64,000 bases of DNA from the IMG/VR virus record IMGVR_UViG_3300012016_000001, positions 1 through 64,000 of that record; one strand, 5' to 3'. Position 1 is the stretch's first letter. The number at the start of each line of letters is the position of its first letter. Below are positions 1-64,000 of the stretch, piece after piece. The translations under genes were made by a program, and so were the position numbers. The notes under the pieces are model-generated. The model was not told the DNA's origin, did no database searches, and saw only the letters and a program-made list of their open reading frames with translations. This stretch comes from a virus. Its lineage: Duplodnaviria > Heunggongvirae > Uroviricota > Caudoviricetes.

Positions 1-2
1 CA

Positions 3-809
3 GATGTTAAAAGTTTGTATCCAAAAACTTATCAAAGAGAATTGGTTAATAAACAATTTAATCAACTCATTGATGTAGCTAAACAGGATATGAATCGTCA
101 AACTGGCTTTATAGTGGCTCTTGATGTTTCAGGGTCAATGACCTCTAAAGCTCCAGGTACAGGACGTTCTGCTTATTCTGTTGGGCGTGCTATGGCATTG
201 TACTTCTCTGAATTATTAAAAGGTAAGTTTGCACATACATTCTTAGCTTTTAGTAATACAGTTGTGATAGATAGATTTGAAGGTAAAACTCCTTTAGAGA
301 AATATTACAATGGATATAGAAAGTATGATGCTTGTAACACTAACTTCTTCCAGATTGCTCAGTTGTTTGTGCAACTAAAGAATAGAGGATACAAAGAAGA
401 AGATTTTCCAACAGGTATCGTATGTATATCTGATGGAGAATTTGATAGACCTGGAGGAGACTGGAATAGTACTGGTGATTCTGATTGGAGATATAGAGGA
501 AAAGAAACCAGAGAGACAGTCTTTGAATCTTTTAAGAATCATTTAAAGAAAAATGGCTTCTCCGAAGAGTATGTTGATAACTTAAAAATGGTTCTTTGGG
601 ATGTTCCAAGCTATTACTATAGTTCTAGTCCAGATGTAAAGTTTGAAGCTCTTGCAGACACTCCAAACATTTTCCACATGAGTGGATATGACCCTGCAGG
701 TATTGCTTTCTTAACAGGAACATCACAAGTACAAGTAATTCCAAAAACTCCAGAGGAGTTATTTGAGGCTGCTATGCAGCAAGAGTTAATCCAATTGCTA
801 AACATTTGA
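3..809 (+). CDS. von Willebrand factor A (vWA) domain protein, 5' end outside window
   Basis: Frame is open to the window edge. MIDAS-like motif VALDVSGSM and downstream ISDGE motif. Confidence 0.6.
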   Translation, partial: DVKSLYPKTYQRELVNKQFNQLIDVAKQDMNRQTGFIVALDVSGSMTSKAPGTGRSAYSVGRAMALYFSELLKGKFAHTFLAFSNTVVIDRFEGKTPLEKYYNGYRKYDACNTNFFQIAQLFVQLKNRGYKEEDFPTGIVCISDGEFDRPGGDWNSTGDSDWRYRGKETRETVFESFKNHLKKNGFSEEYVDNLKMVLWDVPSYYYSSSPDVKFEALADTPNIFHMSGYDPAGIAFLTGTSQVQVIPKTPEELFEAAMQQELIQLLNI

Positions 810-819
810 ACCTTTTTAC

Positions 820-848
820 CCCTCCTGCTGTGAAGTCCGAGGGTTTTT
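820..848 (+). terminator. weak terminator-like hairpin
   Basis: CCCTC (820-824) pairs with GAGGG (839-843), followed by TTTTT. Confidence 0.3.
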
Positions 849-854
849 ACACTT

Positions 855-1259
855 ATGAATCCAGAGAAAATTCCTGTAGAGTTCTTGTTGAAGATGAGTA
901 GGCAAGAATGTGGCGCTTTGAAATCTTACATTCAAGAACTTGAGGATACTATCAAGGAAAAGGATGAAATAATTTTAAAGCAGGAGAAAAAAATTAAGAA
1001 ATTACAGAAAATAAGGCGTCTAAATTCTGTTGTACAACAAGTTGATACTCAAATAAGTAACATTCTTAGCACAAAGAACAGAATAGATGAAGCTCCTGAA
1101 TACAAAAGAGGTAAACGTAAAATTCAACTATATAATAGAATGGCTAAATGTTACAATGTTTGGTATTCGGGCTGTAAGATTCTTATCCCTCTCATGGATG
1201 AACTCGTGCATCCTAAAAAATACGAGAATCCTGAGCCGTCCTCTGAGACTACCACTTAA
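855..1259 (+). CDS. hypothetical protein (coiled-coil-like, Lys/Glu rich)
   Basis: + strand ORF in a packed co-directional array. Confidence 0.5.
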   Translation: MNPEKIPVEFLLKMSRQECGALKSYIQELEDTIKEKDEIILKQEKKIKKLQKIRRLNSVVQQVDTQISNILSTKNRIDEAPEYKRGKRKIQLYNRMAKCYNVWYSGCKILIPLMDELVHPKKYENPEPSSETTT

Positions 1260-1279
1260 CTGGAGCTTAGGAACAAGTT

Positions 1280-1567
1280 ATGCTAGTTTTTGTTACCACT
1301 TCCGCTGAAGATCGATTTGTGATCTTCTTAAAGACTAATGTATGTCAAGTAGTATATAATAAAAGAGAACTTCGGTTTGAATCTACTATAGACAAGTTAG
1401 TTACAATGAAAGATTTCTTGCTTAACTTTGGAGTAAATCAAATAGAATTACGAGAATATTCTTCTCCAGGTAAAGGAGCGATTATTATTAAAGATGATGT
1501 ATATATACAACTAGATGATAAAGATACTATTAGAGGTCTAACTGTTCCAGTGTTTACTATTATATGA
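1280..1567 (+). CDS. hypothetical protein
   Basis: + strand ORF whose stop overlaps the next start (ATGA). Confidence 0.45.
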   Translation: MLVFVTTSAEDRFVIFLKTNVCQVVYNKRELRFESTIDKLVTMKDFLLNFGVNQIELREYSSPGKGAIIIKDDVYIQLDDKDTIRGLTVPVFTII

Positions 1568-2565
1568 AACCTTCAGAATTAATAAAATCTTTAAGTCCTA
1601 ATGGTTATATAGATACTGGGTTAATGTATTCTAGTGGTGAACCATATGCTGTAGATATATGTAATCTTTATAAAGCTGGTGTTCCTATTGATATTTTAGA
1701 TACTCTTAAAGAATACAAGATGTATGATTTATTCTCCGTAGAAAATAATATGTCCTTACTAAAAAAAATAGAACACCCAAGTCAAATTACTGGAGGATTT
1801 GCAATATCTCCAAAATTGGCTGATACAATAACAAGTTTTTATGGTAGGGATAAATTATTAGAAACAGGAAGAGCAGTAAATCAACATGGGTATTATTCTG
1901 AAGAGGAATTAACAAGTTCAGTATTCTTAAAACATGCTTTAGAAAGGTCTTCAGATTATCTACCTTTTACATTGATTAGTAGTTTAGTTAGAACTAATAA
2001 GAATTGTGAAAGAAGTTTAGAAGCTGCTAAAAAGGCATATACCCTTTATAAAGGGAATGTGGACTTGTCCTATTTAAATAGGGAGCATCCATGTGGTACT
2101 GTATTCTTTATGAGAGATAATCTTATATCTTTAGATGCTTTTAGTATTATTGTTAGTATATATGGAAGAGTTGTTAAAGAGAAAATACAACTAAATATCG
2201 ATACTCTTCCAGATATAAATGATGCTTATAAAAAGTACAGGACAGAAAAAGCACCTATTCCTTCAAACTATATAAAGGAATCAGGTAGAAGTATTAATAG
2301 TTTATTTAATGTCTATTCAGAAAATGACTTAGAACCAACTGACTGGGAAATTGTTGATACTACATCTGGTTATCCAATGTATATAGCAAAGAATGGTGAC
2401 AAAACTGTTGCTACTATTGTAGGCAAGACTAATGAAGAAATATTAGAAGATATAAATAAGAAAATTGAAAGGAATAACGAGTTATATGGTGTTAATTTAA
2501 ATCCTGTGTTACTCTCAACTATAGGAGATTTTTTCTTGCCTACTGTCTTTACAGTTCACTGTTAA
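1564..2565 (+). CDS. hypothetical protein
   Basis: 333-aa ORF with ATGA overlap to the upstream gene. Confidence 0.55.
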   Translation: MKPSELIKSLSPNGYIDTGLMYSSGEPYAVDICNLYKAGVPIDILDTLKEYKMYDLFSVENNMSLLKKIEHPSQITGGFAISPKLADTITSFYGRDKLLETGRAVNQHGYYSEEELTSSVFLKHALERSSDYLPFTLISSLVRTNKNCERSLEAAKKAYTLYKGNVDLSYLNREHPCGTVFFMRDNLISLDAFSIIVSIYGRVVKEKIQLNIDTLPDINDAYKKYRTEKAPIPSNYIKESGRSINSLFNVYSENDLEPTDWEIVDTTSGYPMYIAKNGDKTVATIVGKTNEEILEDINKKIERNNELYGVNLNPVLLSTIGDFFLPTVFTVHC

Positions 2566-2638
2566 AGACTGTTAAAGTATTTGATACCAACACATAGAAA
2601 TTATATATTTACAACACCGACTTGGCAAGGAAAATTAA

Positions 2639-2710
2639 AGAGGTCTTACAGCAACTTGAAATCTAACTTATGCTTAATTTAGGAAGAAAGGAGTAGTTTT
2701 TCAGACCTCT
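2639..2710 (+). ncRNA. CAGCAA-box long-range-helix element, copy E1
   Basis: AGAGGTCT (2639-2646) pairs with AGACCTCT (2703-2710). CAGCAA lies at 2649-2654, 2 nt after the 5' arm. Confidence 0.5.
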
Positions 2711-2738
2711 GCTTAATTGAATCTAGCAATAGGTTCAT

Positions 2739-2813
2739 GGGTGGTTAGCTCAGCTGGCTGGTAGCAAATGACTGTTAATCATTAGGCCGTGGGTTCGAGT
2801 CCCACACCGCCCT
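2739..2813 (+). tRNA. tRNA-Asn(GTT)
   Basis: Hand-folded cloverleaf: acceptor GGGTGGT/ACCGCCC, anticodon loop CTGTTAA, T-arm GTGGG-TTCGAGT-CCCAC. Confidence 0.85.
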
Positions 2814-2818
2814 CTTAA

Positions 2819-2931
2819 AGGTGTGCTGCGTCCTTATGGACTACTCAGCAAATTTATTTCCTACGATCATAAATTTGTAAAATTAACACGAATGAAGGGT
2901 AAATGGATCAATCGAGGCAGGAGGCACACCT
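2819..2931 (+). ncRNA. CAGCAA-box long-range-helix element, copy E11 (variant with an extra inserted hairpin)
   Basis: AGGTGTGC (2819-2826) pairs with GCACACCT (2924-2931). CAGCAA at 2846-2851 follows a GTCC-ttat-GGAC hairpin. A second 10-bp helix, GAAGGGTAAA (2894-2903) with TTTACCCTTC (2963-2972), interleaves with it. Confidence 0.4.
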
Positions 2932-2976
2932 GTTAAATCAAAATCTGTATTAGAAAGTGAAGTTTACCCTTCTAAT

Positions 2977-3050
2977 GCTCCTTTAGCTCAGTTGGATAGA
3001 GCAATAGCCTTCTAAGCTATGGGTCGTTGGTTCGAATCCAACAGGGAGTA
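2977..3050 (+). tRNA. tRNA-Arg(TCT)
   Basis: Acceptor GCTCCTT/AGGGAGT, D-arm GCTC..GAGC, loop CTTCTAA, T-arm GTTGG-TTCGAAT-CCAAC. Confidence 0.85.
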
Positions 3051-3055
3051 CTAGT

Positions 3056-3178
3056 ATGAAAGAAAAATTAAGACAATGGTTCTATTCAATTAATGTCAAT
3101 AAGTATAGACATTATTTTGAGGAATGGTATTCCAATTTAACTCCTCAACAATTAAGATGGTATGAAAAAATATTCTAG
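3056..3178 (+). CDS. small hypothetical protein (40 aa) ending in TAG; would extend to 3208 if TAG is read through
   Basis: ATG at 3056, TAG at 3176-3178, next in-frame stop TGA at 3206-3208. Confidence 0.3.
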   Translation: MKEKLRQWFYSINVNKYRHYFEEWYSNLTPQQLRWYEKIF

Positions 3179-3210
3179 ATTAGACGAATTAAAGTAAAAA
3201 ATAAGTGAAA

Positions 3211-3834
3211 ATGAAGAAATTTTTAGTACTCATGTTTGCCTTACTAATGGCTATTAGTTTTTAGAGTTGCACCAACTGTAGTGGTAATCCCAGTCTAAAC
3301 AGTCCTGTTAAAACTGAACTTGTAGTGGATCAAGCTATTAGCTTAGATAACTAGTACATGTTCATGAATTATGGTGAGAACTATCGTTGGTTTGAAACTT
3401 GCGTTCTTATGGACGATTTCCTAGATGAGGAAACTGATGGAAGTGTTAATATGGTTGTTAATATCTATCAGGTTGCAAAAGGTGATGATAAATCTTTCGA
3501 TGTTAAAGTATTCAAGTTTCAACACTTAAAAGATGGAACTGTTTTGAAAGATTCTGTTGCTGGTTTTTGGATAGAAGATAATCCTTTGAATGATTCAACT
3601 ATAAAGATTGATTACAAGGAAGCCTTTAATCTTGTTCAAAAGGTAAATCTACCTAAACCACATACTAGAAATGCTATTCTAAGGAATCCTCTTGGTCCTC
3701 TAGACACTAATCCACAGTGGGTGTTCGGAAATATCCGTGAACAAATATGGGTGGATGCAACCACAGGAGAAATTAGAAAATCAAATCCAGCATTTCCTGA
3801 TGAATTAAAAATGCCTCTTGGTGAATGGCCCTGA
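3211..3834 (+). CDS. putative lipoprotein containing two in-frame TAG codons (3262-3264 and 3352-3354)
   Basis: ATG at 3211 encodes MKKFLVLMFALLMAISF-TAG-SC, a signal peptide plus Cys. It is in frame with track ORF 3358-3834, and the only interruptions are two TAGs. Confidence 0.55.
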
Positions 3835-3919
3835 TTTCACTCTTTGAGCTAGTTGGGAAACTAGCATGTAAAACCGATATTTTTCATAAATTATTAGGAG
3901 CTACGAGTTAGCTCCATTT

Positions 3920-3993
3920 GGGGGTAGTGGTGTAAATGGCTAACACATAATCCTTGCAAGATTAAATTTAGGGTTCGAGTCCCTCTACTTCCA
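3920..3993 (+). tRNA. tRNA-Ala(TGC)
   Basis: Acceptor GGGGGTA/TACTTCC with a G3:U70 wobble (Ala identity), loop CTTGCAA, T-loop TTCGAGT. Confidence 0.8.
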
Positions 3994-3997
3994 CATA

Positions 3998-4065
3998 CAG
4001 AAGACACACAGCAAGTGCTTTATAATAAAAAATTTTAGGGAAATTTAATAATTATAAGTCTTCTG
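3998..4065 (+). ncRNA. CAGCAA-box long-range-helix element, copy E2
   Basis: CAGAAGAC (3998-4005) pairs with GTCTTCTG (4058-4065). CAGCAA at 4009-4014. Confidence 0.5.
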
Positions 4066-4070
4066 ATTTT

Positions 4071-4146
4071 GGCTTGTTGAGCCCACTGGAGTGGGAACTT
4101 GACTGTCACTCAAGTAAAACAAAGGGATCGATACCCTTGCAGGCCG
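4071..4146 (+). tRNA. tRNA-Asp(GTC), atypical D-arm and T-loop
   Basis: Acceptor GGCTTGT/GCAGGCC, anticodon arm CTTGA-CTGTCAC-TCAAG, T-arm AAGGG-ATCGATA-CCCTT with A at position 54. Confidence 0.55.
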
Positions 4147-4203
4147 CTAAATCAAAACTAATGAGTCTCTAAAGTATTTTTAAACAATTAAAGTGTAACC
4201 TGT

Positions 4204-4461
4204 ATGATTAACTCGATTCCTATAATGGACCAGAAGATTATTGATAAGTATTTTCCTGGCCAAGCAGTCAAGTCAATCATGCGTACACCGTTAAAGTCTG
4301 TGAGAGGCTATTCACTTGAAGGAAACAAAGGATTGCTTATAAGCACTCCGAAACTTAAACACCTTCTTGCTCTTTATGCTTCTCAGATAGCGTTACAAAC
4401 AAAATGGAATACTTCCCTTAATAAGGAAGGAGACCATTTGATTTGTCTCTTGTACCCTTAA
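4204..4461 (+). CDS. hypothetical protein (85 aa) between tRNA genes
   Basis: Track ORF. It is preceded by the 15-mer AACAATTAAAGTGTA, which recurs at 8315. Coding status is uncertain. Confidence 0.3.
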   Translation: MINSIPIMDQKIIDKYFPGQAVKSIMRTPLKSVRGYSLEGNKGLLISTPKLKHLLALYASQIALQTKWNTSLNKEGDHLICLLYP

Positions 4462-4472
4462 ATGGGTAATAC

Positions 4473-4543
4473 TGGTCCTTAGTTTAGTGGTAAAACGATG
4501 GTCTCCAAAACCATTGTCATCTGTTCGATTCAGATAGGGCCTG
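4473..4543 (+). tRNA. tRNA-Trp(CCA)
   Basis: Anticodon arm ATGGT-CTCCAAA-ACCAT, T-arm ATCTG-TTCGATT-CAGAT. The acceptor has one mismatch in either register. Confidence 0.7.
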
Positions 4544-4576
4544 CAATCACTAAAGGGAAAAGAAACTGTAGTTTAT

Positions 4577-4647
4577 GGGCAATTGTCCGAGCGATTAGGT
4601 GGCGGACTGCAAATCCGTCTAGACAGGTTTGACTCCTGTATTGCCTT
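4577..4647 (+). tRNA. tRNA-Cys(GCA)
   Basis: Acceptor GGGCAAT/ATTGCCT, anticodon arm GCGGA-CTGCAAA-TCCGT, T-arm ACAGG-TTTGACT-CCTGT. Confidence 0.75.
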
Positions 4648-4685
4648 CATCAAATGATGTTGATTTTTTGCATATTAATGACTTT

Positions 4686-4713
4686 AGTGTCTGGTTCGTG
4701 AGAATAGGACACT
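4686..4713 (+). ncRNA. conserved-loop hairpin H1 (loop TGGTTCGTGAGAATAG), 9 nt upstream of a tRNA
   Basis: Stem AGTGTC/GACACT. The loop is shared with H2-H4 while the stems differ. Confidence 0.5.
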
Positions 4714-4721
4714 TTTTACAT

Positions 4722-4793
4722 CGCAGGGTAGAGCAGTGGTAGCTCGCAAGTTTCATAAGCTTGAAGTCGTTAGTTCGAATCTAACCCCTGCAA
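4722..4793 (+). tRNA. initiator-like tRNA-fMet(CAT)
   Basis: CGCAGGG..CCCTGCA gives a C1-A72 mismatch as in bacterial tRNA-fMet, and overall similarity to E. coli tRNA-fMet in the acceptor and D-arm. The anticodon stem CAAGT/GCTTG lacks the three G-C pairs. Confidence 0.75.
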
Positions 4794-4799
4794 CAAATT

Positions 4800-4883
4800 G
4801 GGAGTTTATTCCGTAAGTGGTAGCGGGGCTGACTGTAAATCAGCTTGCTTTTGCATCGGGGTGTTCGACTCACTCAGCTCCCA
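4800..4883 (+). tRNA. tRNA-Tyr(GTA), long variable arm
   Basis: Acceptor GGGAGTT/AGCTCCC, anticodon arm GCTGA-CTGTAAA-TCAGC, long variable arm, T-arm GGGTG-TTCGACT-CACTC. Confidence 0.8.
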
Positions 4884-4887
4884 CTTT

Positions 4888-4959
4888 GGCCTTATAGTTC
4901 TAATGGTAAAACACCGCACTTGTAATGCGGATTTCTCAGTTCGATTCTGGGTAGGGCCT
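4888..4959 (+). tRNA. tRNA-Thr(TGT)
   Basis: Acceptor GGCCTTA/TAGGGCC, anticodon arm CCGCA-CTTGTAA-TGCGG, T-arm CTCAG-TTCGATT-CTGGG. Confidence 0.8.
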
Positions 4960-5027
4960 CTATGCATCGGCTTAGGACTGTTGCGTTACGCTTCCTCATG
5001 GTGATACCTTTAAGGTAGAGGAAGAAA

Positions 5028-5086
5028 GGAGTACACACAGCAATGTTTTTATACAGTTATGATATTGCAGAGTTGTTTTGTACTCC
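5028..5086 (+). ncRNA. CAGCAA-box long-range-helix element, copy E3
   Basis: GGAGTACA (5028-5035) pairs with TGTACTCC (5079-5086). CAGCAA at 5038-5043. Confidence 0.5.
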
Positions 5087-5090
5087 GTAT

Positions 5091-5116
5091 GAGGTTGGCT
5101 TTGTCCAACCTCTTTT
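5091..5116 (+). terminator. terminator-like hairpin abutting the next tRNA
   Basis: GAGGTTGG (5091-5098) pairs with CCAACCTC (5105-5112), followed by TTTT. It could instead be a processing hairpin. Confidence 0.4.
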
Positions 5117-5205
5117 GCCCTCATCGTATATCGGTCAGTGCTGGAAACAGACGATTACCCCTGCCTTTTAAGCAGGTAAGCATGGTTCGACTCCATGTGG
5201 GGGCA
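5117..5205 (+). tRNA. tRNA-Lys(TTT) with about 17-nt expansion of the D-arm (89 nt)
   Basis: Acceptor GCCCTCA/TGGGGGC, anticodon arm CCTGC-CTTTTAA-GCAGG, T-arm CATGG-TTCGACT-CCATG. The D region is GTA-T-ATCG...CTG-GAAA-CAG...CGAT-TAC, an extended helix carrying a GAAA-capped hairpin. Confidence 0.6.
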
Positions 5206-5244
5206 CTATAAAAATCAAGACAATAAAAGTAGTTTTTAAGAAAT

Positions 5245-5376
5245 AAAGAAGTCTTACAGCAATAACAATTAATCTAAGTTTACCAAAAAGCGCTGAACTT
5301 GTAGTTCAATGGTAGAATACCTTTTTATTAAAAAGGAGATGACGGTTCGAATCCGTGTGGCAAAAAAGACTTCTTT
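5245..5376 (+). ncRNA. CAGCAA-box element, copy E4, enclosing a tRNA-like core without a conventional acceptor stem
   Basis: AAAGAAGTCTT (5245-5255) pairs with AAGACTTCTTT (5366-5376). CAGCAA at 5257-5262. Inside are a D-arm GTTC-AATGGTA-GAAT, the hairpin CCTTT-TTATTAA-AAAGG, and a T-arm ACGG-TTCGAAT-CCGT. Confidence 0.5.
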
Positions 5377-5379
5377 TAT

Positions 5380-5452
5380 AGAGCTATCCTCTAATAGGTT
5401 AGGAGACGTGACTGATAATCACGCAATCCCAGTTCAAGTCTGGGTAGCTCTA
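5380..5452 (+). tRNA. tRNA-Ile(GAT)
   Basis: Acceptor AGAGCTA/TAGCTCT, anticodon arm CGTGA-CTGATAA-TCACG, T-arm CCCAG-TTCAAGT-CTGGG. Confidence 0.85.
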
Positions 5453-5526
5453 CAATCGTCCAAACAAAAAGTAATACAAACAAACATTTATCAAACTAAA
5501 CATTCAGCAAAACACAATAAGAATAT

Positions 5527-5550
5527 TTCTGCTTAGGCAGAAGTGTTTTT
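5527..5550 (+). terminator. small rho-independent terminator-like hairpin
   Basis: TTCTGC-ttag-GCAGAA followed by GTGTTTTT. Confidence 0.45.
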
Positions 5551-5558
5551 AGTGTAAA

Positions 5559-5595
5559 CTCCTGGAGTACGTGTACTCTGGGAGGGTTTTGTTTT
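5559..5595 (+). terminator. rho-independent terminator
   Basis: 12-bp stem CTCCTGGAGTAC/GTACTCTGGGAG (with G-U pairs) followed by GGTTTTGTTTT. Confidence 0.65.
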
Positions 5596-5601
5596 GGACT
5601 C

Positions 5602-5631
5602 AGCCTCATCTAGTTGCAAATAGGTGAGGCT
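5602..5631 (+). ncRNA. conserved-loop hairpin H4 (loop TCTAGTTGCAAATAGG), 4 nt upstream of a tRNA
   Basis: Stem AGCCTCA/TGAGGCT. The loop is related to those of H1-H3. Confidence 0.4.
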
Positions 5632-5634
5632 TTA

Positions 5635-5709
5635 GGGGCAGTAGCGCAGGTGGTCAGTTCGCGCCAGTCTGAAAAACTGGAGATCGTGGTTCAACTCCAC
5701 GCTGCCCCA
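5635..5709 (+). tRNA. tRNA-Phe(GAA)
   Basis: Acceptor GGGGCAG/CTGCCCC, D-stem GCGC/GCGC, anticodon arm CCAGT-CTGAAAA-ACTGG, T-arm CGTGG-TTCAACT-CCACG. Confidence 0.85.
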
Positions 5710-5729
5710 CAGAATAGTATATTACTATA

Positions 5730-5798
5730 AAGAGGGCTCACAGCAAATTCATTCTAATTTTTTTCGCCATTATAAGTTTGATTAGCTAAAGCCCTCTT
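5730..5798 (+). ncRNA. CAGCAA-box long-range-helix element, copy E5
   Basis: AAGAGGGCT (5730-5738) pairs with AGCCCTCTT (5790-5798). CAGCAA at 5741-5746. Confidence 0.5.
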
Positions 5799-5805
5799 AA
5801 ATATA

Positions 5806-5869
5806 CAGGGTACAGACAGCAAACTTTATTTTAGGTTCGAACTTTTAACTCGATGTGTCTAGTACCCTG
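5806..5869 (+). ncRNA. CAGCAA-box long-range-helix element, copy E6
   Basis: CAGGGTAC (5806-5813) pairs with GTACCCTG (5862-5869), extended by AGAC/GTCT across a 1-nt bulge. CAGCAA at 5817-5822. Confidence 0.5.
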
Positions 5870-5874
5870 CCTAT

Positions 5875-5947
5875 AAAGGAGTCCTACAGCAAATTTGTCT
5901 TACATTCCGAATTGTCATTTCAGAAGAAAAAGAAAATGGACTCCTTT
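5875..5947 (+). ncRNA. CAGCAA-box long-range-helix element, copy E7
   Basis: AAAGGAGTCC (5875-5884) pairs with GGACTCCTTT (5938-5947). CAGCAA at 5887-5892. Confidence 0.55.
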
Positions 5948-5979
5948 TTAAATGAATAACCAATTATAAAATATATTAA

Positions 5980-6043
5980 GGAGGGCATGCAGCAAAAAGT
6001 TTGTAAATAGCGTGTCTGTGTAACATACTTAACAGTGCCCTCC
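5980..6043 (+). ncRNA. CAGCAA-box long-range-helix element, copy E8
   Basis: GGAGGGCA (5980-5987) pairs with TGCCCTCC (6036-6043). CAGCAA at 5990-5995. Confidence 0.5.
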
Positions 6044-6081
6044 GTTTTTATGAAAATGTTTTAACTATTTAAATAGTAACT

Positions 6082-6876
6082 ATGCAAAAATTAAATGTTT
6101 TATTAGCTCTTAGAGAGAAGTTAGCTAATCGTTATGCCCAAATGAACGGTGACTATACTTCATTCTTTAAGAACAAGCAAGGAGCGTTTCAAGGTACGCT
6201 CAAGACACACTCTCCTTTAGATGGGTATGCAGTAGATTCTACTAAAGTAGCTAATGTGAGAGTTATTACCACAGTCAATGAAAAAATGGATTGGTGGTTG
6301 AAAGAAGCTCTAGACTATTTTAACACAGCTTTGGCTATTGAAGCATCTAATGGGCAAGGTGCTCCTACAGTTGAACTAGAATTCGATGGAAGAACTTACG
6401 GTCCTTTCCCAGCTACTGTGTTATTAAGGCTTCGTGGCATTATAGAGAACGATAAGTTCGCTACAATGCTTGGTAATATTCCTGTTAGAGAGGAGACCAA
6501 AGTTTGGTTGCCTATTGATCAGGATGAAGATTACAAGAGAAGAGGTAATATCTTCCAAACAGAAAGACAAGAAGGTGAGACTCGTACTACAGAAACACAT
6601 GATGAAATCTTGAAAGATCCTAACTTAGATCCAGCTCATCTTCCTTCTAATTACCGTGCTCAAGTAACTCAAGTTAAGAGAACAGTTAAGACTGGAGATT
6701 ATACTACTCAGTCATTTACTGGTGAATGGACACATCAGCAACGTGCTAATCTTTTAAAAAGAAGAAGTGCATTGCTCGATGCTATCAATGTTGCCTTACA
6801 AAAAGTCAATGACCGTGAGGCAATTGAGTGTAAAGTAGATGATCTATTCAGACATCTCATTTATGGACAAAATTAA
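6082..6876 (+). CDS. hypothetical protein embedded in the tRNA array
   Basis: 264-aa ORF with no recognised motif. Confidence 0.55.
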   Translation: MQKLNVLLALREKLANRYAQMNGDYTSFFKNKQGAFQGTLKTHSPLDGYAVDSTKVANVRVITTVNEKMDWWLKEALDYFNTALAIEASNGQGAPTVELEFDGRTYGPFPATVLLRLRGIIENDKFATMLGNIPVREETKVWLPIDQDEDYKRRGNIFQTERQEGETRTTETHDEILKDPNLDPAHLPSNYRAQVTQVKRTVKTGDYTTQSFTGEWTHQQRANLLKRRSALLDAINVALQKVNDREAIECKVDDLFRHLIYGQN

Positions 6877-7010
6877 ACTTTAAATATTGACCCTAGCTTT
6901 AGCTTCACACTTTAGCTTTACAGAATCCTAGATAGTAAGCATCAATGTTGTGGTCAAAAGCTTTAGCGAAGTTGATTACAGTGTATTACTTACCTTGACG
7001 ACTATTATCG

Positions 7011-7154
7011 CTCGGTAATCGCGGGTTCAAATCCCGTCCCGCCCTCAAACAGAGTTCTTCTGAACTCTGCCCTTTCATGTTACTTTAGTCATTGCTTGTG
7101 AAAGTAGTGACTATATGGGCGGGTCGTCTAGTGGTTAAGACTCCGGGTTTTTAA
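7011..7154 (+). tRNA. circularly permuted tRNA-Lys(UUU)-like gene: 3' half (7011-7045) lies upstream of the 5' half (7117-7154)
   Basis: The 3' half is CTCGG-TAATC-GCGGG-TTCAAAT-CCCGT-CCCGCCC-T. The 5' half is GGGCGGG-TC-GTCT-AGTGGTTA-AGAC-T-CCGGG-TTTTTAA. Acceptor and anticodon stems are complementary only between the two halves. Neither half has a partner in the normal gene order. Confidence 0.55.
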
Positions 7155-7228
7155 GCATCAGCATTATAGGGTAAAATGTAATACGCAAAAGTTCATGGAT
7201 TAGTAAGACGGATTTGTCGCTAATCCTA

Positions 7229-7301
7229 GGGAGAGTAGCTCAGTGGTTAAAGCAATAGTCGCTAAAACTATCGATCGAGGGTTCGAATCCCTCCTCTCCT
7301 G
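7229..7301 (+). tRNA. amber-suppressor tRNA, anticodon CTA (reads UAG), with G at position 33
   Basis: A 73-nt canonical cloverleaf: acceptor GGGAGAG/CTCTCCT, anticodon arm ATAGT-CGCTAAA-ACTAT, T-arm GAGGG-TTCGAAT-CCCTC. Confidence 0.75.
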
Positions 7302-7364
7302 CTTATGTTACCATATTATATTATTTTTTCGTTAGTATCTGTCTGTGAAGATCGATACTAAGTC

Positions 7365-7459
7365 AGCGGGTTATGCAAATGGTAAAGCAGTAGTTTATCT
7401 ATGTGAGTACGTATAGTTCTAGGCCAGTACTCTTGGGAGTTCGAGTCTCTCACCCGCTA
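7365..7459 (+). tRNA. 95-nt tRNA-like gene, anticodon undetermined
   Basis: Perfect acceptor AGCGGGT/ACCCGCT, D-arm TGC-AAATGGTAAA-GCA, T-arm GGGAG-TTCGAGT-CTCTC. The 44-nt central region has no canonical 5-7-5 anticodon arm. Its best helices are GAGTAC/GTACTC and CTATG-(8 nt)-TATAG. Confidence 0.4.
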
Positions 7460-7498
7460 CAAATTAATTTAAAACAAATTGGGTAAAAAATAACCTAT

Positions 7499-7646
7499 AA
7501 AGGAGACGAACAGCAATTTCAACGTTTTGCATTTTGGTTGCCGAAGTTAGGGTTCGAATCCCTAGTCCTCCCTAATGGGAGGATTAGTGTAACTGGTAAG
7601 TGTGAAGTTAAGCACACGATAGCACGCGTTTTTGTTGGTCTCCTTT
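7499..7646 (+). ncRNA. CAGCAA-box element, copy E9, enclosing tRNA-Ser-like pieces in permuted order
   Basis: AAAGGAGAC (7499-7507) pairs with GTCTCCTTT (7638-7646). CAGCAA at 7511-7516. Inside, the T-arm TAGGG-TTCGAAT-CCCTA and GTCCTCC are followed after 6 nt by GGAGGAT, the same acceptor as the tRNA-Ser at 7851. Confidence 0.45.
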
Positions 7647-7850
7647 TAAAATATTTTCCCTCTTAAAGGTTTTGCTAGGAATCTAGCTTATCAGGGTATG
7701 CTCTAAGCTCTTAGTTACGGTGCACACGTTCTGAGTTTGAGTAGTGTATTATAAGTTCACCCATAACTGCAGATAAAAGTGAATGAAATTTACACGTCCT
7801 TAGGATTACTAAGAGGGATAAGGGAGAGATTTATTAATCTCTCCCCGAAT

Positions 7851-7940
7851 GGAGGATTAAGCCTAATTGCTAAGGCAGCGGTCTTGAAAACCGCCAGTAG
7901 TCGGTAAAACGACGTGTGGGTTGGAGTCCCACATCCTCCT
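7851..7940 (+). tRNA. tRNA-Ser(TGA), long variable arm
   Basis: Acceptor GGAGGAT/ATCCTCC, anticodon arm GCGGT-CTTGAAA-ACCGC, long variable arm, T-arm GTGGG-TTGGAGT-CCCAC. Confidence 0.85.
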
Positions 7941-7942
7941 CT

Positions 7943-8233
7943 ATGAGTAAATGTAAGACAAGTAAATGTAATGCAGCATGTTGTTACAACATCTGCTTTA
8001 AAGAGAATGAGCTTGAACGATTTTCTGTACGTATTGTAAATCCTGTTATAGATACTATTCCACTTCCTTGGGGAACTATGGCTAAAACTAATGAGAATAT
8101 GGATTTAAATAAATGTCCATTTCTTAGAAAGGATTTAAAGTGCAATATATACGAAAATCGTCCAGAGGTGTGTAGGTTGATGGGAGTTATTCCTAAGATG
8201 CCATGTAAGTATTTAAAGGAGAGTAAACCTTGA
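7943..8233 (+). CDS. YkgJ-like CxxCxxCC zinc/iron-chelating domain protein
   Basis: Motifs KCNAACCY and CPFL..KCNIYENRPEVCR. ATG at 7943; the track ORF N-terminus (7916) overlaps the tRNA-Ser. Confidence 0.6.
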   Translation: MSKCKTSKCNAACCYNICFKENELERFSVRIVNPVIDTIPLPWGTMAKTNENMDLNKCPFLRKDLKCNIYENRPEVCRLMGVIPKMPCKYLKESKP

Positions 8234-8303
8234 GGGTGATAGGGGCTGTTTGCTAAACAGTACGCTCGCTTCGGCGGGTGCGGATCGAGACCGCTGCTCT
8301 CCT
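8218..8303 (+). tRNA. tRNA-Ser(GCT), long variable arm; overlaps the last 16 nt of the upstream CDS
   Basis: Acceptor GGAGAGT/GCTCTCC, anticodon arm GCTGT-TTGCTAA-ACAGT, variable arm containing CGC-TTCG-GCG, T-arm TGCGG-ATCGAGA-CCGCT (49-65 mismatch). Confidence 0.65.
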
Positions 8304-8328
8304 CGCTAACTTTTAACAATTAAAGTGT

Positions 8329-8445
8329 ATGGAAGATTTAAATTACAAGTATGAAAAACCTGATAAACCAATTCAGGTTAATGTTCCAAGTAAACCACGA
8401 TTTAAAGTCAACCAAGAAGGTGGCGACACGCGTTGGTATACATGA
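8329..8445 (+). CDS. possible 38-aa ORF (coding status doubtful)
   Basis: ATG directly after the repeated 15-mer AACAATTAAAGTGTA. The region downstream looks structured rather than coding. Confidence 0.2.
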   Translation: MEDLNYKYEKPDKPIQVNVPSKPRFKVNQEGGDTRWYT

Positions 8446-8669
8446 ACTCCGACCATCCACAATGTCGTAAACTTAGGTGGCGTAGGAAAAGAAACTACTT
8501 TCCTGTTAGGTACGAGAACCTAATTTAGCTTTGTCAGTTTCGCTGAGGAAGAAACGACTATGTGACCTAGTCAGAAAATTAGGCAGAACTGTGGACGCAC
8601 AGCGAATAGAAGGTGGGTAAGATTGCGACTTGAGAACTCTATATGTCTTATAAACCTGCCTTCTCTTTA

Positions 8670-8743
8670 GGGCCTCTAGCACAATAGGTTAGTGCAACAG
8701 ACTCATAATCTGTAGGTTCCGAGTTCAAGCCTCGGGGGGCCCA
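8670..8743 (+). tRNA. tRNA-Met(CAT), either elongator or tRNA-Ile2 type
   Basis: Acceptor GGGCCTC/GGGGCCC, D-stem GCAC/GTGC, anticodon arm ACAGA-CTCATAA-TCTGT, T-arm CCGAG-TTCAAGC-CTCGG. Confidence 0.85.
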
Positions 8744-8759
8744 CTAAACACCTTTAAAT

Positions 8760-9554
8760 ATGAAATTAATAAGTAAAGAACGGACTGGCGGAAATCCAGC
8801 TATTGAAATTGAAATGGACAAGGTGGATAACCTAAGAGTTTTAGATATTATCCATTCTTTGGTTGATGCTCAAGGTAGAATCTATCCAATACCATTCTCC
8901 TTTATAAAGAATGATAATGAGGATACCTTGAACGTGGTAATGCAAGTGTTAGGTTTGTATACCTTTCCAACTCTTGAACTAACTGAATGGTTAGAAGAAC
9001 AAATAGATGAATACACTGAAGGTTACGAGCCTGCTATAGAAATATGTGCAGGAAGTGGATGGATAGGTAGACAACTTCAAATACCTACTACTGATGCCAA
9101 AATCCAAGAAGATCCTAAAGTGCGGAATCTATATTTAATGAGTAGTCAAATTCCTATGATATATCAGGATGATGTTGAAAAGATAGAAGCTCTTGAGGCA
9201 GTTAAAAAGTATAATCCTGAATATGTAATAGGTAGCTACGTTACTTCTACTGAAAGAATTAAGAAAAATAATAAAAGAAAGACTATCTATTTAAATATAC
9301 CTTTACCAAGCGGAGGATTTATAAAACAAAATATGATGGAGCTTGCAGAAAAGGAGATTCCGTTTTTTGGAGTTAATGTTCAAGCTATAATAAGGAGAGT
9401 GCATAAGACTTTCTTAGTTATAAATGAAAGAACCCATTATAACGAATCTTACTTGAGTATGCCACATAAGTCATATAAGTTTCCTTGGCTTGTAACTAGA
9501 GGTGATATTAAAAAAGGTCGTGTTTTAATATATGAGAACAAAGGATGGACTTGA
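8760..9554 (+). CDS. hypothetical protein, possible SAM-dependent methyltransferase fold
   Basis: AIEICAGSGWIG resembles methyltransferase motif I (weak). Confidence 0.45.
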   Translation: MKLISKERTGGNPAIEIEMDKVDNLRVLDIIHSLVDAQGRIYPIPFSFIKNDNEDTLNVVMQVLGLYTFPTLELTEWLEEQIDEYTEGYEPAIEICAGSGWIGRQLQIPTTDAKIQEDPKVRNLYLMSSQIPMIYQDDVEKIEALEAVKKYNPEYVIGSYVTSTERIKKNNKRKTIYLNIPLPSGGFIKQNMMELAEKEIPFFGVNVQAIIRRVHKTFLVINERTHYNESYLSMPHKSYKFPWLVTRGDIKKGRVLIYENKGWT

Positions 9555-9775
9555 AGTTTAGACGTTGCAAATGTTCACTTTCTCCAAAGGATATGGTTTT
9601 TACTTTTAAAACTCCAGTTAAACTCTGCGAGTATGAAGGTAAACAGTATATCATTATGGGGAGATTGAAAGAAACAAATAGAGAAAGTAAGAAATTATTA
9701 GAATTTCTATTTGGAGACGAAATTGTGTATACAAAACAATTAATATTAGTTCCAAGAGATTTCTTTTTCATCTAA
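9545..9775 (+). CDS. hypothetical protein
   Basis: 76-aa ORF overlapping the upstream stop by 10 nt. Confidence 0.4.
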   Translation: MDLKFRRCKCSLSPKDMVFTFKTPVKLCEYEGKQYIIMGRLKETNRESKKLLEFLFGDEIVYTKQLILVPRDFFFI

Positions 9776-9834
9776 GGGAGATGTGTCAGCAATTATTAAC
9801 TTTCTTATTGGTTTTAGTTTTTGGTTAGTCTCCC
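9776..9834 (+). ncRNA. CAGCAA-box long-range-helix element, copy E10
   Basis: GGGAGA (9776-9781) pairs with TCTCCC (9829-9834). CAGCAA at 9787-9792. Confidence 0.4.
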
Positions 9835-9841
9835 GTAACCT

Positions 9842-9879
9842 GGGGATAGGGTAAATGTTTACCCTTCCCCTATAATTTT
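9842..9879 (+). terminator. terminator-like hairpin
   Basis: GGGGATAGGGTAA pairs with TTACCCTTCCCC (one bulge), followed by tataatttt. Confidence 0.45.
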
Positions 9880-9886
9880 CTTAATA

Positions 9887-10696
9887 ATGTTAAATTTTGG
9901 TTTAAAACATTGTCATTCTTCTAATTGGCACAAGAAGTTTCCAAGAAAGAAGATTGAACATGAGGACCCAAAGCATCTAGGGATGCATCAACACCTTAGA
10001 CTACGTAATGAGTGGTTTGAGGGAAGACAAGGTTTTCTTTCCATTAAAGAGATTCGTAAGTTCTTGGAAGCAAATCTTGGTAAGAATGTAGATGAAGTAT
10101 TCTCTGAATTTGTTAAACGTGCTAAAAGATATAAGCATGATGTTAGTCTTAGAGAAAGATTCTTTGCACAGTTAGACCCAGACACTAGGTATGGTTCTGG
10201 TTATACTTTAGATATACAAAACAAAATAGTAAAGGTTAAAGAAATTAAAGTTCACAGGATACGTGACAACGAAGCTCGTGTATTTAATGAAGTAGCTTAT
10301 CCTTATAATATTAATCAGTATTTAAGAGAAACGGAACTTACTTATATAGGAGATTTTTATCTAAGAACTAGACATTGGAATTGGGTAAAAGCACCTGTGT
10401 ATGTATGTAGTAAGGAATGGTATAACTTAGTACTGACATATGGAGTAGGCAAGAAATATACTAAAATGAATGAAATGCAAAGGATACATATATTCTTTAA
10501 TAAGTATATTGCTGTAGGAGTTCCAAAGAAAGGATATGCTACTCGTGCTGAACCTACTGGTAATACTATATGTATCTGTAATCACGAAATGCGAGAGTAT
10601 AAACACGTTAAGTATCCATATACAACAATGGATTGCGAGTCTGATTATATCTTCCTTACTAAGGGAGGAGAAGATACTAATTGGTACGTATATTAA
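9887..10696 (+). CDS. hypothetical protein
   Basis: 269-aa ORF. Confidence 0.55.
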   Translation: MLNFGLKHCHSSNWHKKFPRKKIEHEDPKHLGMHQHLRLRNEWFEGRQGFLSIKEIRKFLEANLGKNVDEVFSEFVKRAKRYKHDVSLRERFFAQLDPDTRYGSGYTLDIQNKIVKVKEIKVHRIRDNEARVFNEVAYPYNINQYLRETELTYIGDFYLRTRHWNWVKAPVYVCSKEWYNLVLTYGVGKKYTKMNEMQRIHIFFNKYIAVGVPKKGYATRAEPTGNTICICNHEMREYKHVKYPYTTMDCESDYIFLTKGGEDTNWYVY

Positions 10697-10704
10697 ATAG
10701 ATTA

Positions 10705-11063
10705 GGGCCTGACCGGATTTGACGGCTTCTGAAGGTAAATCACTCACTCATGACTGATGGAAAGACATCAAAAAAATTAAACGGAGAAAATAACACAACT
10801 CCCCGCGCTAAAGTTGTTAGCATCGTTTATAGAGCTGCAGCTTGATCGACGCCTGGTAAAAGGGTAACCAAGGAACATAATACCCTTAATTTCTTTATTT
10901 TTAGCCAATAATATTCTGCGCCTATCGGAGATATAACTAAATAGGCTGGTGGAAAGTCAGACAACAGTCTGCCCCAGAGAAGGAAACTCTTATAAAACCT
11001 ATGAGTGTAAGAATGTGATGAGAATAGGATTCGCGGACGAGGGTTCGACTCCCTCCAGGTCCA
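10705..11063 (+). ncRNA. ssrA: tmRNA (SsrA), one-piece
   Basis: The 5' end GGGCCTGACCGGATTTGACGG and the 3' end GGACGAGGGTTCGACTCCCTCCAGGTCCA closely resemble bacterial tmRNA termini. Acceptor GGGCCTG/CAGGTCC has a G3:U70 pair. Internal tag ORF at 10783-10845. Confidence 0.88.
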
Positions 11064-11317
11064 CTTGTTAAATAATGTTAAATTTATTGTGGATTTATAT
11101 TGTTATTTATATATTTAATCCTGTAAAAACGTTCATTATAGTAAAGATAAAATGTTCCAGCACTCACGGCTACAAACTGAGTGACTAGTGTTCAACAAGA
11201 GCGCAGTATTACTATCACAGCTGAACTATAGAGGCAGTGAAGACTTTATGGTCGAACTGAGGGCAGTTTAGTCTGGAACAATCTAAGCTGTTCTCTTTAC
11301 TTGTGAAATTCATAAAT

Positions 11318-11345
11318 ACCTTTCGGTTCGTGAGAATAGAAAGGT
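11318..11345 (+). ncRNA. conserved-loop hairpin H2 (loop GGTTCGTGAGAATA), 4 nt upstream of a tRNA
   Basis: Stem ACCTTTC/GAAAGGT. The loop core is identical to H1. Confidence 0.5.
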
Positions 11346-11348
11346 TAT

Positions 11349-11421
11349 GGCGGAATGATGTTTAATGGTAGCATGCTACTTTTGGGAAGTAGTCGAGTCG
11401 GTTCGAGTCCGGTTTCTGCCA
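11349..11421 (+). tRNA. tRNA-Pro(TGG)
   Basis: Acceptor GGCGGAA/TTCTGCC, anticodon arm CTACT-TTTGGGA-AGTAG, T-loop TTCGAGT. Confidence 0.8.
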
Positions 11422-11429
11422 CTATTGTT

Positions 11430-11502
11430 GCAACGTTAGTGTTAATGGTTAGCAAGAGGCCTTGCCAAGGCTTAAGAGTGAGTTCGAATCTCATACGCTG
11501 CT
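11430..11502 (+). tRNA. tRNA-Gly(GCC)
   Basis: Acceptor GCAACGT/ACGCTGC (one A-C mismatch), anticodon arm AGGCC-TTGCCAA-GGCTT, T-arm GTGAG-TTCGAAT-CTCAT. Confidence 0.75.
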
Positions 11503-11646
11503 CTCCACCGTCGAAATGGCTGAGACGTTAAGTAATTGCCAGACAGATACCCTTACTAAAGCAACAAGGGCGTGAATTATAGGTAACCAACGAGAAGAGA
11601 ACCTTTTGAAAGAGCCCCAACCCTAAGTGGAACTGGGTGGGGACCT

Positions 11647-11717
11647 GCGGGATTCGTTCAATGGTAGGACACTAGCCTTCCAAGCCTGTGATGTCGGTTC
11701 GATTCCGGTATCCCGCA
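11647..11717 (+). tRNA. tRNA-Gly(TCC) with a weak anticodon stem
   Basis: Acceptor GCGGGAT/ATCCCGC, loop CTTCCAA. The stem CTAGC/GCCTG has two central mismatches. Confidence 0.6.
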
Positions 11718-11887
11718 CCTACAGACTATTATTGCTGCAGAAGTAATAGTATCGAAGCAGCCCATACCCTCCGTCCGGCTGGGAGAAATCGTTCGTTCCG
11801 TACCTGAGCACCGAGGTATCTGTAGAAGCGTTAGTTAGAGTTACCTATGAGGGACGAGATGCCCTGTTGAAACTCGAAGGTGTACAT

Positions 11888-11961
11888 GGTGTAGATGGCC
11901 GAGTGGTTTAGGCGCAAGTTTGTGGCACTTGTTTACGCAGGTTCGAATCCTGTTCTACACC
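11888..11961 (+). tRNA. tRNA-His(GTG) with a G-1:C73 pair
   Basis: G-1 plus acceptor GTGTAGA/TCTACAC plus C73. Anticodon arm CAAGT-TTGTGGC-ACTTG, T-arm GCAGG-TTCGAAT-CCTGT. Confidence 0.85.
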
Positions 11962-11979
11962 CAATTAAATATTTTAATT

Positions 11980-12183
11980 ATGAAAGAAAGAATAAGAAAG
12001 ATTATTGAAAGAATTACTGAACGTAAAATTACAAATGATGATGAGCCTATAGAGATGGATAGTATAGACACTATGGAAGTTATAGTAAGTCTAGAGTATG
12101 AATATGACATCCATATAGATACTATTATAAAGGAGGATTTATCATTAAATGATTACGTTGAGTTAGTTAGGAGCATGGTGTAA
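11980..12183 (+). CDS. acyl carrier protein-like small protein
   Basis: 67 aa with EMDSIDTMEVIVSLEYEY, which matches the ACP DSLD phosphopantetheine-site helix. The track ORF N-terminus overlaps tRNA-His. Confidence 0.55.
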   Translation: MKERIRKIIERITERKITNDDEPIEMDSIDTMEVIVSLEYEYDIHIDTIIKEDLSLNDYVELVRSMV

Positions 12184-12252
12184 TGGTAGCACATCTGACT
12201 TTGACTCAGAAGGGAGCGTGAGCCACTGCAGGTTCGAGTCCTGCTGCTCCTA
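12169..12252 (+). tRNA. tRNA-Gln(TTG) with a 17-nt variable region; overlaps the last 15 nt of the ACP-like CDS
   Basis: Acceptor AGGAGCA/TGCTCCT, anticodon arm TCTGA-CTTTGAC-TCAGA, variable region AGGGAGCGTGAGCCACT (GC-GTGA-GC mini-hairpin), T-arm GCAGG-TTCGAGT-CCTGC. Confidence 0.7.
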
Positions 12253-12290
12253 CTTGTCTCCATTAAGGAGAATTTTAAAGGTGTTTGTTC

Positions 12291-12320
12291 AACTCACTGG
12301 TTTGCGAAAATAGGTGAGTT
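12291..12320 (+). ncRNA. conserved-loop hairpin H3 (loop TGGTTTGCGAAAATAG), 6 nt upstream of a tRNA
   Basis: Stem AACTCAC/GTGAGTT. Confidence 0.5.
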
Positions 12321-12325
12321 TAAAT

Positions 12326-12410
12326 GCTGCGTTCGACTAGTGGCTTAGGTCACAAGACTTTCAATCTTGTAGGATGAAAATCCTCAGGGGTTCGAATCCC
12401 CTACGCAGTA
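12326..12410 (+). tRNA. tRNA-Glu(TTC) with a 16-nt variable arm
   Basis: Acceptor GCTGCGT/ACGCAGT, anticodon arm CAAGA-CTTTCAA-TCTTG, variable arm T-AGGAT-GAAA-ATCCT-C, T-arm AGGGG-TTCGAAT-CCCCT. Confidence 0.75.
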
Positions 12411-12414
12411 CTAA

Positions 12415-12488
12415 GGGAGCTTAGTTCAGTGGTTTAGAACACTGCCCCTACAAGGCAGGAGTCGATAGTTCGAATCTATCAGTTCCCA
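12415..12488 (+). tRNA. tRNA-Val(TAC) with C at position 33
   Basis: Acceptor GGGAGCT/AGTTCCC, anticodon arm CTGCC-CCTACAA-GGCAG, T-arm GATAG-TTCGAAT-CTATC. Confidence 0.8.
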
Positions 12489-12515
12489 CGACAACTTTGT
12501 AAATCAACTGGGAAA

Positions 12516-12556
12516 AGCCTGGACAGTGCGAAATATCATTGTCTAGGCTTTTATTG
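12516..12556 (+). terminator. rho-independent terminator closing the tRNA array
   Basis: AGCCTGGAC (12516-12524) pairs with GTCTAGGCT (12541-12549), followed by TTTTATT. Confidence 0.65.
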
Positions 12557-12591
12557 TGTTATGTTTATCTTAATATTAGTACTTTGCCTTG

Positions 12592-12627
12592 TTTGGTTTA
12601 TTTACCAATTATTAGAGATTAGATTTG
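12592..12627 (+). promoter_or_regulatory. possible Bacteroidota-type promoter (-33 TTTG, -7 TAGATTTG)
   Basis: TAGATTTG at 12620-12627 matches TAnnTTTG. An upstream TTTG lies at 12592-12595, a spacing somewhat longer than the consensus. Confidence 0.25.
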
Positions 12628-12688
12628 ATATGCCTTTTATATGGTTTACATGGAAAGGTAATAGAAATTATATTAGATTATTTTAACT

Positions 12689-13108
12689 ATGTTAGATTAT
12701 GAGATTTACACTGATGGTGCTTATAGCAACACCAGAAATCAAGGCGGAATTGGAATTGTAATAATTAAAGATGGAGAATACGTATATAAGTATTCTAAAG
12801 GCTTTGAGAATACAACCAATAATCGAATGGAAATGATGGCAGTAATGGCAGCATTAAATGCTATTAAAAATCCAATCAATTCTTTAGTTATCTATACAGA
12901 TAGTCAGTATGTTATAGGATGTGCTACTCTTGGATGGAAACGTAAAAAGAATGTAGAATTGTGGATGAAGTTCGATAAGGTATTTGAGCAGGCTACGAAG
13001 CTTGTCAAAACTCCAATTCGTTTTGAGCATGTAAAAGGTCATGCTGATAACGTTTATAATAATCTTTGTGACGAGATAGCAGTAAATGCTTCTCACGAGG
13101 TATTATAA
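12689..13108 (+). CDS. rnhA: ribonuclease HI
   Basis: YTDGA...MEMMAVMAAL...IYTDSQYV...VKGHADNVYN, the RNase H DEDD-type motif order. Confidence 0.85.
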   Translation: MLDYEIYTDGAYSNTRNQGGIGIVIIKDGEYVYKYSKGFENTTNNRMEMMAVMAALNAIKNPINSLVIYTDSQYVIGCATLGWKRKKNVELWMKFDKVFEQATKLVKTPIRFEHVKGHADNVYNNLCDEIAVNASHEVL

Positions 13109-13150
13109 ACGGGGGTGCCAGGAAAATCCTGGTGCCCCCGTCAACTTTTG
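13109..13150 (+). terminator. rho-independent terminator-like hairpin
   Basis: 15-bp stem ACGGGGGTGCCAGGA/TCCTGGTGCCCCCGT followed by a weak T-run. Confidence 0.55.
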
Positions 13151-13154
13151 TTAA

Positions 13155-13364
13155 ATGGCAAAATTTATTATGAAACAATACATAGACAAAGACGCTTTAG
13201 TAGCGGAGATAAAAAGAAGAATGGATGAGAACCGAGAAAAACAGTCATTACCTCAATATTTTGGTATGATTGAAGAAGATTTAAACATTCTTTCTTTCCT
13301 TGACACCCTCGAAGTGAAAGAGGTAGACTTAGAGGAAGAAAATAAAAAAGTATATAAAAGATAA
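13155..13364 (+). CDS. hypothetical protein
   Basis: 69-aa ORF. Confidence 0.45.
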   Translation: MAKFIMKQYIDKDALVAEIKRRMDENREKQSLPQYFGMIEEDLNILSFLDTLEVKEVDLEEENKKVYKR

Positions 13365-13380
13365 TACTTGTGGTTACTGT

Positions 13381-13611
13381 GTGCCAGGAACTGAAGAATC
13401 TTCCAAATATTTTTTTGAACTTGGGCTTCAAACAAGAATTGATAAAGAACTTGTTAAAGAATTATATTCTCATATTGATAGTATTAAAGATACTGCCGAT
13501 AGAATGACAAGTGGTAATTTTATGCACAATAGAGCAGCAATCAAGTTTTCAGCAAACACTATTGCAAAAGTATTAGAACTGATGGGTCTTAAAGTACAGA
13601 AAGGAGAATAA
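13381..13611 (+). CDS. hypothetical protein (GTG start)
   Basis: 76-aa ORF with no ATG start available. Confidence 0.35.
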   Translation: MPGTEESSKYFFELGLQTRIDKELVKELYSHIDSIKDTADRMTSGNFMHNRAAIKFSANTIAKVLELMGLKVQKGE

Positions 13612-13614
13612 GTT

Positions 13615-13812
13615 ATGAAACAAGATAATAAAGATTTATGTAAAACTTGTAAACATTATTGGAAAGATTTTCCATTACCTTTAGATAGGGTTATATCTCA
13701 TTGTGAAATTCTCGATGAAAAATATGGATTATCTATAAACATGGATGATAAAGTTCCATATCCTTGTTTAAAATGCCCATTTAATTCATATATTAAAAAT
13801 GAAAAGTTATGA
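13615..13812 (+). CDS. small Cys-rich (zinc-binding-like) protein
   Basis: CKTCKHY...CEILD...CLKCPF. Confidence 0.45.
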   Translation: MKQDNKDLCKTCKHYWKDFPLPLDRVISHCEILDEKYGLSINMDDKVPYPCLKCPFNSYIKNEKL

Positions 13813-14264
13813 ACCAAGAAGATAAAAAACTATTACTGAAAGACCTTTGTGCAAGATTGCCATATAGAGTAATTGTAGATTATGCTTATAATACCTTCAA
13901 AAATGGGTTAAAAGAGGGTAAATTAACTATTCTTACTTGTAATCTATTAAGCACATTCATATCACCTAGAATGAATGAGACTAATGAATATATTAAGCCA
14001 TATCTCCGTCCAATGTCTTTAATGACTGAAGGAGAATTTAAAAAACTAAAAGAGTATAGTGGATTGAAATATGAACAACTTGATTTAGCTTCATTTCAAA
14101 ATGGTACATATAAATGCCTTGATTTCTATTTATCAGAAGTGCCATCTTATATTGTAATATTAGTATTTGATTGGCTCAATGCACACCATTTTGACTATAG
14201 AGATCTGATTAAGCGTAATTTAGCAATTGCTGTAACAGAAGAGAATAACCCTTATGAGAATTAA
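13809..14264 (+). CDS. hypothetical protein, paralog family A (copy 1)
   Basis: Shares MxQEDKxLLLKDLxARLPY and NxHHFDYRxLI with ORF 14484-14873. Confidence 0.55.
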   Translation: MNQEDKKLLLKDLCARLPYRVIVDYAYNTFKNGLKEGKLTILTCNLLSTFISPRMNETNEYIKPYLRPMSLMTEGEFKKLKEYSGLKYEQLDLASFQNGTYKCLDFYLSEVPSYIVILVFDWLNAHHFDYRDLIKRNLAIAVTEENNPYEN

Positions 14265-14487
14265 AATTGGACACGGAACAAATGGCTATATTTTTGAAGA
14301 GATAGAAAAAGTAAAAGCTTGTAATTATTGTATACATTTTAAAGGTTATGGTTTACATGCTTGCAGTGGTCATTGTTCCAAGTTTGGTAAAGATGTTAAT
14401 GGAGGTTATATTGGTGTTTACTCTGAAACAGCAATAGAGTGTGGTGATTTTGAAGTAAGACCTGAACTATTAAAAATAAATATATGA
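14254..14487 (+). CDS. hypothetical protein
   Basis: 77-aa ORF. Confidence 0.4.
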   Translation: MRIKIGHGTNGYIFEEIEKVKACNYCIHFKGYGLHACSGHCSKFGKDVNGGYIGVYSETAIECGDFEVRPELLKINI

Positions 14488-14873
14488 AACAAGAAGATAA
14501 AGAACTACTATTAAAAGACCTTAGTGCAAGATTACCTTATGGAGTAAAGGTACAAGTCGGCGAGGATATGTGTATGACACTTAGGCAAATTGATTCTAAT
14601 TGTTTTTGCGAGTGTTGGGGAAATGAAGATTTTAAATGTCATTCAAGGTGGATGCTTCCATTCCTCCGCCCAATGTCAAGCATGACTGAGGAAGAAAAAG
14701 AAGAATATATTAGTATTAAACAAGGAGAATGCAATGGTTGTGTTCTTACAGGAAAAGGTGACCAGAATACAGAATTTTTATTGGTAGATTTTTTCAATTC
14801 TCATCATTTTGACTATCGTGGTCTAATTGAGAAAGGTCTTGCGTTAGAAGCACCTGAAGGAATGTATAAATGA
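14484..14873 (+). CDS. hypothetical protein, paralog family A (copy 2)
   Basis: See 13809-14264. Confidence 0.55.
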   Translation: MKQEDKELLLKDLSARLPYGVKVQVGEDMCMTLRQIDSNCFCECWGNEDFKCHSRWMLPFLRPMSSMTEEEKEEYISIKQGECNGCVLTGKGDQNTEFLLVDFFNSHHFDYRGLIEKGLALEAPEGMYK

Positions 14874-15046
14874 TTGTTATGATTACAATAATTAAAAATT
14901 ATATTCAATGTGATGAGTGTAATACACACTTATCTTATGATAATAAAGATACTTATATTTCTTACAATTGGAATCATACACATCAGGTCTTATATGTAGA
15001 CTGTCCGAAATGTGGTAATACAATTGCAATAAAACGAATTGAATAA
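14870..15046 (+). CDS. small zinc-ribbon-like protein (58 aa, below track cutoff)
   Basis: ATGA overlap with the upstream gene. CDEC...CPKC motif pair. Stop lies 2 nt before the next ATG. Confidence 0.4.
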   Translation: MIVMITIIKNYIQCDECNTHLSYDNKDTYISYNWNHTHQVLYVDCPKCGNTIAIKRIE

Positions 15047-15048
15047 CT

Positions 15049-15396
15049 ATGGCAACAATTAAGAAAGAAGAATATCCAATAAAAAATAATGGATTTTATT
15101 GTTTAGGTAAATACTATGACTGTAAATTTGCAATTAAGCGGGATATTAAAATGATTCTGCAAGAAGCCAAAGCGTCTCATAAAGATACTTTTGATGAACT
15201 TTATGACAGGAGTACATTAAAGGCAAATAAAATTCAAATATTTGTAGATGAAGATGATGTTCCTATTTATGGAATGATTGTATATCTTATAGACTATAGC
15301 AACGGAAAAAATAGTAGGTATGCTTGTGGTGGATATTACCCATTTTGGGATGATAAACTTTTTCCGCATCCATATCAAGAAAGCATTTGTTGGTAA
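15049..15396 (+). CDS. hypothetical protein
   Basis: 115-aa ORF. Confidence 0.5.
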   Translation: MATIKKEEYPIKNNGFYCLGKYYDCKFAIKRDIKMILQEAKASHKDTFDELYDRSTLKANKIQIFVDEDDVPIYGMIVYLIDYSNGKNSRYACGGYYPFWDDKLFPHPYQESICW

Positions 15397-15411
15397 TAAA
15401 ATAGAATAATT

Positions 15412-15843
15412 ATGACAACAATTAAATCATATACAGATATAGAGCAAAGCTGTAAATTAGCAAAATTTCTGCCAATAGAAAGTGCAGATATGAAAATATT
15501 ACCTTTTACAGAGGAAGAGTATAGAGTGGTATTAATTAAAGATATCGCTGTATGTAATAGAGAGGATGAAATTCCATGTTGGTCACTCGCTGCATTACTA
15601 AATTTATTGCCAAGTGAGTTTACAGAAAAAGGTAAATATTCTACAACCACATATAAAATTAATATACGTAAATATAAGTTTACTGATGAAGTAGATTTAC
15701 ATCAAATTGCTTATGGTAGTTATAAATGGTATGAAGATGGCGGCTATACATGGAAAGATATGATAAACACTGGCGAAAAAGAAAATTTAATTGATGCTGC
15801 ATTTCAAATGATTTGTTGGTTAAAAGAAAATAATAAGTTATGA
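15412..15843 (+). CDS. hypothetical protein, paralog family B (copy 1)
   Basis: Shares KSYTDIEQSxKLAxxLPIESADM and PCWSLAxLL with 15840-16184. Confidence 0.55.
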   Translation: MTTIKSYTDIEQSCKLAKFLPIESADMKILPFTEEEYRVVLIKDIAVCNREDEIPCWSLAALLNLLPSEFTEKGKYSTTTYKINIRKYKFTDEVDLHQIAYGSYKWYEDGGYTWKDMINTGEKENLIDAAFQMICWLKENNKL

Positions 15844-16184
15844 AAAGTTATACAGACATAGAACAATCAAAGAAACTTGCAGAAATTTTACCAATTGAAA
15901 GTGCAGACATGTACTACCGTAACAATGGAATAGATGCAAAACTTATGTGGGAACACAATACTCCAGAGGTGAAATATCCTTGTTGGAGTCTTGCTGTACT
16001 ACTTAGTATTTTACCAGATTCAATATATAACAATACAAATGAGTTTAGTCAGCTGGAATTTTCAAAAAGAAGTGTTGCCTATCACGATATGAATGATGGA
16101 ATTAAAGTTGGTTCAATTAAAGACAATTTAGTTGATGCATGCTATGAAATGATTATCAAGCTACATAAATTAAATTTATTGTGA
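15840..16184 (+). CDS. hypothetical protein, paralog family B (copy 2)
   Basis: See 15412-15843. Confidence 0.55.
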   Translation: MKSYTDIEQSKKLAEILPIESADMYYRNNGIDAKLMWEHNTPEVKYPCWSLAVLLSILPDSIYNNTNEFSQLEFSKRSVAYHDMNDGIKVGSIKDNLVDACYEMIIKLHKLNLL

Positions 16185-17311
16185 TTATGGAAGAACTTAC
16201 TATAGAACAGAAAGCAAAAGCCTATGATGAGGCTTTAGAAAGGGCAAGAAAAGAACTACATATATGTGGTTCCATTGATTGTGATGCAACAAGACAAATA
16301 TTCAGATTTTTCCCCGAACTCAAAGAGAGCGAGGATGAGAAGATAAGAAAGTCATTACTTGAATATCTACATACGCTTCCAAATCATTATGCTCATAATG
16401 GTGTTTGTGCCCCTGAATGGATTGCTTGGCTTGAAGAGCAAGTTCCAGTTCATCTAAGTCATGATGATGAAATCATGATTAGGCAACTCACTGAGTATTT
16501 TACAACAGGTAAAGGATTGCAAAATACTAATGACACTGTTGTAGAATGGCTTACAGATATTAAAAGGAAACTTGAAAAGCAAGGCAAGCAGAAATCTATT
16601 GATGACTTAACTCAACAAGAGGCTATGGATATTGCTGTTGGCAAATGCTTTGAACAAGGTGAACAGAAAACTACAGACAAGGTCGAACCAAAGTTTAAGG
16701 TTCGTGATTGGGTAGTAGATAAGAATGGAATAGTTAAACAAATCTTATCTTATAAGGATGGTGTATATAGGCACACAGACGGCTATTCTGCAACAATATT
16801 TGAAGATGAGTGGAGAATGTGGGACATTATCCAAGACGCAAAAGATGGGGATATACTTGTTACTATGGATGATGAACGTCCATTTATATATAAAGGTTGT
16901 CTTGATTCTAACCATCCAGATTCACCTGTTGCATATTGCGGAATTAACAGTGAAGGACATTTTCAAATAGGTGGAGATAAGTTTGCCACTTGGTGGACAG
17001 ATAGAAAAGTTCAACCAGCAACTAAAGAACAGTGTGATACTCTACTTAAAGCAATGGCTAATGCAGGATATACATTTGACTTTGAAAAGAAAGAGTTGAA
17101 GAAGATTGAACAAAGTTCTACTTGGAGTAAAGAAGATAAACAATACTTCAATTTTCTTGAAAAACTATTAGAAAATCTACAAGTAAAATCAACAGAAAAT
17201 GAGATTAAAAAAGGAACTGTTAATAATAGCGAATATTATTATAAAGTCATACAATGGCTAAAATCTATCAAAGATAGATATACTTGGAAGTCTGACAAGA
17301 CTTTAAAATAA
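16181..17311 (+). CDS. hypothetical protein
   Basis: 376-aa ORF. Confidence 0.55.
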   Translation: MIMEELTIEQKAKAYDEALERARKELHICGSIDCDATRQIFRFFPELKESEDEKIRKSLLEYLHTLPNHYAHNGVCAPEWIAWLEEQVPVHLSHDDEIMIRQLTEYFTTGKGLQNTNDTVVEWLTDIKRKLEKQGKQKSIDDLTQQEAMDIAVGKCFEQGEQKTTDKVEPKFKVRDWVVDKNGIVKQILSYKDGVYRHTDGYSATIFEDEWRMWDIIQDAKDGDILVTMDDERPFIYKGCLDSNHPDSPVAYCGINSEGHFQIGGDKFATWWTDRKVQPATKEQCDTLLKAMANAGYTFDFEKKELKKIEQSSTWSKEDKQYFNFLEKLLENLQVKSTENEIKKGTVNNSEYYYKVIQWLKSIKDRYTWKSDKTLK

Positions 17312-17312
17312 C

Positions 17313-17537
17313 ATGCCAAAACAATTAACTTTTTTCCCAGAACTAGCTTTGAAACTAGTAACAGATTTAGATGAACTTGCAACTAAGTATTCTTCTAACA
17401 TTCCTATTCCACCTGAAATAGAAGATATAGCTGCTTGGAAAAAGAACACAGAGGAGCATTTTAAAGATGGTGCTAAGATGGTTCTTGCAGATGTTATAGA
17501 TTTGTTAAAAAAGTACACTAATTTACACGAAGTATGA
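17313..17537 (+). CDS. hypothetical protein
   Basis: 74-aa ORF. Confidence 0.45.
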   Translation: MPKQLTFFPELALKLVTDLDELATKYSSNIPIPPEIEDIAAWKKNTEEHFKDGAKMVLADVIDLLKKYTNLHEV

Positions 17538-17647
17538 AGTACAAGAAAATGGAGGCTTATTTAGAAGGTAAGCAAGCATGGTTTGATAAATTACCACAGA
17601 GTGTCAAGAACGGATTGAAAAGACCTGGTTCAGTAAAAACAAGATGA
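17534..17647 (+). CDS. small hypothetical protein (37 aa)
   Basis: ATGA overlaps at both ends fill the gap between track ORFs. Confidence 0.3.
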   Translation: MKYKKMEAYLEGKQAWFDKLPQSVKNGLKRPGSVKTR

Positions 17648-18072
17648 TAAACAGAGTTAAGAATACTATTACCCCTGGATTTACAAAGGAGAATCGAAGC
17701 TCTTTTACATATTGGTTTGCCCACTGGTGTGCTTTCCAAATGACTGCTCTTAATCTTAAAAAATGGAAACCTAAGTATCTCTTTCATGATTGGGAAAAGC
17801 CTTGGATGCGATTATTCTGTAGTTATTCTACGGTACAGAAATGGCATCGATATCATAGAAGGCATCATCCAGAATATGGATTAAAAAATGGATGGGATAA
17901 AGTAGATTGGGACGAAATGATTATAGATTGGGAATCTTGTCATTATACAAAAATAGCGCAACCCTTAAATGTTATAGAAACTTTGAATTCTTTATATTGG
18001 GATAAGCCATATTTTTATATAATGCAAGATAATATTCTACCACGAGTAAAGAAACTAATAATTAATAATTAA
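17644..18072 (+). CDS. hypothetical protein (His-rich WHRYHRRHHPEY segment)
   Basis: 142-aa ORF. Confidence 0.5.
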   Translation: MINRVKNTITPGFTKENRSSFTYWFAHWCAFQMTALNLKKWKPKYLFHDWEKPWMRLFCSYSTVQKWHRYHRRHHPEYGLKNGWDKVDWDEMIIDWESCHYTKIAQPLNVIETLNSLYWDKPYFYIMQDNILPRVKKLIINN

Positions 18073-18074
18073 AT

Positions 18075-18275
18075 ATGAAATTAACTTGGACAAACGCTGT
18101 CTATTTACTAATATGGTTTGTATTAGTTATATTAGGTTTAGATTTAGCACTAGGATGGTTAAACCTTCCTAGTACTTTGGCTAACATCGGAGGATTATTC
18201 CTAATTTTCTCTATAGTTTTTATCTCTGTTAAAACAAAATTATTTACAAATTTTAAAAACCTATTTAAAAAATGA
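18075..18275 (+). CDS. small membrane protein
   Basis: Two hydrophobic segments. Confidence 0.45.
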   Translation: MKLTWTNAVYLLIWFVLVILGLDLALGWLNLPSTLANIGGLFLIFSIVFISVKTKLFTNFKNLFKK

Positions 18276-19057
18276 AGAAAATTTTAATTGGTGTAGTCAT
18301 GGCCTTAATGGCCTTAACTAGTTTAACTAGTTGTGAGCGTGTTGACGCTGGTTGTGAAGGTATCAAGGTATCTCTTTATGGAGATGATCGTGGTATCGGT
18401 GATGTAAATCTGTGTACTGGATGGGTATTCTATAACCCTTGGACAACTCAGATTTACGAGTATCCTACTTATGTCCAGACCGTTGATTATGAACCGTTTC
18501 AAATCAATGCGAAGGATGGATCTAAATTTACAATTGATCCGAATATTAACATTAAAATTGAGGATGGTAAGAGTCCACAAGTCTTCAAAAAGTATCGAAA
18601 AGAGTTAGTTGATGTCATTAATGGGCCTGTACTCAAGTACATTAAAGATGCTTGCCGTATTGAAATCAATAAATTCACTACTGATGAAATTGTATCTAAT
18701 AGAGAATCAGTTGAGAATGCTATTGAAAGAAGATTGGCTGCATCTTTAGTTAAGGAAGGTTTCATTCTTGACCAGTTTACTTCAGGACTGCAATATCCAG
18801 AAACTATCGTTGAGGCTATTAATGCAAAGAACAAAGCTGTACAAGAAGCACAAAAGGCTGAAAACGAAGTAAAGGTTGCAGAAGCTGAAGCTCGTAAGTT
18901 GGTTGTAGCAGCTCAAGCAGAAAAAGAAGCTAATGAACTGAGACAGCAAGCTCTAACTCCGGAGATATTGCAAAAGATGTGGATTGAAAAATGGGATGGC
19001 AACTTACCTACTACTTTAGCAGGTCAGAGTTCTGTTCTATATATTCCCACAAAGTAA
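18272..19057 (+). CDS. SPFH/band-7 (prohibitin/HflC-like) domain lipoprotein
   Basis: Signal peptide with lipobox LTSC. C-terminal Ala/Glu/Lys-rich coiled coil typical of the SPFH family. Confidence 0.6.
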   Translation: MKKILIGVVMALMALTSLTSCERVDAGCEGIKVSLYGDDRGIGDVNLCTGWVFYNPWTTQIYEYPTYVQTVDYEPFQINAKDGSKFTIDPNINIKIEDGKSPQVFKKYRKELVDVINGPVLKYIKDACRIEINKFTTDEIVSNRESVENAIERRLAASLVKEGFILDQFTSGLQYPETIVEAINAKNKAVQEAQKAENEVKVAEAEARKLVVAAQAEKEANELRQQALTPEILQKMWIEKWDGNLPTTLAGQSSVLYIPTK

Positions 19058-19080
19058 CTATTTAAAAAGGAAAATTAGGA

Positions 19081-19314
19081 ATGATAATTAGTTTGGTTAT
19101 TTCAATCATATTGCTTCATATAGCAAATAATACCAAGATAGATGGACAACCACTTCCTTATTGGGCTATGGTTTGCATGGTAGCAATTAGCTTAGCCTCT
19201 TGGCAATCAGCTATTGTAATGCTCTTTATTGCAATTGTAACCCTTTATAAAGGTATTAAAACCGGAGAGATTAGTACTTTAGAATGGATTGAAGACCTTG
19301 TAAATGATCGATGA
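19081..19314 (+). CDS. small membrane protein
   Basis: Two transmembrane-like segments. Confidence 0.45.
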   Translation: MIISLVISIILLHIANNTKIDGQPLPYWAMVCMVAISLASWQSAIVMLFIAIVTLYKGIKTGEISTLEWIEDLVNDR

Positions 19315-19726
19315 TTTTGTTATTCTATCTAGTACCGAAATAGTAAGGTACAAAAATAAACCTTGGTTCAATACAGAAGTTTTCAAACTAACTAGCTTTT
19401 GTGGATACGAGAGTTATATAGTTCCAAAATCAAGACTGGAAGAAAAAGATCCAGAACTTATTGATGAGCTTATTGAAGATTTCGATTGGAACAAGGTAAA
19501 AAGAATAATGGAAGAGTTAAATTGGACATGGTGGGGTAGTGATAATCCTCCTACTATTGAAGAAATGCAAGAGATGGTTCGTAGTTTATATTCTAGTATA
19601 AAAAATAGAGTAGAAAATAACGAATATTGTTTTTGCTCTTCAGGAGGATTTAATCTTACTTTTAATCCAGATAATGAACTTTCTTTAGTTTTTGAAGCTG
19701 TAACAGGCGCAGTCTATAAAGAGTAA
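19304..19726 (+). CDS. hypothetical protein
   Basis: 140-aa ORF. Confidence 0.5.
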   Translation: MIDDFVILSSTEIVRYKNKPWFNTEVFKLTSFCGYESYIVPKSRLEEKDPELIDELIEDFDWNKVKRIMEELNWTWWGSDNPPTIEEMQEMVRSLYSSIKNRVENNEYCFCSSGGFNLTFNPDNELSLVFEAVTGAVYKE

Positions 19727-19727
19727 T

Positions 19728-20204
19728 ATGAGCCTCTCGAAAAGACAGGAGTATAAAAGATTGAAGACTAGTCTTGATAGACTATTTGTATTTCTTCACA
19801 AAAACTATAATATTAATTATGGTGGATGTTGCTGGCTGTCATATTGTTTAGCAAATAATTTAGAAAGATTAGGCATTAATTACGATCTTATTTTATATAC
19901 AGACGAGGATTATACAGAAAAAGATGCTTACTACAACATTAAAGATAGAGTTGAAAATGAATTTCCTACTGGGGATGAAACAACTAATCACTATACTCTT
20001 AGGGTAAGAGGTATGGGAATCCTTAACAAGGACCCAGGTGAACCCTTTATTGTTGTACATGGTATTGATTCTGAAGACCTTAAATGGATATATGATAATG
20101 GAGATTGGAATAAATGCTACAACCCAAAGATTAATTATGAAATTAAAAACTTAGTAGACATAACCTTCAGAATTTATGAAGAAGAAACCAGAGAAATTGC
20201 TTGA
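19728..20204 (+). CDS. hypothetical protein
   Basis: 158-aa ORF. Confidence 0.5.
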   Translation: MSLSKRQEYKRLKTSLDRLFVFLHKNYNINYGGCCWLSYCLANNLERLGINYDLILYTDEDYTEKDAYYNIKDRVENEFPTGDETTNHYTLRVRGMGILNKDPGEPFIVVHGIDSEDLKWIYDNGDWNKCYNPKINYEIKNLVDITFRIYEEETREIA

Positions 20205-20205
20205 C

Positions 20206-20412
20206 ATGCAATGTAAGCGTTGTGGGAAAGTGACCCACCACTACCTCTCTAAAAATGGAGAGATTGGCGAGTACAAATGTGTACGTTGTCAAACAACTAA
20301 TAAAACAATTAAAGTGAAGCCTGAACGTAAAGTTGTCTTTGAAATGGATGCTGAATTTGAGGCTGAACTTAACGCTGGACAAGCTAATGTCAATAATCCC
20401 AGTTCAATCTAA
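20206..20412 (+). CDS. small zinc-ribbon protein
   Basis: CKRCG...CVRCQ. The internal ATG at 20206 follows the upstream stop. Confidence 0.45.
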   Translation: MQCKRCGKVTHHYLSKNGEIGEYKCVRCQTTNKTIKVKPERKVVFEMDAEFEAELNAGQANVNNPSSI

Positions 20413-20423
20413 ATTTACAAAGT

Positions 20424-20909
20424 ATGATTAACAACTCGAATTCTCCTGCTCCTAAAGTAGTTCGGGCAGATGATGAAGATCGTTGGATTGATATCCACGA
20501 TCACGACCTGATGGTATCCCTAGGTATACAACAGCCTTTTTATGAAGGACGTGACCCTTCTGTATGGAGTAAGACTCCAGATGAAAAGGAAAAACTCAGA
20601 GTCTTAAAAGACCGTTGTACTACTATATTACCACGTCCTTGGCCCTATATAGAGCCAAGAGTACCCTTCTATGGTAAGCTTATTGTTCGTATTCGTCCTA
20701 GCAATAAGTTTAAATTCTTCGATAAGCACAAGAACGAACAGAAGAAGACCTACTTCTCTCATAAGCACGTGTGCATATCAGACATTCCTAACATACTGGC
20801 TCAATACTATGTATGGAAGGACAAAGCCCGTCAGACGTTGGTAATATCGTATACTTGGAATGGCAAAACCTACTCCTACAACGAGTTACCTAACTCCAGA
20901 TGGAAGTAG
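20424..20909 (+). CDS. hypothetical protein (TAG stop)
   Basis: 161-aa ORF. Confidence 0.5.
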   Translation: MINNSNSPAPKVVRADDEDRWIDIHDHDLMVSLGIQQPFYEGRDPSVWSKTPDEKEKLRVLKDRCTTILPRPWPYIEPRVPFYGKLIVRIRPSNKFKFFDKHKNEQKKTYFSHKHVCISDIPNILAQYYVWKDKARQTLVISYTWNGKTYSYNELPNSRWK

Positions 20910-21195
20910 AATTTATCCAGCTTCATTCTTTCTTTATGAAGTAGTAACATACAAATTTTTTAATGAAAAGCAGATTAAAGGTAGAGTGGAGTTGGTCAAT
21001 TCTAAATTCTTTAAATCTTCCAAGCCCCTAAAACTAGGGTATAAGATTAAAAGAGAAAAAGATTACTCATTGGAAATGTCTATAGTTTGGGTAGGCGCAC
21101 CAATGGAATATATCAGAGATAATGATTTAAAAATTTATGATCCAAAGAAAAATGAAAAAGGACGTCGTAATGTATCAAAAAGGAGTCATCACTGA
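20860..21195 (+). CDS. hypothetical protein
   Basis: 111-aa ORF overlapping the upstream gene by 50 nt. Start is uncertain. Confidence 0.35.
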   Translation: MAKPTPTTSYLTPDGSRIYPASFFLYEVVTYKFFNEKQIKGRVELVNSKFFKSSKPLKLGYKIKREKDYSLEMSIVWVGAPMEYIRDNDLKIYDPKKNEKGRRNVSKRSHH

Positions 21196-21748
21196 CTTCA
21201 AGGGTGTAGAACATCCATTTATTGTTTGTGCTCTTAGCACTAGTTCATTTAACGAAGACCCCGACTATGATGTCGCACTGACAGTCTATGATGAGGAGTT
21301 GGCAGATTACTGTGCAGATGCTCCTCTTCCTCGTGCTGTGTTCCTTGGAGTTGCAGTGTGTAATCCTGGATCTGATACGAAGGCTGGAGATGAATGGGAT
21401 GAAGAAAAAGGTAAGATGATTGCTCTTGCAAAGGCTAAGGGATTTAAGTTTCTCAAGCCAGAGAAAGCTGCAGCTATCTTCGCCACTCGTCCTGGACTTA
21501 TCAGTGAAATTCTTGTGTCCGCTCTCCTTACTAAGGAGGTCGAACATATAAAGGATTCCCCAGAAAGTGTGATTCCTGGTTACAATCAAATGAAGGCGCG
21601 TTGGGAGCAACAACAAGCTGCTAAGAAGTATCTGAGTGAAACCCCAGAACCACTCTTAGAGCTTGGAGATAAACTCTCTTCCCTCAAAGGAGACGAGGTT
21701 GAGAGAGTAATCAACGTTGCTCTAATTAAGTCTAATGAACAGCAATAA
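21170..21748 (+). CDS. hypothetical protein
   Basis: Track ORF 21137-21748. The internal ATG at 21170 reduces the overlap. Confidence 0.5.
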   Translation: MYQKGVITDFKGVEHPFIVCALSTSSFNEDPDYDVALTVYDEELADYCADAPLPRAVFLGVAVCNPGSDTKAGDEWDEEKGKMIALAKAKGFKFLKPEKAAAIFATRPGLISEILVSALLTKEVEHIKDSPESVIPGYNQMKARWEQQQAAKKYLSETPEPLLELGDKLSSLKGDEVERVINVALIKSNEQQ

Positions 21749-22097
21749 GTTCGTTATAGGCACTTTCATATGTAGTTTCATAGTCTTAGGATGCCTATAT
21801 TATTGGGTAGTCAACTTTTCTCCATGTGTAGTAACTCCAGAGGATATACTACTGAGGAAGGTTGACTCCCTCACTATTAAAGTAGACTCTATAAATAGAG
21901 CTAATGATAGTATAAAAGTAATTATAGACACTACTGAAATTGAAATTCAACATACATATGAAAAGTATATCGAAATTCGTGATCGCATTACTTATCAGTC
22001 TGTCTATTCCGATTGTATGTTCTTCTCAAATTACTTATCCCAGGATAGTCAACGATTCATTGATACTATTAACTTCCAGACAGTTGAAGCATACTAA
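21735..22097 (+). CDS. membrane-anchored protein (N-terminal transmembrane segment)
   Basis: FVIGTFICSFIVLGCLYYWVV hydrophobic segment. Confidence 0.45.
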   Translation: MNSNKFVIGTFICSFIVLGCLYYWVVNFSPCVVTPEDILLRKVDSLTIKVDSINRANDSIKVIIDTTEIEIQHTYEKYIEIRDRITYQSVYSDCMFFSNYLSQDSQRFIDTINFQTVEAY

Positions 22098-22365
22098 TCT
22101 TATATTTGCTGAACATGAAATGCTGTTAAAAAAAGTTGACCTATTAGAAAGTCAAAATCGGCAATTTAGGGTTCTTATGTTCAACTATGAACAACAAGAT
22201 TCTTTAAAAAATAATCTTATTGAAGTTAATAAAGAGTTATACGAAAGTACCATTTATAAGTTAAATGAAAACCTAAAAAAAGAAACTCGTAAGAGAAAAC
22301 TTAGTCAATTAGGTTTATATGGAACTATTGTGGCTGCTTTAGCAACTCTTTTAATTATTAAATGA
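21958..22365 (+). CDS. putative lipoprotein with a C-terminal transmembrane segment (unimolecular-spanin-like topology)
   Basis: MKSISKFVIALLISLSIPIVC lipobox-like signal, central coiled-coil-like region, C-terminal LGLYGTIVAALATLLII. Overlaps 21735-22097 by 140 nt in another frame. Confidence 0.4.
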   Translation: MKSISKFVIALLISLSIPIVCSSQITYPRIVNDSLILLTSRQLKHTNLIFAEHEMLLKKVDLLESQNRQFRVLMFNYEQQDSLKNNLIEVNKELYESTIYKLNENLKKETRKRKLSQLGLYGTIVAALATLLIIK

Positions 22366-22517
22366 AATATACTCGATTAGATAGGGATTCTGAAGGAGTA
22401 CATTATAAGTATCTCGATAGGTCTTGTAAGCAATGCATACGCTATCCATGTTTTGAAGGTATAGAGAATTGTAAGTCTGACTTTGCCAAATACGGTTGTA
22501 AAGATTATAAGGAATGA
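22362..22517 (+). CDS. small Cys-rich protein (51 aa)
   Basis: ATGA overlaps at both ends. Confidence 0.35.
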   Translation: MKYTRLDRDSEGVHYKYLDRSCKQCIRYPCFEGIENCKSDFAKYGCKDYKE

Positions 22518-22819
22518 CTACTATTCTTGCTATATTAGAGGACAAGCTCGACGAAGGTATGGGCTATACCACCTATATATTTAGAAATCTAGAAGAAAAT
22601 AAATGGAATCTAAAATATAAGATGGTAACACGATGCCCTAACTGGGACCATCGTGCAATTAATATAGGCGAGGAAGGGTTTTTAACTTATCAGGACTGCA
22701 AGGCAGGTGAGACTACTTGGTATGATGGAAAAGATTTCCATTATTATAAAACCACTATGTCTCAATTCATGAAATTTATTGCTAGACCTAAACAAGTTAG
22801 TACAGATTACGTAATGTGA
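22514..22819 (+). CDS. hypothetical protein
   Basis: 101-aa ORF. Confidence 0.5.
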   Translation: MTTILAILEDKLDEGMGYTTYIFRNLEENKWNLKYKMVTRCPNWDHRAINIGEEGFLTYQDCKAGETTWYDGKDFHYYKTTMSQFMKFIARPKQVSTDYVM

Positions 22820-22882
22820 GTAAGGACTCACTTAAAAAATAAAGATTATGAAAAATTAAAAAATTGAAAATGTAAGAATTTA

Positions 22883-23773
22883 ATGGGAATTTTAGGTGAC
22901 AAATTGACAGCAGCTAAGGAAGCAAAAAGTAATAACATCAATACTTTCGTTTGGAAAGGTCCTAAGAAAGAGGTTGATGGTAAAGTAGTACAGGAAGAGG
23001 TGATGTTGAAAGACGCCACCGAGGCACAACTGAGAGAGTTCTATGCCCACTGTATGTCAATGTTACATAGCCAAGACAAGGTTAATCCCGGAAGATATAC
23101 ACTTCTTGGTATTATTAAAGAACAAAGAGATTGTTGTAATGCTGAACTTTTCGTGAGATGGCTTGAGAACAAGTATAAGAAAGATAATCCTGTGCGTAAG
23201 GAGTATCATAGATATTTGTATCTTCAGGATTTGCGCACTATCCTTAATAACAATAGGGAACAGTTTGATCTTAGCCATCTAGACCAGTATGCTATTGAGA
23301 CAGTTACGCAGGGAGCTCCAATGGAGTTTCGTGATGTAACTATAGCTAAGGCACAAAGTGCTTGTCTGGACACTCTTGGAGAGTTTAATAAGAAGCATCT
23401 TTCTCTTAACTTTATTACCAAGTTAGGATTGTGGTTTACTCCCGCTGAAATCAAAGACCTTACGGAAAAAGATGAAAACGGAAAGACCAAGGATAGATTA
23501 GCAGTTATTCGTGAACGTCACGGGTTGAAGGCTAGTATTAAGCTTTATATCAATCCAAAGGGACTCAACTATACAGAACTTCGTGCTATGCTTAATTTAA
23601 AGAGCAAGAGTCGTAAGTATTCTGACCTCACTACAGACCAGCTTGTTACTTTACGTGACAAGGTGTTGTTCCGTTTTGAGGAAGAGGTTGATTTCCACAT
23701 CCAGCAATGGGAAGAGCGTATCGAACAGCTCAAGAAAGTTGCTGAAATGAAAGGAATAAATTTGGATGAATAG
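22883..23773 (+). CDS. hypothetical protein
   Basis: 296-aa ORF. Confidence 0.55.
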   Translation: MGILGDKLTAAKEAKSNNINTFVWKGPKKEVDGKVVQEEVMLKDATEAQLREFYAHCMSMLHSQDKVNPGRYTLLGIIKEQRDCCNAELFVRWLENKYKKDNPVRKEYHRYLYLQDLRTILNNNREQFDLSHLDQYAIETVTQGAPMEFRDVTIAKAQSACLDTLGEFNKKHLSLNFITKLGLWFTPAEIKDLTEKDENGKTKDRLAVIRERHGLKASIKLYINPKGLNYTELRAMLNLKSKSRKYSDLTTDQLVTLRDKVLFRFEEEVDFHIQQWEERIEQLKKVAEMKGINLDE

Positions 23774-23842
23774 AGTTCAGCTGGGAGAGGTTCTTTTGAA
23801 TCTCTCCCTTAATCTGCCCCTTGAGACGTTAGTATATTTGCT

Positions 23843-25132
23843 ATGCGGAGTGGGACAGATGATTTGTTTGTAATAGCTGATAGAACAGCACGACAAGAAG
23901 AATGTAGAAGAAAATGGATACAACATAAATGTGTTGGAACTATAGTTGCAGCAACTGGCTTTGGTAAAACCAGAGTTGGAATGAACTGCATAGAAACTAT
24001 AGTAAAGCATTATCCTAACTTCCGTTGTTTAGTAGTAGTTCCTACAGACACACTACAGAAACAATGGAAGAGTCAACTAGATGAAAAAGGTTTAGGTCTT
24101 AACTGTGATGTATTAGTAATAAACACAGCTGTAAAAGAGAAAAGGCAATATCATTTAGTTGTTCTGGATGAAGTACATAGATATGCTAGTGATGTATTTT
24201 CTCAAATATTTAAGCAAGTGGGATTTAAATACATTTTAGGTTTAACTGCAACCTTTGAAAGACTAGATGGAAAGGAAATATTACTATCCAAACATTGTCC
24301 TGTAATAGATTCTATTACTTTGCAGGATGCTATAATGAATGGATGGGTATCTCCTTTTACAGAGTATGAGGTGCTTTTACAAGTAGATAATATAGAAGAA
24401 TATGAACTCCTTAATAAGGAATTCACTGAACACTTTGAATTCTTCAATTTTGATTTTAATTTAGCTATGCTCATGGTTGGTAAAGATGGATGGAAGAATC
24501 GACAGGCGTATCGTGATAAAATATGCCCTAAAGATGCTTCAGCCTCAGACAAAAAATTCCTTTTGTCTAATATAACATATCACGCAATGGGATTTATGAG
24601 GACCATACAAGCCAGAAAGAAATTTATAAATGAGCATCCTAAAAAGATTGAAATTGCTAATAAGATTATTGAAGCAAGAATGGATAAGAAAATAGTTACT
24701 TTTTCAAAGAAAGTATCTATGGCTGAACAGATAAAATATGGTGAAGTATATACAGGAAAAACTTCTAAGAAAAGGAGTGCTACAGTACTTGAAGACTTCA
24801 ACCAATATGCTACAGGAGTACTCAATACTTGTGAAAAAGTAAATGAAGGACTTGATGTACATGGTTTATCTGTCGCTATCATCCTAGGACTAGATTCGGC
24901 ACACCTTAAGGCTATTCAAAGAGTAGGAAGAGTAATTAGACATGAAGCCGGAAAGAAAGCGGAAATATTTAATCTTATCATTGACAAGACTGTTGAAACA
25001 AAGTGGTTTAGTACTTCCCATCCCGAAGGGAGTTATAAAGTCATAGATGAACAAGGACTAGAAAAAGTGTTAAGAGGAGAAGATCCTGGAGAATATGTCA
25101 GACCAGCAACTAAATTCGTATTTAGGTTCTAA
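23843..25132 (+). CDS. superfamily 2 DEAD/DEAH-box helicase
   Basis: Walker A ATGFGKT, motif II LDEVH, later helicase motifs (TATF, QRVGRVIR). Confidence 0.75.
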   Translation: MRSGTDDLFVIADRTARQEECRRKWIQHKCVGTIVAATGFGKTRVGMNCIETIVKHYPNFRCLVVVPTDTLQKQWKSQLDEKGLGLNCDVLVINTAVKEKRQYHLVVLDEVHRYASDVFSQIFKQVGFKYILGLTATFERLDGKEILLSKHCPVIDSITLQDAIMNGWVSPFTEYEVLLQVDNIEEYELLNKEFTEHFEFFNFDFNLAMLMVGKDGWKNRQAYRDKICPKDASASDKKFLLSNITYHAMGFMRTIQARKKFINEHPKKIEIANKIIEARMDKKIVTFSKKVSMAEQIKYGEVYTGKTSKKRSATVLEDFNQYATGVLNTCEKVNEGLDVHGLSVAIILGLDSAHLKAIQRVGRVIRHEAGKKAEIFNLIIDKTVETKWFSTSHPEGSYKVIDEQGLEKVLRGEDPGEYVRPATKFVFRF

Positions 25133-25163
25133 TTTTTGGAAAATAGTTTCAGAAGTCTCTATC

Positions 25164-25301
25164 ATGTTAGCCATAGGAGGCAAATGGTTTTGGAGAGTAG
25201 AACCTAGAGATGGTGCATTAGAATTTTCAGATAAATATTTTATAAGTGCAGCAGATGCAGAACAAGATTTAATAACTTTTCTAAAAAATAAGGTAGTATG
25301 A
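25164..25301 (+). CDS. YegP/DUF1508-like small protein
   Basis: GKWFWRVEPRDGALEFSDKYFISAADAEQDL resembles the DUF1508 repeat. Start chosen at an internal ATG. Confidence 0.4.
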   Translation: MLAIGGKWFWRVEPRDGALEFSDKYFISAADAEQDLITFLKNKVV

Positions 25302-25480
25302 AAGGTTCGGAAATGGTGGAATTGCTTATTCTTGAGCAAATAGTATCAACATATCAAAGTGCACAATTTAAGGGTTTATATGACAAAATGTATGATATGG
25401 AAAAGTTATTAGCTAGATACAATGAGCTATCCATGCTCTTTATGAAACCCTATGTAAAGAATTCCGACTCGGGAGAGTAA
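25298..25480 (+). CDS. hypothetical protein
   Basis: 60-aa ORF. Confidence 0.4.
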   Translation: MKGSEMVELLILEQIVSTYQSAQFKGLYDKMYDMEKLLARYNELSMLFMKPYVKNSDSGE

Positions 25481-25534
25481 TACATCTTTTACAGTAAGAG
25501 ATTAGAACTTCAAAAATCTTAATCTTGAACTGTT

Positions 25535-26152
25535 TTGAATAAATATAACTTAAACATTGATGAGGAGATAGCTATGCTAGAGAAGTATCAGCTAACTCCT
25601 AATGAACTTTTTGTAGTTAGATTGATACTGGTTACCAAAGAAGGTTATCCAGAAAATTATCTCTTTAAGTTTCTTCAAATTAATGATTGTAAGGAAGGTT
25701 TTAGACCAACTTTAGTATCTCTTCAGAACAAAGGAGTAATTCTAAAGAGTTATAAGATTCCTGATAAAGGACAATCTTTTGACCCAGCTGCTATACCTTT
25801 TAGTAAGAACTTTGAAACTGCTTTATATAGGTCAGCTTTTGATATGGGTCAAGAACTCTACGAAGCATATCCAATGTTTGCAGAGATACAAGGTGCTACA
25901 GTTTCTATAAGAGGAATATCTAAAAAGTTTAATACTCTTGAAGATGCTTTTCGTTATTATGGAAAACAAATTAGATGGAATCAAGATACGCACAAGCATA
26001 TTCTTGAACTTCTAGATTGGGCACAAAACAATACTTCTTTCATTAACTTCTCTCTTGCTACATTTTTAGTAGATAGGAAATGGGAAGAGATAGAAGCTTT
26101 GAAGAATGGAGATATTACCAATGTAAACTATAACTCTATGCGCTCCATATGA
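25535..26152 (+). CDS. hypothetical protein (upstream of the replicative helicase)
   Basis: 205-aa ORF with a TTG start or an ATG at 25574. Confidence 0.5.
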   Translation: MNKYNLNIDEEIAMLEKYQLTPNELFVVRLILVTKEGYPENYLFKFLQINDCKEGFRPTLVSLQNKGVILKSYKIPDKGQSFDPAAIPFSKNFETALYRSAFDMGQELYEAYPMFAEIQGATVSIRGISKKFNTLEDAFRYYGKQIRWNQDTHKHILELLDWAQNNTSFINFSLATFLVDRKWEEIEALKNGDITNVNYNSMRSI

Positions 26153-26298
26153 TTACCGAATCAGTATTGGAGTTGATTAAAAGAGGACGTGAAGGGCATA
26201 ACCAAGGTATATCTATAGGTATGCCTAAGTTAGAAAGCATAATAGATGGACTTACTAGGTCTACCTATTATCTACTCTTTGGAGGCACTGGTAGTGGT
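26149..26298 (+). CDS. DnaB-like replicative helicase, exon 1
   Basis: ATGA overlap with the upstream gene. The reading frame ends LLFGGTGSGK-R-stop, so it breaks inside the Walker A loop. Confidence 0.65.
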
Positions 26299-27551
26299 AA
26301 ACGTTAAAATTTCTTAAGGACTGGTTTTGATGATTCATATTTTCTATATTAGTTATAATAAAATTATAACAATATGGAAATTAATGAAAAAATTGAAACT
26401 GGAGTCAAAATGTACCTGAATGGTGATGGCACATTAACACAATTACAGAGTATACTTGGAATTAGTAAAGATTTAATAGTAGCTAGATTAAAGGAATTAG
26501 GATATACAATTAAAAGAGGCTATAAACTATCTACAGTAATAGGGTTAAAGGCTGCTACTGAAGAATATTTAGCTAATTATAATAATAATCCTAGTTTGAC
26601 TCAAATAGCTGCTAAACATGGAATAAAAAGACAAACTCTTTCTTCACACGTTAAAGAATTAGGTTATGAAGTTATTAATCATCAAGATAGATTGAAATTT
26701 GATAACACTATATTTGATAGCATTGATACAGAAGAAAAGGCTTATTGGTTAGGATTTATATTTGCAGATGGATATGTAAGTGATAATAATGATTTTGAAG
26801 TATCTTTAAGTATTAAAGATTTTACTCACTTAAATTTATTGCATTTATTTATGAAGACTGAAAAGCCTGTCGGATTTAATGAGACTAGATGTAGACTATG
26901 TGTGAGAGATACTCACTTAGTAAATACTCTTAAGTCTTATGGTTGTATACCAAGAAAATCCTTAGTCTTAGAATTTCCAGAAGAAAAAATCTTTAAAGAT
27001 ATTAAACTTATAAGACATTTTATAAGAGGATTTGTTGATGGGGATGGATGCATTACTTACATCAATAAGGAACATACAAAGCCTCAACTCTCTATTTTAG
27101 GAACAGAGCAATTTCTAAATAAACTTCAGGAGTATTTACCTATTGATTTTATACATCAATTAGGATATAATAATAAATCTAAGAGTTTAGTAACTAGAGT
27201 TTTATCCTTTAATGGAAGTACTGCTTACAATGTTTGTAAGTTTCTATATCAAAATTCTAAAGTGTACCTAGATAGAAAATATGAGAAATTTTTAGAAATT
27301 TGCCGTTCAGAGGAGGAATCTTCTGAATTATTACTGGGCAAAAACGGTGAAGGCTGTGATGCTCCCGCCGTGGTAAATTCAGAAATTGCGAAAGGTTCTG
27401 AATCACCGTACAGCGTAGAGAGTGAATAAATATAATCTCTCCAAGAGTGCCTGGCACCCCAACTGAAATAAGTGGGTGAAAACGTACGCGGGACTTAAGC
27501 AAATAAGAAGCTTAAGAAACTAAGATAAAAAGCTTAGTGGTAACAAAATCG
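26299..27551 (+). mobile_element. group I intron carrying a LAGLIDADG homing endonuclease gene
   Basis: Splicing GGT|...tcG|AAG ACT ACC restores GGTGSGKTTF. The 5' exon ends in T and the intron ends in G. GC-rich paired segments occur near the ORF 3' end and downstream of it. Confidence 0.6.
26374..27429 (+). CDS. LAGLIDADG homing endonuclease (double motif) with N-terminal HTH-like repeats
   Basis: YWLGFIFADGYV and IRGFVDGDGCI motifs. Confidence 0.8.
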   Translation: MEINEKIETGVKMYLNGDGTLTQLQSILGISKDLIVARLKELGYTIKRGYKLSTVIGLKAATEEYLANYNNNPSLTQIAAKHGIKRQTLSSHVKELGYEVINHQDRLKFDNTIFDSIDTEEKAYWLGFIFADGYVSDNNDFEVSLSIKDFTHLNLLHLFMKTEKPVGFNETRCRLCVRDTHLVNTLKSYGCIPRKSLVLEFPEEKIFKDIKLIRHFIRGFVDGDGCITYINKEHTKPQLSILGTEQFLNKLQEYLPIDFIHQLGYNNKSKSLVTRVLSFNGSTAYNVCKFLYQNSKVYLDRKYEKFLEICRSEEESSELLLGKNGEGCDAPAVVNSEIAKGSESPYSVESE

Positions 27552-28490
27552 AAGACTACCTTTGCCTTATATTCCTTTATATATAGGCCTTTAGTCGAAA
27601 ATTTAGACAATGACGACTTTCGAGTCATATACTATTCATTAGAGATGTCTGCTGATATGTTGTTCTTAAAACTATTATGCATGCATATATGGGATGAATA
27701 TCATATTGAAGTATCTCCTAAAGAATTAATGTCTAGAAAGAAAAACTATATTCTTGATGAAGACCTATATAAAATAGTGCTAGAATGTCAACCTTGGCTA
27801 ACTAAAGTAGAACAGAAAATTACTGTCTATGATAGAGCATTAAATGCACAAGTTCTCTATGCTAATTTACATAGTGAATTAGAAAAAGAAGGAGAATTTA
27901 TCAATACTGATAAGCGTATCCTTTTTAAAGCAAAGAATCCAGATAAAATCATTCTTGTATGTATGGACCATATTGGTCTAGTTCGTCCAGGACAAGGATC
28001 TACTCTTAAAAATGAGATAGATTTATGTAGTAAGTATCTCTTAACCTTTAGAAACATATGTGGTATTAGTCCACTTGTTCTAATGCAAATCAATAGAGAT
28101 TCTACTTCTACTGATAGACGAAAACTAGATATGATTGACCTCAAGTTGAGTGATATCAAAGATAGTGGTAATCCATCTCAGGATGCTGAAGTTATTCTAG
28201 GTATTCTTTCTCCACATAGAGAGCAACTAAATAAGTACAGAAAATATGATATTACTCAACTAGAGGACAAGTTTAGAAGTATTTCTATTCTTAAATCTAG
28301 GTATGGTGAATCTGAAATACAAATTGGAAGTGCATTTTATGGTAAGGCTGGATTATTTAAGGAATTACCAAAGGGTGAGCAGATAACTTGTTATGACCCT
28401 TATATGGACGTTAGTTATATGTTGTCAGATGAAATTACACAAAATGAAAGAATAGATGAAAACGTAGTCAATTTTAATTTTACGATGTAA
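27552..28490 (+). CDS. DnaB-like replicative helicase, exon 2
   Basis: Continues KTTFALYSF...YYSLEMS...DHIGLV...QINRD, a RecA-like helicase core. Confidence 0.65.
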   Translation, partial: KTTFALYSFIYRPLVENLDNDDFRVIYYSLEMSADMLFLKLLCMHIWDEYHIEVSPKELMSRKKNYILDEDLYKIVLECQPWLTKVEQKITVYDRALNAQVLYANLHSELEKEGEFINTDKRILFKAKNPDKIILVCMDHIGLVRPGQGSTLKNEIDLCSKYLLTFRNICGISPLVLMQINRDSTSTDRRKLDMIDLKLSDIKDSGNPSQDAEVILGILSPHREQLNKYRKYDITQLEDKFRSISILKSRYGESEIQIGSAFYGKAGLFKELPKGEQITCYDPYMDVSYMLSDEITQNERIDENVVNFNFTM

Positions 28491-29189
28491 ATGGCTGAAT
28501 TAATCGCTATTGTTGGTGAATCTGGAAGTGGTAAGACCACTTCAATTAGAAATTTAAATCCAGAAGAGACATTTATTATTTCTACTACAGGTAAAAGACC
28601 TGGTATTAAAGGTGCTAAGAAAAAGTATCCAGATTTTAAGGTAGATAAAGAAACTAAGCAAATGAGTGGCAACTTTTATACTTCTTCAAACATCGACTCT
28701 ATAAAGCAGATGATGAAGATAGTTAATTTAAGAATGCCTAATGTTAAAGTTCTTATTATAGATGATTTTCAGTATTTGCAAGCGTTTGAGGCAATGGCTC
28801 GTGTAGACGAGAAAGGCTATGGTAAGTTTACTGACATGGCTAAACATGCTTATGAAGCGCTTAAGACTGGTATGGATATGAGAGATGACTTGTTCATTGT
28901 AGTATCCACTCATAGTGAAAATACTGGAGATAATCTAAATCCTTACTATAAGATTAAGACACAGGGCAAGATGTTGGATTCTGTGATTACTCTTGAGGGT
29001 CTTTTTACTTATGTATTCTTTACTAGAGTAGTTAATGATGATTCTGCTGGAGTTCAGTATAAATTTCTAACTAACTCAGATGGAACCTGCACAGCTAAAT
29101 CCCCGATGGGACTATTTGAAGATCTACTTATTGACAATGATTTAGATTATGTTATTAAGAAAATCACTGAATATAACGAAGGAGAATGA
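28491..29189 (+). CDS. AAA ATPase (AAA_24/Sak4-like)
   Basis: N-terminal Walker A IVGESGSGKTT and Walker B LIIDDF. Confidence 0.6.
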   Translation: MAELIAIVGESGSGKTTSIRNLNPEETFIISTTGKRPGIKGAKKKYPDFKVDKETKQMSGNFYTSSNIDSIKQMMKIVNLRMPNVKVLIIDDFQYLQAFEAMARVDEKGYGKFTDMAKHAYEALKTGMDMRDDLFIVVSTHSENTGDNLNPYYKIKTQGKMLDSVITLEGLFTYVFFTRVVNDDSAGVQYKFLTNSDGTCTAKSPMGLFEDLLIDNDLDYVIKKITEYNEGE

Positions 29190-29773
29190 TTCAGACATTC
29201 AAGGTGCTCTTTACATATGAGCAAGACGATGAGACCGGTGAAGTGAAGGTAGTAAATAGAGAGGTTGTCAATGACGACCTTCCTAAGGCTAAGAAGACAA
29301 GTAGTAAAACTACTAAGAAAACAGATGAAGACCCAGAACCAAAGGTTACTCTTGAAGATAATAAATATAGTCTGAATGCTGCTGCACTTACTTTGTTAGG
29401 TGTAGAAGCTGATGATCGTATTGATATTAAATTCGAAAAGAGAGAAAAGGGCAGAGTTCCTGTAATAGGGAATAATGTTTACTTTGGAACCCAGGGAGGT
29501 AATAGATTAACTAAATCTGGAACTGTAAGTTATAGAGGTAAAAATCATGACTTGCTAGAAGAATATGGCACAGTATTCACTCTCAAGGCAACTGATAAAG
29601 AAGGTATCTTTGAGATGATTGGTGACAAACCTATTCCAGAAGAAAAGAAAGATGAAAATGTTAAGATTGAAGATGAAGAGGTAGAGGAAATCGGAAGACC
29701 AGAAGATTTAATCGGACTGGTTGATGGTGATGCTACTGAAGCAAATGCAGAAGATCTTGATTTCAATTTCTAA
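29186..29773 (+). CDS. hypothetical acidic protein
   Basis: 195-aa ORF. Confidence 0.5.
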   Translation: MIQTFKVLFTYEQDDETGEVKVVNREVVNDDLPKAKKTSSKTTKKTDEDPEPKVTLEDNKYSLNAAALTLLGVEADDRIDIKFEKREKGRVPVIGNNVYFGTQGGNRLTKSGTVSYRGKNHDLLEEYGTVFTLKATDKEGIFEMIGDKPIPEEKKDENVKIEDEEVEEIGRPEDLIGLVDGDATEANAEDLDFNF

Positions 29774-29791
29774 TTCAAATTTGGTTAAATT

Positions 29792-30523
29792 ATGGCAAAT
29801 GGATTTGTTTTTGGTCCGATAGACAAAGTACAAGCAACAGCTGGTGGTAATCGTCGTTTACGTCCTTGGGATACATATGAAGTTAAGTTTGTAGATGTAA
29901 AGTATGATACTATTAAAGGTAAGAAAGATGAGACTAAGACCTATGAAATGCTGATAGTAAGGTTTGAAAGTGAAGATGGTTACTATGAAGAGCGTATCTT
30001 CAATCCTGGAGAAAAGGGAAATGAAAGATTTGAGAACACGAATAAGGAAGGTCATAAGTACTATTCCGCATCTCCAATGGAGAGACTTCGTATTTTCATT
30101 GCTCAGATGTTGACCGTCCTCAATCCTGATGGAATGAAAAAGATGGTAAAGTTAGCTCCGAAAATCGGCAGCTTTAAGCAATTATGTGAAGTATTTGCTA
30201 AGCTGATGGAGCCAGCTAAGGGTAAAACCACACATCTAAAGTTGGTGGGTCGTACCAATTCTCAGACCAATCGGGTAGAACCTTGTCTTCCAAAATTTGC
30301 TGGTGTCAGCAAGAATGGAGACTTGTTTACTGCAGATAACTTTATAGGAGATAAACTTTTCTTCTCTCCGTATGAGGAAGAGCAGAAGCAGAAGTATTTA
30401 GCTGCTAAGCCTACCAATATGGATGCTGTAGAACCTCCGGTGGAAGCAAGTGTTGACGAACTACCTGCAACAGAAGCTCCCAAAGAGGAAATAGACGACT
30501 TTGAAGGTCTACTAAACAATTGA
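29792..30523 (+). CDS. possible single-stranded DNA-binding protein
   Basis: Sits in the replication module and has an acidic C-terminal tail EEIDDFEGLL. Confidence 0.35.
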   Translation: MANGFVFGPIDKVQATAGGNRRLRPWDTYEVKFVDVKYDTIKGKKDETKTYEMLIVRFESEDGYYEERIFNPGEKGNERFENTNKEGHKYYSASPMERLRIFIAQMLTVLNPDGMKKMVKLAPKIGSFKQLCEVFAKLMEPAKGKTTHLKLVGRTNSQTNRVEPCLPKFAGVSKNGDLFTADNFIGDKLFFSPYEEEQKQKYLAAKPTNMDAVEPPVEASVDELPATEAPKEEIDDFEGLLNN

Positions 30524-30534
30524 TTACGTTTCCT

Positions 30535-30562
30535 GCAGAGGGCCTAGTGCCCTCTGCTTTTA
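30535..30562 (+). terminator. rho-independent terminator
   Basis: GCAGAGGGC-ctagt-GCCCTCTGC followed by TTTT. Confidence 0.8.
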
Positions 30563-30605
30563 TATTAAAGAAAAAAGTCTTATATTTGGGTGTCAATAAG
30601 AATTT

Positions 30606-31631
30606 ATGAGTATGGATTTTAGTTTTTATCTTGAACCTAAAATTACTAAAGACTTTCTTCTTTCTTATAATAAAGAAGAAGTTTACATGTCCTTCTACTT
30701 AGGTATTCCTATTAAAAAGGGATTATTTTGTTCTCCGTTAAGAAAGGATAATACTCCAACTTGTTCTTTCTATAGGAATAAACAAGGTGATTTAATCTTT
30801 AAGGATTTTAATGGTTCTTTTTATGGTAACTTTATTTCAGTAGTAATGTACAAGTACAGCATTGGTTATAATGAGGCTTTAAGAACTATAGCCAATGATT
30901 TTAGCCTTATACATACTCCTGGATATGTAAAGCATAAGGGAATTGTTCGTGATAATATTCCGACTTTTGAAACTCCAGAAACTGCACTCATTCAAGTAGA
31001 AATACAAGAATTTCTTGATTCTGAACTTGAGTGGTGGGCAAGTTATGGAATTACTTCTAAGTTGTTGAAGAAGTATCATGTATACTCTTGTAAGAATATC
31101 TTTTTAAATGGGAATTACTTTATGGCCTCAACCAAATCATGTCCTGCGTATGGTTATTATGGAGGCAAAGAAGACAATGTAGAACTTTGGAGAATATACT
31201 TTCCAAAGAAAAAACAGTATAGATTCCTCACTAATTGGAAAGCTAAACAAGTACAAGGTTATCAGCAATTACCTAAAGAAGGAAAGTTATTAGTAATTAC
31301 AAAATCAATGAAAGATGTAATGTGTCTTGCAGGACTAGGCATTAAAGCTATTGCCCCAAATAGTGAAAATTTATTTATACCAGATAAAATGTTAGAAGAA
31401 TTAAAACAGCGTTTTTCATATATAGCCGTACTATATGATAACGATCTTCCAGGCATTAGTAATATGAATAAGATTAAAAAACAACACCCTGAACTTAAAT
31501 ATCTATGGATTCCTCGTAAGTATGGGGCTAAAGATATTTCTGATTTTAGAAAGAAGTACGGTGAGAAAGTTACTAAACAATTTATTAAAGAAACTATTAT
31601 TAAGGTATGGAAGAGCTCTTTGAAACTGTAG
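30606..31631 (+). CDS. DNA primase (zinc finger plus Toprim)
   Basis: CSPLRKDNTPTCSF zinc-finger-like segment and Toprim LYDNDLPG. Confidence 0.65.
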   Translation: MSMDFSFYLEPKITKDFLLSYNKEEVYMSFYLGIPIKKGLFCSPLRKDNTPTCSFYRNKQGDLIFKDFNGSFYGNFISVVMYKYSIGYNEALRTIANDFSLIHTPGYVKHKGIVRDNIPTFETPETALIQVEIQEFLDSELEWWASYGITSKLLKKYHVYSCKNIFLNGNYFMASTKSCPAYGYYGGKEDNVELWRIYFPKKKQYRFLTNWKAKQVQGYQQLPKEGKLLVITKSMKDVMCLAGLGIKAIAPNSENLFIPDKMLEELKQRFSYIAVLYDNDLPGISNMNKIKKQHPELKYLWIPRKYGAKDISDFRKKYGEKVTKQFIKETIIKVWKSSLKL

Positions 31632-31849
31632 AGTTAATGAATAGTTCTAGCTATAAAGACAGATTTATAGCTGAATACTGGCAGAATAAGATAAGGTATG
31701 ATAAATTGCAGAATATGGTAAATAATTGGGACAGCTTAAAGTTTAAGCCTACGTGTCCGTTATCTATTTATCTATTGCAGTTAGAATATATGGAAAAGTA
31801 TATTGCTATACTTGAAATGAGAGCAGTTGCAGAAGGCATTGTATTATGA
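31607..31849 (+). CDS. hypothetical protein
   Basis: 80-aa ORF. Confidence 0.4.
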   Translation: MEELFETVELMNSSSYKDRFIAEYWQNKIRYDKLQNMVNNWDSLKFKPTCPLSIYLLQLEYMEKYIAILEMRAVAEGIVL

Positions 31850-31860
31850 AAAAGTAGGAA

Positions 31861-32397
31861 ATGAATACTTCCTGTAGAGCTACATTTAAAAATGGCACTA
31901 CTAAAGACTTCGCTTCCATTGAAGAAGCGGCACAGGAAACAGGACTCACTGTTGCGTCAATCAAAATCAGATGTAACAAACCTGGATGTGGAGGAAAAGA
32001 CAAAACCACATTCGAATGGTTAGATGAACACACTAAACGTTCCTATCAAGCAAAGAAATCTAGAAGTAAAGGAGCTTCTTGGGAACGTGAAGTTATAAAT
32101 AGGTTAAAAGAAATAGGATTTACTGGTTGTGTAACCTCCAGAGGAGAATCTAAAAAGGTTGATAATAACAAAATTGACATAATAGATACTGAAGGAAAGT
32201 TACCAATTAATATACAATGTAAACAGTATCAAAATACTCCTTCTTATTTTACTATAAGAGATGCTTGTACTGATAAGTCAAAACCTTTTGTAGTCATGTG
32301 GAAGAAATCACCTGAAGGTGGTGAAAATAGTAAAGGAGCTATTGCTATGGTAGATGCAGATTATTTCTATTATCTTTTATCCCTAACAAATAAATGA
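31861..32397 (+). CDS. possible Holliday-junction-resolvase-like nuclease with an N-terminal DNA-binding module
   Basis: GASWEREVINRLKEIGF...DIID...IQCK resembles the archaeal Hjc/PD-(D/E)XK pattern (weak). Confidence 0.35.
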   Translation: MNTSCRATFKNGTTKDFASIEEAAQETGLTVASIKIRCNKPGCGGKDKTTFEWLDEHTKRSYQAKKSRSKGASWEREVINRLKEIGFTGCVTSRGESKKVDNNKIDIIDTEGKLPINIQCKQYQNTPSYFTIRDACTDKSKPFVVMWKKSPEGGENSKGAIAMVDADYFYYLLSLTNK

Positions 32398-32609
32398 GTA
32401 ACTATGTTTATGCTGTAGCTTATGACGATAACGTCATGAGAAGTATCTCTGCAAGTTCTATAAGAAATGCAGAAGACAAAATTATAGATAGGTTTAGAGA
32501 CGATTACGAGATTGAAAAAGAATTTAATAATTATCGTGAATTTAAGGATTACATGTGGGATAACTATGAAGTATTAGTTTCTAACCCACAAGATATTGAA
32601 GCCCTATGA
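32394..32609 (+). CDS. hypothetical protein
   Basis: 71-aa ORF. Confidence 0.45.
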   Translation: MSNYVYAVAYDDNVMRSISASSIRNAEDKIIDRFRDDYEIEKEFNNYREFKDYMWDNYEVLVSNPQDIEAL

Positions 32610-33124
32610 GAATTGGATTAGATTTAGATGGAACTATAGATGATTTCATGAATCCTTATTTAAAAAGGTTTGGATATCCTAAAAAGAGTGATTCTGAAAT
32701 AACACATAATGTACAACGTATACTTTCTAAAGATAAGAATTTCTGGTTATCTCTTCCAGTACTTAGGACTATAGATTTTATTCCAGAACTATATTGTACC
32801 AAACGAGTGAATCCAAAACAATGGACTCGTAAATGGTTAATATCTAATGGTTTTCCAAATCGTCCTATATATCAAATGTATTATCAACATGGCAATAAAG
32901 CAACTATGATTAAAGGACGGGTGGATGTATTCGTGGATGATTCTATATCTAACTTTATAAAGTTAAATTTATCTGGAGTTCCATGTCTACTGATAGACCA
33001 GCCTGATAATCAAGAATGGGGGCCTATAGGTAGAATCTTTACCCTTAATAAAGAAGAAATAATAGATGCATACAATTTACTTATAGATACTGGAATGTTC
33101 GATAACTTTAAGAACCTGTTATGA
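32606..33124 (+). CDS. HAD-family 5'(3')-deoxyribonucleotidase-like protein
   Basis: N-terminal DLDGT (DxDxT) motif. Confidence 0.5.
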   Translation: MRIGLDLDGTIDDFMNPYLKRFGYPKKSDSEITHNVQRILSKDKNFWLSLPVLRTIDFIPELYCTKRVNPKQWTRKWLISNGFPNRPIYQMYYQHGNKATMIKGRVDVFVDDSISNFIKLNLSGVPCLLIDQPDNQEWGPIGRIFTLNKEEIIDAYNLLIDTGMFDNFKNLL

Positions 33125-34194
33125 TAGACGTATATAGTGCAGTCAAATTAAAGCCCCTAACTGATTCCATCATTATAAAGGATATTTCTGATGCAGAATA
33201 TTTCTCCAAATCTTATAGCGATTATATCAGTAATTCTAGATTAAAACTTATCAATCCAGATGAAAAAGGCACTCCAAAGAAATTCTTTGAAGGATTAAAT
33301 AATAATAAGATATATTCTGATGCTCTTATATTCGGTAGCGCTGTACATGAACTTACATTACAGCCTACCGAATTTGTTTTATCTGATATAGATAGACCTA
33401 CAGCAAAAGCTGGATTCATGGCTGACTATATATATGACAACTACATAGGACCCTGCGGAGATAATGTGGGAGAAGTAATAGCAGCTCTTGAGGATTCTGT
33501 ATTTATAGAGGCTTCTGATGAAGTTGACTATTATAAAGGAAAAATGAATGAAGATAAGATTAGTGCACTAAGAGAAAAATGTGAACTATATTGGGTTAAT
33601 AGAGCACTTTTTGAAGAAGACTATACGGGCCCAACTCCAATATATCTCCCATCTAAAATGAGAGAGCAGTTAAATTCTGTTCTCGAATCCTTTAATAAAA
33701 ACAAGAGATTTAAAGAATTATTACATCCTACTGGTCTATTAGAAGATCCTATATCTATGAATGAGACCACTATCTTAATGGACATGGAATATACAGTAAC
33801 ACTACCTGAAGGTCAACAGGAAGGAATACTACATCTAAAGTCCAAGTTAGATAATTTTACTATAGACAATGAAAATAACACTATTACTGTAAATGATGTT
33901 AAGACTACTGGAAAGTATATTACTGAGTTTGCTAGTAGTGCTTTTAATTTCTTTCATTATTATAGAGAGTTAGGAATGTATACTTGGTTGCTTAGACATG
34001 CAGCTGCTAAATATTATAACATATTTAACCCTATTATTAAGAGTAATTGCTTAGTAATAGAAACTTTCCCAGGATATTTTACTAAGACTTATGAACTTAC
34101 TAAAATGGACTTGGCAAGAGGTATGCAAGAATTTGGTTGGTTGTTACGTCAAGTAGCTTATTTCAAGGCTAAATATGACTTACAAGGAGCTTGA
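33121..34194 (+). CDS. PD-(D/E)XK family nuclease
   Basis: GSAVHELTLQP and VNDVKTT motifs. Confidence 0.5.
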   Translation: MIDVYSAVKLKPLTDSIIIKDISDAEYFSKSYSDYISNSRLKLINPDEKGTPKKFFEGLNNNKIYSDALIFGSAVHELTLQPTEFVLSDIDRPTAKAGFMADYIYDNYIGPCGDNVGEVIAALEDSVFIEASDEVDYYKGKMNEDKISALREKCELYWVNRALFEEDYTGPTPIYLPSKMREQLNSVLESFNKNKRFKELLHPTGLLEDPISMNETTILMDMEYTVTLPEGQQEGILHLKSKLDNFTIDNENNTITVNDVKTTGKYITEFASSAFNFFHYYRELGMYTWLLRHAAAKYYNIFNPIIKSNCLVIETFPGYFTKTYELTKMDLARGMQEFGWLLRQVAYFKAKYDLQGA

Positions 34195-34501
34195 AGCAAT
34201 TTATAATAAATATTTTAGCTTAGGAAACTTAAATATTAATATAAACAATAAGTTTGCACTTATATCTTTGATATGTTATATAACTACTTCGATGCAAAAA
34301 AAGAAACCTGATGTTACTTATTATCAAGTAGTATATAAGATATGCGATACACTCGGATTTGAGGAAGACTTTATAAAAGGATTAGCAATAATGTGTGAAA
34401 ATTTTGGATATGGTTGTAAAGACTTTCCTACATTCAATATTGCTCCAAAAGATATGGTTCAAACTTGTCGTGACATATTAAAAACTTATATGCCATTTTG
34501 A
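34175..34501 (+). CDS. hypothetical protein
   Basis: 108-aa ORF. Confidence 0.45.
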   Translation: MTYKELEAIYNKYFSLGNLNININNKFALISLICYITTSMQKKKPDVTYYQVVYKICDTLGFEEDFIKGLAIMCENFGYGCKDFPTFNIAPKDMVQTCRDILKTYMPF

Positions 34502-34640
34502 CCGAAAACGAATTGTTAAAAATTGTAAAATTTTGGCAATTCATTTGAGATTAGAACTAGAAGTTAGTAGATTTGTTTCACCAACCTTCGGGAAGGAGAA
34601 AGTTCAAAGATGAACTTAATTTTAGATTAATTAACATTCA

Positions 34641-34676
34641 TTTAGTTGTCCGTTAGGATGAGCAAATGTATATTTG
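34641..34676 (+). promoter_or_regulatory. Bacteroidota-type promoter candidate (-33 TTTAGTTG, -7 TATATTTG)
   Basis: TATATTTG at 34669-34676 matches TAnnTTTG. A TTG ends at 34648, 20 nt upstream. Lies in a 223-nt intergenic region ahead of 34725. Confidence 0.4.
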
Positions 34677-34724
34677 TTTAGATGAAGATGATTAATACGA
34701 ATTAATGTTAAAACTAATTGAATT

Positions 34725-35273
34725 ATGGAAACAAAAGTAATTAATTTCAAGAAACTAGAAGTTACAGGTGCTACAAAAGAAGAGGCTATAGCAAAGGCTC
34801 CATTCCAGATTATAGGTGATGCTACTCAGGCTTTCAAGAATTGGAAGAAGAAACAGACTGATGGTATTACAGATGCAATGATTAAGGCTTTCTGTCTTGA
34901 GTATATCGAGAAGAAGTCTAAGAGTGCCGCTGGTATTGGATATTCGATTACCGTCGAAGCTGCTGTTGCTGACACTCGCGAGCGTCCTTACAAGATCAAT
35001 GATGTCAAGAATGAGAAGGGTAAGAGAAAGTACGTTACTACATATGAGCTTGTTGATGATGTGACAGGTGAGGTAGTAGGTATGACTCAAGAGACAAAGG
35101 CTGTTGCTAAAGAGCAGGCAAAGGAACTTTACAAGAAAGGCTTTAAGCATAATATTACTTGTAAGTACACCAAGCAAGTTCTAGATGGCGAACCCATTGC
35201 ATTCACTGCCGAGTATACTCCCTCAAAGAGTTCTAAGGTAGGTACATATATGGTCTTTGGCGTCGAGGCCTAA
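34725..35273 (+). CDS. hypothetical protein (stand-alone unit with its own promoter and strong terminator)
   Basis: 182-aa Lys/Glu-rich ORF. Confidence 0.6.
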   Translation: METKVINFKKLEVTGATKEEAIAKAPFQIIGDATQAFKNWKKKQTDGITDAMIKAFCLEYIEKKSKSAAGIGYSITVEAAVADTRERPYKINDVKNEKGKRKYVTTYELVDDVTGEVVGMTQETKAVAKEQAKELYKKGFKHNITCKYTKQVLDGEPIAFTAEYTPSKSSKVGTYMVFGVEA

Positions 35274-35297
35274 TAACTTCTAACATATAAGTTTTGT

Positions 35298-35337
35298 TGG
35301 GAGTCTGCTTTAACGAGCGGGCTCCCATTTTTTTTTT
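35298..35337 (+). terminator. rho-independent terminator
   Basis: TGGGAGTCTGC pairs with GCGGGCTCCCA, followed by T10. Confidence 0.85.
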
Positions 35338-35348
35338 CTATTCCAACA

Positions 35349-35930
35349 GTGGAAACTGTCTCAATGAAAGTAAGCAATTTTATTCATGTTAATGGTCTAG
35401 AGATACTAGACCAAATATTTGACGAAGAACATAACGATTTTGAACTGGAAGAGGTAATTGAAGATGTATATAAGATGATGACTTATAAAGCTAGTAATAT
35501 GCAAATTATGACCGTCAAAAAAGGTTTCTATAAATCTAGAGAAAAGACTGATGGTTATATGAATTTTGGAGATAATTTTTATGGACTGCAAGAAGTCAAA
35601 AGAAAAGTAACCAATACTAAGAACCAATATAAAAAGCAATTATTACAATCTCTTAGGTATTTATGGTTATATAGGAATGACCCTTCTATAAAGGTATTTA
35701 TACTAAATTCTGAGAAATTTTATGTATATGTACTTAGAGAGGATATAGAGGATTTAATAAATGCTCTTGCTCCTTTATTTGCTAAGTCTACTAAGTCAGC
35801 TTGTAGAACTTGGGATGATATAGATTTAAGAGTTACAATTCAGAAATGGAATGTCCCTTTTCATTCTGTATTATTAAGGGATTTATCTTTAGATACTACA
35901 CTAAAAGAAATTTGTAAACAAATAGCATGA
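35349..35930 (+). CDS. hypothetical protein
   Basis: 193-aa ORF (GTG start or ATG at 35364). Confidence 0.5.
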   Translation: METVSMKVSNFIHVNGLEILDQIFDEEHNDFELEEVIEDVYKMMTYKASNMQIMTVKKGFYKSREKTDGYMNFGDNFYGLQEVKRKVTNTKNQYKKQLLQSLRYLWLYRNDPSIKVFILNSEKFYVYVLREDIEDLINALAPLFAKSTKSACRTWDDIDLRVTIQKWNVPFHSVLLRDLSLDTTLKEICKQIA

Positions 35931-36637
35931 TTACTAGAGATGAAGTACTGATTAGAGCAAGTATGGATTGCTTAAAAGATCTTTATAAGTTAGCACAACC
36001 ATCCGTAGATTGGGATGACTTTATGCAAGAGAATAAAGAATATGCTATAAAGTATAAAGAGTGGGATGATTGGAAAATTAAGAAAGTACCTCATCCAGAA
36101 TGGGAAGGCAAGTCTATGATAGAAATTCTTGGACCTCGTCCTTATGAGTTTCATTACCTTCCCAAAGATATAATGAAAGAAATAACAGACTCTTATGTTA
36201 GAGCTTATAGAATAGATACACAACAAGAACTTCTTAATACAATAGAAATCTTGAAAAGTTATTGTAAAGATACTATCATAGATAAATATATAGATGAACA
36301 TATTGATGAAAGTGGAAATTGGCATCCTGGATATAGAGGTTATGAACATCCTGATAATTTAGAAAAAGAACTATATCAAGTGCTTAAAGAATATTTTGAT
36401 GATTCTGAAACCGATACAAATGTTGTTGCTAAAGAATTACAAGATAAATTCTTTGGATTTCTTGATATGGCAGGGAAGTTTTATAGTTGGAATAGAGACT
36501 TGAATGCCTTTAATACTACTGTTTACTTAGGTCCAAGTCCAAGTTCTAACAAACAAGCTGTTATAGATAATTGGAAGAAATATAGAAATAAAGATATTAC
36601 TATAGATGACTCTATTTATGAAAATGAAGAGGAATAA
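35927..36637 (+). CDS. hypothetical protein
   Basis: 236-aa ORF. Confidence 0.55.
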   Translation: MITRDEVLIRASMDCLKDLYKLAQPSVDWDDFMQENKEYAIKYKEWDDWKIKKVPHPEWEGKSMIEILGPRPYEFHYLPKDIMKEITDSYVRAYRIDTQQELLNTIEILKSYCKDTIIDKYIDEHIDESGNWHPGYRGYEHPDNLEKELYQVLKEYFDDSETDTNVVAKELQDKFFGFLDMAGKFYSWNRDLNAFNTTVYLGPSPSSNKQAVIDNWKKYRNKDITIDDSIYENEEE

Positions 36638-37416
36638 TGGAAGTAACTATTGAACAACTATTACAGGGAAAAGGAACCCTTATTAAGAACAAGGAGTATT
36701 GGCCTACTGAGGCTTATGTATCTCCCTTTATAAAGAGATTACAACCTATAATAAAGAAATTTGAAATAAAGGTGGAAACTCCATCTCAAATTACTCTTAC
36801 TCAGGATGGTCAAATAAATACTAAAGATATAACCTATAATAGAGTTTGGATTCAAGGTGTACTTCCAGATGAATATCAAATTGATAACCATGATGATGTA
36901 ATTGGTATGGTTTATGGTCTTGATGTTCGTAAACCTGTCGTTAAGTTTTATAGAGGAGGACTTAACAGGGCTTGTACCAACTTATGTGTATTTAATCCAG
37001 ATTCGTTAGTAGTTAGAGAACTTAAAAATGAAGAAGCAATAGACTTTAGACCTGTAGATGCCCTTATTAAGCAAGCTAATGAACTAAAGGTATTTTTACA
37101 GAAATTACATAGTACAACATTCTCTAGAGATCCTCAGAACCTTAACGAGCACCTGGGTCTATGGATGAGAAGGTCTTGGTCTATGGAATATAATAATGGA
37201 GTATCTAAAGCGTCTCTTGCATCTAGTGTAGTAGAAGGAGCATTTAAACTTTTGTTTGAGAAAGAAGACTCTGATTACTTTGTTTCTCCAAATGAAAATA
37301 CTAATATGTTTAATGTTTATAATGCTTTTACTCAACTTATATCTAATGACAGAGACAAGGATATAATGAATAAAGTAGAGAAGACTTTATTACTTAAAAG
37401 CATTCTGGATGTATGA
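36637..37416 (+). CDS. hypothetical protein
   Basis: 259-aa ORF. Confidence 0.55.
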   Translation: MEVTIEQLLQGKGTLIKNKEYWPTEAYVSPFIKRLQPIIKKFEIKVETPSQITLTQDGQINTKDITYNRVWIQGVLPDEYQIDNHDDVIGMVYGLDVRKPVVKFYRGGLNRACTNLCVFNPDSLVVRELKNEEAIDFRPVDALIKQANELKVFLQKLHSTTFSRDPQNLNEHLGLWMRRSWSMEYNNGVSKASLASSVVEGAFKLLFEKEDSDYFVSPNENTNMFNVYNAFTQLISNDRDKDIMNKVEKTLLLKSILDV

Positions 37417-37733
37417 TTAACTTTCTTATTCTTTACTTTTGCAATTTAGTCTTAGATTATCCCTTACAAGGTACTTTCTTAGCTGAGTATAAATGTAAAA
37501 ACAATTATATTTTGTTTGTACATTGTGCCATATGGGCATTAGGACTATCCATAGTTCTTATTCCACTTGGATTATTTGCTTGGTGGAAAGTGGTAATGTT
37601 ATTAGTAGGTCATTATGTTATTGACTATTGGAAATGTAGAGGACTTTATAAAAAATGGAATATAAAAGATTGGACATCATTGTATATTGATCAAGCATTA
37701 CACGTAGGACAACTCCTATTGTGTTTATTTTGA
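37413..37733 (+). CDS. small integral membrane protein
   Basis: Three hydrophobic segments. Confidence 0.5.
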   Translation: MINFLILYFCNLVLDYPLQGTFLAEYKCKNNYILFVHCAIWALGLSIVLIPLGLFAWWKVVMLLVGHYVIDYWKCRGLYKKWNIKDWTSLYIDQALHVGQLLLCLF

Positions 37734-37782
37734 TCTTGAGAATTACATAATTATTTATTATATTTAATATCTTGTGTTAAAT

Positions 37783-39474
37783 ATGGAAATAATGAAAGTA
37801 ATTAAACGTGATGGAAAATTGGAGGAATTTGATGCCTCTAAAATAAAGGCAGCTATTAGGGCTGCCTTTAAAAGTGCAGATGAAGAATTTGACGAAGAAT
37901 TAATAGATGATATATTCAATGATCTTCCTTTATGGGATGAAATGACTATTGATTCTATAGAAGATCAAATAATTGAAGTTCTGAATGACTTTAACTATGA
38001 AAATGTAGCTAGAGAGTATCTATTCTATAAATGGGAACACCAGAAAGCTCGTAATTTAGCAGAGAGCAAGAGGTCCTTTATAGAAAGATATAAAGAAGCT
38101 ACTAATACTGCAAATGCTACTATAGATGACAATAGTAATGTCGGGAATAAGAATATAGGTATACTTAATGCAGAAGGCCACAAGACTGAGAATATTTTAG
38201 TTAGTAGGGCAATGATAAAGAGTAAACTTAAAAGCTTGTTTCTTGACTTTGATGCTAAACAGTATGTAAGAGACTTGAAAAGTCATATAATTTATAAGCA
38301 TGACGAGTCTAGTTTTATGGGTGCTATTGCTCCTTACTGCTGTTCTATATCTATGTATCCTTTCCTCATAGGAGGAATAAAGGGTATAGGTGGTCTTTCT
38401 GCAGCTCCTAAGAATCTTGATAGTTATTGTGGAATGTATGTTAATCTTATATTTGCAATAGCTGGGCAGTTTGCTGGAGCAGTTGCTACTCCTGAATTTT
38501 TATTGTATTTTGACTATTTTGCACGTAAACAATGGGGAGATTTATATTATCAAAAACCTAATGTTCAGACTACCAGTGATTATGTACTACGTAAAATGAC
38601 AATACAAAAGGAAATACATCAATATTTTCAACAAGTTATTTATAGTATTAATCAACCAGCAGCTGCAAGAGGTATGCAATCTGCATTTGTGAACTTTGCA
38701 TATTTTGATAAACCATTTTTTGAAGCAATGTTTGGAAATTTTGTATTTCCAGATATGTCTACTCCTAAGTGGGAATCTCTAAATTGGTTACAAAAAGAGT
38801 TTATGCGATGGTTTAATTCAGAAAGATGTAAATGTATTCTAACTTTCCCTGTAGAATCTTTTGCTCTTATTTATAAAGATGGTAAGTTCTTAGATGAGGA
38901 AAATGCAAAGTTTGTTGCAGAAGAATACTCTAATGGTCATAGCTTTTTTACATATATTTCTGATACTGCTGATAGTTTGTCTTCTTGTTGCCGCCTCAAA
39001 AACAAAGTGGATACAAAAGAATTTAACTTTACCAATGGAAACATGGGTGTGGAGACGGGCTCAAAGAGTGTTATAACTCTTAATTTAAATAGGATTATAC
39101 AAGATTGGTGTAAGTTTATAGGAGGAGTTCCGAAAGTGGGAAATCAATATGACAGTTTACGTCTTTATTTAAGAAATATTCTTCAAAGAGTATATAAATA
39201 TCATATAGCATATAATGAATGCTTATGGGATATGTATGATGCTGGATTACTTCCAGTTTATTCCAATGGATTTATATCTCTTAACAAGCAATATCTAACT
39301 ATCGGACTTAATGGACTTAACCAGGCAGCAGAATTCTTAGGCATTGAGTGTAATGTAAATCAAGAATATCAAGACTTCTGCCAAGCTGTATTCTCTATCA
39401 TAAAGGAAGCTAATTCTGAAGCTAATGGAAAATACTTTGGACACAAAGTTACATTTAATACTGAATGTGTCCCT
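37783..39474 (+). CDS. nrdD: anaerobic ribonucleoside-triphosphate reductase NrdD, exon 1
   Basis: N-terminal ATP-cone (VIKRDGKLEEFDASKI) and class III RNR core ending FNTECVP at the predicted 5' splice site. Confidence 0.8.
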
Positions 39475-40504
39475 AGACTCAGTGGGGACGTTAAACCTCT
39501 ATTGATTGACTTGGAAGCCCCTAGAGGGCAACAGGGCGCAAGCAGAAGCGTTTGTAAGTTTCGTGCAGCGTGAACGACTAAGTATAGAGGCTCCTTAAGT
39601 TACTGCAGTGATGCAGTTCTTTTGGGAGATGCGATAGTCTGAACTCTATGGTAACATAGAGAGGAAATTTGAAGAAATTTCCCATCCAAACTTGTTTTCT
39701 CATAAAACACTTATTAAGTTTGTTCTATGTAATAAATGAAAATGTTATTTAAAATTTTTATGAAAATGGAACAAGAAGTACGTAAGTGTTGTATTTGTGG
39801 AGCGTCAGTAGGAAATGGAACTGACAAAGTTTACAAATTTTCAGATGGAAATATGTATTGCAAGAAGCACTATCTTCAGATGTATAGACATGGACATATA
39901 ATAGAAAGAACTATATATGATCCAAATGAATATATAGAATATGAAGATTATGCAGAATGTATATGTTATGATAAATCTGGAAATGAGAAAGGAAGAGTAA
40001 AAATAGATCTAGATAAAGTTTCTTTAATAAAAAAGCATAAAGTGTACATAAGAAAACAAAATGACAAAATTTATGCAGCGATTTCCATTGATAATAAAAA
40101 GGTAATGCTCCATAGATATTTAATGGAAATAATTAATGAAGAATATTCTATTAATAAAGTTGTTGATCATATAAATGGAGATTCTTTAGATAATAGGATT
40201 TCTAATTTAAGAATTTGTACACATAAACAAAATATGCAAAATATAAGAAAGAAAAATAAAATAGTAGGAGTATCTAAAAGTCCTAATAAAAATAATAGAT
40301 GGATTGCAAGAATAATGCATAATTATAAAACTATTAATTTAGGATATTTTGATACTTATGCAGAGGCCACTTTAGCTCGTATACAAAAAGAAAAGGAAAT
40401 CTGTGGAGAGTATGGGCCTAACAAGGATTTATTTTACGTTTTGGATCTCCCTTCTCCATTGGAAGAATTACAAAAATTTGTTCCAGAAGGGGTGTAACAG
40501 AATG
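39475..40504 (+). mobile_element. group I intron carrying an HNH-AP2 homing endonuclease gene
   Basis: Splicing CCT|...aatG|GCT GAA restores the conserved VPAE. The 5' exon ends in T and the intron ends in G. A GC-rich structured 260 nt, including GATAGTCTGAAC (group I core-like), precedes the ORF. Confidence 0.65.
39736..40497 (+). CDS. HNH homing endonuclease with an AP2-like DNA-binding domain
   Basis: VDHINGDSLDNRISNLRICTHKQN (HNH) and NRWIARIMHNYKTINLGYFDTYAEA (AP2-like). Confidence 0.75.
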   Translation: MKMLFKIFMKMEQEVRKCCICGASVGNGTDKVYKFSDGNMYCKKHYLQMYRHGHIIERTIYDPNEYIEYEDYAECICYDKSGNEKGRVKIDLDKVSLIKKHKVYIRKQNDKIYAAISIDNKKVMLHRYLMEIINEEYSINKVVDHINGDSLDNRISNLRICTHKQNMQNIRKKNKIVGVSKSPNKNNRWIARIMHNYKTINLGYFDTYAEATLARIQKEKEICGEYGPNKDLFYVLDLPSPLEELQKFVPEGV

Positions 40505-40978
40505 GCTGAAAGTTTAGCTGCTAAGAATTATAATTGGGATAAAGAAGATGGATATTGGGTACCTGAAGATACTAATCTATACGCATCTTATATATTTAAG
40601 CCTAATGATAAGTCTGTAAGTATTCTAGATAAAATTACATTACATGGTTCTAATTATATAGGAGATTATTTAGACGGAGGAAGTGCTGCACATATTAATC
40701 TAGCAGACCATCCTTCTTTCTTCCAAGCCTGGAAAATTCTAAATTTTGCAGCAGAACAAGGATGTCAGTATTTTACTTTTAATGTTCCTAATTCTGAGTG
40801 TCAAGATTGTGGATGGATAGGTAAAAAACCAGTAAAAGTATGTCCTAGATGTGGTTCTACGCATATAGATTACTATGATAGAATTATTGGTTATTTAACT
40901 AAAATACGTAATTGGGCAGATTGCCGTAAAATTGAACAAAAAACTAGAGTTTATGAAAAATTCGAAGATAGAGCCTGA
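40505..40978 (+). CDS. nrdD: NrdD, exon 2 (zinc ribbon and glycyl-radical motif)
   Basis: CQDCG...CPRCG zinc ribbon and DRIIGYL glycyl-radical-type C-terminus. Confidence 0.8.
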   Translation, partial: AESLAAKNYNWDKEDGYWVPEDTNLYASYIFKPNDKSVSILDKITLHGSNYIGDYLDGGSAAHINLADHPSFFQAWKILNFAAEQGCQYFTFNVPNSECQDCGWIGKKPVKVCPRCGSTHIDYYDRIIGYLTKIRNWADCRKIEQKTRVYEKFEDRA

Positions 40979-41004
40979 AGGAAAAACTCCTCCAGGCTTT
41001 TTTA
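40972..41004 (+). terminator. rho-independent terminator
   Basis: AGCCTGAAGGA pairs with TCCTCCAGGCT (one mismatch), followed by TTTTTT. Confidence 0.75.
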
Positions 41005-41070
41005 TTGGATGTCCAGAACAAGAGTTCTATTTAGAGATGAATAAAAGTAAAGCTAATAAAATAGAAGAAT

Positions 41071-41337
41071 ATGTTAACAGCTAAAGAAGCTAAGGATATA
41101 TCTGAAAATCCTATTTCTTGGTTAGAATCTCATATATTAAAAGAAGCTAGAAAAGGAAGAACTTCATTAGTTCTAGATTTTTCAATACCTCCGGAATATG
41201 AGAGTCTGCTAGGGAAACTAGGTTATACTGTTACACAAATTCAAGAAGATATATTTGGAGAAACTCCCTATGGATACACAGATGAAGTGATTAGTTGTAA
41301 ATTTAAAACAATTATACAATGGACGGATCCGAAGTAA
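41071..41337 (+). CDS. hypothetical protein
   Basis: 88-aa ORF. Confidence 0.5.
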   Translation: MLTAKEAKDISENPISWLESHILKEARKGRTSLVLDFSIPPEYESLLGKLGYTVTQIQEDIFGETPYGYTDEVISCKFKTIIQWTDPK

Positions 41338-41660
41338 AGAGAAGAAGAAAGGAACTTGAACAATACTTTGAATCTCTTTATGATAAAGACAAAATCTTTA
41401 TAATAGAGAAAGCTAAAGAGTATTCCAACGGAAATAAAGAAATTGCTCAAGCATATCTAGATGGATATAAAGAGTCCATTAGAAATCCTCATACTCGTAT
41501 AATACGTTTAATAGTAATGTATACTCTTGACTATATTCCTTACTATAGAAAGATTCCTACTATTAAACATATAACTACTTGTATAAGAGATATATTTAGA
41601 AACAAACTGTACCCTAAGGAATCATTTAACGAAACAAATGAAGATTCTGATAATTCCTGA
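41319..41660 (+). CDS. hypothetical protein
   Basis: 113-aa ORF. Confidence 0.45.
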   Translation: MDGSEVKRRRKELEQYFESLYDKDKIFIIEKAKEYSNGNKEIAQAYLDGYKESIRNPHTRIIRLIVMYTLDYIPYYRKIPTIKHITTCIRDIFRNKLYPKESFNETNEDSDNS

Positions 41661-42375
41661 TGTACATGGCCGGAGATTCTGGAGAGAACCATGTGAAGAC
41701 ATGTCCCAATGGGATAAAGTAATATTCTTAGGAGATTATGTTGATCCTTATGAAGGAGAAGCTACTAAAAAAGATACTGTAGAAGAGCTTAAATCTATTA
41801 TAGCTCTTAAAGAGATATATAAGGATAAAGTAATATTACTCTGGGGAAATCATGACTTATTTTATTGGTGTAAACCGTACAGGGAAATGCTTGAGTACTG
41901 GTCCAGGCATGACTATAACAGACACGACGAGATACAAACCATTTTTAACCAAGCAAACAGCCTCTTTCAGTTTGCCTATTCGGAAGGTGACATATTATTT
42001 ACTCATGCAGGAGTAAACAATTCTTTTGCACGTTTCTTGGTAGATGATTGTGGATATGACTGTATAAATGCAAAGCATATTAATGATTACTTTGGTAAGG
42101 AAGAAAATCAAAAAGAACTTGCTAAAGTATCTATGTATAGGTGGGGACCAGATAGATATGGAAGTATAGTATGGAGTGATATTCGTGAAATTTATGGGCA
42201 AACCCCTTGTCTAGATTTAGAAGGTATATTCCAAATATTTGGGCATACATATGCAAAAACTTATATTATGACTAAATATTTCGCTATGCTTGACATGGGA
42301 AGAGAGTGGTTTCAACTGTTAGATGGAGTATTATTAGATAAGGATAATAATTTACTAAAAATTACAAAACTATGA
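41638..42375 (+). CDS. metallophosphoesterase (Ser/Thr phosphatase-like)
   Basis: IIPDVHGR, GDYVDPY, GNHD, GHT motifs. Confidence 0.7.
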   Translation: MKILIIPDVHGRRFWREPCEDMSQWDKVIFLGDYVDPYEGEATKKDTVEELKSIIALKEIYKDKVILLWGNHDLFYWCKPYREMLEYWSRHDYNRHDEIQTIFNQANSLFQFAYSEGDILFTHAGVNNSFARFLVDDCGYDCINAKHINDYFGKEENQKELAKVSMYRWGPDRYGSIVWSDIREIYGQTPCLDLEGIFQIFGHTYAKTYIMTKYFAMLDMGREWFQLLDGVLLDKDNNLLKITKL

Positions 42376-42743
42376 TTACTGGTATTGAAAATCTTCCACG
42401 TACAAAACAGAAGGCTGTTTTAGAATTTATTTCTTCAGAATTTGATCTTGATGAGGCTATAAAAATAGATGAAGAAGATGATGATATTATCTTAATTAAT
42501 GATAACAGATATTTTGTTATTCATCCTTATGAAGAAAATGAGTTAATAGATGATGTTAACGATAATAGATTTGAAGCTGCTTTTGAAAATCTATCTGAAG
42601 AACAAAGAAGTTATGTAGACAAAGATAAATGGATAGAGGACAAAGGTTTACAAGATTTTATAGACTACCTTAAATATGAACTAGATGAAATGCCATCTAA
42701 AGATTACTTAGTATTTGGTGGTTATCATTTCTATGAACTTTAA
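42372..42743 (+). CDS. hypothetical acidic protein
   Basis: 123-aa ORF. Confidence 0.5.
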   Translation: MITGIENLPRTKQKAVLEFISSEFDLDEAIKIDEEDDDIILINDNRYFVIHPYEENELIDDVNDNRFEAAFENLSEEQRSYVDKDKWIEDKGLQDFIDYLKYELDEMPSKDYLVFGGYHFYEL

Positions 42744-43204
42744 TGAAGTTTACTGAATATGAAGTCGTTTTAAGGGAAATTCCTGACGAAATAACTTTAG
42801 CTATTAACATAAGTAATTGTCCTTTCCATTGTGAGGGTTGTCATAGCCCTCACTTATGGGAGGATGTAGGAATGAAACTAACTGCCCCTCTTTTATATCA
42901 AATGATTAAGAGGAATAATGGTATTACTTGTGTATCATTTATGGGAGGCCCATTTAAAGAAGTTAGTGTATGGTCGGACTGGATTCACAAAGTGTTTCCT
43001 GATTTAAAAACTGCATGGTATACTGGAGATTCTACTCTTCCCATATTTGAAAATTCATTAGATTATATAAAAGTAGGAAAATATATAAAAGACTTAGGTC
43101 CACTTAATAGTCCTACTACTAATCAAAGACTATATAAGATAGTTAAACTAGAAAGTGGATTTAAAGGAGTTATGAATATTACTCCACGTTTATGGAAAAA
43201 TTAG
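42743..43204 (+). CDS. nrdG: anaerobic RNR activating protein NrdG (radical SAM)
   Basis: CPFHCEGC (CxxxCxxC) motif. Located near nrdD. Confidence 0.75.
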   Translation: MKFTEYEVVLREIPDEITLAINISNCPFHCEGCHSPHLWEDVGMKLTAPLLYQMIKRNNGITCVSFMGGPFKEVSVWSDWIHKVFPDLKTAWYTGDSTLPIFENSLDYIKVGKYIKDLGPLNSPTTNQRLYKIVKLESGFKGVMNITPRLWKN

Positions 43205-43524
43205 AAATGCGATTAATTAAGCCTCTATATGTAAGTTCAAGATATGGATGGCATGAATTCATTCCATTTACAAATAGATGGGATGGACTTGGCGAAGAAA
43301 AACTTCGTCCTGACCAGCAAGAATTTATGATTCCAGAATCTTATTATAGGATAATAGGAGAAGATTTCACTGCTCCTGAATCTTTAGACTTAGACGGAGG
43401 CCCATTTATATCTATAGGAAGTATAATAGAAGATATATTTTATTCAAAAGATAATAGATACAGAATAGATAAATTTGATTGCCGTGGTAAATATCCAATA
43501 CTTATATGCAGCAAATTGCAGTAA
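43192..43524 (+). CDS. hypothetical protein
   Basis: 110-aa ORF. Confidence 0.45.
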   Translation: MEKLEMRLIKPLYVSSRYGWHEFIPFTNRWDGLGEEKLRPDQQEFMIPESYYRIIGEDFTAPESLDLDGGPFISIGSIIEDIFYSKDNRYRIDKFDCRGKYPILICSKLQ

Positions 43525-43673
43525 TTGACTATACATTAGGATGTATAGATATATATACTATTCCAAGGGAAGAAGATCCTCAAGAATGGTTAGACAAGAA
43601 TAATAAATGGAATCCTAGTAGTTGTGAATGGATAGGACACGATGGTATTTTACCTATTACTATTCATGCTTGA
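43506..43673 (+). CDS. small hypothetical protein (55 aa)
   Basis: Fills the gap between track ORFs. Its stop overlaps the helicase start. Confidence 0.3.
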   Translation: MQQIAVIDYTLGCIDIYTIPREEDPQEWLDKNNKWNPSSCEWIGHDGILPITIHA

Positions 43674-45072
43674 TTTTACTAAATTAACTGAAGAACTTAA
43701 GAAACCTAAAAGAGAATTTGAGCTTGGAGAAGAACAACTCCAGGCTCTTTCCCTTATTAAGGACTTTATAAAGAATAGTAAAGATATTGCTTTTTCCTTA
43801 TGTGGTTCTGCAGGAACTGGAAAAACAACGTTGGAAAAAGAAATAATAGATTTTCTAAATGATGAATGGATTGATTATTCATTATGCGCTCCAACACATA
43901 AAGCTGCATTAGTTATGCGTCAAACTACAAAAGAAGATGCTATTACTTTGCATAAGTTATTAGCATTATCTCCTAATGTTGAAATACTTGATTTAGACTT
44001 TAGAGAGTTACAATTTAAAACTTCTAGAGTAGTTAATGCTATAATTCCAAAAAGTGTAGTTATATGTGATGAAGCTTCAATGATTAATGATGATTTATTC
44101 GATCTTCTTATTCAAAAATGTTCAGATAAGAAAGCTAAGATTATATTTTTAAGTGATAGTAAGCAACTTAACCCTGTTAAAAGTAGAAAGTGTTCAAAAG
44201 TATATGATTTACCTAACCAGTTTGAGTTGACTCATATATATAGGCAAGCCCAGGAAAGTGCCCTTACACCGCTTCTAGCAAGGCTCAGAGAGCATAAACT
44301 AGGTCACCTGGACAGTAAGCAAGGTGAGGCAGGAAACCTCATTGTAACCTCTAATATGAAGGAATTTTTAGAGGCAGCTAAAGTGCAATTTTTGGAAGCA
44401 ATTGATACACGAAATATATTGCAAACTAAAATTGCTGCCTATACTAATACGAGAGTATCTCTCTTTAATCAAGCTATTCGTAACTTTTTATGGAATGATG
44501 AAGAGCCCTATCATAAGGGTGAATTTTTAACTTCTTACGAAAATGCTGATTTTGAAGGTACAATGTTCTATAACTCAATGGATTACGTAGTTGCAAATGA
44601 ACCTGAAGAAGTTACTACTGAACTTCCTCACTTCTATGCAAAGGTAAAAGGTTATCTTTTAGATTTATGGGATGCCTATGATAAATACACAAAAGAGTGT
44701 TTTATTCTATCTAAAGATAATCCAGAAATTGTTTTTGAACAATTAGCATCTATCCTTGAAGCGATAAGATTCAAAGCAATTGAATCCAAACAAACTAGTT
44801 CCTTTAAAGCCTCTTTATATTGGAAACAATATTATGAATTACTTCATAGTTTTGTGACTCCTATACCATTGGTTTATGAAGGGAGAGTTGTTAGAAAGAA
44901 GTCTTTTGATTACGGTTATGCTTCTACTTCACATAAGTTACAAGGTTCCACTTATAATACGATATTCGTAGATTTAAGGAATATTAATACTTGTACTGAT
45001 GAAGCTGTTAAAAAACAATTACAATATGTAGCTTTATCTAGGACTAGAACTGATGCTTATGTATTACAATGA
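43666..45072 (+). CDS. Dda/RecD-like superfamily 1 DNA helicase
   Basis: GSAGTGKTT, CAPTHKAA, VICDEASMI, SHKLQGSTY, YVALSRTR motifs. Confidence 0.8.
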   Translation: MLDFTKLTEELKKPKREFELGEEQLQALSLIKDFIKNSKDIAFSLCGSAGTGKTTLEKEIIDFLNDEWIDYSLCAPTHKAALVMRQTTKEDAITLHKLLALSPNVEILDLDFRELQFKTSRVVNAIIPKSVVICDEASMINDDLFDLLIQKCSDKKAKIIFLSDSKQLNPVKSRKCSKVYDLPNQFELTHIYRQAQESALTPLLARLREHKLGHLDSKQGEAGNLIVTSNMKEFLEAAKVQFLEAIDTRNILQTKIAAYTNTRVSLFNQAIRNFLWNDEEPYHKGEFLTSYENADFEGTMFYNSMDYVVANEPEEVTTELPHFYAKVKGYLLDLWDAYDKYTKECFILSKDNPEIVFEQLASILEAIRFKAIESKQTSSFKASLYWKQYYELLHSFVTPIPLVYEGRVVRKKSFDYGYASTSHKLQGSTYNTIFVDLRNINTCTDEAVKKQLQYVALSRTRTDAYVLQ

Positions 45073-45254
45073 TAGCTACTATTAATGTAAGTGAAGACAT
45101 ATTAAAAAGATTTAAAGGTTTTGAAATTCACTCATACTATGATAACTTTAGTATACCTATAGCTTATATAGAAGAAGCTGGACAGATAAAATTCATAATT
45201 TACAATGCCGATTATGATAGAATTAGTGCTTGTATCAAAAAACTTAGAGGATGA
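45069..45254 (+). CDS. hypothetical protein
   Basis: 61-aa ORF. Confidence 0.4.
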   Translation: MIATINVSEDILKRFKGFEIHSYYDNFSIPIAYIEEAGQIKFIIYNADYDRISACIKKLRG

Positions 45255-45495
45255 ACAGAAAGTCTTGTCTAGAGAATCTCCTAGCGGGTATTATTTTTCT
45301 TTTCTTGATCTTGGCTCTAAGTTATGCAGGACTGATGCTTTTGCATTAAAAAGTGAGTGGGGAGCAAGAGAAGACCCGTTTGCCTTAGTAAAAGATAAAG
45401 ATAAAGTACTTAGATGTTTTTATAGCGAAAAAGGTAATAATGTAATAGATGAGGCTTTAGAATTTATAAAATGTTTACAGGAAAGTTATGATTGA
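45205..45495 (+). CDS. hypothetical protein (start uncertain)
   Basis: 96-aa ORF overlapping the upstream gene by 50 nt. Confidence 0.4.
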
Positions 45496-45919
45496 AGTTC
45501 TTGTTAAAAAAGATGACTCTATTGAGTATCCAAAGTATGAAACTCCTCAAAGTGCTGGAGCTGATCTTAGAAGTAAAATAGATACAATCGTACCTGCTAA
45601 TGGCAGAGTATTAATTCCAACTGGACTATTTATTACTTTGCCAAATGGTTATGAAGCACAAGTAAGACCTCGTAGTGGCTTAGCTCTTAAAAAAGGAATT
45701 ACAGTACTTAATACTCCAGGTACTATAGATGCTGATTATAGAGGAGAAGTAGGAGTTATTCTATTTAATACTACAAATAAAGATTTCCCTGTAGCAAAAG
45801 GAGATAGAATTGCTCAATTAGTCCTTAATAAGGTAGAACAGATTAAATGGATTGAAGTGAACGAACTGGATAAAACAGAACGTGGAGATGGTGGTTTTGG
45901 TTCAACTAAAATTAAGTAA
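45488..45919 (+). CDS. dut: dUTP pyrophosphatase
   Basis: [46 protein letters not shown] motifs. Confidence 0.9.
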
Positions 45920-45921
45920 TT

Positions 45922-46278
45922 ATGAAAAAGTTTCAAGAATTAATTTCGGATAATACAAGTGCCTCACTAAAGCGTCGTGCTGCTCAAATTTCAACAAGTG
46001 CTGAAATTGCACAACAAAACTTAGTCAATGCTTTAAAGCAAGAAAAAACTAATGTAGAATTAAAGATTGCTAGTCTTACTGATTTAGCTCCAGATTCAAC
46101 TGAGTCATTACGTCCAGGTTCAAAGGACTGGGATGCAGTAACTTGGGTAAAGAATCTACAAAATGCCAAACAAGAACTTTATCAAATTGAGATTCAACTT
46201 AAGCTTGCCCAAGAAACATTTGACGAATATTTTACTGATAAAGAATGGATGGTATATCTTGTCAAGAAGAACTCATAA
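45922..46278 (+). CDS. hypothetical protein
   Basis: 118-aa ORF. Confidence 0.5.
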   Translation: MKKFQELISDNTSASLKRRAAQISTSAEIAQQNLVNALKQEKTNVELKIASLTDLAPDSTESLRPGSKDWDAVTWVKNLQNAKQELYQIEIQLKLAQETFDEYFTDKEWMVYLVKKNS

Positions 46279-46709
46279 CTGAACGTTATGATTATCTTAA
46301 AAAGAATATGACTCCAGACTCCCATCTTTCTATATTCAGTATAGCAAACTGGAAAGACCCATGGGGGTTTGGAAGAGATAATGTAGTAAAAGCTGATGAC
46401 TTATACGCTGAAGTATTACTTTCACTTGGATACGTATCTAATCTTAATGAATGTAATACTTTAAGTGAAGACGAAGATAGTGGTCTTATATTTATTACAT
46501 TAAAATCAAAAGATCAATTTGGAATAGTATATATAGTTGATAGTTATTCAGATCTTCCAGAGTATATTGAGGATTTGTTTAATCACGTTGCTGTTCAAGT
46601 TCCTAATAAAGTTCCAGTTCAACTTAAACAAGTATCTAAACCTAATAAACCAGATAATCTTGTTATTAACAGAATGAAATTATTCAATAATGACTTACCA
46701 ACTCTTTAG
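46245..46709 (+). CDS. hypothetical protein (alternative start at 46308; TAG-TAA tandem stop)
   Basis: 154-aa ORF. Confidence 0.45.
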   Translation: MDGISCQEELITERYDYLKKNMTPDSHLSIFSIANWKDPWGFGRDNVVKADDLYAEVLLSLGYVSNLNECNTLSEDEDSGLIFITLKSKDQFGIVYIVDSYSDLPEYIEDLFNHVAVQVPNKVPVQLKQVSKPNKPDNLVINRMKLFNNDLPTL

Positions 46710-46989
46710 TAAGGGTATTAAAAAATACCAAGATTTCAATGAAATCTTGGATAAATTGGATGACTTAGGTCTTCATTTAGTTGAATCTAATCTGATAGAA
46801 GATGCATATTCAATATTTGATATTTGGATAGAAAGTATTCTTAATGAAGAAGGTCAAGATTTAATCTATTGGTGGTTATTTGAAGATGTAGAAAAGATTA
46901 TATATGAAGATGGAAAGTCTGATATTAATGTTGAAAAACTAGAAGACTTATATACATATATGCACTCTTTAAATATGTTTAAGTTATAA
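46690..46989 (+). CDS. hypothetical protein
   Basis: 99-aa ORF. Confidence 0.45.
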   Translation: MTYQLFSKGIKKYQDFNEILDKLDDLGLHLVESNLIEDAYSIFDIWIESILNEEGQDLIYWWLFEDVEKIIYEDGKSDINVEKLEDLYTYMHSLNMFKL

Positions 46990-47002
46990 CAATGGGAGAA
47001 AA

Positions 47003-47503
47003 TTGAATATGCTAGACATTGATAACATACATGTTGATTTAGATATAGTATTATCTAAAAAGACTACATTAAAGCAGTTACTTAATCCAACTGAGTTAGC
47101 TTCTTTAAAGTCTAAAGCTATTAAAAACCACTATGATGATGCAGCCATAATGGAAGCAGCTCATAGGCTTATTAAAGAGAACATTGCAGATTACTTAGAT
47201 AATTCTGATTTTCTTGATGCTAATGTAATATTAGAAACAGACCCTTATATAATTAAGGCTATGGAACTAATGCAAGCTAGTCAACGAGACGCTGGAATAT
47301 TACTTGTAGAAAAAGAGTATAAATATCCGGGATGTTGGGTAAATGATATAGCTAATGCATTAAGAGAACTTAAATGTAGTAGTGATATGTATAACACATT
47401 GGTATGGGATGCTTATTATGTACATAATTATACTAATAATGAAAATATCCCGGGATGGAAAAACCTTCAAGATGTGTTAGAAGATTACTATGACACACTA
47501 TGA
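47003..47503 (+). CDS. hypothetical protein
   Basis: 166-aa ORF (TTG start or ATG at 47009). Confidence 0.5.
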   Translation: MNMLDIDNIHVDLDIVLSKKTTLKQLLNPTELASLKSKAIKNHYDDAAIMEAAHRLIKENIADYLDNSDFLDANVILETDPYIIKAMELMQASQRDAGILLVEKEYKYPGCWVNDIANALRELKCSSDMYNTLVWDAYYVHNYTNNENIPGWKNLQDVLEDYYDTL

Positions 47504-48708
47504 CATTAGTTACTAGAGACAGTAAAGGTAAAATCAGAGTCGTTGATATATGGACGAATCACGACTCTGATTCCTCTACTATATGTAGAGAGACTTACCA
47601 ATATCTAGGAAAACATACAAGACAACCTGATATTGTAATAGAAGCTGGAAAAGCTGGGCGTGATATTGCAGCACAATGTGAATTACAATTTATGTCTCAG
47701 TTAAAAAGTTATAAAGATAAAGGTTATAAAGAATTAGAAAAAGACATATCTAAGTATACAGAAAAAGAACTAAATGAAATAGTTGGAGATACTATTACTA
47801 ATCAGCATGGTGTACAAAAACCCATGTTAGCTAAGCAAGCTGACAAAGTGTCTCAAAAGGCTATTGATAAAGTTCCTTACTGGTACGCGAGCAGAAAAAT
47901 AGATGGAGTACGCTGTTCTTTCTATTTAGATGGGGATACTATAAGAACATCTAGTAGAGGAGGAGAGGACTACGATTGTGCTTGTATGCACTTTATAAAT
48001 AATGAAAAATTAAAGAAATTCTATGAAAGGCATCCTGGAATAGTCTTAGATGGTGAACTATATAAACACGGACGGAGCCTTCAACAAATCTCAGGCGCTG
48101 CAAGACTTGAAAAGAATGCTGTAGACTGTGACTGGCTAGAATATTATATTTATGACATCGTAGACACTAACAGAACGTTTGAAGAAAGACTTAAAGTGTT
48201 GGCTGCAATTAAATATGAACTTGGACTCGGATTCAATCCAGAAAGAGAATGGAAAGAAGGAGAACTACAGTTCCAAATGGTTCCACAACAAAAGGTGTCT
48301 GGCTTCAAGAATATAAATATACTTCACGATATTTATGTATCAGAAGGATGGGAAGGAGTCGTTATCAGAGACCCATCTAAAGTGTATAGACCTAATGGGC
48401 GTACCAATGATATGATAAAATTTAAGAAGTATAAAGATGCAGAATTTTTAGTTATAGATTATGAACTAGGTCTTAGAGGTACTGAAGATATGACCTTTAC
48501 TTGTACTACTCCTGCTGGACTAGAGTTTAAGGCTAAGCCTTGGGGAGATAGAGCTATTAAAGAGGAATATGTAAAGAACTTTAAAACTAAGTATCAATAT
48601 AAGTTAGCAAAGATTAAGTTTTTCTATTATTCTAACGGAAATAATGAAAAGACTGGAGTTCCACTTCAACCATCACTTATATGTTTCCGTGATAAATCTG
48701 ATATGTAA
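47500..48708 (+). CDS. ATP-dependent DNA ligase
   Basis: Nucleotidyltransferase motifs: I SRKIDGVRC, III LDGELY, IV EGVVIRD, V MIKFKKYKD. Confidence 0.7.
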   Translation: MTLVTRDSKGKIRVVDIWTNHDSDSSTICRETYQYLGKHTRQPDIVIEAGKAGRDIAAQCELQFMSQLKSYKDKGYKELEKDISKYTEKELNEIVGDTITNQHGVQKPMLAKQADKVSQKAIDKVPYWYASRKIDGVRCSFYLDGDTIRTSSRGGEDYDCACMHFINNEKLKKFYERHPGIVLDGELYKHGRSLQQISGAARLEKNAVDCDWLEYYIYDIVDTNRTFEERLKVLAAIKYELGLGFNPEREWKEGELQFQMVPQQKVSGFKNINILHDIYVSEGWEGVVIRDPSKVYRPNGRTNDMIKFKKYKDAEFLVIDYELGLRGTEDMTFTCTTPAGLEFKAKPWGDRAIKEEYVKNFKTKYQYKLAKIKFFYYSNGNNEKTGVPLQPSLICFRDKSDM

Positions 48709-48890
48709 TGTTTATAACTATTAGTGATTTTGATGGAAATGTTATAAAGTTAAATAAATCTTTAATAAATAGATTGTTTCCTAATGCCTGTGTAGATATT
48801 AATAGTTATGAAAAAGCTATGGAAACTCTAGGTATTGAATCTTTTGATAAGGTTATAGACGGAAAAATAAAATTACATATTAGAAAATGA
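48708..48890 (+). CDS. hypothetical protein
   Basis: 60-aa ORF. Confidence 0.4.
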   Translation: MFITISDFDGNVIKLNKSLINRLFPNACVDINSYEKAMETLGIESFDKVIDGKIKLHIRK

Positions 48891-49162
48891 TTCCTTCTAA
48901 GTTTAAAATTGGAGCACAGTGGTTTACTGTAGAATTTGTAGATGAATTAGATGAAGAATATGGAGAATTTAGCTATACTCCTCCTATTATAAAGATAGCG
49001 AAAACATTAGACGGAGAGGAAATTCCTCAAAACCAGCTAGAAGCAACTTTCTGGCATGAATTTTTTCATGCTTTTCAGTACATGTTTAATTGTGAGACCG
49101 ATGAAACACAAGCTCAATGTTTTTCTAACTTTATGATGGAGTTTTTAGAAACTAGACAATGA
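48887..49162 (+). CDS. small HExxH motif protein (metallopeptidase-like)
   Basis: FWHEFFHAF. Confidence 0.4.
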   Translation: MIPSKFKIGAQWFTVEFVDELDEEYGEFSYTPPIIKIAKTLDGEEIPQNQLEATFWHEFFHAFQYMFNCETDETQAQCFSNFMMEFLETRQ

Positions 49163-50553
49163 AATTACAAGTAAGTAAAAATGCAAACGTAAACTACCTT
49201 TCTAAGGTAATAGAAATAAAAGAATTTGTTAAGCATCCAGATCCCAAAGTTGAAAGAATTAAGTGTGCCGTAGTAGATGGATTTATAATTACAATAGGAA
49301 TAGATAGTCAGCCTGGTAAATATGTCTATTTTCCTGTGTTATCACAGATAAATCCTAATCTATTACAATATCTTAATTTATATAGGAATGCTGAAAAGAA
49401 TAAAGACCCAGAGAAAACTGGATATTTTGAAGATAAAGGAATAGTAAAAGCAATCAACTTAAGAGGTGTAAAATCGGAAGGTTTCCTACTTCCCTTAGTA
49501 GACTTACAAAACTTTATTATAGACCAAGTTAATGTTGATTTAGGAGATGTAGAGGCTAATGTTGAATTTGATGAAGTAGAACATGAAGGTAAAACGTTCT
49601 GGATATCGAAAAAGTACGTCGTCCCTGTTAGAGGTGAAGGAACTCAATCACAAGGTGGAAAAGTACGCAAGCAAAAGAAAGGACTCGATAAAATTATTGA
49701 CTCCCAATTTAGATTCCATTATGACACAGTTATTCTTAAGAAATGTCCTTACGTAATTCAACCCGATGACCTTATACACATTAGCAGCAAGTGGCACGGC
49801 ACTTCTGGTATATCTGCTTACGTGCTATGTCATAAGAAACTTAACTGGAAAGAACGCATCGCTAGATGGTTAACTGGAGAATCATTTGATACTTATGACT
49901 ATATATATGCTTCTCGTACTGTAATTAAAAATAAATATTACAATGAGGGAGTAACGTCAGGTTATTATGATTGCGATGTATGGAAATACGCAGATGAATA
50001 TATTAGACCTTTTCTAGATAAAGGAATGACTGCCTATTATGAAATAGTCGGCTATCTTCCTAATGGAAAAATGATACAAAAAGATTATGATTATGGATGT
50101 GTTCCTCCTGTAAAAATAATTGACCCAAATACAGGTAAAGAGGTAGTTCAATATAAACAAGGAAAACAATTTAAGGTATATGTTTATAGAATAACTCTTA
50201 CTAATGTAGATGGTAAAGTACACGAATTTTCTGCACATGAAGTACAAATATGGTGTAAACAGAGGAGCATTATGCCAGTTCTAGAATACTATTATGGTTA
50301 TGCCAGGGATTTATATCCAGATGCTGTCGGAGATAATTGGTCTGTTAATTTCATGGATAATCTTGCCAATGATAAGAATTTTCATATGGAGCAGAATTCG
50401 CCTGAGTGCATTAATAAAGTTCCTCATGAAGGATTAGTCATTAAGAAAGAATCTATGAAATCAGAGGCTTGGAAAGTTAAGTGTTTTAAATTCTTAGGTA
50501 AAGAACAAGACGCTGCTCTTGCTGGAGAGACTAATATTGAGGACAATGCGTGA
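49159..50553 (+). CDS. RNA ligase (Rnl2-like nucleotidyltransferase)
   Basis: Motif I-like SSKWHGTSG (compare KxHGxN of T4 Rnl2), motif IV HEGLVIK, motif V WKVKCFKF. Confidence 0.5.
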   Translation: MKLQVSKNANVNYLSKVIEIKEFVKHPDPKVERIKCAVVDGFIITIGIDSQPGKYVYFPVLSQINPNLLQYLNLYRNAEKNKDPEKTGYFEDKGIVKAINLRGVKSEGFLLPLVDLQNFIIDQVNVDLGDVEANVEFDEVEHEGKTFWISKKYVVPVRGEGTQSQGGKVRKQKKGLDKIIDSQFRFHYDTVILKKCPYVIQPDDLIHISSKWHGTSGISAYVLCHKKLNWKERIARWLTGESFDTYDYIYASRTVIKNKYYNEGVTSGYYDCDVWKYADEYIRPFLDKGMTAYYEIVGYLPNGKMIQKDYDYGCVPPVKIIDPNTGKEVVQYKQGKQFKVYVYRITLTNVDGKVHEFSAHEVQIWCKQRSIMPVLEYYYGYARDLYPDAVGDNWSVNFMDNLANDKNFHMEQNSPECINKVPHEGLVIKKESMKSEAWKVKCFKFLGKEQDAALAGETNIEDNA

Positions 50554-51395
50554 AACAAATAACGATTAAACAAAGTATTACCAATAGAGATAGGGATTCT
50601 GTTAATCTTTATCTCAAGGATATTGGTAAAGTAAAGCTCTTATCTGCTGAACAAGAAAAAGAAATAGCTCGTAAGGCTAAGGCAGGAGATAAGAGAGCAA
50701 GAGATAGACTTATTGCAGCTAATACTAGATTTGTTATTACAGTAGCTAAACAATATCAAGGACAAGGTCTAGATTTAGAAGATTTAATAAGTGAAGGTAA
50801 TATAGGTCTTATTAAGGCAGCTGATAAATTTGACCCAGATAAAGGATATAAATTTATTTCCTATGCTGTATGGTGGATAAGACAATCTATATTACAAGCA
50901 TTATCAGATAAATCTAGAACTATAAGATTACCTTTAAATCAAGTGGCTATGCTTAATAAAGTAAGAAAAGCTATTTCTGAATTTGCAGGTAAAAATGAAA
51001 GAGACCCTTCAATGAAGGAACTTTCTGAAATTACTGGTATAAATGAATCTAAAATTACTAGTATTCTTAATATGTCAGTACATATGTTATCTGTAGATTC
51101 TCCATTTAAAGATGAAGAAGAAGGTACTCTTATTGATATTATCCCAAATAATAATAGTCCAAAAGCTGATGCAGCACTTATAAAAGCATCTAAAGAGCAT
51201 GACCTTGTTAAGATATTATCTATACTTGGTCCACGTTCTCATGATATAATTCGTATGTACTTTGGACTGGGGGTTAGAGAAATGACTCTAGATGAAATAG
51301 GAAATAAATTTGGAGTTACTAGTGAAAGAATAAGACAGTTAAAGGAAAAAGCGTTAGATGCTATTAAACCAAATGTTCAAAAATATCTAAAGTGA
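50550..51395 (+). CDS. sigma-70 family RNA polymerase sigma factor
   Basis: Region 2 (FVITVAKQYQGQGLDLEDLISEGNIGLIKAADKFDP...YAVWWIRQ) and region 4.2 (TLDEIGNKFGVTSERIRQL). Confidence 0.85.
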   Translation: MKQITIKQSITNRDRDSVNLYLKDIGKVKLLSAEQEKEIARKAKAGDKRARDRLIAANTRFVITVAKQYQGQGLDLEDLISEGNIGLIKAADKFDPDKGYKFISYAVWWIRQSILQALSDKSRTIRLPLNQVAMLNKVRKAISEFAGKNERDPSMKELSEITGINESKITSILNMSVHMLSVDSPFKDEEEGTLIDIIPNNNSPKADAALIKASKEHDLVKILSILGPRSHDIIRMYFGLGVREMTLDEIGNKFGVTSERIRQLKEKALDAIKPNVQKYLK

Positions 51396-51598
51396 GATTC
51401 TTAGTCGAATTTGAAGAAAATATAACTACTCGTAGAATGGTAAGAGCTATAATAGAAGCTGATTCAGAGAAGGATATCAAAGATGAGATATTTGAAGGTA
51501 ACTATGAAGTAGATGATTGTTTTGATTGTTATGATACAGATTGGGAATTCATAAATATAAATAGTATTAAACCTTATGATAAAAACGTGGAAAGTTAA
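51392..51598 (+). CDS. hypothetical protein
   Basis: 68-aa ORF with GTGA overlap. Confidence 0.4.
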   Translation: MRFLVEFEENITTRRMVRAIIEADSEKDIKDEIFEGNYEVDDCFDCYDTDWEFININSIKPYDKNVES

Positions 51599-51914
51599 AA
51601 TTTATTGTCCTTACGGAGAGGAAGTTTTTGTTGCTTATGCAGAAGAAAACCCAATAGATAATGAATTAATTTCTTGGGATGAACTGAGGGAGATATATCA
51701 AGAATTATGGGATAGTTATGGATATATAGTAACAGACCATACTGATGCAGATCCAGATGAAGAAGCTTATGAAGAAGAGTGTGAACAACTGTATGAAGAC
51801 TTTATGTGTGATACAGGAGCATCTGCAGAAGAAATGCCTATAGAGAAGATTAAATTATATACATCTAATGGTTCTGACCCAGAAATAATTTACGACGAAC
51901 GAAATGAAAAGTAA
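51576..51914 (+). CDS. hypothetical acidic protein
   Basis: 112-aa ORF. Confidence 0.45.
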   Translation: MIKTWKVKIYCPYGEEVFVAYAEENPIDNELISWDELREIYQELWDSYGYIVTDHTDADPDEEAYEEECEQLYEDFMCDTGASAEEMPIEKIKLYTSNGSDPEIIYDERNEK

Positions 51915-52584
51915 TTTTATCCATGTTTGCTTTATTATTGATGAAAGTTCATCAATGTACAACTCTGTAAGTGACGTAAAAGGAGGATTCAAGAAGATTA
52001 TAGATGAACAAAAAGCTAATAAAGAAGGTTCTTGTGCTATCTCTATATTTAGATTTGCAACAACTCCAAAAGAGGCTGACTTTATAATGAAAGATGTTAA
52101 CGAAATAGAAGGAAATATAGAATATAATCCTTCTGGTTGTACAGCAATGTATGATGGAATAGGAGTAGCTATAGATGAAATTGGAGAACGTTTAGCCACT
52201 ATGCCTGAAGATGAACGTCCTGAAAAGAACCTTATAGTTATTATGACTGATGGAGAAGAGAACTCTTCCCATATTTATCAACCTTCTAAAGTACATGAGA
52301 TGATTAAGCACCAAGAGCAAAAGTATAATTGGACATTCCTTTATATAGGCACTGATATTACTAATGCTAATGATGCTGATAGAGTAGGAATTGGACGTAA
52401 ATTTGCCACTACAAGAAATAAGATGTATAAAGGTTATAATACTATAAGTAGTATGACTTCTTGTTATAGAGCTACTAAGGGAATGGCAGAAAACAGATAT
52501 GCTGTTATGGACATGTATCTTGATGCTGCAGTTACTGATAGTAATGCGGAATATAAAGCTGATACTGGAATTGAAATAAAATGA
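51904..52584 (+). CDS. vWA domain protein
   Basis: MIDAS-like FIIDESSSM and MTDGEEN. Confidence 0.65.
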   Translation: MKSNFIHVCFIIDESSSMYNSVSDVKGGFKKIIDEQKANKEGSCAISIFRFATTPKEADFIMKDVNEIEGNIEYNPSGCTAMYDGIGVAIDEIGERLATMPEDERPEKNLIVIMTDGEENSSHIYQPSKVHEMIKHQEQKYNWTFLYIGTDITNANDADRVGIGRKFATTRNKMYKGYNTISSMTSCYRATKGMAENRYAVMDMYLDAAVTDSNAEYKADTGIEIK

Positions 52585-52760
52585 CCTACAGAGTTCATTG
52601 TCACGAGCTAGTCTGGATGAACACTATATATGAAGTAGAAGCAGATTCTCCAGAAGATATAGAAGATATAATACTCTCAGGAGAGGCAAACGAAGTTCAA
52701 GCAGATTTTGATTGTTTAGATCAATGTGATATAGAAAGTATAATACCTATTGATGAATAA
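52581..52760 (+). CDS. small acidic protein (59 aa)
   Basis: ATGA overlap. Fills the gap between track ORFs. Confidence 0.3.
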   Translation: MTYRVHCHELVWMNTIYEVEADSPEDIEDIILSGEANEVQADFDCLDQCDIESIIPIDE

Positions 52761-53649
52761 AATTATATTATGTCAAGGCATTCAAGGCTCAGGTAAATCT
52801 ACCTGGGCCAAAGCCTGGGCTAAGGAAAACCCAGAGCATAGAGTAAGACTCAATTATGATGACCTACGTAACATGTTAGGAGTTTATTGGGTACCATCTA
52901 GGGAAGATATGCTTAAAGCTATAGAAGAAGCCTTTCTTACTAAGGCTGCAACAAAGAATTGGGATATTGTTATAGATAATATGAACTTGAATCCAAAAAC
53001 TATTGCTAAATATGAGGAATGGGCAGCAGTTAATGGTTATCAACTTGAAAAGGTTCTATTTGATACTCCAGTAGAAGAATGTATAAGAAGAGATGCTATG
53101 CGCCCTAATCCTATTGGTGAAGTAGTTATCAAACGTACTTGGAATACCTATAGAAACTATATAATACAAGAGAGTATTAAAAAGATGAAAGAAAGAGAAC
53201 TTAAACAAGATCCTAATCTTCCACACTGTATTCTTGTAGATATGGATGCTACTCTCTTTTTAAATACTAGTGGGCGTCCTTTTTATGGAGATAATTTGGA
53301 ACCTACTGATATATTAAAAGATGAACCTATTCCAGGTACTATAGCCTTAGTAAAGGCTTATCAAGCTAGTGGTAATCTAGTATTTGGATTAAGTGGGCGC
53401 GAAGATATACAAGGTATTCGTTTGAACACTGAAAAACAATGTGCTAACCAAGGAATATATCTTGATAAATTATTCTTACGTCCAAAAGGTTCTCGTAAAA
53501 AGGGAGACGAGCAAAAGAAAGAACTATTTGAAAAATACATTAAAGGGCAGTTTTATGTAGACTTTGTTCTTGAGGATTCTTCTAAAGTAGTTAAAATGTA
53601 TAGAGATTTAGGACTTACTGTTCTACAACCAAATGAAGGAAAGTTCTAA
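52753..53649 (+). CDS. polynucleotide 5'-kinase/3'-phosphatase (T4 Pnkp-like)
   Basis: N-terminal IILCQGIQGSGKSTWAKAW closely matches the T4 Pnk P-loop. C-terminal HAD motif LVDMDATL. Confidence 0.8.
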   Translation: MNKIILCQGIQGSGKSTWAKAWAKENPEHRVRLNYDDLRNMLGVYWVPSREDMLKAIEEAFLTKAATKNWDIVIDNMNLNPKTIAKYEEWAAVNGYQLEKVLFDTPVEECIRRDAMRPNPIGEVVIKRTWNTYRNYIIQESIKKMKERELKQDPNLPHCILVDMDATLFLNTSGRPFYGDNLEPTDILKDEPIPGTIALVKAYQASGNLVFGLSGREDIQGIRLNTEKQCANQGIYLDKLFLRPKGSRKKGDEQKKELFEKYIKGQFYVDFVLEDSSKVVKMYRDLGLTVLQPNEGKF

Positions 53650-53660
53650 ACCAATCTATC

Positions 53661-53789
53661 ATGAATAAGATCTATCAAGGATTTATAAATAAAGGATACA
53701 ATAAGGCTCTTAAAGAACTTTTAGAGATTGCTGAGGATATTGATGATACCTATATGATAGAAATTATAAAAAATAAGTTAAAATGGTAG
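53661..53789 (+). CDS. small hypothetical protein (42 aa, TAG stop)
   Basis: Fills the gap between track ORFs. Confidence 0.25.
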   Translation: MNKIYQGFINKGYNKALKELLEIAEDIDDTYMIEIIKNKLKW

Positions 53790-54370
53790 TTATTAAATCA
53801 CAAAGTCAGGTATTCGATAACGGAGCACTTGATATGGCAATGAACCTTTTACACGTACAACAAGGTGAATGGAGTAATTGTCCAAAAGAAAATCTATTTC
53901 TAGACTTTAGAGGAAATCTCTATAAAGATGAAAAAGATAAGTGGAAAATTACGGGATTTGAACTTGATGAAGAGTTTGTAGAAAGAGACTATAAAACTAA
54001 TGAAGTTAAAGGTCCAGCCCACGAATTAGATATGTTTCCAATTGAGAAACTTATTAAATGGGACTTAGACGGTTATATAAAATATCCTCTTATCAATATA
54101 AAATCTATCAAATTCTATTCAGATACATGTAAGAGTTGGAGAGAAAATATTCCTTGTATTACTATAGAAATTGAATCTGATAATGATGAAGCTATAAGAG
54201 AAATCTTTACAATGCTAGCAGGTCTTGCTAATGGTGGTCACTGCTGTGGAGGATATATTAGAGTTAATAAAGATCAAATGTTACATGGTGGGCATGTAGC
54301 TAACTTTGGACTAGATGGAGACGGTTCAGATAGAATATATTATGTCGATGATAAAGAAATGCCCTTATGA
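53783..54370 (+). CDS. hypothetical protein
   Basis: 195-aa ORF. Confidence 0.5.
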   Translation: MVVIKSQSQVFDNGALDMAMNLLHVQQGEWSNCPKENLFLDFRGNLYKDEKDKWKITGFELDEEFVERDYKTNEVKGPAHELDMFPIEKLIKWDLDGYIKYPLINIKSIKFYSDTCKSWRENIPCITIEIESDNDEAIREIFTMLAGLANGGHCCGGYIRVNKDQMLHGGHVANFGLDGDGSDRIYYVDDKEMPL

Positions 54371-54636
54371 AAAATACAGTAACCATTGAACAAGTAAAAG
54401 AAAATATGCAAGATGTAATAGTACGTACTTTAGATGACTTTGGTAAGCCTTGTACTTATGTAACAGTACGTATGAAGAATGGATTTACACTACGTGAATC
54501 TACTACTTGTGTAGATCCAGCTAACTATAACGAAGAAATCGGAAAAGAAATTTGTTTAAGAAAAATTGAAGATAAGATTTGGTTTTTACTTGGATACCAA
54601 CTTCAAGAAGACTTATACCGTAGTGGAGTACTATGA
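54367..54636 (+). CDS. N4 Gp49/Sf6 gp66-like phage protein
   Basis: NGFTLRESTTCVDPANYNEEIGKEICLRKIEDKIWFLLGY fits that family's pattern. Confidence 0.5.
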   Translation: MKNTVTIEQVKENMQDVIVRTLDDFGKPCTYVTVRMKNGFTLRESTTCVDPANYNEEIGKEICLRKIEDKIWFLLGYQLQEDLYRSGVL

Positions 54637-54764
54637 AAATGAGAAATTGCTTCGGATGTGGTTATCATAGAATAGAAAAAGATGAGAATGGAATACCATA
54701 TCATTACTGTCACGATAGAGATTGTAGAGTAAACCCACATGAGCCTGAATGTAATTACGACTAA
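54633..54764 (+). CDS. small Cys/His-rich protein (43 aa)
   Basis: CFGCG...HYCHDRDC...C. Confidence 0.3.
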   Translation: MKMRNCFGCGYHRIEKDENGIPYHYCHDRDCRVNPHEPECNYD

Positions 54765-54783
54765 AGGAAACTTATTGAAGAAG

Positions 54784-55134
54784 ATGACTAAAGAAGAATT
54801 TTTATCTAAACGTACACCAGTATTTGTAGACCCAGAGATTGGGACTATAACACTGGTTAATAATTCTAATTTGAAAGATAAAGATTTTGCAGAAATATTT
54901 TCAAATATAAAAATTAGTTGGCTAGACACAACAAGAGGATACCTACTAGATGATTTTCTGATGTTGTATATAAACGATTATGAAATTCCACGTTTTCATA
55001 TAGGTTGTTGTACTTACTTTTTCAATATGTTTCCTAATATAAACTGGTTAGGATTAGGGTGCAATAAAGGTAAACCTGGAGAAATATGGATACCAAAATT
55101 AATAGTTAGTAAAGGTGATATATGTAGTCTCTAA
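54784..55134 (+). CDS. hypothetical protein
   Basis: Track ORF 54739-55134. The internal ATG at 54784 avoids overlap. Confidence 0.45.
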   Translation: MTKEEFLSKRTPVFVDPEIGTITLVNNSNLKDKDFAEIFSNIKISWLDTTRGYLLDDFLMLYINDYEIPRFHIGCCTYFFNMFPNINWLGLGCNKGKPGEIWIPKLIVSKGDICSL

Positions 55135-57388
55135 TCAAACATCTTTCTATTCTAGATTTTCTAGAATTTCTATAAAAGAATCTTTAGATATTATAAAACA
55201 ATGGGAAAGTATTCAATATGACTCTGAGACTCTTGGTAAGGATGCTCACTGTGGTAAACCTCTTTCTGCGCAATTTGGTTCTCCTAAAAAGGATATTCAA
55301 ATTGTAGTTGATTGGACAACAGTAGATGCTCGTAATTATAAGGAAGTTTTAGAAAGTAAACTAATTGTAGGTCAGAATTTAAAGTTTGATTTACAATGGT
55401 TATATAACTATAGTATTACTCCCTTAAGAGTATATGATACTATGATTGCTGAGCAACTCATTTATTTAGGATTTCCTCCTGCAGGTAAACCAGGAGGAAT
55501 ATCCTATGCTTTGAATGAAATTGCGATGCGTTATCTTGGTAAGTATATTGATAAAACTGTTAGAGGTCAGATTCAGTGGAGAGGATTAGATGATGACGTA
55601 ATAGAATATGCAGCAAACGATGTAGTAGACCTAGTAGATATAGCTAAAAAGCAAATAGAGATATGTAAAGAACGTAAATGTATGCGAGCTCTTCAAATTG
55701 AAATGTCTTTTGTTCCTGTTATAGCTTACTTAGAGTGGTGTGGAATTAAATTAGACGTTACTAAATGGAAAGCTAAGATGCAAAAAGACGAAAATAATAG
55801 ACTTAATAGACTTGAAAAATTAAATCAATTCCTTGTTAAATGGTATCAAGATAATAATGGAAAAGATAATATGGTTAGTGTTCCGTATATAGTATCTTCC
55901 TTTATAAAGGAGAATATACAAGAACCTCCACCTAATGCTAAACCTACTTCTCGCCCATATAAAAAGGAGGGAAATGAAGACGATCTTTTCCAGAATTATT
56001 CTATTCCATTCTATATTACAAATAAAAGTGGAAAGATAATCCCATTTATAAAAATAGATTTACAAGGTGATTTATTTCTAGGTTTTAATACCGGTCCACA
56101 ATGTGTACTTAATTGGGATAGTTCTGACCAAGTTATTTATTTCTGTCAACTACTAGGATTTAATACTAAAGTAGAAGATAAAGTTACTGGTGAAGATAAA
56201 GATTCTGTAGTGGAAAAGGCTCTAAAAGTCCAAAAAGGAATAAATGATGAATTTTTAAATCTATATTTTGATTATAAAGAAGCATCTAAAGTGTGTAGTA
56301 CTTATGGTCAAACATATCTAAATGCAATTAATCCTAATACAGGAAGAATTCATACTAACTTTAAGCAATTAGGAGCTTCATCAGGAAGAATGGCATGTGG
56401 AAGTAAACAAGCTAATGATGATTTAGCTAAACTTAAACACGAAGAACTTTCTAAACTACCTTCTAAATTAAGAAAATGTGGTTATCCACAATTACAAAAT
56501 CTTCCAGCTGACCATGATACTAGAGGGGCATTTGTACCTGAAAAAGGAAATCTAATGTGTTCTTGTGATTATTCTGCTCTAGAAAGTAGACTTGGTGCAG
56601 ATATATATCAAGAACAATCTATGATAGATGAATATCTATATGGTACTGGAGATATTCATTCTTTAACAGCTAAACATTGTTTTCCTAAAGAACTAGAAGG
56701 TATTGAAATTAAAGATATTAAGAAACTTAGACCTGATTTGAGAAGTAGAGCTAAGCCAGTAGAATTTTCTCAACAATTTGGAGGAAGTGCAAAAGCTATT
56801 CAAAGTGCTTTAGGTTGTACTGCAGCAGAGGCAAAAGAAATAGCAGAAGCATATAACAGTGGTTTTGCTGGTATAGCACGCTTCAAAGATATAGGGTTTA
56901 AGAAAGTATGTAGAGATGGTTATGTTCTTATATGTAAATATACTGGACATAGAACTTATATGCCAGATTGGCCAGAGTGGAGAAAGGCTATGGATGATGA
57001 AGAATTTTGGGATGAATATGATGCTGCTAAAGACACTTTACCATATAAAGAGTTTAGTAAAACAGCAGTCTATCATAAAGCTTCTGAATTAAGAAAAACT
57101 TCTTCTAAATGGTCTAGACTAGCTCTTAATTCTCCTACTCAAGGTACTGGCATTATCATTTTAAAAGATGCTATGTCTAACTTCTTTAAATGGATAATTG
57201 ATAATAAGTTATTCAATATAGTTAAAATATGTGATTTAGTACATGATGAAGCTGTAATCGAATATCCAAAATCTATGCCAGAAGTAGCTAACATTCTCAA
57301 GGATATAATGGAAAAGTCCGCAGAAAAATTCTGTAAGGCTTTACCTATTCCTGCTGCTCCAGAAGTTGGAATGTGCTGGTTGCATTAA
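55115..57388 (+). CDS. family A DNA polymerase with 3'-5' exonuclease domain
   Basis: Exo motif YDSETLG. Polymerase motifs DYSALESRL (A), RSRAKPVEFSQQFGG (B), LVHDEAV (C). Confidence 0.85.
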   Translation: MIYVVSNQTSFYSRFSRISIKESLDIIKQWESIQYDSETLGKDAHCGKPLSAQFGSPKKDIQIVVDWTTVDARNYKEVLESKLIVGQNLKFDLQWLYNYSITPLRVYDTMIAEQLIYLGFPPAGKPGGISYALNEIAMRYLGKYIDKTVRGQIQWRGLDDDVIEYAANDVVDLVDIAKKQIEICKERKCMRALQIEMSFVPVIAYLEWCGIKLDVTKWKAKMQKDENNRLNRLEKLNQFLVKWYQDNNGKDNMVSVPYIVSSFIKENIQEPPPNAKPTSRPYKKEGNEDDLFQNYSIPFYITNKSGKIIPFIKIDLQGDLFLGFNTGPQCVLNWDSSDQVIYFCQLLGFNTKVEDKVTGEDKDSVVEKALKVQKGINDEFLNLYFDYKEASKVCSTYGQTYLNAINPNTGRIHTNFKQLGASSGRMACGSKQANDDLAKLKHEELSKLPSKLRKCGYPQLQNLPADHDTRGAFVPEKGNLMCSCDYSALESRLGADIYQEQSMIDEYLYGTGDIHSLTAKHCFPKELEGIEIKDIKKLRPDLRSRAKPVEFSQQFGGSAKAIQSALGCTAAEAKEIAEAYNSGFAGIARFKDIGFKKVCRDGYVLICKYTGHRTYMPDWPEWRKAMDDEEFWDEYDAAKDTLPYKEFSKTAVYHKASELRKTSSKWSRLALNSPTQGTGIIILKDAMSNFFKWIIDNKLFNIVKICDLVHDEAVIEYPKSMPEVANILKDIMEKSAEKFCKALPIPAAPEVGMCWLH

Positions 57389-57418
57389 CTTGTTTTAACA
57401 CATTAAACTTTAAATATT

Positions 57419-58009
57419 ATGAACAAAAGATGTAGATTACTTTTAACAGCTAAGTGTCCTAACAACTGTCCATTATGTTGCAATAAGCAATTCAATTTGG
57501 AAAAGGACGTTCCCGTCATTGATAGATGGGATTACGATGAATTTATCCTTACGGGTGGAGAACCTTTACAATTCCCTATTTCAGTTATTGAAACTATTCA
57601 TAACATTAGTGCTGTAACTGATTATATGGGAATTAACCCTAAGTTTTATCTGTATACGTCAATTTGTAATCCTATAGTATGGAATGAATTACTTTCATAT
57701 TTAAATGGGATTACTTATACGACTCATACTAGGGCTAATGCTAAAGAACTGATTCAATTGATTGGAGTATTTAAGAATCTTAATGCCGGTTATGATGAAG
57801 TTCTTCCAAACCTCTGTAACATTCAAAATAAGTCTGTATGGTTAAATCTATTCCCAGAAGCCAAAGACTTAATTGATACAGAATTAGCTATGACCTCATA
57901 TAGTTGGGATGACATATCCAGGTATTTTCGTATTAAACCAATGGAATGGCTAGAAAACTGTCCAGTTCCTGAAGGTGAAGACTTTAGAAGAATTAATAAT
58001 CTTTGGTAA
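57419..58009 (+). CDS. small radical SAM protein (second one in the window)
   Basis: CPNNCPLC (CxxxCxxC) and LTGGEPLQF. Confidence 0.55.
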   Translation: MNKRCRLLLTAKCPNNCPLCCNKQFNLEKDVPVIDRWDYDEFILTGGEPLQFPISVIETIHNISAVTDYMGINPKFYLYTSICNPIVWNELLSYLNGITYTTHTRANAKELIQLIGVFKNLNAGYDEVLPNLCNIQNKSVWLNLFPEAKDLIDTELAMTSYSWDDISRYFRIKPMEWLENCPVPEGEDFRRINNLW

Positions 58010-58012
58010 AAT

Positions 58013-58222
58013 ATGTGGATAGCACGTGATTATGATGGTAGTCTTTACATGGGTAAAGATAAACCTACCAGAGGTACTAGAAAAATGTGGCTGTGGAAGG
58101 ATCAACCTTCCCAGTCTATTCTAATGGAAGGTTTTCCTTTTGAAGATCTTCCTAACTTTATAAAAGAGTTAGAATGGAAAGATGCTCCTATCCAAGTTAA
58201 ATTTGAAATCAAGAAAAAATGA
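58013..58222 (+). CDS. hypothetical protein
   Basis: 69-aa ORF. Confidence 0.45.
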   Translation: MWIARDYDGSLYMGKDKPTRGTRKMWLWKDQPSQSILMEGFPFEDLPNFIKELEWKDAPIQVKFEIKKK

Positions 58223-58344
58223 CAGTACAAGTCATCATTAGTAAAGATATTGAAGATACTTCTGTAGAAGAAATATCTGAATACTTGGATCTGAGATATT
58301 TAATTACACATGGTTGGATTATAGATAATATTAGTTCTATATGA
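58219..58344 (+). CDS. small acidic protein (41 aa)
   Basis: ATGA overlap. Confidence 0.3.
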   Translation: MTVQVIISKDIEDTSVEEISEYLDLRYLITHGWIIDNISSI

Positions 58345-58496
58345 TAAATATAATTTTAACTATCATTGGGATACTACTAATCATTAATTTAGTATCGTTT
58401 GCTTGGGCTATATATAAAGCCCCATATATGGAAGATTATGAAGATTATCTTATTAGGACAGAATCTAATTATTTAGGACAACGGATTAAAGAATGA
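58341..58496 (+). CDS. small membrane protein (51 aa)
   Basis: IILTIIGILLIINLVSFAW hydrophobic segment. ATGA overlaps at both ends. Confidence 0.35.
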   Translation: MINIILTIIGILLIINLVSFAWAIYKAPYMEDYEDYLIRTESNYLGQRIKE

Positions 58497-59458
58497 ATTT
58501 TATTGAACCTTCTGTTGAAATTATCCAGCAAGAGCCTGGAATTGATGGAATGATGAAGATTATTGAATTAGCAGGTAGAACTGCTTATAAGTCAGAAGAT
58601 CATATAACAGAAGATTCAGCAATAAAATTCGTTAAGATGTTAAAGCAAAGAGACCATGGTGCTGCTTTAGAACATGGTACTTGTTATCTTGCTATTCCAA
58701 GAGATAAATGGAAAGAAATTGTAGATGATTTTAAAACTCCATATAAGTGGAATGGATTTGATCATAGAAACTCAGATTTCGTTTATCTAACTACTAATTA
58801 TAGAGTATTAGTAGAGAATAATCATGAACAATTACTAGATTTTATAGTAACTCCAACTGAAGATGAATTCCAATGGAATGATGGTGTGTATCAGCATTTT
58901 CATAGGAGAATTACTGTAAAGTTTATATGTGATAGAGGAGTAAGCCATGAATTTGTTAGACATCGTGTATTTAGTTTCCTACAAGAAAGTACTAGATACT
59001 GTAATTATAGTAAAGATAAGTTTGGAGGAGTGACATATGTTATTCCTAGATGGATACATGATTTGCAACAAGAAGAGGCTAAATATGTAGATTCTCTTAC
59101 TGGAGTACCAAGAGATCATGTATTAAATGAGGAAGGAATTGCTCTCGTAATGACTCTAGCAGTATTAGATAGAACAGGTGCTGACTTTGTAAATGCATTA
59201 GAACAAGCAGAACGTTCTTATCTAAATATGTTAGGAGGATATGACGGGTATAAGTTAACTCCTCAACAAGCTCGCCAGGTCCTTCCTAATGCTCTTAAAA
59301 CTGAACTAATAATGACAGGTACTATAGAACAATGGGAAGGATTTTTCAAGCTAAGATGCGCACCTAATGCACATCCTGATGCTAGATATTTAGCTATGCA
59401 ACTACGTACTATGTTTGAAGAAAATGGTTATATTAAAAAATTACCTGAACAAGATTAA
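58493..59458 (+). CDS. thyX: flavin-dependent thymidylate synthase ThyX
   Basis: RHRVFSFLQESTRY (RHRxxSxxxxSxR). Confidence 0.85.
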   Translation: MNFIEPSVEIIQQEPGIDGMMKIIELAGRTAYKSEDHITEDSAIKFVKMLKQRDHGAALEHGTCYLAIPRDKWKEIVDDFKTPYKWNGFDHRNSDFVYLTTNYRVLVENNHEQLLDFIVTPTEDEFQWNDGVYQHFHRRITVKFICDRGVSHEFVRHRVFSFLQESTRYCNYSKDKFGGVTYVIPRWIHDLQQEEAKYVDSLTGVPRDHVLNEEGIALVMTLAVLDRTGADFVNALEQAERSYLNMLGGYDGYKLTPQQARQVLPNALKTELIMTGTIEQWEGFFKLRCAPNAHPDARYLAMQLRTMFEENGYIKKLPEQD

Positions 59459-59693
59459 ATGGTGGTGGAGAAATCATAAGTGGATAGACAAAAGAAAATT
59501 TTACGTATTGCCTAAGGAGTATGACGTATTTTGGTTAAATTCTTGGCAGAAGGAAAAAGCAAAAAGTTTTAAAAAAGAACATAAATCCAACTTCTACCAG
59601 TATAGATTTACTCCTGGACCAATAGGTGTAGGCTGTAGTATTTGGTGTGAAGATTGTGACCCTTATGATATAACTGATTATGATATATGGTAA
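59415..59693 (+). CDS. hypothetical protein (start uncertain)
   Basis: 92-aa ORF overlapping thyX by 44 nt. Confidence 0.4.
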   Translation: MKKMVILKNYLNKIKWWWRNHKWIDKRKFYVLPKEYDVFWLNSWQKEKAKSFKKEHKSNFYQYRFTPGPIGVGCSIWCEDCDPYDITDYDIW

Positions 59694-59929
59694 ATGAAGA
59701 AAAACAACAAAAAGTAGAAGCAATGCAGGAACTTCTTGAAAATGAAGATATTAAAAGAATGTGGCTGAAAATGCACACTCCTTGGATACATACAGATAAA
59801 AAGGTAGGACGTAATGAAATATGTCCCTTCTGTGATTCAGGAAAGAAGTATAAGCATTGTGAATGCTATAAGAAGAAAGATGTAGCTAAATTCAGATTAG
59901 ATACAAAACATACAAAAGGATGGAACTAA
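59687..59929 (+). CDS. SEC-C motif small protein
   Basis: NEICPFCDSGKKYKHCEC. Confidence 0.5.
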   Translation: MVNEEKQQKVEAMQELLENEDIKRMWLKMHTPWIHTDKKVGRNEICPFCDSGKKYKHCECYKKKDVAKFRLDTKHTKGWN

Positions 59930-60537
59930 TAAAGAAATATGAGAATGGGGACAACCTGTTCTTTACATCTGATACCCACTTCTATCATGCCAACATTATA
60001 AAGTTTTGTGGTCGTCCATTTGAAGACGTAGAAGAAATGAATAAAACTTTAATAGACAACTGGAACAAAACTGTTGGAAAGAATGATATTGTTTATCATC
60101 TTGGAGACTTTTGCTTTGCAGGTTCAGCTGCATGGTACTCTTTACTTAGTCAATTAAATGGAAGAATTCACTTAATAGTTGGAAATCATGATGAAAAGAA
60201 TCTTAGGCAGGGTTATTCCCAAATGTTTGAGTCAACATCCTATCAGCAGCGCTTACTTATTGAAGGTTATAATGTGTACCTTAATCATTATCCTTATCTG
60301 TGTTATCCAGGGTATAAGCCCTATACAATGCAGCTTTTTGGTCATATTCATAGTAGCCACAATAAGTTTGATGGAATGGACGCTCAAATTGCGAAAGCTC
60401 AGTTACAACCATCTCAATATGATGTGGGAGTAGATTGGAATAACTTTACTCCCATTAGTTGGGAAGAGATAAAACAAAAGATTATTAAACAAAAAGAAGA
60501 AAATGTTAATATGTACGGTAAATCCAAAAAATTATGA
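59920..60537 (+). CDS. metallophosphoesterase
   Basis: FFTSDTHF, LGDF, GNHD, GHIH motifs. Confidence 0.7.
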   Translation: MELIKKYENGDNLFFTSDTHFYHANIIKFCGRPFEDVEEMNKTLIDNWNKTVGKNDIVYHLGDFCFAGSAAWYSLLSQLNGRIHLIVGNHDEKNLRQGYSQMFESTSYQQRLLIEGYNVYLNHYPYLCYPGYKPYTMQLFGHIHSSHNKFDGMDAQIAKAQLQPSQYDVGVDWNNFTPISWEEIKQKIIKQKEENVNMYGKSKKL

Positions 60538-61103
60538 ACAAAACTCTAATTATCGTAGACCCACAGTATGACTTTATAGAAGGTGGAAAACTTCCAGTAG
60601 AAGGAGGTAAACAAGCGTTAGACAATGTTGTTGATTACCTTAATTCTGGAGAGGTATCTTTAGTCATCATCACACAAGATTGTCATAATGGAATGCATTG
60701 CTCATTTAAAGAGCAAGGAGGACCATGGCCAGAACATTGTGTTGAAGGAACTCATGGAGCAGAAATTTATAAACCTATATTAGATGCTATAGAGAAAAAC
60801 CATATTATGGTCTATTATCTACAGAAAGGACATTACTTAGAAGAGTATTCTGCTTTTCGTAGACAAACAGAAGGATATGCTCACTGGAAAGAGTATTCTA
60901 CAGAAGATGATAGAGAACCTTATATTCAGTTCCATGAAGATGAAATAGTTCAAATTTGTGGATTAGCTGGAGATGTTTGTGTTATGAGGACTGCTATAAT
61001 CCTTAAAGATATCAAACCCGTAATCATTGAAGATTTAACTGCTTCTTTAAATGCTGATAACTTTAGGAAACTTGCAGACATAAATGGAATTACAATAGTA
61101 TGA
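60534..61103 (+). CDS. pncA: nicotinamidase (isochorismatase family) PncA
   Basis: IIVDPQYDF (Asp), QDCHNGMHCSF (metal-site D-x-H...H-x-SF pattern), ICGLAGDVCV (catalytic Cys). Confidence 0.7.
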   Translation: MNKTLIIVDPQYDFIEGGKLPVEGGKQALDNVVDYLNSGEVSLVIITQDCHNGMHCSFKEQGGPWPEHCVEGTHGAEIYKPILDAIEKNHIMVYYLQKGHYLEEYSAFRRQTEGYAHWKEYSTEDDREPYIQFHEDEIVQICGLAGDVCVMRTAIILKDIKPVIIEDLTASLNADNFRKLADINGITIV

Positions 61104-61915
61104 TTAATAATCCAGTTTTAGGAGCAATCATAGGGGACATAATAGGTGTTCCCTATGAGTTCCTTCGAGTGCCTGGGACTAGTATTCCTAAGAATTTCCC
61201 ATTGTTCAAGAAAGATAGTCATTATTCAGATGATTCTGTAATGACTCTAGCTGTAGCAAGATGGTTATTAGAAAAAGATTTAAGTTCATCTGCCTTAATA
61301 AAGTGCATGCAGGAAGTTGGACAAGCACATCCAAATGCAGGTTATGGTGGAATGTTCAGAAGATGGCTATGGGATGAAAATCCAGTCCCATATAATAGTT
61401 GGGGAAATGGCTCAGCTATGCGTGTCAGTCCAGTTGCCTGTGCTTTTGATACAGAACAAGATGTCTTGAAATATGCAAAAATATCAGCTGATGTGTCACA
61501 TAATCACCCAGAAGGTGTAAAGGGTGCACAAGCTATTGCTTTTGCTATTTGGGCAGCACAAGATTGTTGGGGAAAAGATCCTATTAAATTTGAAGTAAGA
61601 GATTTTACTCAGTATGATTTAAATAGGACTCCTAGAGAAATCATAGATTCTGGATATTCTTTTGAAGTAAGTTGTCAAAAGTCTGTGCCTGAAGCAATAT
61701 GCTGTTTCTTAGATAGTAATTCTTATGAGGAGACTGTAAGAAAGGCTGTCTTACTTAAAGGAGATACAGATACTCAAGCTTGTATGGCTGGAGCTATAGC
61801 TGCAGCTTATTGGGGAATTCCAGAAGATATTGCAAGAAAAGGTATTGACTTACTTCCTGGAGACCTATTTGATATTTTGTATGATTTTAGTGACGAATTT
61901 AATTTACCATTATGA
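61100..61915 (+). CDS. ADP-ribosylglycohydrolase family protein
   Basis: GAIIGDIIGVPYEF, SDDSVMT, GDTDT motifs. Confidence 0.7.
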   Translation: MINNPVLGAIIGDIIGVPYEFLRVPGTSIPKNFPLFKKDSHYSDDSVMTLAVARWLLEKDLSSSALIKCMQEVGQAHPNAGYGGMFRRWLWDENPVPYNSWGNGSAMRVSPVACAFDTEQDVLKYAKISADVSHNHPEGVKGAQAIAFAIWAAQDCWGKDPIKFEVRDFTQYDLNRTPREIIDSGYSFEVSCQKSVPEAICCFLDSNSYEETVRKAVLLKGDTDTQACMAGAIAAAYWGIPEDIARKGIDLLPGDLFDILYDFSDEFNLPL

Positions 61916-63093
61916 TTTTAAGTATTTTAGACACTGATTTGTATAAGTTTACGACATCGTATGCTTATCAAAAGTTATACCCTAAAGCAATGGGTACGTT
62001 TGAGTATGTAGACAGAAATAACAACGTCTATGAGGATTCTTTTTTAATAGCCTTGAAAGAACAAATTAATATCCTAGAGACTATTAAATTAACACCTTCT
62101 GAATTCTTCAGTATACTTAATAATAAGTGGTTATCTAGATTTATTCCAACTTCTTATTGGGAATGGTTAAAGCAATTTAACTTTGAACCTAATAAGATTA
62201 AAGTCTGGCTTGATGAAAATAAACATTTACATATTACAGTTACTGATTACTTATATAAGGTGACTCTATATGAAGTTCCGTTACTTTATACAGTATCTGA
62301 ATGCTACTATAAGTACTATAATAAGTTAGCTAATTATGATTTGATGTTTGATAATTTAAAACAGAAAATCACTTTTGCTAATGAAGAAAATCTAATATTT
62401 TCTGAATTTGGCACTAGAAGAAGGTATTCTTCTAATATACATGAACAAGTTATTAAATATCTAAAAGATCATTCTAAAACTTGTGTAGGAACTTCTAATG
62501 TTTACTTTGCATTAAAATATGATATGATGCCCTGTGGTACTTTTCCACATGAATGGGTAATGTTCCATGGTGCAGTATGGGGATTTCAACAAGCTAATGA
62601 ACTTGCTATGAGAGACTGGGTAAGATGCTATGATGGAGATTTAGGAACTGTACTTGTAGATACATACACTACTAAATTTTTCTTAAAGCAATTCTCACGT
62701 AAGTATAGTAAGTTGTTTGATGGTCCTCGTATTGACTCTGGAGATGAAAGAGAGCTTGGAGATTTATTCATAGAGCATTATAAAGCTCTTAATATAAATC
62801 CACTTACTAAAACTTTAGTAATGAGTAATGCTCTTACATTTCCTAAGTTTAAAGAGATTAGAGATTATTTTGCTGGACGTATTAATGTTGTCGCTGGAAT
62901 AGGCACTAATCTTACCAATGACTGTGGAGTTGTACCACTCAATGAAGTTATGAAACTTATAGAATGCCAAGAATATGAAGGAGCACCTAAACTCCCTTGT
63001 ATTAAACGTTCTGATGATAAAGGTAAACGTCTGGGCAATGCTGTACAACATGATATCTTAGACCATATTTTATTAAATGCCTCGCAAGTCTAA
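61912..63093 (+). CDS. pncB: nicotinate phosphoribosyltransferase PncB
   Basis: N-terminal LDTDLYKFT, EFGTRRR, and C-terminal phosphoribosyltransferase core. Confidence 0.7.
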   Translation: MILSILDTDLYKFTTSYAYQKLYPKAMGTFEYVDRNNNVYEDSFLIALKEQINILETIKLTPSEFFSILNNKWLSRFIPTSYWEWLKQFNFEPNKIKVWLDENKHLHITVTDYLYKVTLYEVPLLYTVSECYYKYYNKLANYDLMFDNLKQKITFANEENLIFSEFGTRRRYSSNIHEQVIKYLKDHSKTCVGTSNVYFALKYDMMPCGTFPHEWVMFHGAVWGFQQANELAMRDWVRCYDGDLGTVLVDTYTTKFFLKQFSRKYSKLFDGPRIDSGDERELGDLFIEHYKALNINPLTKTLVMSNALTFPKFKEIRDYFAGRINVVAGIGTNLTNDCGVVPLNEVMKLIECQEYEGAPKLPCIKRSDDKGKRLGNAVQHDILDHILLNASQV

Positions 63094-63358
63094 TAAAAAG
63101 GAAAAGGTGGTTATGCCTACTAGACCAGTAGGTGTACCACCCAAGCCTAAAGAAAAGTTGACTCCTGGACAAGTCTTGTATTGTTGGTATCCTCCAACTA
63201 ATGAATTCTATAAGAGGGTATATTTAAGAGATTATAAGGGAGAAGATGAAATCTTATGCGCAGATCCAGATACTAAGCAGCAATGGATTTTAAATCAATC
63301 TCATTTACATAGTACAATTTTAACTGAAAAAGAGTATGTGGAACAAATGGATAAATGA
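63077..63358 (+). CDS. hypothetical protein
   Basis: 93-aa ORF. Confidence 0.45.
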   Translation: MPRKSNKKEKVVMPTRPVGVPPKPKEKLTPGQVLYCWYPPTNEFYKRVYLRDYKGEDEILCADPDTKQQWILNQSHLHSTILTEKEYVEQMDK

Positions 63359-64000
63359 ATCTGTAGAGTGCCTTAAATGGTATATAGAAAGAAACAAACT
63401 TAAGAGTGTAGTTCTAGGATTAAGTGGAGGTATTGATAGTACTGTATCTGCAGTAATTTGTCATCTAGCTACTAAAGATAATCCTAACTGTACGTTTATC
63501 GGTAGAAGTCTCCCAATTAAAAATGAAGGAGATGATACATCGATAGCTAAAAAGCTTGGACAAGTTCTTTGTAACGATTTTGCAGAAGTGAATTTGTATG
63601 ATTCTTATAAGTTCTTTAGAGATTCATTCTATAAAGAGGAAGAGGAATCAAAGGCTACTCCAATTTCAGATGGAAACATAATGGCTCGTATCCGTATGAT
63701 ATATCTTTATCAACTTGCTTCCCTTTATAAAGGAATGGTTATAGATACGGATAATTTAAGTGAACATCTTTTAGGTTTCTATACACTTCATGGAGATGTT
63801 GGTGACTATAACATAGGAATCAGATACCTCTATAAGCATGAAATATGGGAACTTGCAAAAGAACTGACTAGTTGGGTTCCAAATGCAAAGAAGTTCATAG
63901 AGGAATCTATGGCTCTTGATCCTACAGATGGTAATGTTGGTGGTACAGATATGGACCAGATTGCTCCTGGAATGACATATGCTGATGTTGATTACGTACT
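63336..64000 (+). CDS. nadE: NAD+ synthetase NadE, 3' end outside window
   Basis: ATG at 63336. GLSGGIDS PP-loop motif. Frame stays open to the window end, which is why it is absent from the ORF track. Confidence 0.7.
   Translation, partial: MWNKWINESVECLKWYIERNKLKSVVLGLSGGIDSTVSAVICHLATKDNPNCTFIGRSLPIKNEGDDTSIAKKLGQVLCNDFAEVNLYDSYKFFRDSFYKEEEESKATPISDGNIMARIRMIYLYQLASLYKGMVIDTDNLSEHLLGFYTLHGDVGDYNIGIRYLYKHEIWELAKELTSWVPNAKKFIEESMALDPTDGNVGGTDMDQIAPGMTYADVDYV

What the first reader, a model, noticed from the sequence alone, without database searches (positions are those of the whole stretch)
2639..9834. Family of at least 11 elements: a covarying long-range helix closing a 43-130 nt domain, followed by a conserved CAGCAA box
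Eleven spacer elements share one architecture. A 6-11 bp 5' arm usually starts right after TAA and is purine-rich (for example AAAGGAGTCC). After 1-5 nt comes an invariant CAGCAA, then an AT-rich variable interior. A perfectly complementary 3' arm follows, often ending in Ts.

Arm pairs:
- E1: AGAGGTCT/AGACCTCT
- E2: CAGAAGAC/GTCTTCTG
- E3: GGAGTACA/TGTACTCC
- E4: AAAGAAGTCTT/AAGACTTCTTT
- E5: AAGAGGGCT/AGCCCTCTT
- E6: CAGGGTAC/GTACCCTG
- E7: AAAGGAGTCC/GGACTCCTTT
- E8: GGAGGGCA/TGCCCTCC
- E9: AAAGGAGAC/GTCTCCTTT
- E10: GGGAGA/TCTCCC
- E11: AGGTGTGC/GCACACCT (a variant with an inserted hairpin before the box)

Every copy has a different arm sequence but keeps complementarity, while the single-stranded box stays constant. 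That is the signature of a selected RNA structure with a sequence-specific recognition site, not of a transposon inverted repeat. Four copies are tandem at 5730-6043. All sit in the tRNA array. I cannot assign this to any RNA family I know. Possible roles, all inference: processing or ligation guides for the array transcript, stable small RNAs like the T4 tRNA-cluster species, or protein-binding decoys.
Basis: seen in the sequence. Interest (0 to 1): 0.82.

Follow-up and report, generated by a model that had tools for sequence, protein, structure and literature searches.

The report
Y-like RNAs of a phage Ro60
The repeated "stem plus CAGCAA" elements are a real family of small RNA genes that sit beside a distant relative of the Ro60 RNA-binding protein in many phages and some bacteria; they look like its "Y RNA" partners (some mimic tRNAs) and unexpectedly match the enigmatic Class I RNAs of the amoeba Dictyostelium.

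Summary
Nine elements (E1-E9) have a perfect 8-11 bp long-range helix followed by CAGCAA, all on the + strand. E11 is a variant kept in a related phage. E10 is weak.

The tRNA array is not the defining context. The window opens with the 3' end of a gene for a divergent Ro60-like protein (Pfam DUF2828/DUF7788/vWA_Ro60). The 13 best PDB matches to a model of a full-length homolog are all Ro60/TROVE structures.

In 80 viral loci carrying this gene, 432 stem+CAGCAA elements lie on the gene's strand and 24 on the other, including loci with no tRNAs. A covariance model gives 227 hits, all on the gene's strand, against 3 in 926 kb of control DNA. The pairing persists at about 30% protein identity, including an 8-Mb Saprospiraceae chromosome.

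Long copies carry circularly permuted tRNA-like modules, and relatives hit Rfam YrlA below threshold. Many short copies carry anticodon-stem-loop mimics.

Best reading: Y-RNA-like partners of a divergent Ro60. Binding and function are inferred. The handle also matches Dictyostelium Class I RNAs below Rfam's threshold (26-30.5 bits in relatives; E1 22.8).

The parts
3..809 (+). 3' part (268 codons plus stop) of the gene for a divergent Ro60-like protein. The gene is cut by the window start. This is the vWA domain with the MIDAS motif DVSGSM.
   Evidence: Pfam DUF7788 (E 5e-10) and vWA_Ro60 (E 1e-5, just below cutoff). The full-length homolog P0007 (78% identity) adds DUF2828. An AF2 model of the homolog P0043 (pLDDT 88.9, pTM 0.88) has Ro60/TROVE structures as its 13 best PDB matches (E 1.6e-7 to 5e-4).
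2639..2710 (+). E1: short stem-box RNA (AGAGGTCT ta CAGCAA ... AGACCTCT, followed by G).
   Evidence: CM R1 41.9 bits. RF01414 22.8 bits. Orthologs in L122 and L123 show a compensatory G-C to A-U change.
2819..2931 (+). E11: variant with a 19-nt hairpin between the 5' arm and the box (AGGTGTGC ... CAGCAA ... GCACACCT).
   Evidence: Ortholog at L122 about 14050-14170 has the same insert and two compensatory arm changes. The CM gives only a local box match of 12.6 bits.
3998..4065 (+). E2: short stem-box RNA.
   Evidence: CM 43.6 bits.
5028..5086 (+). E3: short stem-box RNA.
   Evidence: CM 39.8 bits. L122 ortholog at 16780-16833 has a compensatory change.
5245..5376 (+). E4: long copy. The interior is a circularly permuted tRNA-like module. 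The leader holds ...TAAGTTT-ACCA, followed by the acceptor 5' strand, D arm, anticodon arm (loop TTATTAA) and T arm.
   Evidence: Rfam tRNA positions 8-63, 35.8 bits. Rotation and excision with ARAGORN scores 117.9. CM 31 bits, not in the training set. L123 ortholog has a compensatory change.
5730..5798 (+). E5: short stem-box RNA, first of four tandem copies.
   Evidence: CM 44.1 bits.
5806..5869 (+). E6: short copy whose interior holds an anticodon-stem-loop-like hairpin (TCGA-ACTTTTAAC-TCGA). The L123 ortholog has CGAA-CTTGTAA-TTCG.
   Evidence: CM 37.8 bits. Ortholog has two compensatory arm changes.
5875..5947 (+). E7: short stem-box RNA.
   Evidence: CM 45.8 bits.
5980..6043 (+). E8: short stem-box RNA (box preceded by G instead of A).
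   Evidence: CM 34.3 bits.
7499..7646 (+). E9: long copy. It holds a T arm (TAGGG-TTCGAAT-CCCTA), then an acceptor stem closed by a loop (GTCCTCC-CTAATG-GGAGGAT), then a D-arm region. This is a permuted tRNA-like module in the same order as YrlA (T arm, closed acceptor stem, D arm).
   Evidence: Sequence. MFE fold -56.3 kcal/mol. ARAGORN reassembly 115.8, Gln UUG-like. CM only 15 bits because of the insert. No RF02553 hit.
9776..9834 (+). E10: weak or divergent candidate (6-7 bp helix, 11-nt spacing).
   Evidence: CM 16 bits, E 0.34.

Best explanation
**What the elements are.** They are genes for small non-coding RNAs of the Y-RNA type. They are the dedicated RNA partners of the divergent Ro60-like ring protein whose gene ends at window position 809.

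**Anatomy of each RNA.**
- The handle: the 5' and 3' ends pair into a stem of about 7 bp. Its sequence is free to vary except for the outer A-U, G-C and R-Y pairs and an inner C-G pair.
- A fixed 3-nt spacer ending in A follows, then single-stranded CAGCAA. A G follows the 3' arm.
- The variable module: an AU-rich loop of 30-50 nt in short copies, often folded as an anticodon-stem-loop mimic in relatives. In long copies (E4, E9) it is a circularly permuted tRNA-like domain, as in bacterial YrlA.

**Proposed working (inferred).**
1. The copies are transcribed on the + strand with the tRNA genes and cut into units.
2. The Ro60-like protein binds the stem-plus-box handle.
3. The tRNA-mimicking modules engage tRNA-directed enzymes, either as decoys for host anticodon nucleases or as tethers to exonucleases or repair enzymes. 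This protects or remodels the tRNA pool during infection.

**Shown versus inferred.**
- Shown: the RNA-level helix, the conserved box, the tRNA-like modules, the Ro60 fold of the protein, and the tight gene-RNA linkage.
- Inferred: expression, processing, binding and biological role.
For: **1. The neighbouring protein has a Ro60 fold.**
- Pfam hits are DUF7788, vWA_Ro60 and DUF2828.
- The high-confidence full-length model has Ro60/TROVE structures as its 13 best PDB matches, aligned over about 520-600 columns.

**2. The gene and the RNAs are linked.**
- In 80 IMG/VR loci chosen only for the protein (37-81% identity), 432 CAGCAA+helix elements lie on the gene's strand and 24 on the other.
- They occur in 77 of 80 loci, including loci with 0-3 tRNAs.
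- They peak 0-1 kb downstream of the gene.
- CM R1 gives 227 hits at E <= 1e-3, all on the gene's strand, against 3 hits in 926 kb of control viral DNA.

**3. The linkage survives to about 30% protein identity and into cellular genomes.**
- All 37 CM hits in 46 genome loci are on the gene's strand.
- Stem-box RNAs begin within about 10 nt of the stop codon in an 8-Mb Saprospiraceae chromosome and a Deltaproteobacteria MAG.

**4. There is precedent.**
- Y RNAs are encoded next to Ro60 in more than 250 bacteria and phages. YrlA carries a T arm, closed acceptor stem and D arm, which is a tRNA mimic (PMC4201824).
- Thermus phage Ro60 binds two adjacent Y-like RNAs (PMC12135203).

**5. The interiors resemble tRNA.**
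- Long copies in relatives hit RF02553 YrlA, model positions 23-88, at 40.1, 34.8 and 24 bits.
- Interiors reassemble into tRNAs scoring 106-124 in ARAGORN.
- 73 of 199 short interiors carry an anticodon-stem-loop-like hairpin against 10.4 in shuffles. The commonest loop is CTTTTAA (Lys UUU).

**6. Covariation.** 97.7% of cells are paired, with 91 double-change cells against 27.8 in shuffles. Orthologs show compensatory changes.
Against: - There is no expression, end-mapping or binding data. The RNP is inferred from gene neighbourhood and analogy.
- The handle lacks the canonical Ro60-binding motif (GNCGAA/CGAA), and the protein does not hit Pfam TROVE. It is not a canonical Ro60/Y RNA pair.
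- No window copy reaches any Rfam gathering score. E9 gives no YrlA hit at all.
- In the window a 333-aa ORF (1564-2565) and 1.8 kb separate the gene from E1. Copies are spread over 7 kb among tRNAs, looser than in most relatives.
- Close relatives by another marker (L001-L003) carry a sister family with box TTACAA and no Ro60-like gene within the 20 kb held.
- The helix was a selection criterion for the alignment, so the covariation statistics are descriptive.
- Many IMG/VR loci come from one metagenome and are not independent (361 unique elements of 432).
Confidence: 0.6

Rival explanations
1. These are processing or splicing signals of the tRNA array. The leader-trailer helix plus box is recognised by an endonuclease, with or without a ligase. 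The enzyme excises each cassette. For permuted tRNA payloads it joins the halves into a circular intermediate, as in Cyanidioschyzon, and RNase P and RNase Z then open it to give working tRNAs. Short copies are empty cassettes.
For: - In the relatives L001 and L002 the sister module (box TTACAA) flanks complete tRNAs with encoded CCA and also permuted tRNAs. It also occurs closed by a 2-nt loop as an intron-like insert at position 29/30 of a tRNA.
- Joining the halves of the Thr(UGU)-type payloads restores a perfect, covarying anticodon stem.
- The window encodes ligase-family proteins (47500-48708 and 49159-50553).
- Tandem copies are separated by a fixed 4-nt linker, GATA.
Against: - Hundreds of copies occur in loci with no tRNA genes and have no tRNA-like payload.
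- The junction position in reassembled tRNAs varies (27-31, 44-48, 61-64) and is at no fixed distance from the helix or the box. No bulge-helix-bulge motif is seen.
- No splicing-endonuclease homolog was found among the 40 window ORFs scanned.
- Closed-acceptor tRNA mimics are already known as YrlA and are not spliced (PMC4201824).
Confidence: 0.15
2. These are small RNAs that work independently of the Ro60-like protein. They might be sponges for a different host or phage RNA-binding protein, such as an RRM protein like Dictyostelium Rnp1A. Alternatively they might be base-pairing regulators acting through CAGCAA. On this view the linkage to the Ro60-like gene reflects co-regulation only.
For: - The only protein shown to bind the look-alike Dictyostelium Class I RNAs directly is the RRM protein Rnp1A (PMC7919456).
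- The box is single-stranded and invariant, as expected of a sequence-specific single-strand binder.
- The L001-L003 sister family has no Ro60-like gene in the 20 kb held.
Against: - The gene-RNA adjacency and shared strand are kept from 81% down to about 28% protein identity, in phages and in cellular chromosomes. That is hard to explain without a direct functional tie.
- Adjacent encoding is the established hallmark of Ro60/Y RNA pairs.
Confidence: 0.15
3. These are DNA-level elements. They would be cassette boundaries or recombination sites (like integron attC), or promoter/terminator pairs, rather than RNA genes.
For: - The architecture is cassette-like, with variable inverted repeats, a constant core and variable payloads.
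- T-runs follow several 3' arms.
- The phage encodes its own sigma factor.
Against: - The box has no complementary partner near the 3' arm, unlike attC R''/R'.
- Elements are strictly co-oriented with the neighbouring gene and the tRNAs (432 versus 24; 227 versus 0).
- G-U pairs are tolerated.
- The interiors are tRNA-like RNAs.
- The closest sequence and structure match is to RNAs whose expression was shown by northern blot and RNA-seq in Dictyostelium (PMC7919456).
- Loops of 35-120 nt make poor intrinsic terminators.
Confidence: 0.04

Closest known systems
Bacterial and phage Y RNAs: YrlA (Rfam RF02553), and Yrl1/Yrl2 of Thermus phage phiLo, with their Ro60/Rsr partner
   Same: - Small RNAs are encoded next to a Ro60-fold ring protein with a vWA domain.
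- The 5' and 3' ends pair into a stem that carries a short conserved motif.
- A variable effector module mimics tRNA in the order T arm, closed acceptor stem, D arm.
- Several copies occur per locus, and the system is found in phages.
- Relatives of the long copies hit the tRNA-like part of RF02553 at 24-40 bits.
   Different: - The protein belongs to DUF2828/DUF7788, not Pfam TROVE. It shares 10-14% identity with solved Ro60 structures.
- The handle is stem + NNA-CAGCAA instead of the GNCGAA(N)G / CGAA motif.
- Copy number is far higher: up to about 12 per locus, often in tandem with a 4-nt GATA linker.
- Most copies are about 60 nt with no tRNA-like domain, or only an anticodon-stem-loop mimic.
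- No copy reaches the RF02553 gathering score of 69, and E9 gives no hit.
Class I RNAs of dictyostelid social amoebae (Rfam RF01414; Aspegren 2004, Avesson 2011, Kjellin 2021)
   Same: The handle is almost identical.
- Dictyostelium: 5'-GUUGAC-CUUA-CAGCAA-AUCU...GUCAAC-UG-3'.
- Phage: (A)GRNNNC-NNA-CAGCAA-AUU...GNNNYC-UG.

Shared features:
- The same 10 nt precede the box (31 of 34 Dictyostelium RNAs; 291 of 361 phage elements).
- A conserved 5' G pairs with the C of a 3' CUG.
- The interior is AU-rich and variable, and the length is about 45-70 nt.
- Many paralogs have covarying stems.
- The full CUUACAGCAA is present in 61 of 361 phage elements and in E1 and E4.
- Rfam scores are 26-30.5 bits for 14 relatives and 30.4 bits for a Saprospiraceae chromosomal copy. 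Kjellin et al. used a CM score of at least 25, with their own model, plus a stem as their candidate criterion.
   Different: - Scores are below Rfam's gathering score of 41.5. Window E1 scores 22.8 and E5-E8 give no hit.
- The phage spacer is 1 nt shorter.
- There is no DUSE promoter, which is a eukaryotic feature.
- Class I RNAs were reported as unique to Dictyostelia, and their one proven binder is an RRM protein.
- No link to a Ro60-like protein or to tRNA mimicry has been described for them.
- Whether Dictyostelium has a DUF2828-type protein could not be tested here.
Circularly permuted tRNA genes (Cyanidioschyzon merolae and other algae, Thermofilum)
   Same: The interiors of E4, E9 and many relatives hold a tRNA 3' half, a short linker and a 5' half, flanked by complementary leader and trailer.
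   Different: - There is no bulge-helix-bulge motif and no splicing endonuclease gene.
- The acceptor-closing loops can be as short as 2-4 nt.
- The same handle occurs on RNAs with no tRNA content.

Membership tests
Y RNA / YrlA (RF02553) | Encoded adjacent to a Ro60 (TROVE + vWA) gene | tested here: met
   The neighbouring protein has the Ro60 fold: the 13 best PDB matches are all Ro60/TROVE. Adjacency and shared strand hold in 77 of 80 viral loci and in genome loci. The protein does not match Pfam TROVE itself, only vWA_Ro60, DUF2828 and DUF7788.
Y RNA / YrlA (RF02553) | Stem formed by the 5' and 3' ends that carries the Ro60-binding motif GNCGAA(N)G / CGAA | tested here: not met
   A terminal stem is present, but the conserved motif is NNA-CAGCAA. 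No CGAA-type motif is conserved.
Y RNA / YrlA (RF02553) | tRNA-like domain (T arm, closed acceptor stem, D arm) | tested here: inconclusive
   The domain is present in E4 and E9 by inspection and by ARAGORN reassembly, and in relatives as RF02553 partial hits of 24-40 bits. It is absent from the seven short window copies.
Y RNA / YrlA (RF02553) | Rfam gathering score (69 bits) | tested here: not met
   The best relative scores 40.1 bits. There is no hit in the window.
Y RNA / YrlA (RF02553) | Physical binding to Ro60 | not testable with these tools
   This needs EMSA, RIP or cryo-EM.
Dictyostelium Class I RNA (RF01414) | [quoted passage not shown] | tested here: met
   The stem is 7 bp, 97.7% paired, and 6 of 7 pairs show double changes.
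Dictyostelium Class I RNA (RF01414) | Conserved 11-nt motif CCUUACAGCAA directly 3' of the 5' stem strand | tested here: inconclusive
   CAGCAA was the search anchor, so it is present by construction. ACAGCAA is present in 297 of 361 elements and CUUACAGCAA in 61 of 361, including window E1 and E4. The spacer is 1 nt shorter than in Dictyostelium.
Dictyostelium Class I RNA (RF01414) | Conserved 5' G paired with the C of a 3' CUG(U) end | tested here: met
   Across relatives, G is at -9 in 74% and C-U-G at the 3' end in 74%, 84% and 80%. In the window E1, E2 and E6 have it, and E3 and E8 have CCG.
Dictyostelium Class I RNA (RF01414) | Rfam gathering score (41.5 bits) | tested here: not met
   Window E1 scores 22.8 bits. 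Relatives score 26-30.5 bits. E5-E8 give no hit.
Dictyostelium Class I RNA (RF01414) | DUSE promoter about 60 nt upstream; dictyostelid genome | tested here: not met
   The context is prokaryotic or phage: tmRNA, tRNA array, sigma-70-type factor. DUSE itself was not scanned for; the judgement rests on the prokaryotic/phage setting.
Circularly permuted tRNA genes with BHB splicing | Bulge-helix-bulge motif at the leader/trailer junction, plus a splicing endonuclease | tested here: not met
   There is no 3-4-3 BHB geometry, and the junction distance from the helix varies. No tRNA_int_endo hit was found among the 40 ORFs scanned.

The most novel reading that the evidence does not exclude
The stem-CAGCAA RNAs and the Class I RNAs of Dictyostelia may be one RNA family. 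It would be defined by a handle that binds a DUF2828/DUF7788-type Ro60 paralog. Class I RNAs are abundant, developmentally regulated, have no known function after 20 years, and were reported as unique to social amoebae. On this reading they would be the Y RNAs of a so far unnoticed second Ro60-like lineage, shared through ancient descent or horizontal transfer by phages, Bacteroidota, Myxococcota and amoebae. In phages this RNP would carry panels of tRNA and anticodon-loop mimics, most likely to counter tRNA-targeting host defences.
Probability: 0.35. Interest if true: 0.95.

Novelty: new variant of a known kind. Interest (0 to 1): 0.85.

Why it matters
- **A second Ro60 lineage.** The finding would define a widespread Ro60/Y-RNA-type ribonucleoprotein with a different protein family (DUF2828/DUF7788, so far "unknown function"). 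It would also have a different RNA handle and an unusual multi-copy tandem organisation. About 1,300 protein clusters were found.
- **tRNA mimicry.** Y RNAs are known to mimic tRNAs. Here the mimicry extends to isolated anticodon stem-loops, mainly tRNA-Lys(UUU), which is my recollection of the classic target of anticodon nucleases. This makes a decoy or repair role in phage-host conflict directly testable.
- **Dictyostelium Class I RNAs.** The near-identity of the handle offers a concrete hypothesis for a long-standing orphan RNA class. One can look for a DUF2828-type Ro60 paralog among its binding proteins.
- **Annotation.** The permuted tRNA-like interiors show that standard tRNA finders miss a whole layer of tRNA-derived genes in phage arrays.

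Tried and rejected
- **Known self-cleaving ribozymes and other Rfam families.** Scans at gathering and at permissive E-value thresholds over the window and relatives found nothing but tRNA, tmRNA and the sub-threshold RF01414 and RF02553 hits.
- **Small ORFs with a Shine-Dalgarno-like 5' arm.** Only E8 and E10 have an ATG next to the box, and there is no consistent frame (reading).
- **Promoter reading of the box (TACAAT-like -10).** This is inconsistent with the complementary 3' arm, and the CAGCAA form does not fit.
- **Near-identical phage genomes.** Megablast against 50,697 GenBank phage records matched only a tRNA.
- **Relatives via the DUF7873 neighbour gene.** L001-L003 lacked CAGCAA elements but revealed the sister TTACAA family.
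- **Splice-rule search.** All excisions of rotated cassettes were scored with ARAGORN. Payloads reassemble into tRNAs, but no fixed junction rule emerged, which weakened the splicing model.
- **A DUF2828 protein in Dictyostelium.** No eukaryotic protein collection is searchable here. A profile search listed only metagenomic proteins. The Kjellin supplements hold no matching protein text. Literature searches for DUF2828 or for Ro60 plus Dictyostelium gave nothing relevant. AFDB fold libraries were unavailable.
- **The first structure model.** P0007 with a 13-sequence alignment gave pTM 0.48 and only a marginal Ro60 match. It was replaced by a deeper-alignment full-length model.

Full report
**1. 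The observation**

The window carries a + strand tRNA array (22 tRNAs plus a tmRNA, positions 2739-12489).
- E1-E9 have perfect helices of 8-11 bp. The 5' arm ends 1-3 nt before CAGCAA, and the interior is 35-121 nt.
- E10 has only 6-7 bp.
- E11 has an 8-bp helix with a 19-nt hairpin inserted before the box.

The pattern is far above chance.
- 11 of 34 + strand boxes have a helix of at least 8 bp. None of the 19 boxes on the - strand do.
- The background rate is 2.8% of positions.
- 200 simulated windows gave at most 3.
- CAGCAA ranks first of all hexamers in this test.
- Two of the 11 (13542, 23939) lie in coding sequence, fit the chance expectation, and are rejected by the covariance model.

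One refinement: the stem starts a fixed 10 nt before the box.

**2. The tRNA array is not the defining context**

The first ORF of the window (3-809, cut by the window edge) is a vWA domain that matches Pfam DUF7788 and vWA_Ro60. A full-length homolog, P0007 (78% identity), adds DUF2828. It lies in contig L122 directly upstream of a syntenic tRNA array with orthologous CAGCAA elements.

A first model was marginal. A full-length model from a 58-sequence alignment has pLDDT 88.9 and pTM 0.88. Its 13 best PDB matches are all Ro60/TROVE structures: Thermus phage, Xenopus, human and Deinococcus. They have E 1.6e-7 to 5e-4, probability at least 0.99, and alignments of about 520-600 columns. Isolated vWA domains follow. 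The protein is therefore a divergent Ro60-like ring with a vWA domain.

**3. Linkage of the RNA to this gene**

*Viral loci.* A scan of IMG/VR for the protein returned 80 loci at 37-81% identity.
- They hold 432 CAGCAA+helix elements on the gene's strand and 24 on the other.
- 77 of 80 loci have them, including many with 0-3 tRNA genes.
- Elements peak in the first kilobase downstream of the gene.
- Tandem neighbours are usually separated by exactly four bases, GATA (51 of 89).

*Covariance model.* R1 was built from 44 short copies, seven of them from the window.
- It finds 227 hits at E <= 1e-3 in these 1.4 Mb, all on the gene's strand.
- It finds 3 identical-scoring hits in 926 kb of unrelated viral loci that had been selected for a look-alike 5' pattern.

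*Genome scan.* A scan of one genome per prokaryotic species found 46 further loci.
- All 37 model hits are on the gene's strand.
- At about 30% protein identity, stem-box RNAs still start within about 10 nt of the stop codon. Examples are an 8-Mb Saprospiraceae chromosome (AAGATTTC-tt-CAGCAA...GAAATCT-G, followed by three more copies) and a Deltaproteobacteria MAG (box CAGCAC).

*Caveats.* Many viral loci come from one metagenome (361 unique elements of 432). The helix was a selection criterion for the script counts.

**4. Anatomy**

The consensus is 5'-A-A-G-R-N-N-N-C-N-N-A-CAGCAA-(A-U-U)...G-N-N-N-Y-C-U-G-3'. It is a 7-bp stem with conserved outer A-U, G-C and R-Y pairs and an inner C-G pair.

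On alignment A2, 97.7% of cells pair and 6 of 7 pairs show double changes. There are 91 double-change cells against 27.8 in shuffles, and slid controls pair at 37-46%. These counts are descriptive, because pairing was used for selection.

The independent evidence is the set of compensatory changes between orthologs.

| Element | Window | Ortholog |
|---|---|---|
| E1 | AGAGGTCT | AGAAGTCT |
| E6 | AGGGTAC | AGAGTGC |
| E4 | GTCTT | GTCGT |
| E11 | AGGTGTGC | AGAAGTGC |

**5. The variable module is often tRNA-derived**

*Long copies.*
- E4 holds a tRNA body (Rfam tRNA positions 8-63, 35.8 bits). Its 3' acceptor strand plus ACCA lies in the leader, so it is circularly permuted.
- E9 holds a T arm, an acceptor stem closed by a 6-nt loop, and a D-arm region.
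- I rotated each long cassette, tried all excisions and scored them with ARAGORN. Most long interiors in the window and relatives reassemble into tRNAs scoring 106-124. The junctions fall at varied positions: 27-31, 44-48 and 61-64.
- The order T arm, closed acceptor, D arm is that of bacterial YrlA (PMC4201824). Three relatives hit the tRNA-like part of Rfam YrlA at 40.1, 34.8 and 24 bits, below the gathering score of 69. Window E9 gives no such hit.

*Short copies.*
- 73 of 199 unique interiors contain a hairpin shaped like an anticodon stem-loop, against 10.4 in shuffles.
- The commonest loops are CTTTTAA (Lys UUU, 25 cases), CTTGTAA (Thr UGU) and CTCTTAA.
- In the window only E6 shows this.

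**6. Best explanation**

The elements are Y-RNA-like partners of the Ro60-like protein. Two precedents support this.
- Y RNAs are encoded beside Ro60 in more than 250 bacteria and phages, with ends paired into a stem that carries a short motif and with a tRNA-mimicking module.
- A Thermus phage Ro60 binds two adjacent Y-like RNAs and assembles with host PNPase (PMC12135203).

Here the protein family, the motif (CAGCAA rather than CGAA) and the multi-copy tandem layout differ, so this is a new variant rather than a member.

I propose the following, all inferred.
- The protein binds the stem-box handle.
- The tRNA and anticodon-loop mimics engage tRNA-directed enzymes. They could act as decoys for anticodon nucleases, or as tethers to exonucleases or repair enzymes.

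This fits the surrounding tRNA array, suppressor tRNA, tmRNA and ligase genes. That tRNA-Lys(UUU) is a classic anticodon-nuclease target is my own knowledge and was not tested.

**7. Rivals**

*Processing or splicing signal for the array.*
- Favoured by relatives L001 and L002. There a sister module with box TTACAA flanks whole tRNAs and permuted tRNAs, and it appears as an intron-like hairpin at 29/30 of a tRNA.
- Also favoured by the perfect, covarying anticodon stems obtained on joining Thr-type halves.
- It cannot explain copies in tRNA-free loci or copies without tRNA content.
- No fixed junction rule, bulge-helix-bulge motif or splicing endonuclease was found.

*An RNA acting through another protein.* This remains possible. 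The conserved adjacency over a very wide protein divergence argues for a direct tie.

*DNA-level readings.* These are contradicted by strict co-orientation, tolerated G-U pairs and the RNA-like interiors.

**8. The Dictyostelium match**

Rfam's only non-tRNA hit in the window is E1 to RF01414, the Class I RNAs of Dictyostelium (22.8 bits). The Rfam consensus is GaUcuC-CUUACAGCAAU...GagAuC-UG.

Hits in relatives:
- Fourteen short copies score 26-30.5 bits, and these are the only RF01414 hits in 62 kb.
- The Saprospiraceae chromosomal copy scores 30.4 bits.
- All are below the gathering score of 41.5. They are above the score of 25 plus stem that Kjellin et al. used, with their own model, to nominate candidates.

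Comparison with the 34 distinct curated D. discoideum sequences:
- 31 have CAGCAA exactly 10 nt from the 5' end.
- 32 end in CTG.
- A position matrix built from the phage copies scores them at a median of 20 bits, higher than the phage copies themselves at 17.7.

Class I RNAs were reported as unique to Dictyostelia and have no known function. The library holds no paper linking them to phages or Ro60. I could not test whether Dictyostelium encodes a DUF2828-type protein. Common ancestry or a common binder is therefore a hypothesis, at about 0.35.

**9. Verdict**

- This is a new variant of the Ro60/Y-RNA kind, widespread and, as far as Rfam 15 and the searchable literature show, undescribed.
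- Interest is high. It gives a function-less protein family an RNA partner, extends tRNA mimicry by Y-like RNAs, and offers a testable lead on an orphan eukaryotic RNA class.

Noticed in passing
window 6877-7228 (also L001 10900-11250, L002 10820-11183): A region of about 350 nt downstream of the DUF7873 gene is conserved in three phages. It holds a circularly permuted tRNA without a CAGCAA box. The 3' half is at about 7005-7046, a linker of about 70 nt has two hairpins, and the 5' half is at 7118-7157 (anticodon loop TTTTTAA). Leader and trailer pair, and L002 carries a matching 2-nt insertion on both sides. It might be a permuted intron-exon arrangement or another Y-like RNA. It is unexplained.
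   Followed up: partly
L001 11411-14662; L002 9852-9961, 15840-16127, 17290-17360, 20599-20664: A sister family has the box TTACAA(T/A) instead of TTACAGCAA and less variable arms (ARGWYACT). It flanks complete tRNAs with encoded CCA, permuted tRNAs or short AT-rich interiors. No Ro60-like gene lies within the 20 kb held.
   Followed up: partly
L001 12014-12133: A non-permuted tRNA (Gln UUG-like) carries the same module, closed by a 2-nt loop (AGTATCA-TA-TGATACT + TACAAT). It is inserted in the anticodon stem at position 29/30, like an intron.
   Followed up: no
window 7229-7302: A tRNA with anticodon CUA (amber suppressor, called 'Pyl' by ARAGORN) is present, and in-frame TAGs are visible in nearby ORFs, for example around 3250-3360. 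This suggests TAG recoding in this phage.
   Followed up: no
window 5117-5206 and 7365-7459: Two tRNAs are odd. One is a 90-nt tRNA with a 23-nt D-loop, called Val(GAC) by ARAGORN, although I read its anticodon stem-loop by eye as CCTGC-CTTTTAA-GCAGG (UUU, Lys-like). The other has an internal insertion and is seen only by Rfam at 33 bits.
   Followed up: no
window 37774-40978: The anaerobic ribonucleotide reductase NrdD is split by an HNH endonuclease ORF (39736-40497), probably an intron or intein. A LAGLIDADG-like ORF lies at 26374-27429.
   Followed up: no
L122 10001-13011: In the closest relative, the Ro60-like gene is interrupted after residue 468 by a LAGLIDADG-type ORF (11649-12557).
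   Followed up: no
L065 13062-13126 (- strand): There is a sub-threshold match to the type-P1 twister ribozyme (51.6 bits against a gathering score of 67.2, E 1e-8). It lies next to a tRNA-Arg in a related phage contig.
   Followed up: no
L001 12590-13225 and 13700-14330: Two tRNA genes appear to be interrupted by inserts of about 570 nt that share conserved blocks (ATAAGGCACGAAAGTCCTTGTGAGAATCT...). They are probably group I introns, judged by eye only.
   Followed up: no
window 18272-19057, 41638-42375, 47500-48708, 49159-50553, 50550-51395: Other genes in the window are a Band-7/SPFH protein, a metallophosphoesterase, an ATP-dependent DNA/RNA-ligase-family protein, a weak RNA-ligase-like ORF and a sigma-70-family factor. 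These are possible RNA-repair and transcription context for the array.
   Followed up: partly

Follow-up and report, generated by a model that had tools for sequence, protein, structure and literature searches.

A lipoprotein gene interrupted by two amber codons in the tRNA array of a putative crAss-like phage is very probably read through as glutamine

Introduction

The reassignment of the amber codon TAG to glutamine is already known in phages. In the crAss-like and gut phages that use genetic code 15, in-frame TAGs are found in a subset of genes and align with Gln, a tRNA(CUA) is encoded by the phage, the replication and early genes are free of TAG, and backup stops lie near the TAG terminators. 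In crAss-like phages, this decoding has been confirmed by metaproteomics and mass spectrometry (Peters et al., 2022, PMC9523058), and recoding has been proposed to hold back late and lytic genes at the level of translation (Borges et al., bioRxiv 10.1101/2021.08.26.457843). Among the crAss-like phages, those of the Zeta group possess genomes of 145-192 kb with 33-35% GC, a tRNA block at the genome start, a CTA suppressor and polA (PMC7886860, PMC12386605), and amber or opal suppression in Zeta and other crAss-like phages mostly concerns late genes (Yutin et al., 2021, PMC7886860; Lera phage, PMC12386605). In E. coli, a tRNATrp carrying the CUA anticodon loses recognition by TrpRS and is charged by GlnRS, according to a passage of PMC2965240 that cites Yaniv et al. 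(1974).

Here, we analyzed a window of 64,000 nucleotides (positions 1 to 64,000 of the IMG/VR record IMGVR_UViG_3300012016_000001), in which an earlier reading made from the sequence alone, hereafter the sequence-only reading, had proposed a lipoprotein gene broken by two in-frame TAGs. Our results indicate that positions 3211-3834 are very probably one gene, read through by suppression of TAG with Gln. The phage shares with the code 15 phages all the features listed above, so that what is new here is the genome and the gene. Unlike the structural and lysis genes recoded in those phages, the recoded gene is a small lipoprotein gene lying in a tRNA array, and no release factor or aminoacyl-tRNA synthetase forming a "code-change module" was seen in the window.

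We propose that this crAss-like phage of approximately 194 kb decodes TAG as glutamine in some of its genes only, and that both TAGs of the lipoprotein gene would be read by the phage's own tRNA(CUA) at 7229-7302. This suppressor may have arisen from a duplicated Trp-type tRNA by a change of anticodon from CCA to CUA and, by analogy with the E. coli suppressor su7, would receive its Gln from the host GlnRS. The lipoprotein would then be made only once the suppressor is present, since without it translation would end after 17 residues, before the lipobox Cys.

The lipoprotein gene and its genomic setting

The gene lies on the plus strand at 3211-3834, between a tRNA-Arg (2977-3051) and a tRNA-Ala (3920-3994), in a plus-strand array (2739-12489) of 22 tRNAs and a tmRNA that also holds the suppressor tRNA(CUA). 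Translation of this stretch gave 207 codons and a TGA stop at 3832-3834, with the conceptual product MKKFLVLMFALLMAISF-stop-SCTNCSGN...LDN-stop-YMFMNYGE...PLGEWP-stop. The only internal stops are TAG at 3262-3264 (codon 18, hereafter TAG1) and TAG at 3352-3354 (codon 48, TAG2), both taken here as sense codons for Gln, and neither a frameshift nor a TAA or TGA was observed within the 207 codons. The single frame broken by two TAGs only, as previously read, was thus recovered with the same coordinates. The standard-code ORF 3358-3834 (158 aa) is the 3' part of this frame. By an estimate from the base composition, approximately 7% of stretches as long as the 49-codon upstream extension would be free of TAA and TGA by chance, and the open extension alone is not significant; it is because of the homologs described below that we consider the frame as more than chance.

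Upstream of the gene, a conserved mini-gene of 40 codons (3056-3178, plus strand) exhibited a dN/dS of 0.05 in comparison with the closest relative, contig L001. It ends in TAG, and 9 more codons past this TAG lead to a backup TGA at 3206-3208. The sequence-only reading had set this mini-gene aside as uninformative about recoding, which it is. Scans for sigma-70 promoters and intrinsic terminators around the lipoprotein gene remained at background level, and in a megablast of positions 2700-8000 against GenBank phages the tRNAs were the sole matches.

The genome is approximately 194 kb (contigs of 193,962 and 194,529 bp) with 33.5% GC. The best tblastn matches of PolA (55115-57388) were all Crassvirales, with Kolpuevirus at 50.9% followed by cr116_1, IAS virus and PhiCrAssBcn phages at 34-37%. 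With the Zeta group, the phage shares the tRNA block, the CTA suppressor, the GC content, the Crassvirales-like PolA, an extensive module for replication and nucleotide metabolism, and homing endonucleases of the LAGLIDADG and HNH types. A neighbouring block of giant TAG-rich proteins, with genes for 1535 aa and more than 710 aa that adjoin the window, may be a further point in common. In contrast, its size is slightly above the published 145-192 kb, and the best PolA match is Kolpuevirus and not a Zeta phage, in a searched collection that may hold no Zeta genomes. A contig with an ortholog of the 1535-aa protein (L004) also encodes a 966-aa protein, an ortholog of one of the giant proteins of this block, with a DMDGD at position 745, which on a reading of the motif only can be compared with the RNAP-like DxDxD. 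We therefore use the name crAss-like, Zeta-group-like provisionally, based on PolA similarity and genome layout and not on TerL or MCP.

TAG recoding extends across the genome but affects only some genes

Essentially the same phage is present in a second assembly, ENA WOLF17-1 scaffold_8 (193,962 bp), which differs from the window by 9 mismatches in 12,565 overlapping bases. Both TAGs recur in it unchanged, and its gene call has a length of 207 aa. From this scaffold, we examined 10 kb of flanking sequence on each side of the window (L002/L003). On the minus strand of the downstream flank, in-frame TAGs number 30 in a 1535-codon ORF and 10 in an incomplete one of more than 710 codons. In the upstream flank, we observed 10 TAGs in a 439-codon ORF and 9 in a 490-codon glycosyltransferase gene. 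None of these four ORFs has an internal TAA or TGA. A further flank gene, encoding a DUF2828 protein with a TAG at codon 415, was considered as a candidate and rejected: this TAG is located in out-of-frame sequence that a 209-bp tandem duplication has produced.

By contrast, 97 non-overlapping plus-strand ORFs of the window (at least 60 aa) hold no in-frame TAG against 608 CAA/CAG, a zero that is partly due to construction, these ORFs being defined under the standard code. They include the genes for an SNF2 helicase, DnaB, NrdD, a RecD/PIF1-like helicase and DNA ligase, as well as a sigma-70 factor, PNK, PolA, ThyX and NAD salvage enzymes. Their terminators are TGA (50), TAA (42) and TAG (5), and all 5 TAG terminators are backed by a TAA or TGA within 0-12 codons. 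TAG accounts for 45-77% of TAG+CAA+CAG in the heavily recoded genes and for 2/8 in the lipoprotein gene. The nucleotide following in-frame TAGs did not differ from the one following CAA/CAG, so no context signal separates the read-through TAGs from the terminating ones. Taken together, the tRNA(CUA) and the TAG-laden flank genes confirm a recoding that is genome-wide, yet confined to a subset of genes. This is in agreement with the sequence-only reading, which had noted the absence of internal TAGs from the replication genes and had suspected such a subset; the contrast is now between 9-30 TAGs per flank gene and 0 in the 97 window ORFs.

Orthologous codons support the decoding of TAG as glutamine

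The 1535-aa flank protein has an 81%-identical ortholog on L004; a close relative was not found in IMG/VR, and a tblastn against GenBank phages returned three distant matches only. When the 30 TAGs of the window phage in this gene were compared with L004, they faced CAA at 12 sites, TAG at 10, CAG at 2 and other codons at 6, and TGG at none; CAA/CAG thus occupied 14 of the 20 sites at which L004 has no TAG. In the reverse comparison, the TAGs of L004 faced TAG (10), CAA (5) and CAG (1), and the gene neighbouring the 1535-codon ORF presented a like pattern of TAG facing CAA/CAG in L004.

In the lipoprotein gene itself, codons were verified on DNA in 68 family members, namely the window gene and 67 relatives. 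The TAG2 column (3352-3354) is Gln in 95/119 aligned proteins and, on DNA, CAA/CAG in 41/67 relatives and GAA/GAG in 15, and we predict that it falls inside the first helix of the protein (residues 39-54). The TAG1 column (3262-3264) is variable among relatives, with W in L001. The check proposed in the sequence-only reading, whether homologs carry Gln or another residue at the TAG positions, came out in favour of Gln at TAG2, and the broader proposal that TAG is read as Gln in this phage is supported by the codon-level comparison with orthologs, which at sites without TAG mostly show CAA/CAG and never TGG. A predicted tryptic peptide over codon 48, with Q at this position, is TELVVDQAISLDNQYMFMNYGENYR. 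If signal-peptide cleavage occurs, the TAG1 residue would be missing from what mass spectrometry can see of the mature product.

A tryptophan-type tRNA as the candidate suppressor

The amber suppressor tRNA (7229-7302, plus strand; anticodon CUA) was detected by ARAGORN and with Rfam at 60.2 bits. It lies 3.4 kb downstream of the lipoprotein gene in the same tRNA array, and the sequence-only reading had not mentioned it. Its body is of the Trp type: identity with tRNA-Gln genes is 41-50% only, and the nearest annotated phage tRNAs are tRNA-Trp. An exact match to its anticodon and T arms was not found in IMG/VR.

The ancestry is best seen by comparison with L010, a relative with conserved synteny and a lipoprotein ortholog of 56% identity. 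The order in L010 is that of the window (cation ATPase, DUF2828/vWA, tRNA-Asn, Arg, lipoprotein, Ala, Asp, Trp, Cys ... Phe, DUF7873, Ser(UGA)). At the place where the window has its suppressor, flanked by the DUF7873 gene and tRNA-Ser(UGA), L010 has a second tRNA-Trp(CCA). The two tRNAs are of equal length and 82% identical, with compensatory differences in the stems. Their anticodon loops, CGCUAAA in the suppressor and CGCCAAA in L010, differ by C35U and have in common an odd G, instead of U, at position 33. Judging from these two sequences, the suppressor is a Trp-type tRNA by ancestry, and the change between CCA and CUA may have gone in either direction. The window also encodes a canonical tRNA-Trp(CCA) with a normal U33 (4473-4544, plus strand), which leaves the second Trp-type tRNA free to be a suppressor. 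The locus would thereby illustrate a route to an amber code change, in which a surplus tRNA of the Trp type gains C35U and, as in E. coli su7, comes to mean Gln.

We also read from the suppressor sequence a G1-U72 pair, G2-C71, G3-C70, G10 and the discriminator G73. In E. coli, G73, G2-C71, G3-C70, G10 and a weak 1-72 pair are identity elements of GlnRS. In the window ORFs of 250 aa or longer, no gene for GlnRS, RF2 or another release factor turned up; charging would therefore depend on the host, whose GlnRS probably loads the suppressor with Gln. E. coli su7 (supU) offers the closest parallel, as it likewise combines a Trp-type body with C35U and decodes TAG as Gln. Unlike su7, the window tRNA and its CCA ortholog in L010 carry G33 and not the near-universal U33, and the host of the window phage, presumably one of the Bacteroidota, may have a GlnRS whose rules differ from those in E. 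coli. A G33 in the anticodon loop of a suppressor is unusual, and a su7-like Trp-type origin with G33 appears to be unreported in the literature searched.

Such an origin raises the question of whether TAG stands for Trp, or for a mixture of Gln and Trp. The suppressor has G73 and 82% identity with a tRNA-Trp(CCA) ortholog, tRNA-Trp are its nearest annotated phage tRNAs, L001 has TGG at TAG1, and E. coli su7 accepts some Trp. Nevertheless, two large genes together offer approximately 45 informative TAG sites, at which the orthologous codon is never TGG and mostly CAA/CAG, and column 48 of the lipoprotein family is Gln or Glu, never Trp. The TGG of L001 says little between W and Q, TAG1 being located in a signal peptide that would be cleaved, at a position where many residues are tolerated, and the identity of the E. 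coli tRNATrp(CUA) switches to Gln (PMC2965240). We consequently regard a Trp or mixed decoding as improbable, and Gln as very probably the residue inserted.

A full-length lipoprotein family carried by phages

The 207-aa conceptual product matched 380 homologs, and among the 120 listed of these, nearly all are 200-220 aa long and cover the whole query. The protein alignment was made with 119 of the 120 listed homologs, of which 118 are full length with signal peptide and lipobox. In the window gene, the signal peptide (3211-3267), as recognized by its sequence pattern, is composed of an MKK n-region, the hydrophobic core FLVLMFALLMAISF and the lipobox F-(TAG)-S before the Cys, so that TAG1 is at lipobox position -2. 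The lipobox Cys20 (TGC, 3268-3270) is invariant (119/119), position -1 is S, A or G among the 119 homologs, and a second Cys, Cys23 (3277-3279), is conserved in 116/119. The signal peptide with a Cys in the sequence-only reading is therefore a layout common to the aligned homologs. If the 207-residue protein is processed as a lipoprotein, it would be lipidated and its signal peptide cleaved, and residues encoded by 3211-3267 would be absent from the mature form.

The closest relative, P0001 on the 1152-bp contig L001, is 86% identical at the protein level. L001 presents the same gene order as the window (mini-gene, lipoprotein, tRNA-Ala, tRNA-Asp). Opposite TAG1 and TAG2, it carries the sense codons TGG and CAA, respectively. 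Between the window gene and L001, dN/dS was 0.19 over the whole gene, with 0.15 in codons 1-49 and 0.20 in codons 50-207, and the stretch before TAG2 is therefore under as strong a constraint as what follows. The single 207-aa lipoprotein first proposed from the sequence is supported by these values, by more than 100 full-length homologs and by the sense codons of L001.

In IMG/VR, the family was found at 67 loci, whose contigs range from 4 to 673 kb and mostly exceed 90 kb, and it was found in just 5 of 185,579 species-representative genomes, one of whose contigs is also an IMG/VR viral contig; the two genomic contexts that we inspected had a phage-like look. The family is essentially phage-specific. 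A profile search gave 327 clusters at 50% identity, and a single metagenome scan with the Q-substituted protein returned one locus. In addition, two members from TGA-recoded phages, L056 and L070, have TGA where the other members encode the invariant Trp206, in the PLGEWP motif near the C-terminus; the gene is therefore recoded in several phage lineages, each by its own code.

These data bear on a decaying pseudogene, in which two nonsense mutations (TGG to TAG and CAA to TAG) would have silenced the gene. In its favour, both TAGs face sense codons in L001, one transition suffices to turn TGG into TAG, and the surrounding block is otherwise free of TAG. Against it, the dN/dS of 0.15-0.20 on both sides of TAG2 and the absence of any frameshift, TAA or TGA in 207 codons indicate a functional frame, the same genome carries dozens of in-frame TAGs in long conserved ORFs together with a tRNA(CUA), the TAGs are identical in the second assembly, and three other divergent orthologs have TAG at the same lipobox -2 codon. 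We find this explanation highly improbable.

Equally hard to sustain is a standard decoding, with a 17-codon mini-ORF followed by a separate, signal-less cytoplasmic protein of 158 aa starting at Met50. This is the output of standard-code gene callers (ORF 3358-3834; JGI call P0002, 156 aa), and it probably holds early in infection, before the suppressor accumulates. As a description of the gene, it is very unlikely: 118/119 homologs begin with a signal peptide and lipobox, so that the N-terminal 49 residues are covered as the sequence-only reading had anticipated, and none starts at the Met equivalent to 3358. The sole truncated entry, P0002, is 100% identical and is the standard-code call of this same phage. 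Moreover, residues 39-49 belong to a high-confidence helix of the predicted fold. Standard-code annotation would thus yield a signal-less 158-aa miscall and hide a lipoprotein family widespread in large gut and rumen phages.

An error of sequencing or assembly, a general possibility in metagenome assemblies and nothing more, has a negligible probability, since the second assembly has the same codons in spite of 9 differences elsewhere in 12.5 kb, which excludes a sequencing error, and TAG is found at the same codon in L085, L086 and L023. Read-through of both TAGs as Gln is the reading that we retain.

An amber codon recurs at lipobox position -2

Among the 68 DNA-verified members, four have in-frame TAGs: the window gene (codons 18 and 48), L085 (18 and approximately 35), L086 (18) and L023 (18 and approximately 26), the last being on the same contig as L012. 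All four have a TAG at lipobox -2, and the other three TAGs are at three different sites. In a neighbour-joining tree, the four genes fall into three subclades that are interleaved with non-TAG relatives, whose codon at lipobox -2 is TGG (L001), AGT (L010) or GCA (L008/L035). Protein identity between the three TAG subclades is 53-59%, and the signal peptides are hypervariable.

CAA/CAG is found at lipobox -2 in 0/64 of the other members, which have S, T, A, V, I, M, C, N, F, W or L, and Q in 1/103 representatives of diverse clusters in which a lipobox could be recognised. Of the four "Q" entries at this position in the protein alignment, two were checked on DNA and both are TAG; the sample is small, and two of the four TAG sequences had been picked for DNA look-up on account of the Q shown there in the protein call. 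The TAG-recoded phages L008 and L011, together with L018 and L046, which are probably TAG-recoded as well, have no TAG in their lipoprotein gene, so the lipobox -2 TAG is recurrent and not universal. Elsewhere, TAG conservation was 10/30 between the 81%-identical orthologs of the 1535-aa protein; at this rate, a TAG kept or regained at one codon across approximately 55% identity looks non-random. The chance of three lineages sharing the column was roughly estimated at 2e-4 to 5e-3, a value that varies with the number of Gln-tolerant positions.

Lipobox -2 is the earliest codon able to accept a polar residue. It belongs to the segment that signal peptidase II would cut off, which would keep the inserted amino acid out of the mature protein, and termination at TAG1 would leave a 17-residue peptide without the lipobox Cys. 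We tentatively suggest that this TAG may be a selected translational gate and not merely an interchangeable Gln codon, an idea that we hold with less than even confidence. If true, the lipoprotein would be fully off until the Trp-derived suppressor is expressed, and the locus would provide gene-level evidence and a testable case of recoded stops being retained for regulation. A recurrent amber codon at lipobox -2 appears to be unreported in the literature searched.

Predicted fold and possible function

The AlphaFold2 model of P0001 has a mean pLDDT of 86.6 and places codon 48 inside a helix of residues 39-54, so that a product starting at Met50 would be predicted to lack part of the fold. According to this model, the protein may adopt a tandem PepSY-like/CD1622-like fold. 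Searches of Pfam, PHROGs and NCBIfam assigned the protein to no family, with sub-threshold signal-peptide matches only; the PepSY profile PF03413 of Pfam had no significant match, and Foldseek against the PDB returned nothing significant. The C. difficile putative lipoprotein CD1622 (PDB 4exr) is 11% identical in sequence to the window protein and is itself without assigned function, so this match transfers none. A role as a spanin was considered and rejected: the protein has a globular domain of 170 residues, and o-spanins are unlike this.

Phage lipoproteins that block receptors or superinfection include Llp of T5, an early protein, and Cor of phi80 and N15. These are likewise small phage proteins with a lipoprotein signal peptide, and the family of the window protein is, as with them, carried almost only by phages. 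By functional analogy only, the window protein might act at the envelope, for example as a superinfection-exclusion or receptor-masking factor, which is a guess of low confidence. Unlike the early T5 Llp, the window gene would need the suppressor. The lipoprotein gene sits among TAG-free genes, and a "late genes only" rule does not obviously fit it.

Recoding and conserved motifs in the lipoprotein family

Among the homologs of the lipoprotein gene at window 3211-3834, we observed recoding of a second stop codon. Family members from two IMG/VR loci, L056 and L070, are TGA-recoded; their TGA stands where the C-terminal PLGEWP motif has its invariant Trp. In the member from locus L024, a TGA lies ahead of FKMPLG and is followed by a divergent C-terminus. 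A second cysteine, three residues past the putatively lipidated one (C-x-x-C; window 3277-3279), was kept in 116 of the 119 family members, and the C-terminal motif NPAFP...MPLGEWP was likewise conserved across the family.

The amber suppressor and the genes ending in TAG

Position 33 of the tRNA anticodon loop is nearly universally U. The amber suppressor (tRNA(CUA), window 7229-7302) and its tRNA-Trp(CCA) ortholog in the syntenic relative L010 (14197-14270) have G33 in common, and U33 is present in the canonical tRNA-Trp of the window (4473-4544). Five early genes terminate in TAG (window 20907, 23771, 31629, 43202 and 46707), and a backup TAA or TGA was found 0-12 codons past the TAG in all of them; with the suppressor active, these genes would acquire short C-terminal extensions. 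Where such readthrough takes place, a phage-encoded tmRNA inside the tRNA array (window 10705-11064; tag peptide GENNTTPRAKVVSIVYRAAA) may be relevant. A tmRNA was also detected in a related large phage (L008 4494-4849).

Other members of the tRNA array

The tRNA-Gln(UUG) and tRNA-Glu(UUC) (window 12169-12253 and 12326-12411) carry hairpin insertions of 13-14 nt in the variable region, a class II-like feature that is unusual for both isotypes. The 90-nt call of a 'tRNA-Val(GAC)' at window 5117-5206 looks atypical. Adjoining tRNA-Ile, a partial match to the Rfam tRNA model (window 5302-5357; 35.8 bits, model positions 8-63) received no ARAGORN call, and this stretch may therefore be a tRNA remnant.

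Replication region and NAD metabolism cluster

The replication genes include one for a sigma-70 family protein that is full length, with regions 1.2, 2, 3 and 4 (window 50550-51395). LAGLIDADG and HNH homing-endonuclease ORFs lie beside replication genes, and a DnaB-like ORF is also present (window 26374-27429, 39736-40497 and 27537-28490). Since the profile match of the DnaB-like ORF starts only at profile position 32, its sequence suggests interruption by an intron or intein, as reported in Zeta crAss-like phages.

At window 60534-63093 and in the downstream flank (L003 11202-14396), we observed an NAD metabolism cluster comprising an isochorismatase/nicotinamidase-like protein, ADP-ribosylglycohydrolase, NAPRTase, NAD synthase, a nucleotidyltransferase and NUDIX. 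The cluster may reconstitute NAD+ and so counter NAD-depleting host defences.

Tandem duplication at the window start

A stretch of 209 bp is duplicated in tandem, the copies being 98% identical; the second copy is at window 7-215 and the first directly upstream of the window start (L002 8235-8443, in the upstream flank from a second assembly). Because the first base of the window lies within 6 bp of the duplication junction, this site may be an artefact of circularisation or assembly, or a terminus of the genome. The duplication breaks a Ro60-like DUF2828/TROVE + vWA gene into two ORFs; in L010, this gene is one unbroken ORF of 600 aa.

Follow-up and report, generated by a model that had tools for sequence, protein, structure and literature searches.

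A predicted tRNA-Lys(UUU) gene in the tRNA array of a gut phage carries 17 additional nucleotides in its D region

Can a tRNA gene with nearly twice the usual number of nucleotides between its acceptor and anticodon stems still encode a working lysine tRNA, and where exactly do the additional bases lie? The question is raised by a tRNA-like gene with a span of 89 nt on the + strand, at positions 5117 to 5205 of the window, by which we mean the whole stretch of 64,000 nucleotides that was analyzed (positions 1 to 64,000 of IMG/VR record IMGVR_UViG_3300012016_000001, Caudoviricetes). The gene belongs to a gut-phage tRNA array of 22 ARAGORN tRNA calls and a tmRNA, located at 2.7-12.5 kb of the window. 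The 194-kb gut metagenome contig k127_265521 (ENA ERZ964482) is identical to the window over 16.9 kb. In an earlier note on this DNA, the gene had been described as a tRNA-Lys(UUU) in which a structured insertion of about 17 nt replaces the D arm.

From 5′ to 3′, the gene reads GCCCUCA UC GUAU AUCGGUCA GUGC U GGAAACAGACGAUUACC CCUGC CUUUUAA GCAGG UAAG CAUGG UUCGACU CCAUG UGGGGGC A. The 5′ strand of the acceptor stem (GCCCTCA, 5117-5123) pairs at seven of seven positions with nucleotides 5198-5204, one pair being G-U, and the pair probability is at least 0.99 for six of the pairs. The anticodon arm CCUGC-CUUUUAA-GCAGG (5160-5176) is formed by a 5-bp stem, with pair probabilities of 0.95-0.99, and a 7-nt loop with U33 and a purine at position 37; the UUU triplet occupies 5167-5169. 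It is followed by a variable loop of 4 nt without a variable arm (UAAG, 5177-5180), so that the stem-loop between positions 44 and 48 that marks class II tRNAs is absent. Such a stem-loop is obtained only if the CUUUUAA arm itself is read as a variable arm, against which the orthologues argue. The T arm CAUGG-UUCGACU-CCAUG (5181-5197) has the 5-bp stem and the UUCRANY loop of elongator tRNAs, with a pair probability of at least 0.95. The acceptor stem's 3′ strand, UGGGGGC, ends the gene together with the discriminator base A73 (5198-5205), and CCA is not encoded. Acceptor, anticodon and T arms were each recovered by nearest-neighbour folding with pair probabilities above 0.95, in full agreement with the earlier description of these three parts as canonical. 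Outside the D region, every tRNA element is thus intact. The identity elements of bacterial LysRS are the anticodon UUU and the discriminator A73, and the gene has both (5167-5169 and 5205).

The identity of the gene was examined in relatives with a shared gene order, which were reached via the RNase H gene downstream of the array; the best one (L062, IMGVR_UViG_3300031994_000008) was extended, and L064 is a near-identical JGI contig. The ENA contigs L065, L067 and L069 were reached through DUF7873 homologues. The common order is Asn-Arg-(Ala)-Asp-Trp-Cys-Met-(Tyr)-Thr-X-...-Ile-Phe-DUF7873, in which X is tRNA-Lys(ttt) in L064, L065, L067 and L069, and the gene at 5117-5205 sits in this Thr-[Lys]-Ile-Phe slot, where all four related phages have a tRNA-Lys(UUU). 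The corresponding gene of L062/L064 measures 86 nt. The anticodon loop CUUUUAA is identical in L064, L065 and L069, and the stems vary from those of the orthologues by paired changes around this constant loop. In the anticodon stem, all five pairs differ from those of L067, the relative with the most similar acceptor stem. A covariance model made from seven tRNA-Lys genes of related phages matched 5117-5205 over its full length with 42 bits (E ~1e-10), CUUUUAA being aligned as the anticodon loop. This score lies far beyond chance and indicates a real tRNA-like gene. The general Rfam tRNA model RF00005 gave a local match only (5137-5197, 17.4 bits), below its gathering threshold of 29 bits, and in a 10.5-kb Rfam search the gene had no RF00005 match at E <= 1. 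The model of YrlA RNA (RF02553) found nothing at 5090-5380 even at E <= 10, and the ends of the gene form a plain 7-bp acceptor stem.

The relatives share with the window a structured element of about 150 nt immediately before the tRNA-Lys slot (4962-5116, + strand), which was delineated with RNAalifold on an alignment with L064, L065, L067 and L069. Its terminator-like hairpin (GAGGTTGG at 5091-5098, CCAACCTC at 5105-5112), followed by TTTT at 5113-5116, abuts the 5′ end of the tRNA. A long-range stem of 7 bp reads GGAGUAC/GUACUCC in the window vs AGAGUAC/GUACUCU in L064, and in the five genomes changes on both strands preserve this stem as well as the terminal hairpin. The element also contains the invariant motifs GUUACG and GGUGA and an ACAGC/GUUGU pairing; it had no match in Rfam. 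Another recurrent feature upstream of tRNA and tRNA-like genes is the motif (T)ACAGCAA(T) (+ strand, 2647, 5036, 5255, 5885, 7509 and others), often directly after the 5′ strand of a stem. The window holds 46 matches to it with at most one mismatch vs 21 expected, and the motif may serve as a promoter or in processing. An ORF of 42 codons (MFLYSYDIAELFCTPYEVGFVQPLLPSSYIGQCWKQTITPAF, 5043-5171), preceded by AGGAG at a distance of 11 nt, runs through the upstream element and then the tRNA's 5′ half; its stop codon is the UAA of the anticodon loop. It is probably fortuitous and was set aside, because it is not called in the public assemblies and such a length is expected by chance.

Since the window gene shares its slot, the gene order and this upstream element with the tRNA-Lys(UUU) genes, it is their counterpart. 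Together with the 42-bit match to the clade Lys model, these data show that the gene is a tRNA-Lys(UUU), the positional counterpart of the tRNA-Lys of related ~190-kb gut phages, as had been proposed. The same two observations, the synteny of the Lys slot and the shared upstream element, show that the ARAGORN call for this locus is wrong. ARAGORN reads a class II-like tRNA-Val with the anticodon arm GGAAA-CAGACGA-UUACC (GAC), the CUUUUAA hairpin becoming a variable arm that mimics Lys. Long variable arms are indeed common on the class I tRNAs of this clade, and the two hairpins are both exactly 17 nt long, although by eye just three of the 17 positions are alike. However, the proposed Val arm contains an A-A mismatch, carries A33 instead of U33 and has a pair probability of ~0.01, while the CUUUUAA arm matches the anticodon arm of the Lys orthologues. 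Moreover, in the variable arms of the clade the loop has 3-6 nt and the stem is preceded by an unpaired base, the array already has a tRNA-Val(UAC), and GUC is a rare codon (5 per 1000 codons). We regard this valine reading as very improbable.

We then located the additional bases. The spacing between acceptor and anticodon stem, given as 36 nt in the earlier note, is exactly that (5124-5159), against 18-22 nt normally, and an excess of about 17 nt in the D region is therefore borne out. In the register that resembles the orthologues, which follows the ARAGORN drawing and the comparison with L065, nucleotides 5124-5142 comprise U8, C9 and a D arm: the D stem GUAU (5126-5129), the D loop AUCGGUCA (5130-5137), the second D-stem strand GUGC (5138-5141) and U26 at 5142. 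The counterpart in L065 is GCUC-AGUAGGUA-GAGC-U. The D loop holds A14, G18G19 and A21. Two of the four D-stem pairs are G-U and the stem was not predicted by nearest-neighbour folding. The 17 extra nucleotides, GGAAACAGACGAUUACC, then form a block at 5143-5159, between position 26 and the anticodon stem. Alternatively, (U)UAC at 5155-5158 is the partner of GUA(U); in this second register C26 is nucleotide 5159, the extra nucleotides are 5138-5154 and the D loop has 25-27 nt; the best Infernal alignment takes this GUA/UAC stem with a loop of 27 nt. In neither register does the region have the form found in elongator tRNAs, a D arm of 3-4 bp with a loop of ~7-11 nt and a joint of the single nucleotide 26, and the energetics favour neither D stem decisively. 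The D arm has nevertheless not been replaced: a regular GUAU-AUCGGUCA-GUGC followed by U26, comparable to the arm of the orthologues, is retained. Because of its exact position between elements, the insertion leaves a canonical D arm in both registers.

The extra segment had also been thought to be structured, and this holds in part. The hairpin CUG-GAAA-CAG (5141-5150) is predicted with pair probabilities of 0.73-0.74, and the centroid fold has no other structure in this region; thermodynamic modeling points to it as the only supported structure of the extra region. The outer GUA/UAC pairing is recovered in the Infernal alignment. The full helix of GUA/UAC and AUCG/CGAU, however, has a pair probability of ~0.14 (-27.4 kcal/mol), and the 36-nt segment alone folded no better than its shuffles (z = 0.00). 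The five-arm fold drawn by ARAGORN has an energy of -24.1 kcal/mol, and the minimum free energy structure is a different fold (-30.8 kcal/mol).

Deletion of 5143-5159 or of 5138-5154 gives a perfect, canonical cloverleaf of 72 nt. A scan of such deletions cannot by itself locate the insertion, because ARAGORN labels almost any 11-22-nt deletion in the region as Lys(ttt) (208 deletion variants). The restored cloverleaf is what would be expected if the 17 nt were a small intervening sequence, excised to yield a normal tRNA-Lys. The gene resembles in this respect those archaeal tRNAs whose D arm or other parts hold small non-canonical introns, and in which a short segment outside the anticodon loop is removed to restore the cloverleaf. 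Their removal needs a bulge-helix-bulge motif and an archaeal or eukaryal endonuclease. The archaeal splicing endonuclease is not known from bacteria; the window is from a phage of bacteria, its array is bacterial in type, tmRNA included, and by eye a bulge-helix-bulge could not be drawn at either junction. The tRNA introns known from bacteria and phages are group I ribozymes that interrupt the anticodon loop and exceed 200 nt, whereas the segment has only 17 nt and lies outside this loop. Furthermore, Rfam Intron_gpI was unmatched in the window, though it was found in the tmRNA region of a relative. A removed intron, which the earlier note had considered, is on these grounds hardly credible. 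The relative concerned is L010, whose tmRNA region (6892-7474) contains a group I intron (Intron_gpI, 91 bits, 7227-7474); the window tmRNA (10705-11066) is without one.

How rare the addition is was estimated by a scan of all fetched loci that imposed a strict T arm, acceptor stem and anticodon arm and left the length of the D region free. Roughly 140-150 class I tRNAs were scanned and had D regions of 18-22 nt. After removal of mis-registered acceptors only two outliers were left, the tRNA-Lys (36 nt) and a tRNA(CAU) of L001 (28 nt). The latter (14465-14545), missed by ARAGORN, has a 4-bp D stem GUGA/UCAC and a D loop of 17 nt. A tRNA-Ala of L064 with an apparent D region of 44 nt was rejected, the acceptor stem being mis-registered and the gene length normal. 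The comparison with relatives called for earlier thus identified the Lys slot in four phages, but the 17-nt insertion in none of the loci compared. The insertion being absent from all these relatives, neither covariation nor signs of age speak for it.

A contig from a different biosample is 99.3% identical to the window over 2.5 kb, with 10 mismatches and one indel. It reads the same as the window through 5152, where it ends, and so covers the first 10 nt of the extra block. The presence of the same sequence in a contig from another biosample shows that the insertion is not an assembly artefact; the 17-nt addition in the D region is real and so far unique. Other searches returned little, close relatives being scarce. 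Four scans of IMG/VR for exact patterns (D loop with anticodon arm, anticodon arm with T loop, T arm with acceptor, and the upstream element) gave either nothing or L062 alone, and BLAST against 50,697 phage records matched only generic 3′ halves of tRNAs. In L001-L003 and L006-L008, whose DUF7873 protein is 80-90% identical, the region upstream of the DUF7873 gene is not shared; L070-L073, chosen by an 85-aa ORF, end before the Lys slot or differ there; and a search with a 158-aa ORF found no relatives. Of the two hits of a metagenome scan, one was a true relative and the other a chance match within a kinase gene. The 17-nt segment occurs only once in the window and was not matched in any of the fetched loci, and neither a source nor a duplication from which it arose was found there.

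The search among relatives revealed a second departure from the standard tRNA form, which concerns the clade as a whole. The window's tRNA-Gln (12169-12253) and tRNA-Glu (12326-12411) bear long variable arms that end in GUGA and GAAA loops. Long variable arms were found on ten class I types (Lys, Gln, Glu, Pro, Arg, Asn, Thr, Trp, Met and Cys); the tRNAs that bear them are 80-93 nt long and have a patchy distribution among close relatives (L009, L010, L011, L064, L065, L067, L068 and L069). The idea that the extra arms are specific to tRNAs with 2-thiouridine-34 (Lys, Gln, Glu) was dropped, since seven further tRNA types carry them. In the tRNA-Lys of L064 and L069 the variable arms of 16 nt, GAAA-UUCG-UUUC and GAGA-UUUA-UCUC, differ by a paired change (GAAA/UUUC vs GAGA/UCUC), and the variable arm of tRNA-Glu persists in five lineages, two of its pairs having changed on both sides. 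These compensatory changes indicate that the added arms of the clade are held by selection. We did not find long variable arms on class I tRNAs described for phages in the literature; V-arm-containing class I tRNAs of eukaryotes are reported by Hamashima et al. 2016, as cited in PMC5389517. The tRNA-Lys of the window resembles class II tRNAs and class I tRNAs with long variable arms (allo-tRNAs, PMC5389517) in that a fifth helical element is added beside the anticodon stem, and the Gln and Glu tRNAs of the window and the Lys orthologues of L064 and L069 are of the long-variable-arm kind. In contrast to them, it carries its extra bases on the 5′ side of the anticodon stem, either at 26/27 or within the 3′ half of the D loop, and not at 44-48; the long variable arms found in the clade are all 3′ of the anticodon arm.

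Several other tRNA-like elements lie in or near the array. An element at 5245-5375, with a tRNA-like core at 5302-5357, is enclosed by a 10-bp stem (AAGAAGTCTT ... AAGACTTCTT) that is kept in six lineages with the paired change TCGT/ACGA vs TCTT/AAGA. Its counterparts in five relatives have the anticodon loop CUCUAAA (CUA, amber-reading), and the window copy has the loop UUAUUAA and a poorly paired acceptor stem. This is probably the permuted candidate that had been paired with the gene under study in the statement that both Lys(UUU)-type genes of the window are abnormal. It is not of the Lys type, and as the window has a single UUU anticodon arm in a tRNA context the statement does not hold. 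A tRNA with the anticodon CUA at 7229-7302, labelled 'Pyl' by ARAGORN, is the counterpart of tRNA-Trp(CCA) in five relatives, from which at the anticodon it differs solely by C35 to U; this suggests that the phage decodes UAG as sense. At 7365-7459 lies a 95-nt tRNA-like RNA, missed by ARAGORN, with good acceptor, D and T arms (Rfam tRNA, 33 bits) and ~44 nt in place of the anticodon arm and variable loop (~22 nt). It is conserved in relatives (L009 2794-2889, L006 11386-11491), and near the corresponding place L010 has weak Rfam YrlA matches (29 bits vs a threshold of 69). An element of 110 nt in L002 (12600-12709) combines a perfect 7-bp acceptor (GGCGAGG/CCTCGCC) and a perfect T arm with 56 nt before a weak anticodon-like arm. 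Window positions 15-809 encode the C-terminal part of a DUF2828 and DUF7788 protein with a weak vWA_Ro60 match, of which L004 has the full gene (2962-4728); this Ro60-like gene stands just upstream of the tRNA array in the window phage and in its relatives L065 and L069. The Ro60-like protein and the odd tRNA-like RNAs raise the possibility of a phage pair of the Ro/Y-RNA type.

Is the tRNA-Lys still used? We favour this reading as the most likely one, with evenly balanced confidence: a tRNA-Lys that serves translation with the extra element looped out. It is favoured because the canonical elements are intact, the D arm is spared in two registers, the gene is the sole Lys tRNA, and the clade tolerates and maintains additional arms. 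The gene at 5117-5205 is the only lysine tRNA candidate in the 68 kb examined, and the window has no other UUU anticodon arm in a tRNA context. If the tRNA-Leu immediately upstream of the window is counted, tRNAs for 19 amino acids are encoded in the array. Among the codons in the long ORFs of the window, AAA ranks second (54 per 1000; G+C 33.5%). In the sequence of events that we envisage, 17 nt were gained in the lineage of the window between the D loop and the anticodon stem. The RNA would still be transcribed and cut out by RNase P and a 3′ nuclease, and CCA would then be added. The L shape would be kept with the extra bases looping out as a small GAAA-capped hairpin, either as a giant D loop or as a fifth arm at the 26/27 junction. 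Host LysRS could charge the molecule via U35/UUU and A73, and it would decode the very frequent AAA. The extra element may then be a further case of the addition of arms in this clade, on the unusual side of the anticodon arm.

Against continued use stand the score below the RF00005 threshold, the lack of the insertion in relatives and the z = 0 fold of the segment. In known tRNAs, D loops have ~4-11 nt (PMC7609411), and engineered hairpin-fused tRNAs mostly lost translational activity (PMC7590224). Other departures of the D arm are compatible with function: tRNA-Sec and allo-tRNAs have a D stem of 6-7 bp and a D loop of 4 nt (PMC7609411). Like these, the tRNA-Lys has a D arm off the norm, which in those tRNAs is functional and read by partner proteins. 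However, they combine a longer D stem and a smaller loop with an 8/5 or 9/4 geometry and a long variable arm, whereas the tRNA-Lys is of 7/5 geometry with 17 additional nucleotides. On the ribosome, tRNA positions 25-26 touch helix 69 of 23S rRNA, and the 26/44 hinge flexes in decoding. An arm at this place could interfere.

The same observations fit a gene that was recently disabled, the insertion leading to misfolding or to rejection by processing enzymes, LysRS or the ribosome, and the phage using host tRNA-Lys instead. We regard this, the main alternative, as a real possibility, if a somewhat doubtful one. The insertion is restricted to the lineage of the window, the extra segment is without stable structure, and the score is under the Rfam threshold. 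We know of no functional tRNA with extra bases at this position, and the review PMC7609411 names none. In the window's lineage the surroundings have also undergone loss and change: the conserved stretch downstream of Lys has been replaced and the neighbouring tRNA-like element altered. In addition, tRNA turnover is fast, as seen in the quite different arrays of the relatives with 80-90% identical DUF7873 proteins. A disabled gene is harder to reconcile with an insertion placed exactly between elements, with the sole Lys tRNA of an otherwise complete set, and with a sequence unchanged over the covered part in the second strain, where 10 positions differ in 2.5 kb.

Finally, the molecule may be a look-alike that acts outside translation, either a decoy for a nuclease of the PrrC, RloC or PARIS AriB type or a ligand of a phage protein. 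tRNA-Lys(UUU) is a known target of PrrC, as had been pointed out, and of AriB (PMC12409363); the anticodon arm is perfect and the D region altered; and the Ro60-like vWA protein (DUF2828/DUF7788) is encoded a few kb upstream. The relatives, however, have an ordinary or variable-arm tRNA-Lys in the slot, from which it follows that the ancestral role was in translation. Nothing ties the insertion to a protein. A role of this kind is in our view unlikely.

Known cases of nuclease escape by phage tRNAs offer a partial parallel. The AriB nuclease of PARIS targets tRNA-Lys(UUU), and phage T5 escapes with its own tRNA-Lys (PMC12409363, PMC11464382, PMC10264068). The T5 gene does so by two substitutions in the anticodon stem, and AriB has also been proposed to contact the D loop (PMC12409363). 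In the known cases, phage tRNAs escape through one or two substitutions in the anticodon stem-loop, at the cleavage site or close to it, with no added structure (PMC12409363, PMC11464382, PMC10264068). As in T5, the window has a phage-encoded tRNA-Lys(UUU) off the standard form, and tRNA-Lys(UUU) is a preferred target of host nucleases; the window gene, however, has the standard CUUUUAA loop and its 17-nt addition lies elsewhere. Evasion of PrrC by the altered D region is speculation, and the same applies to any advantage, for example protection against a tRNA nuclease that contacts the D region.

Tentatively, and as a rather less than probable outcome, we put forward that the gene yields a working tRNA-Lys of five elements, with an arm on the 5′ side or a D loop of about three times the known maximum, as one result of the clade-wide decoration of class I tRNAs. 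Its architecture would be one not described for any functional tRNA. The hairpins might mark phage tRNAs, either for escape from the tRNA nucleases of hosts and rival phages or for recognition by a phage enzyme.

If the tRNA-Lys is active, processing enzymes, LysRS, EF-Tu and the ribosome must all tolerate an addition at the junction of D and anticodon arms or in the D loop. Since engineers treat that region as off limits, an active molecule would also offer those who build tagged tRNAs a design from nature. An inactive gene would simply capture tRNA gene decay in progress within a phage array that changes fast. The normal, variable-arm and D-side versions of one tRNA-Lys are natural variants for testing the proposed arms race between phages and tRNA-cutting defences. 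The more general result is the decoration of class I tRNAs with extra arms throughout the clade; together with these compensated variable-arm tRNAs, the tRNA-Lys points to a group of phages in which the shape of tRNAs evolves quickly.
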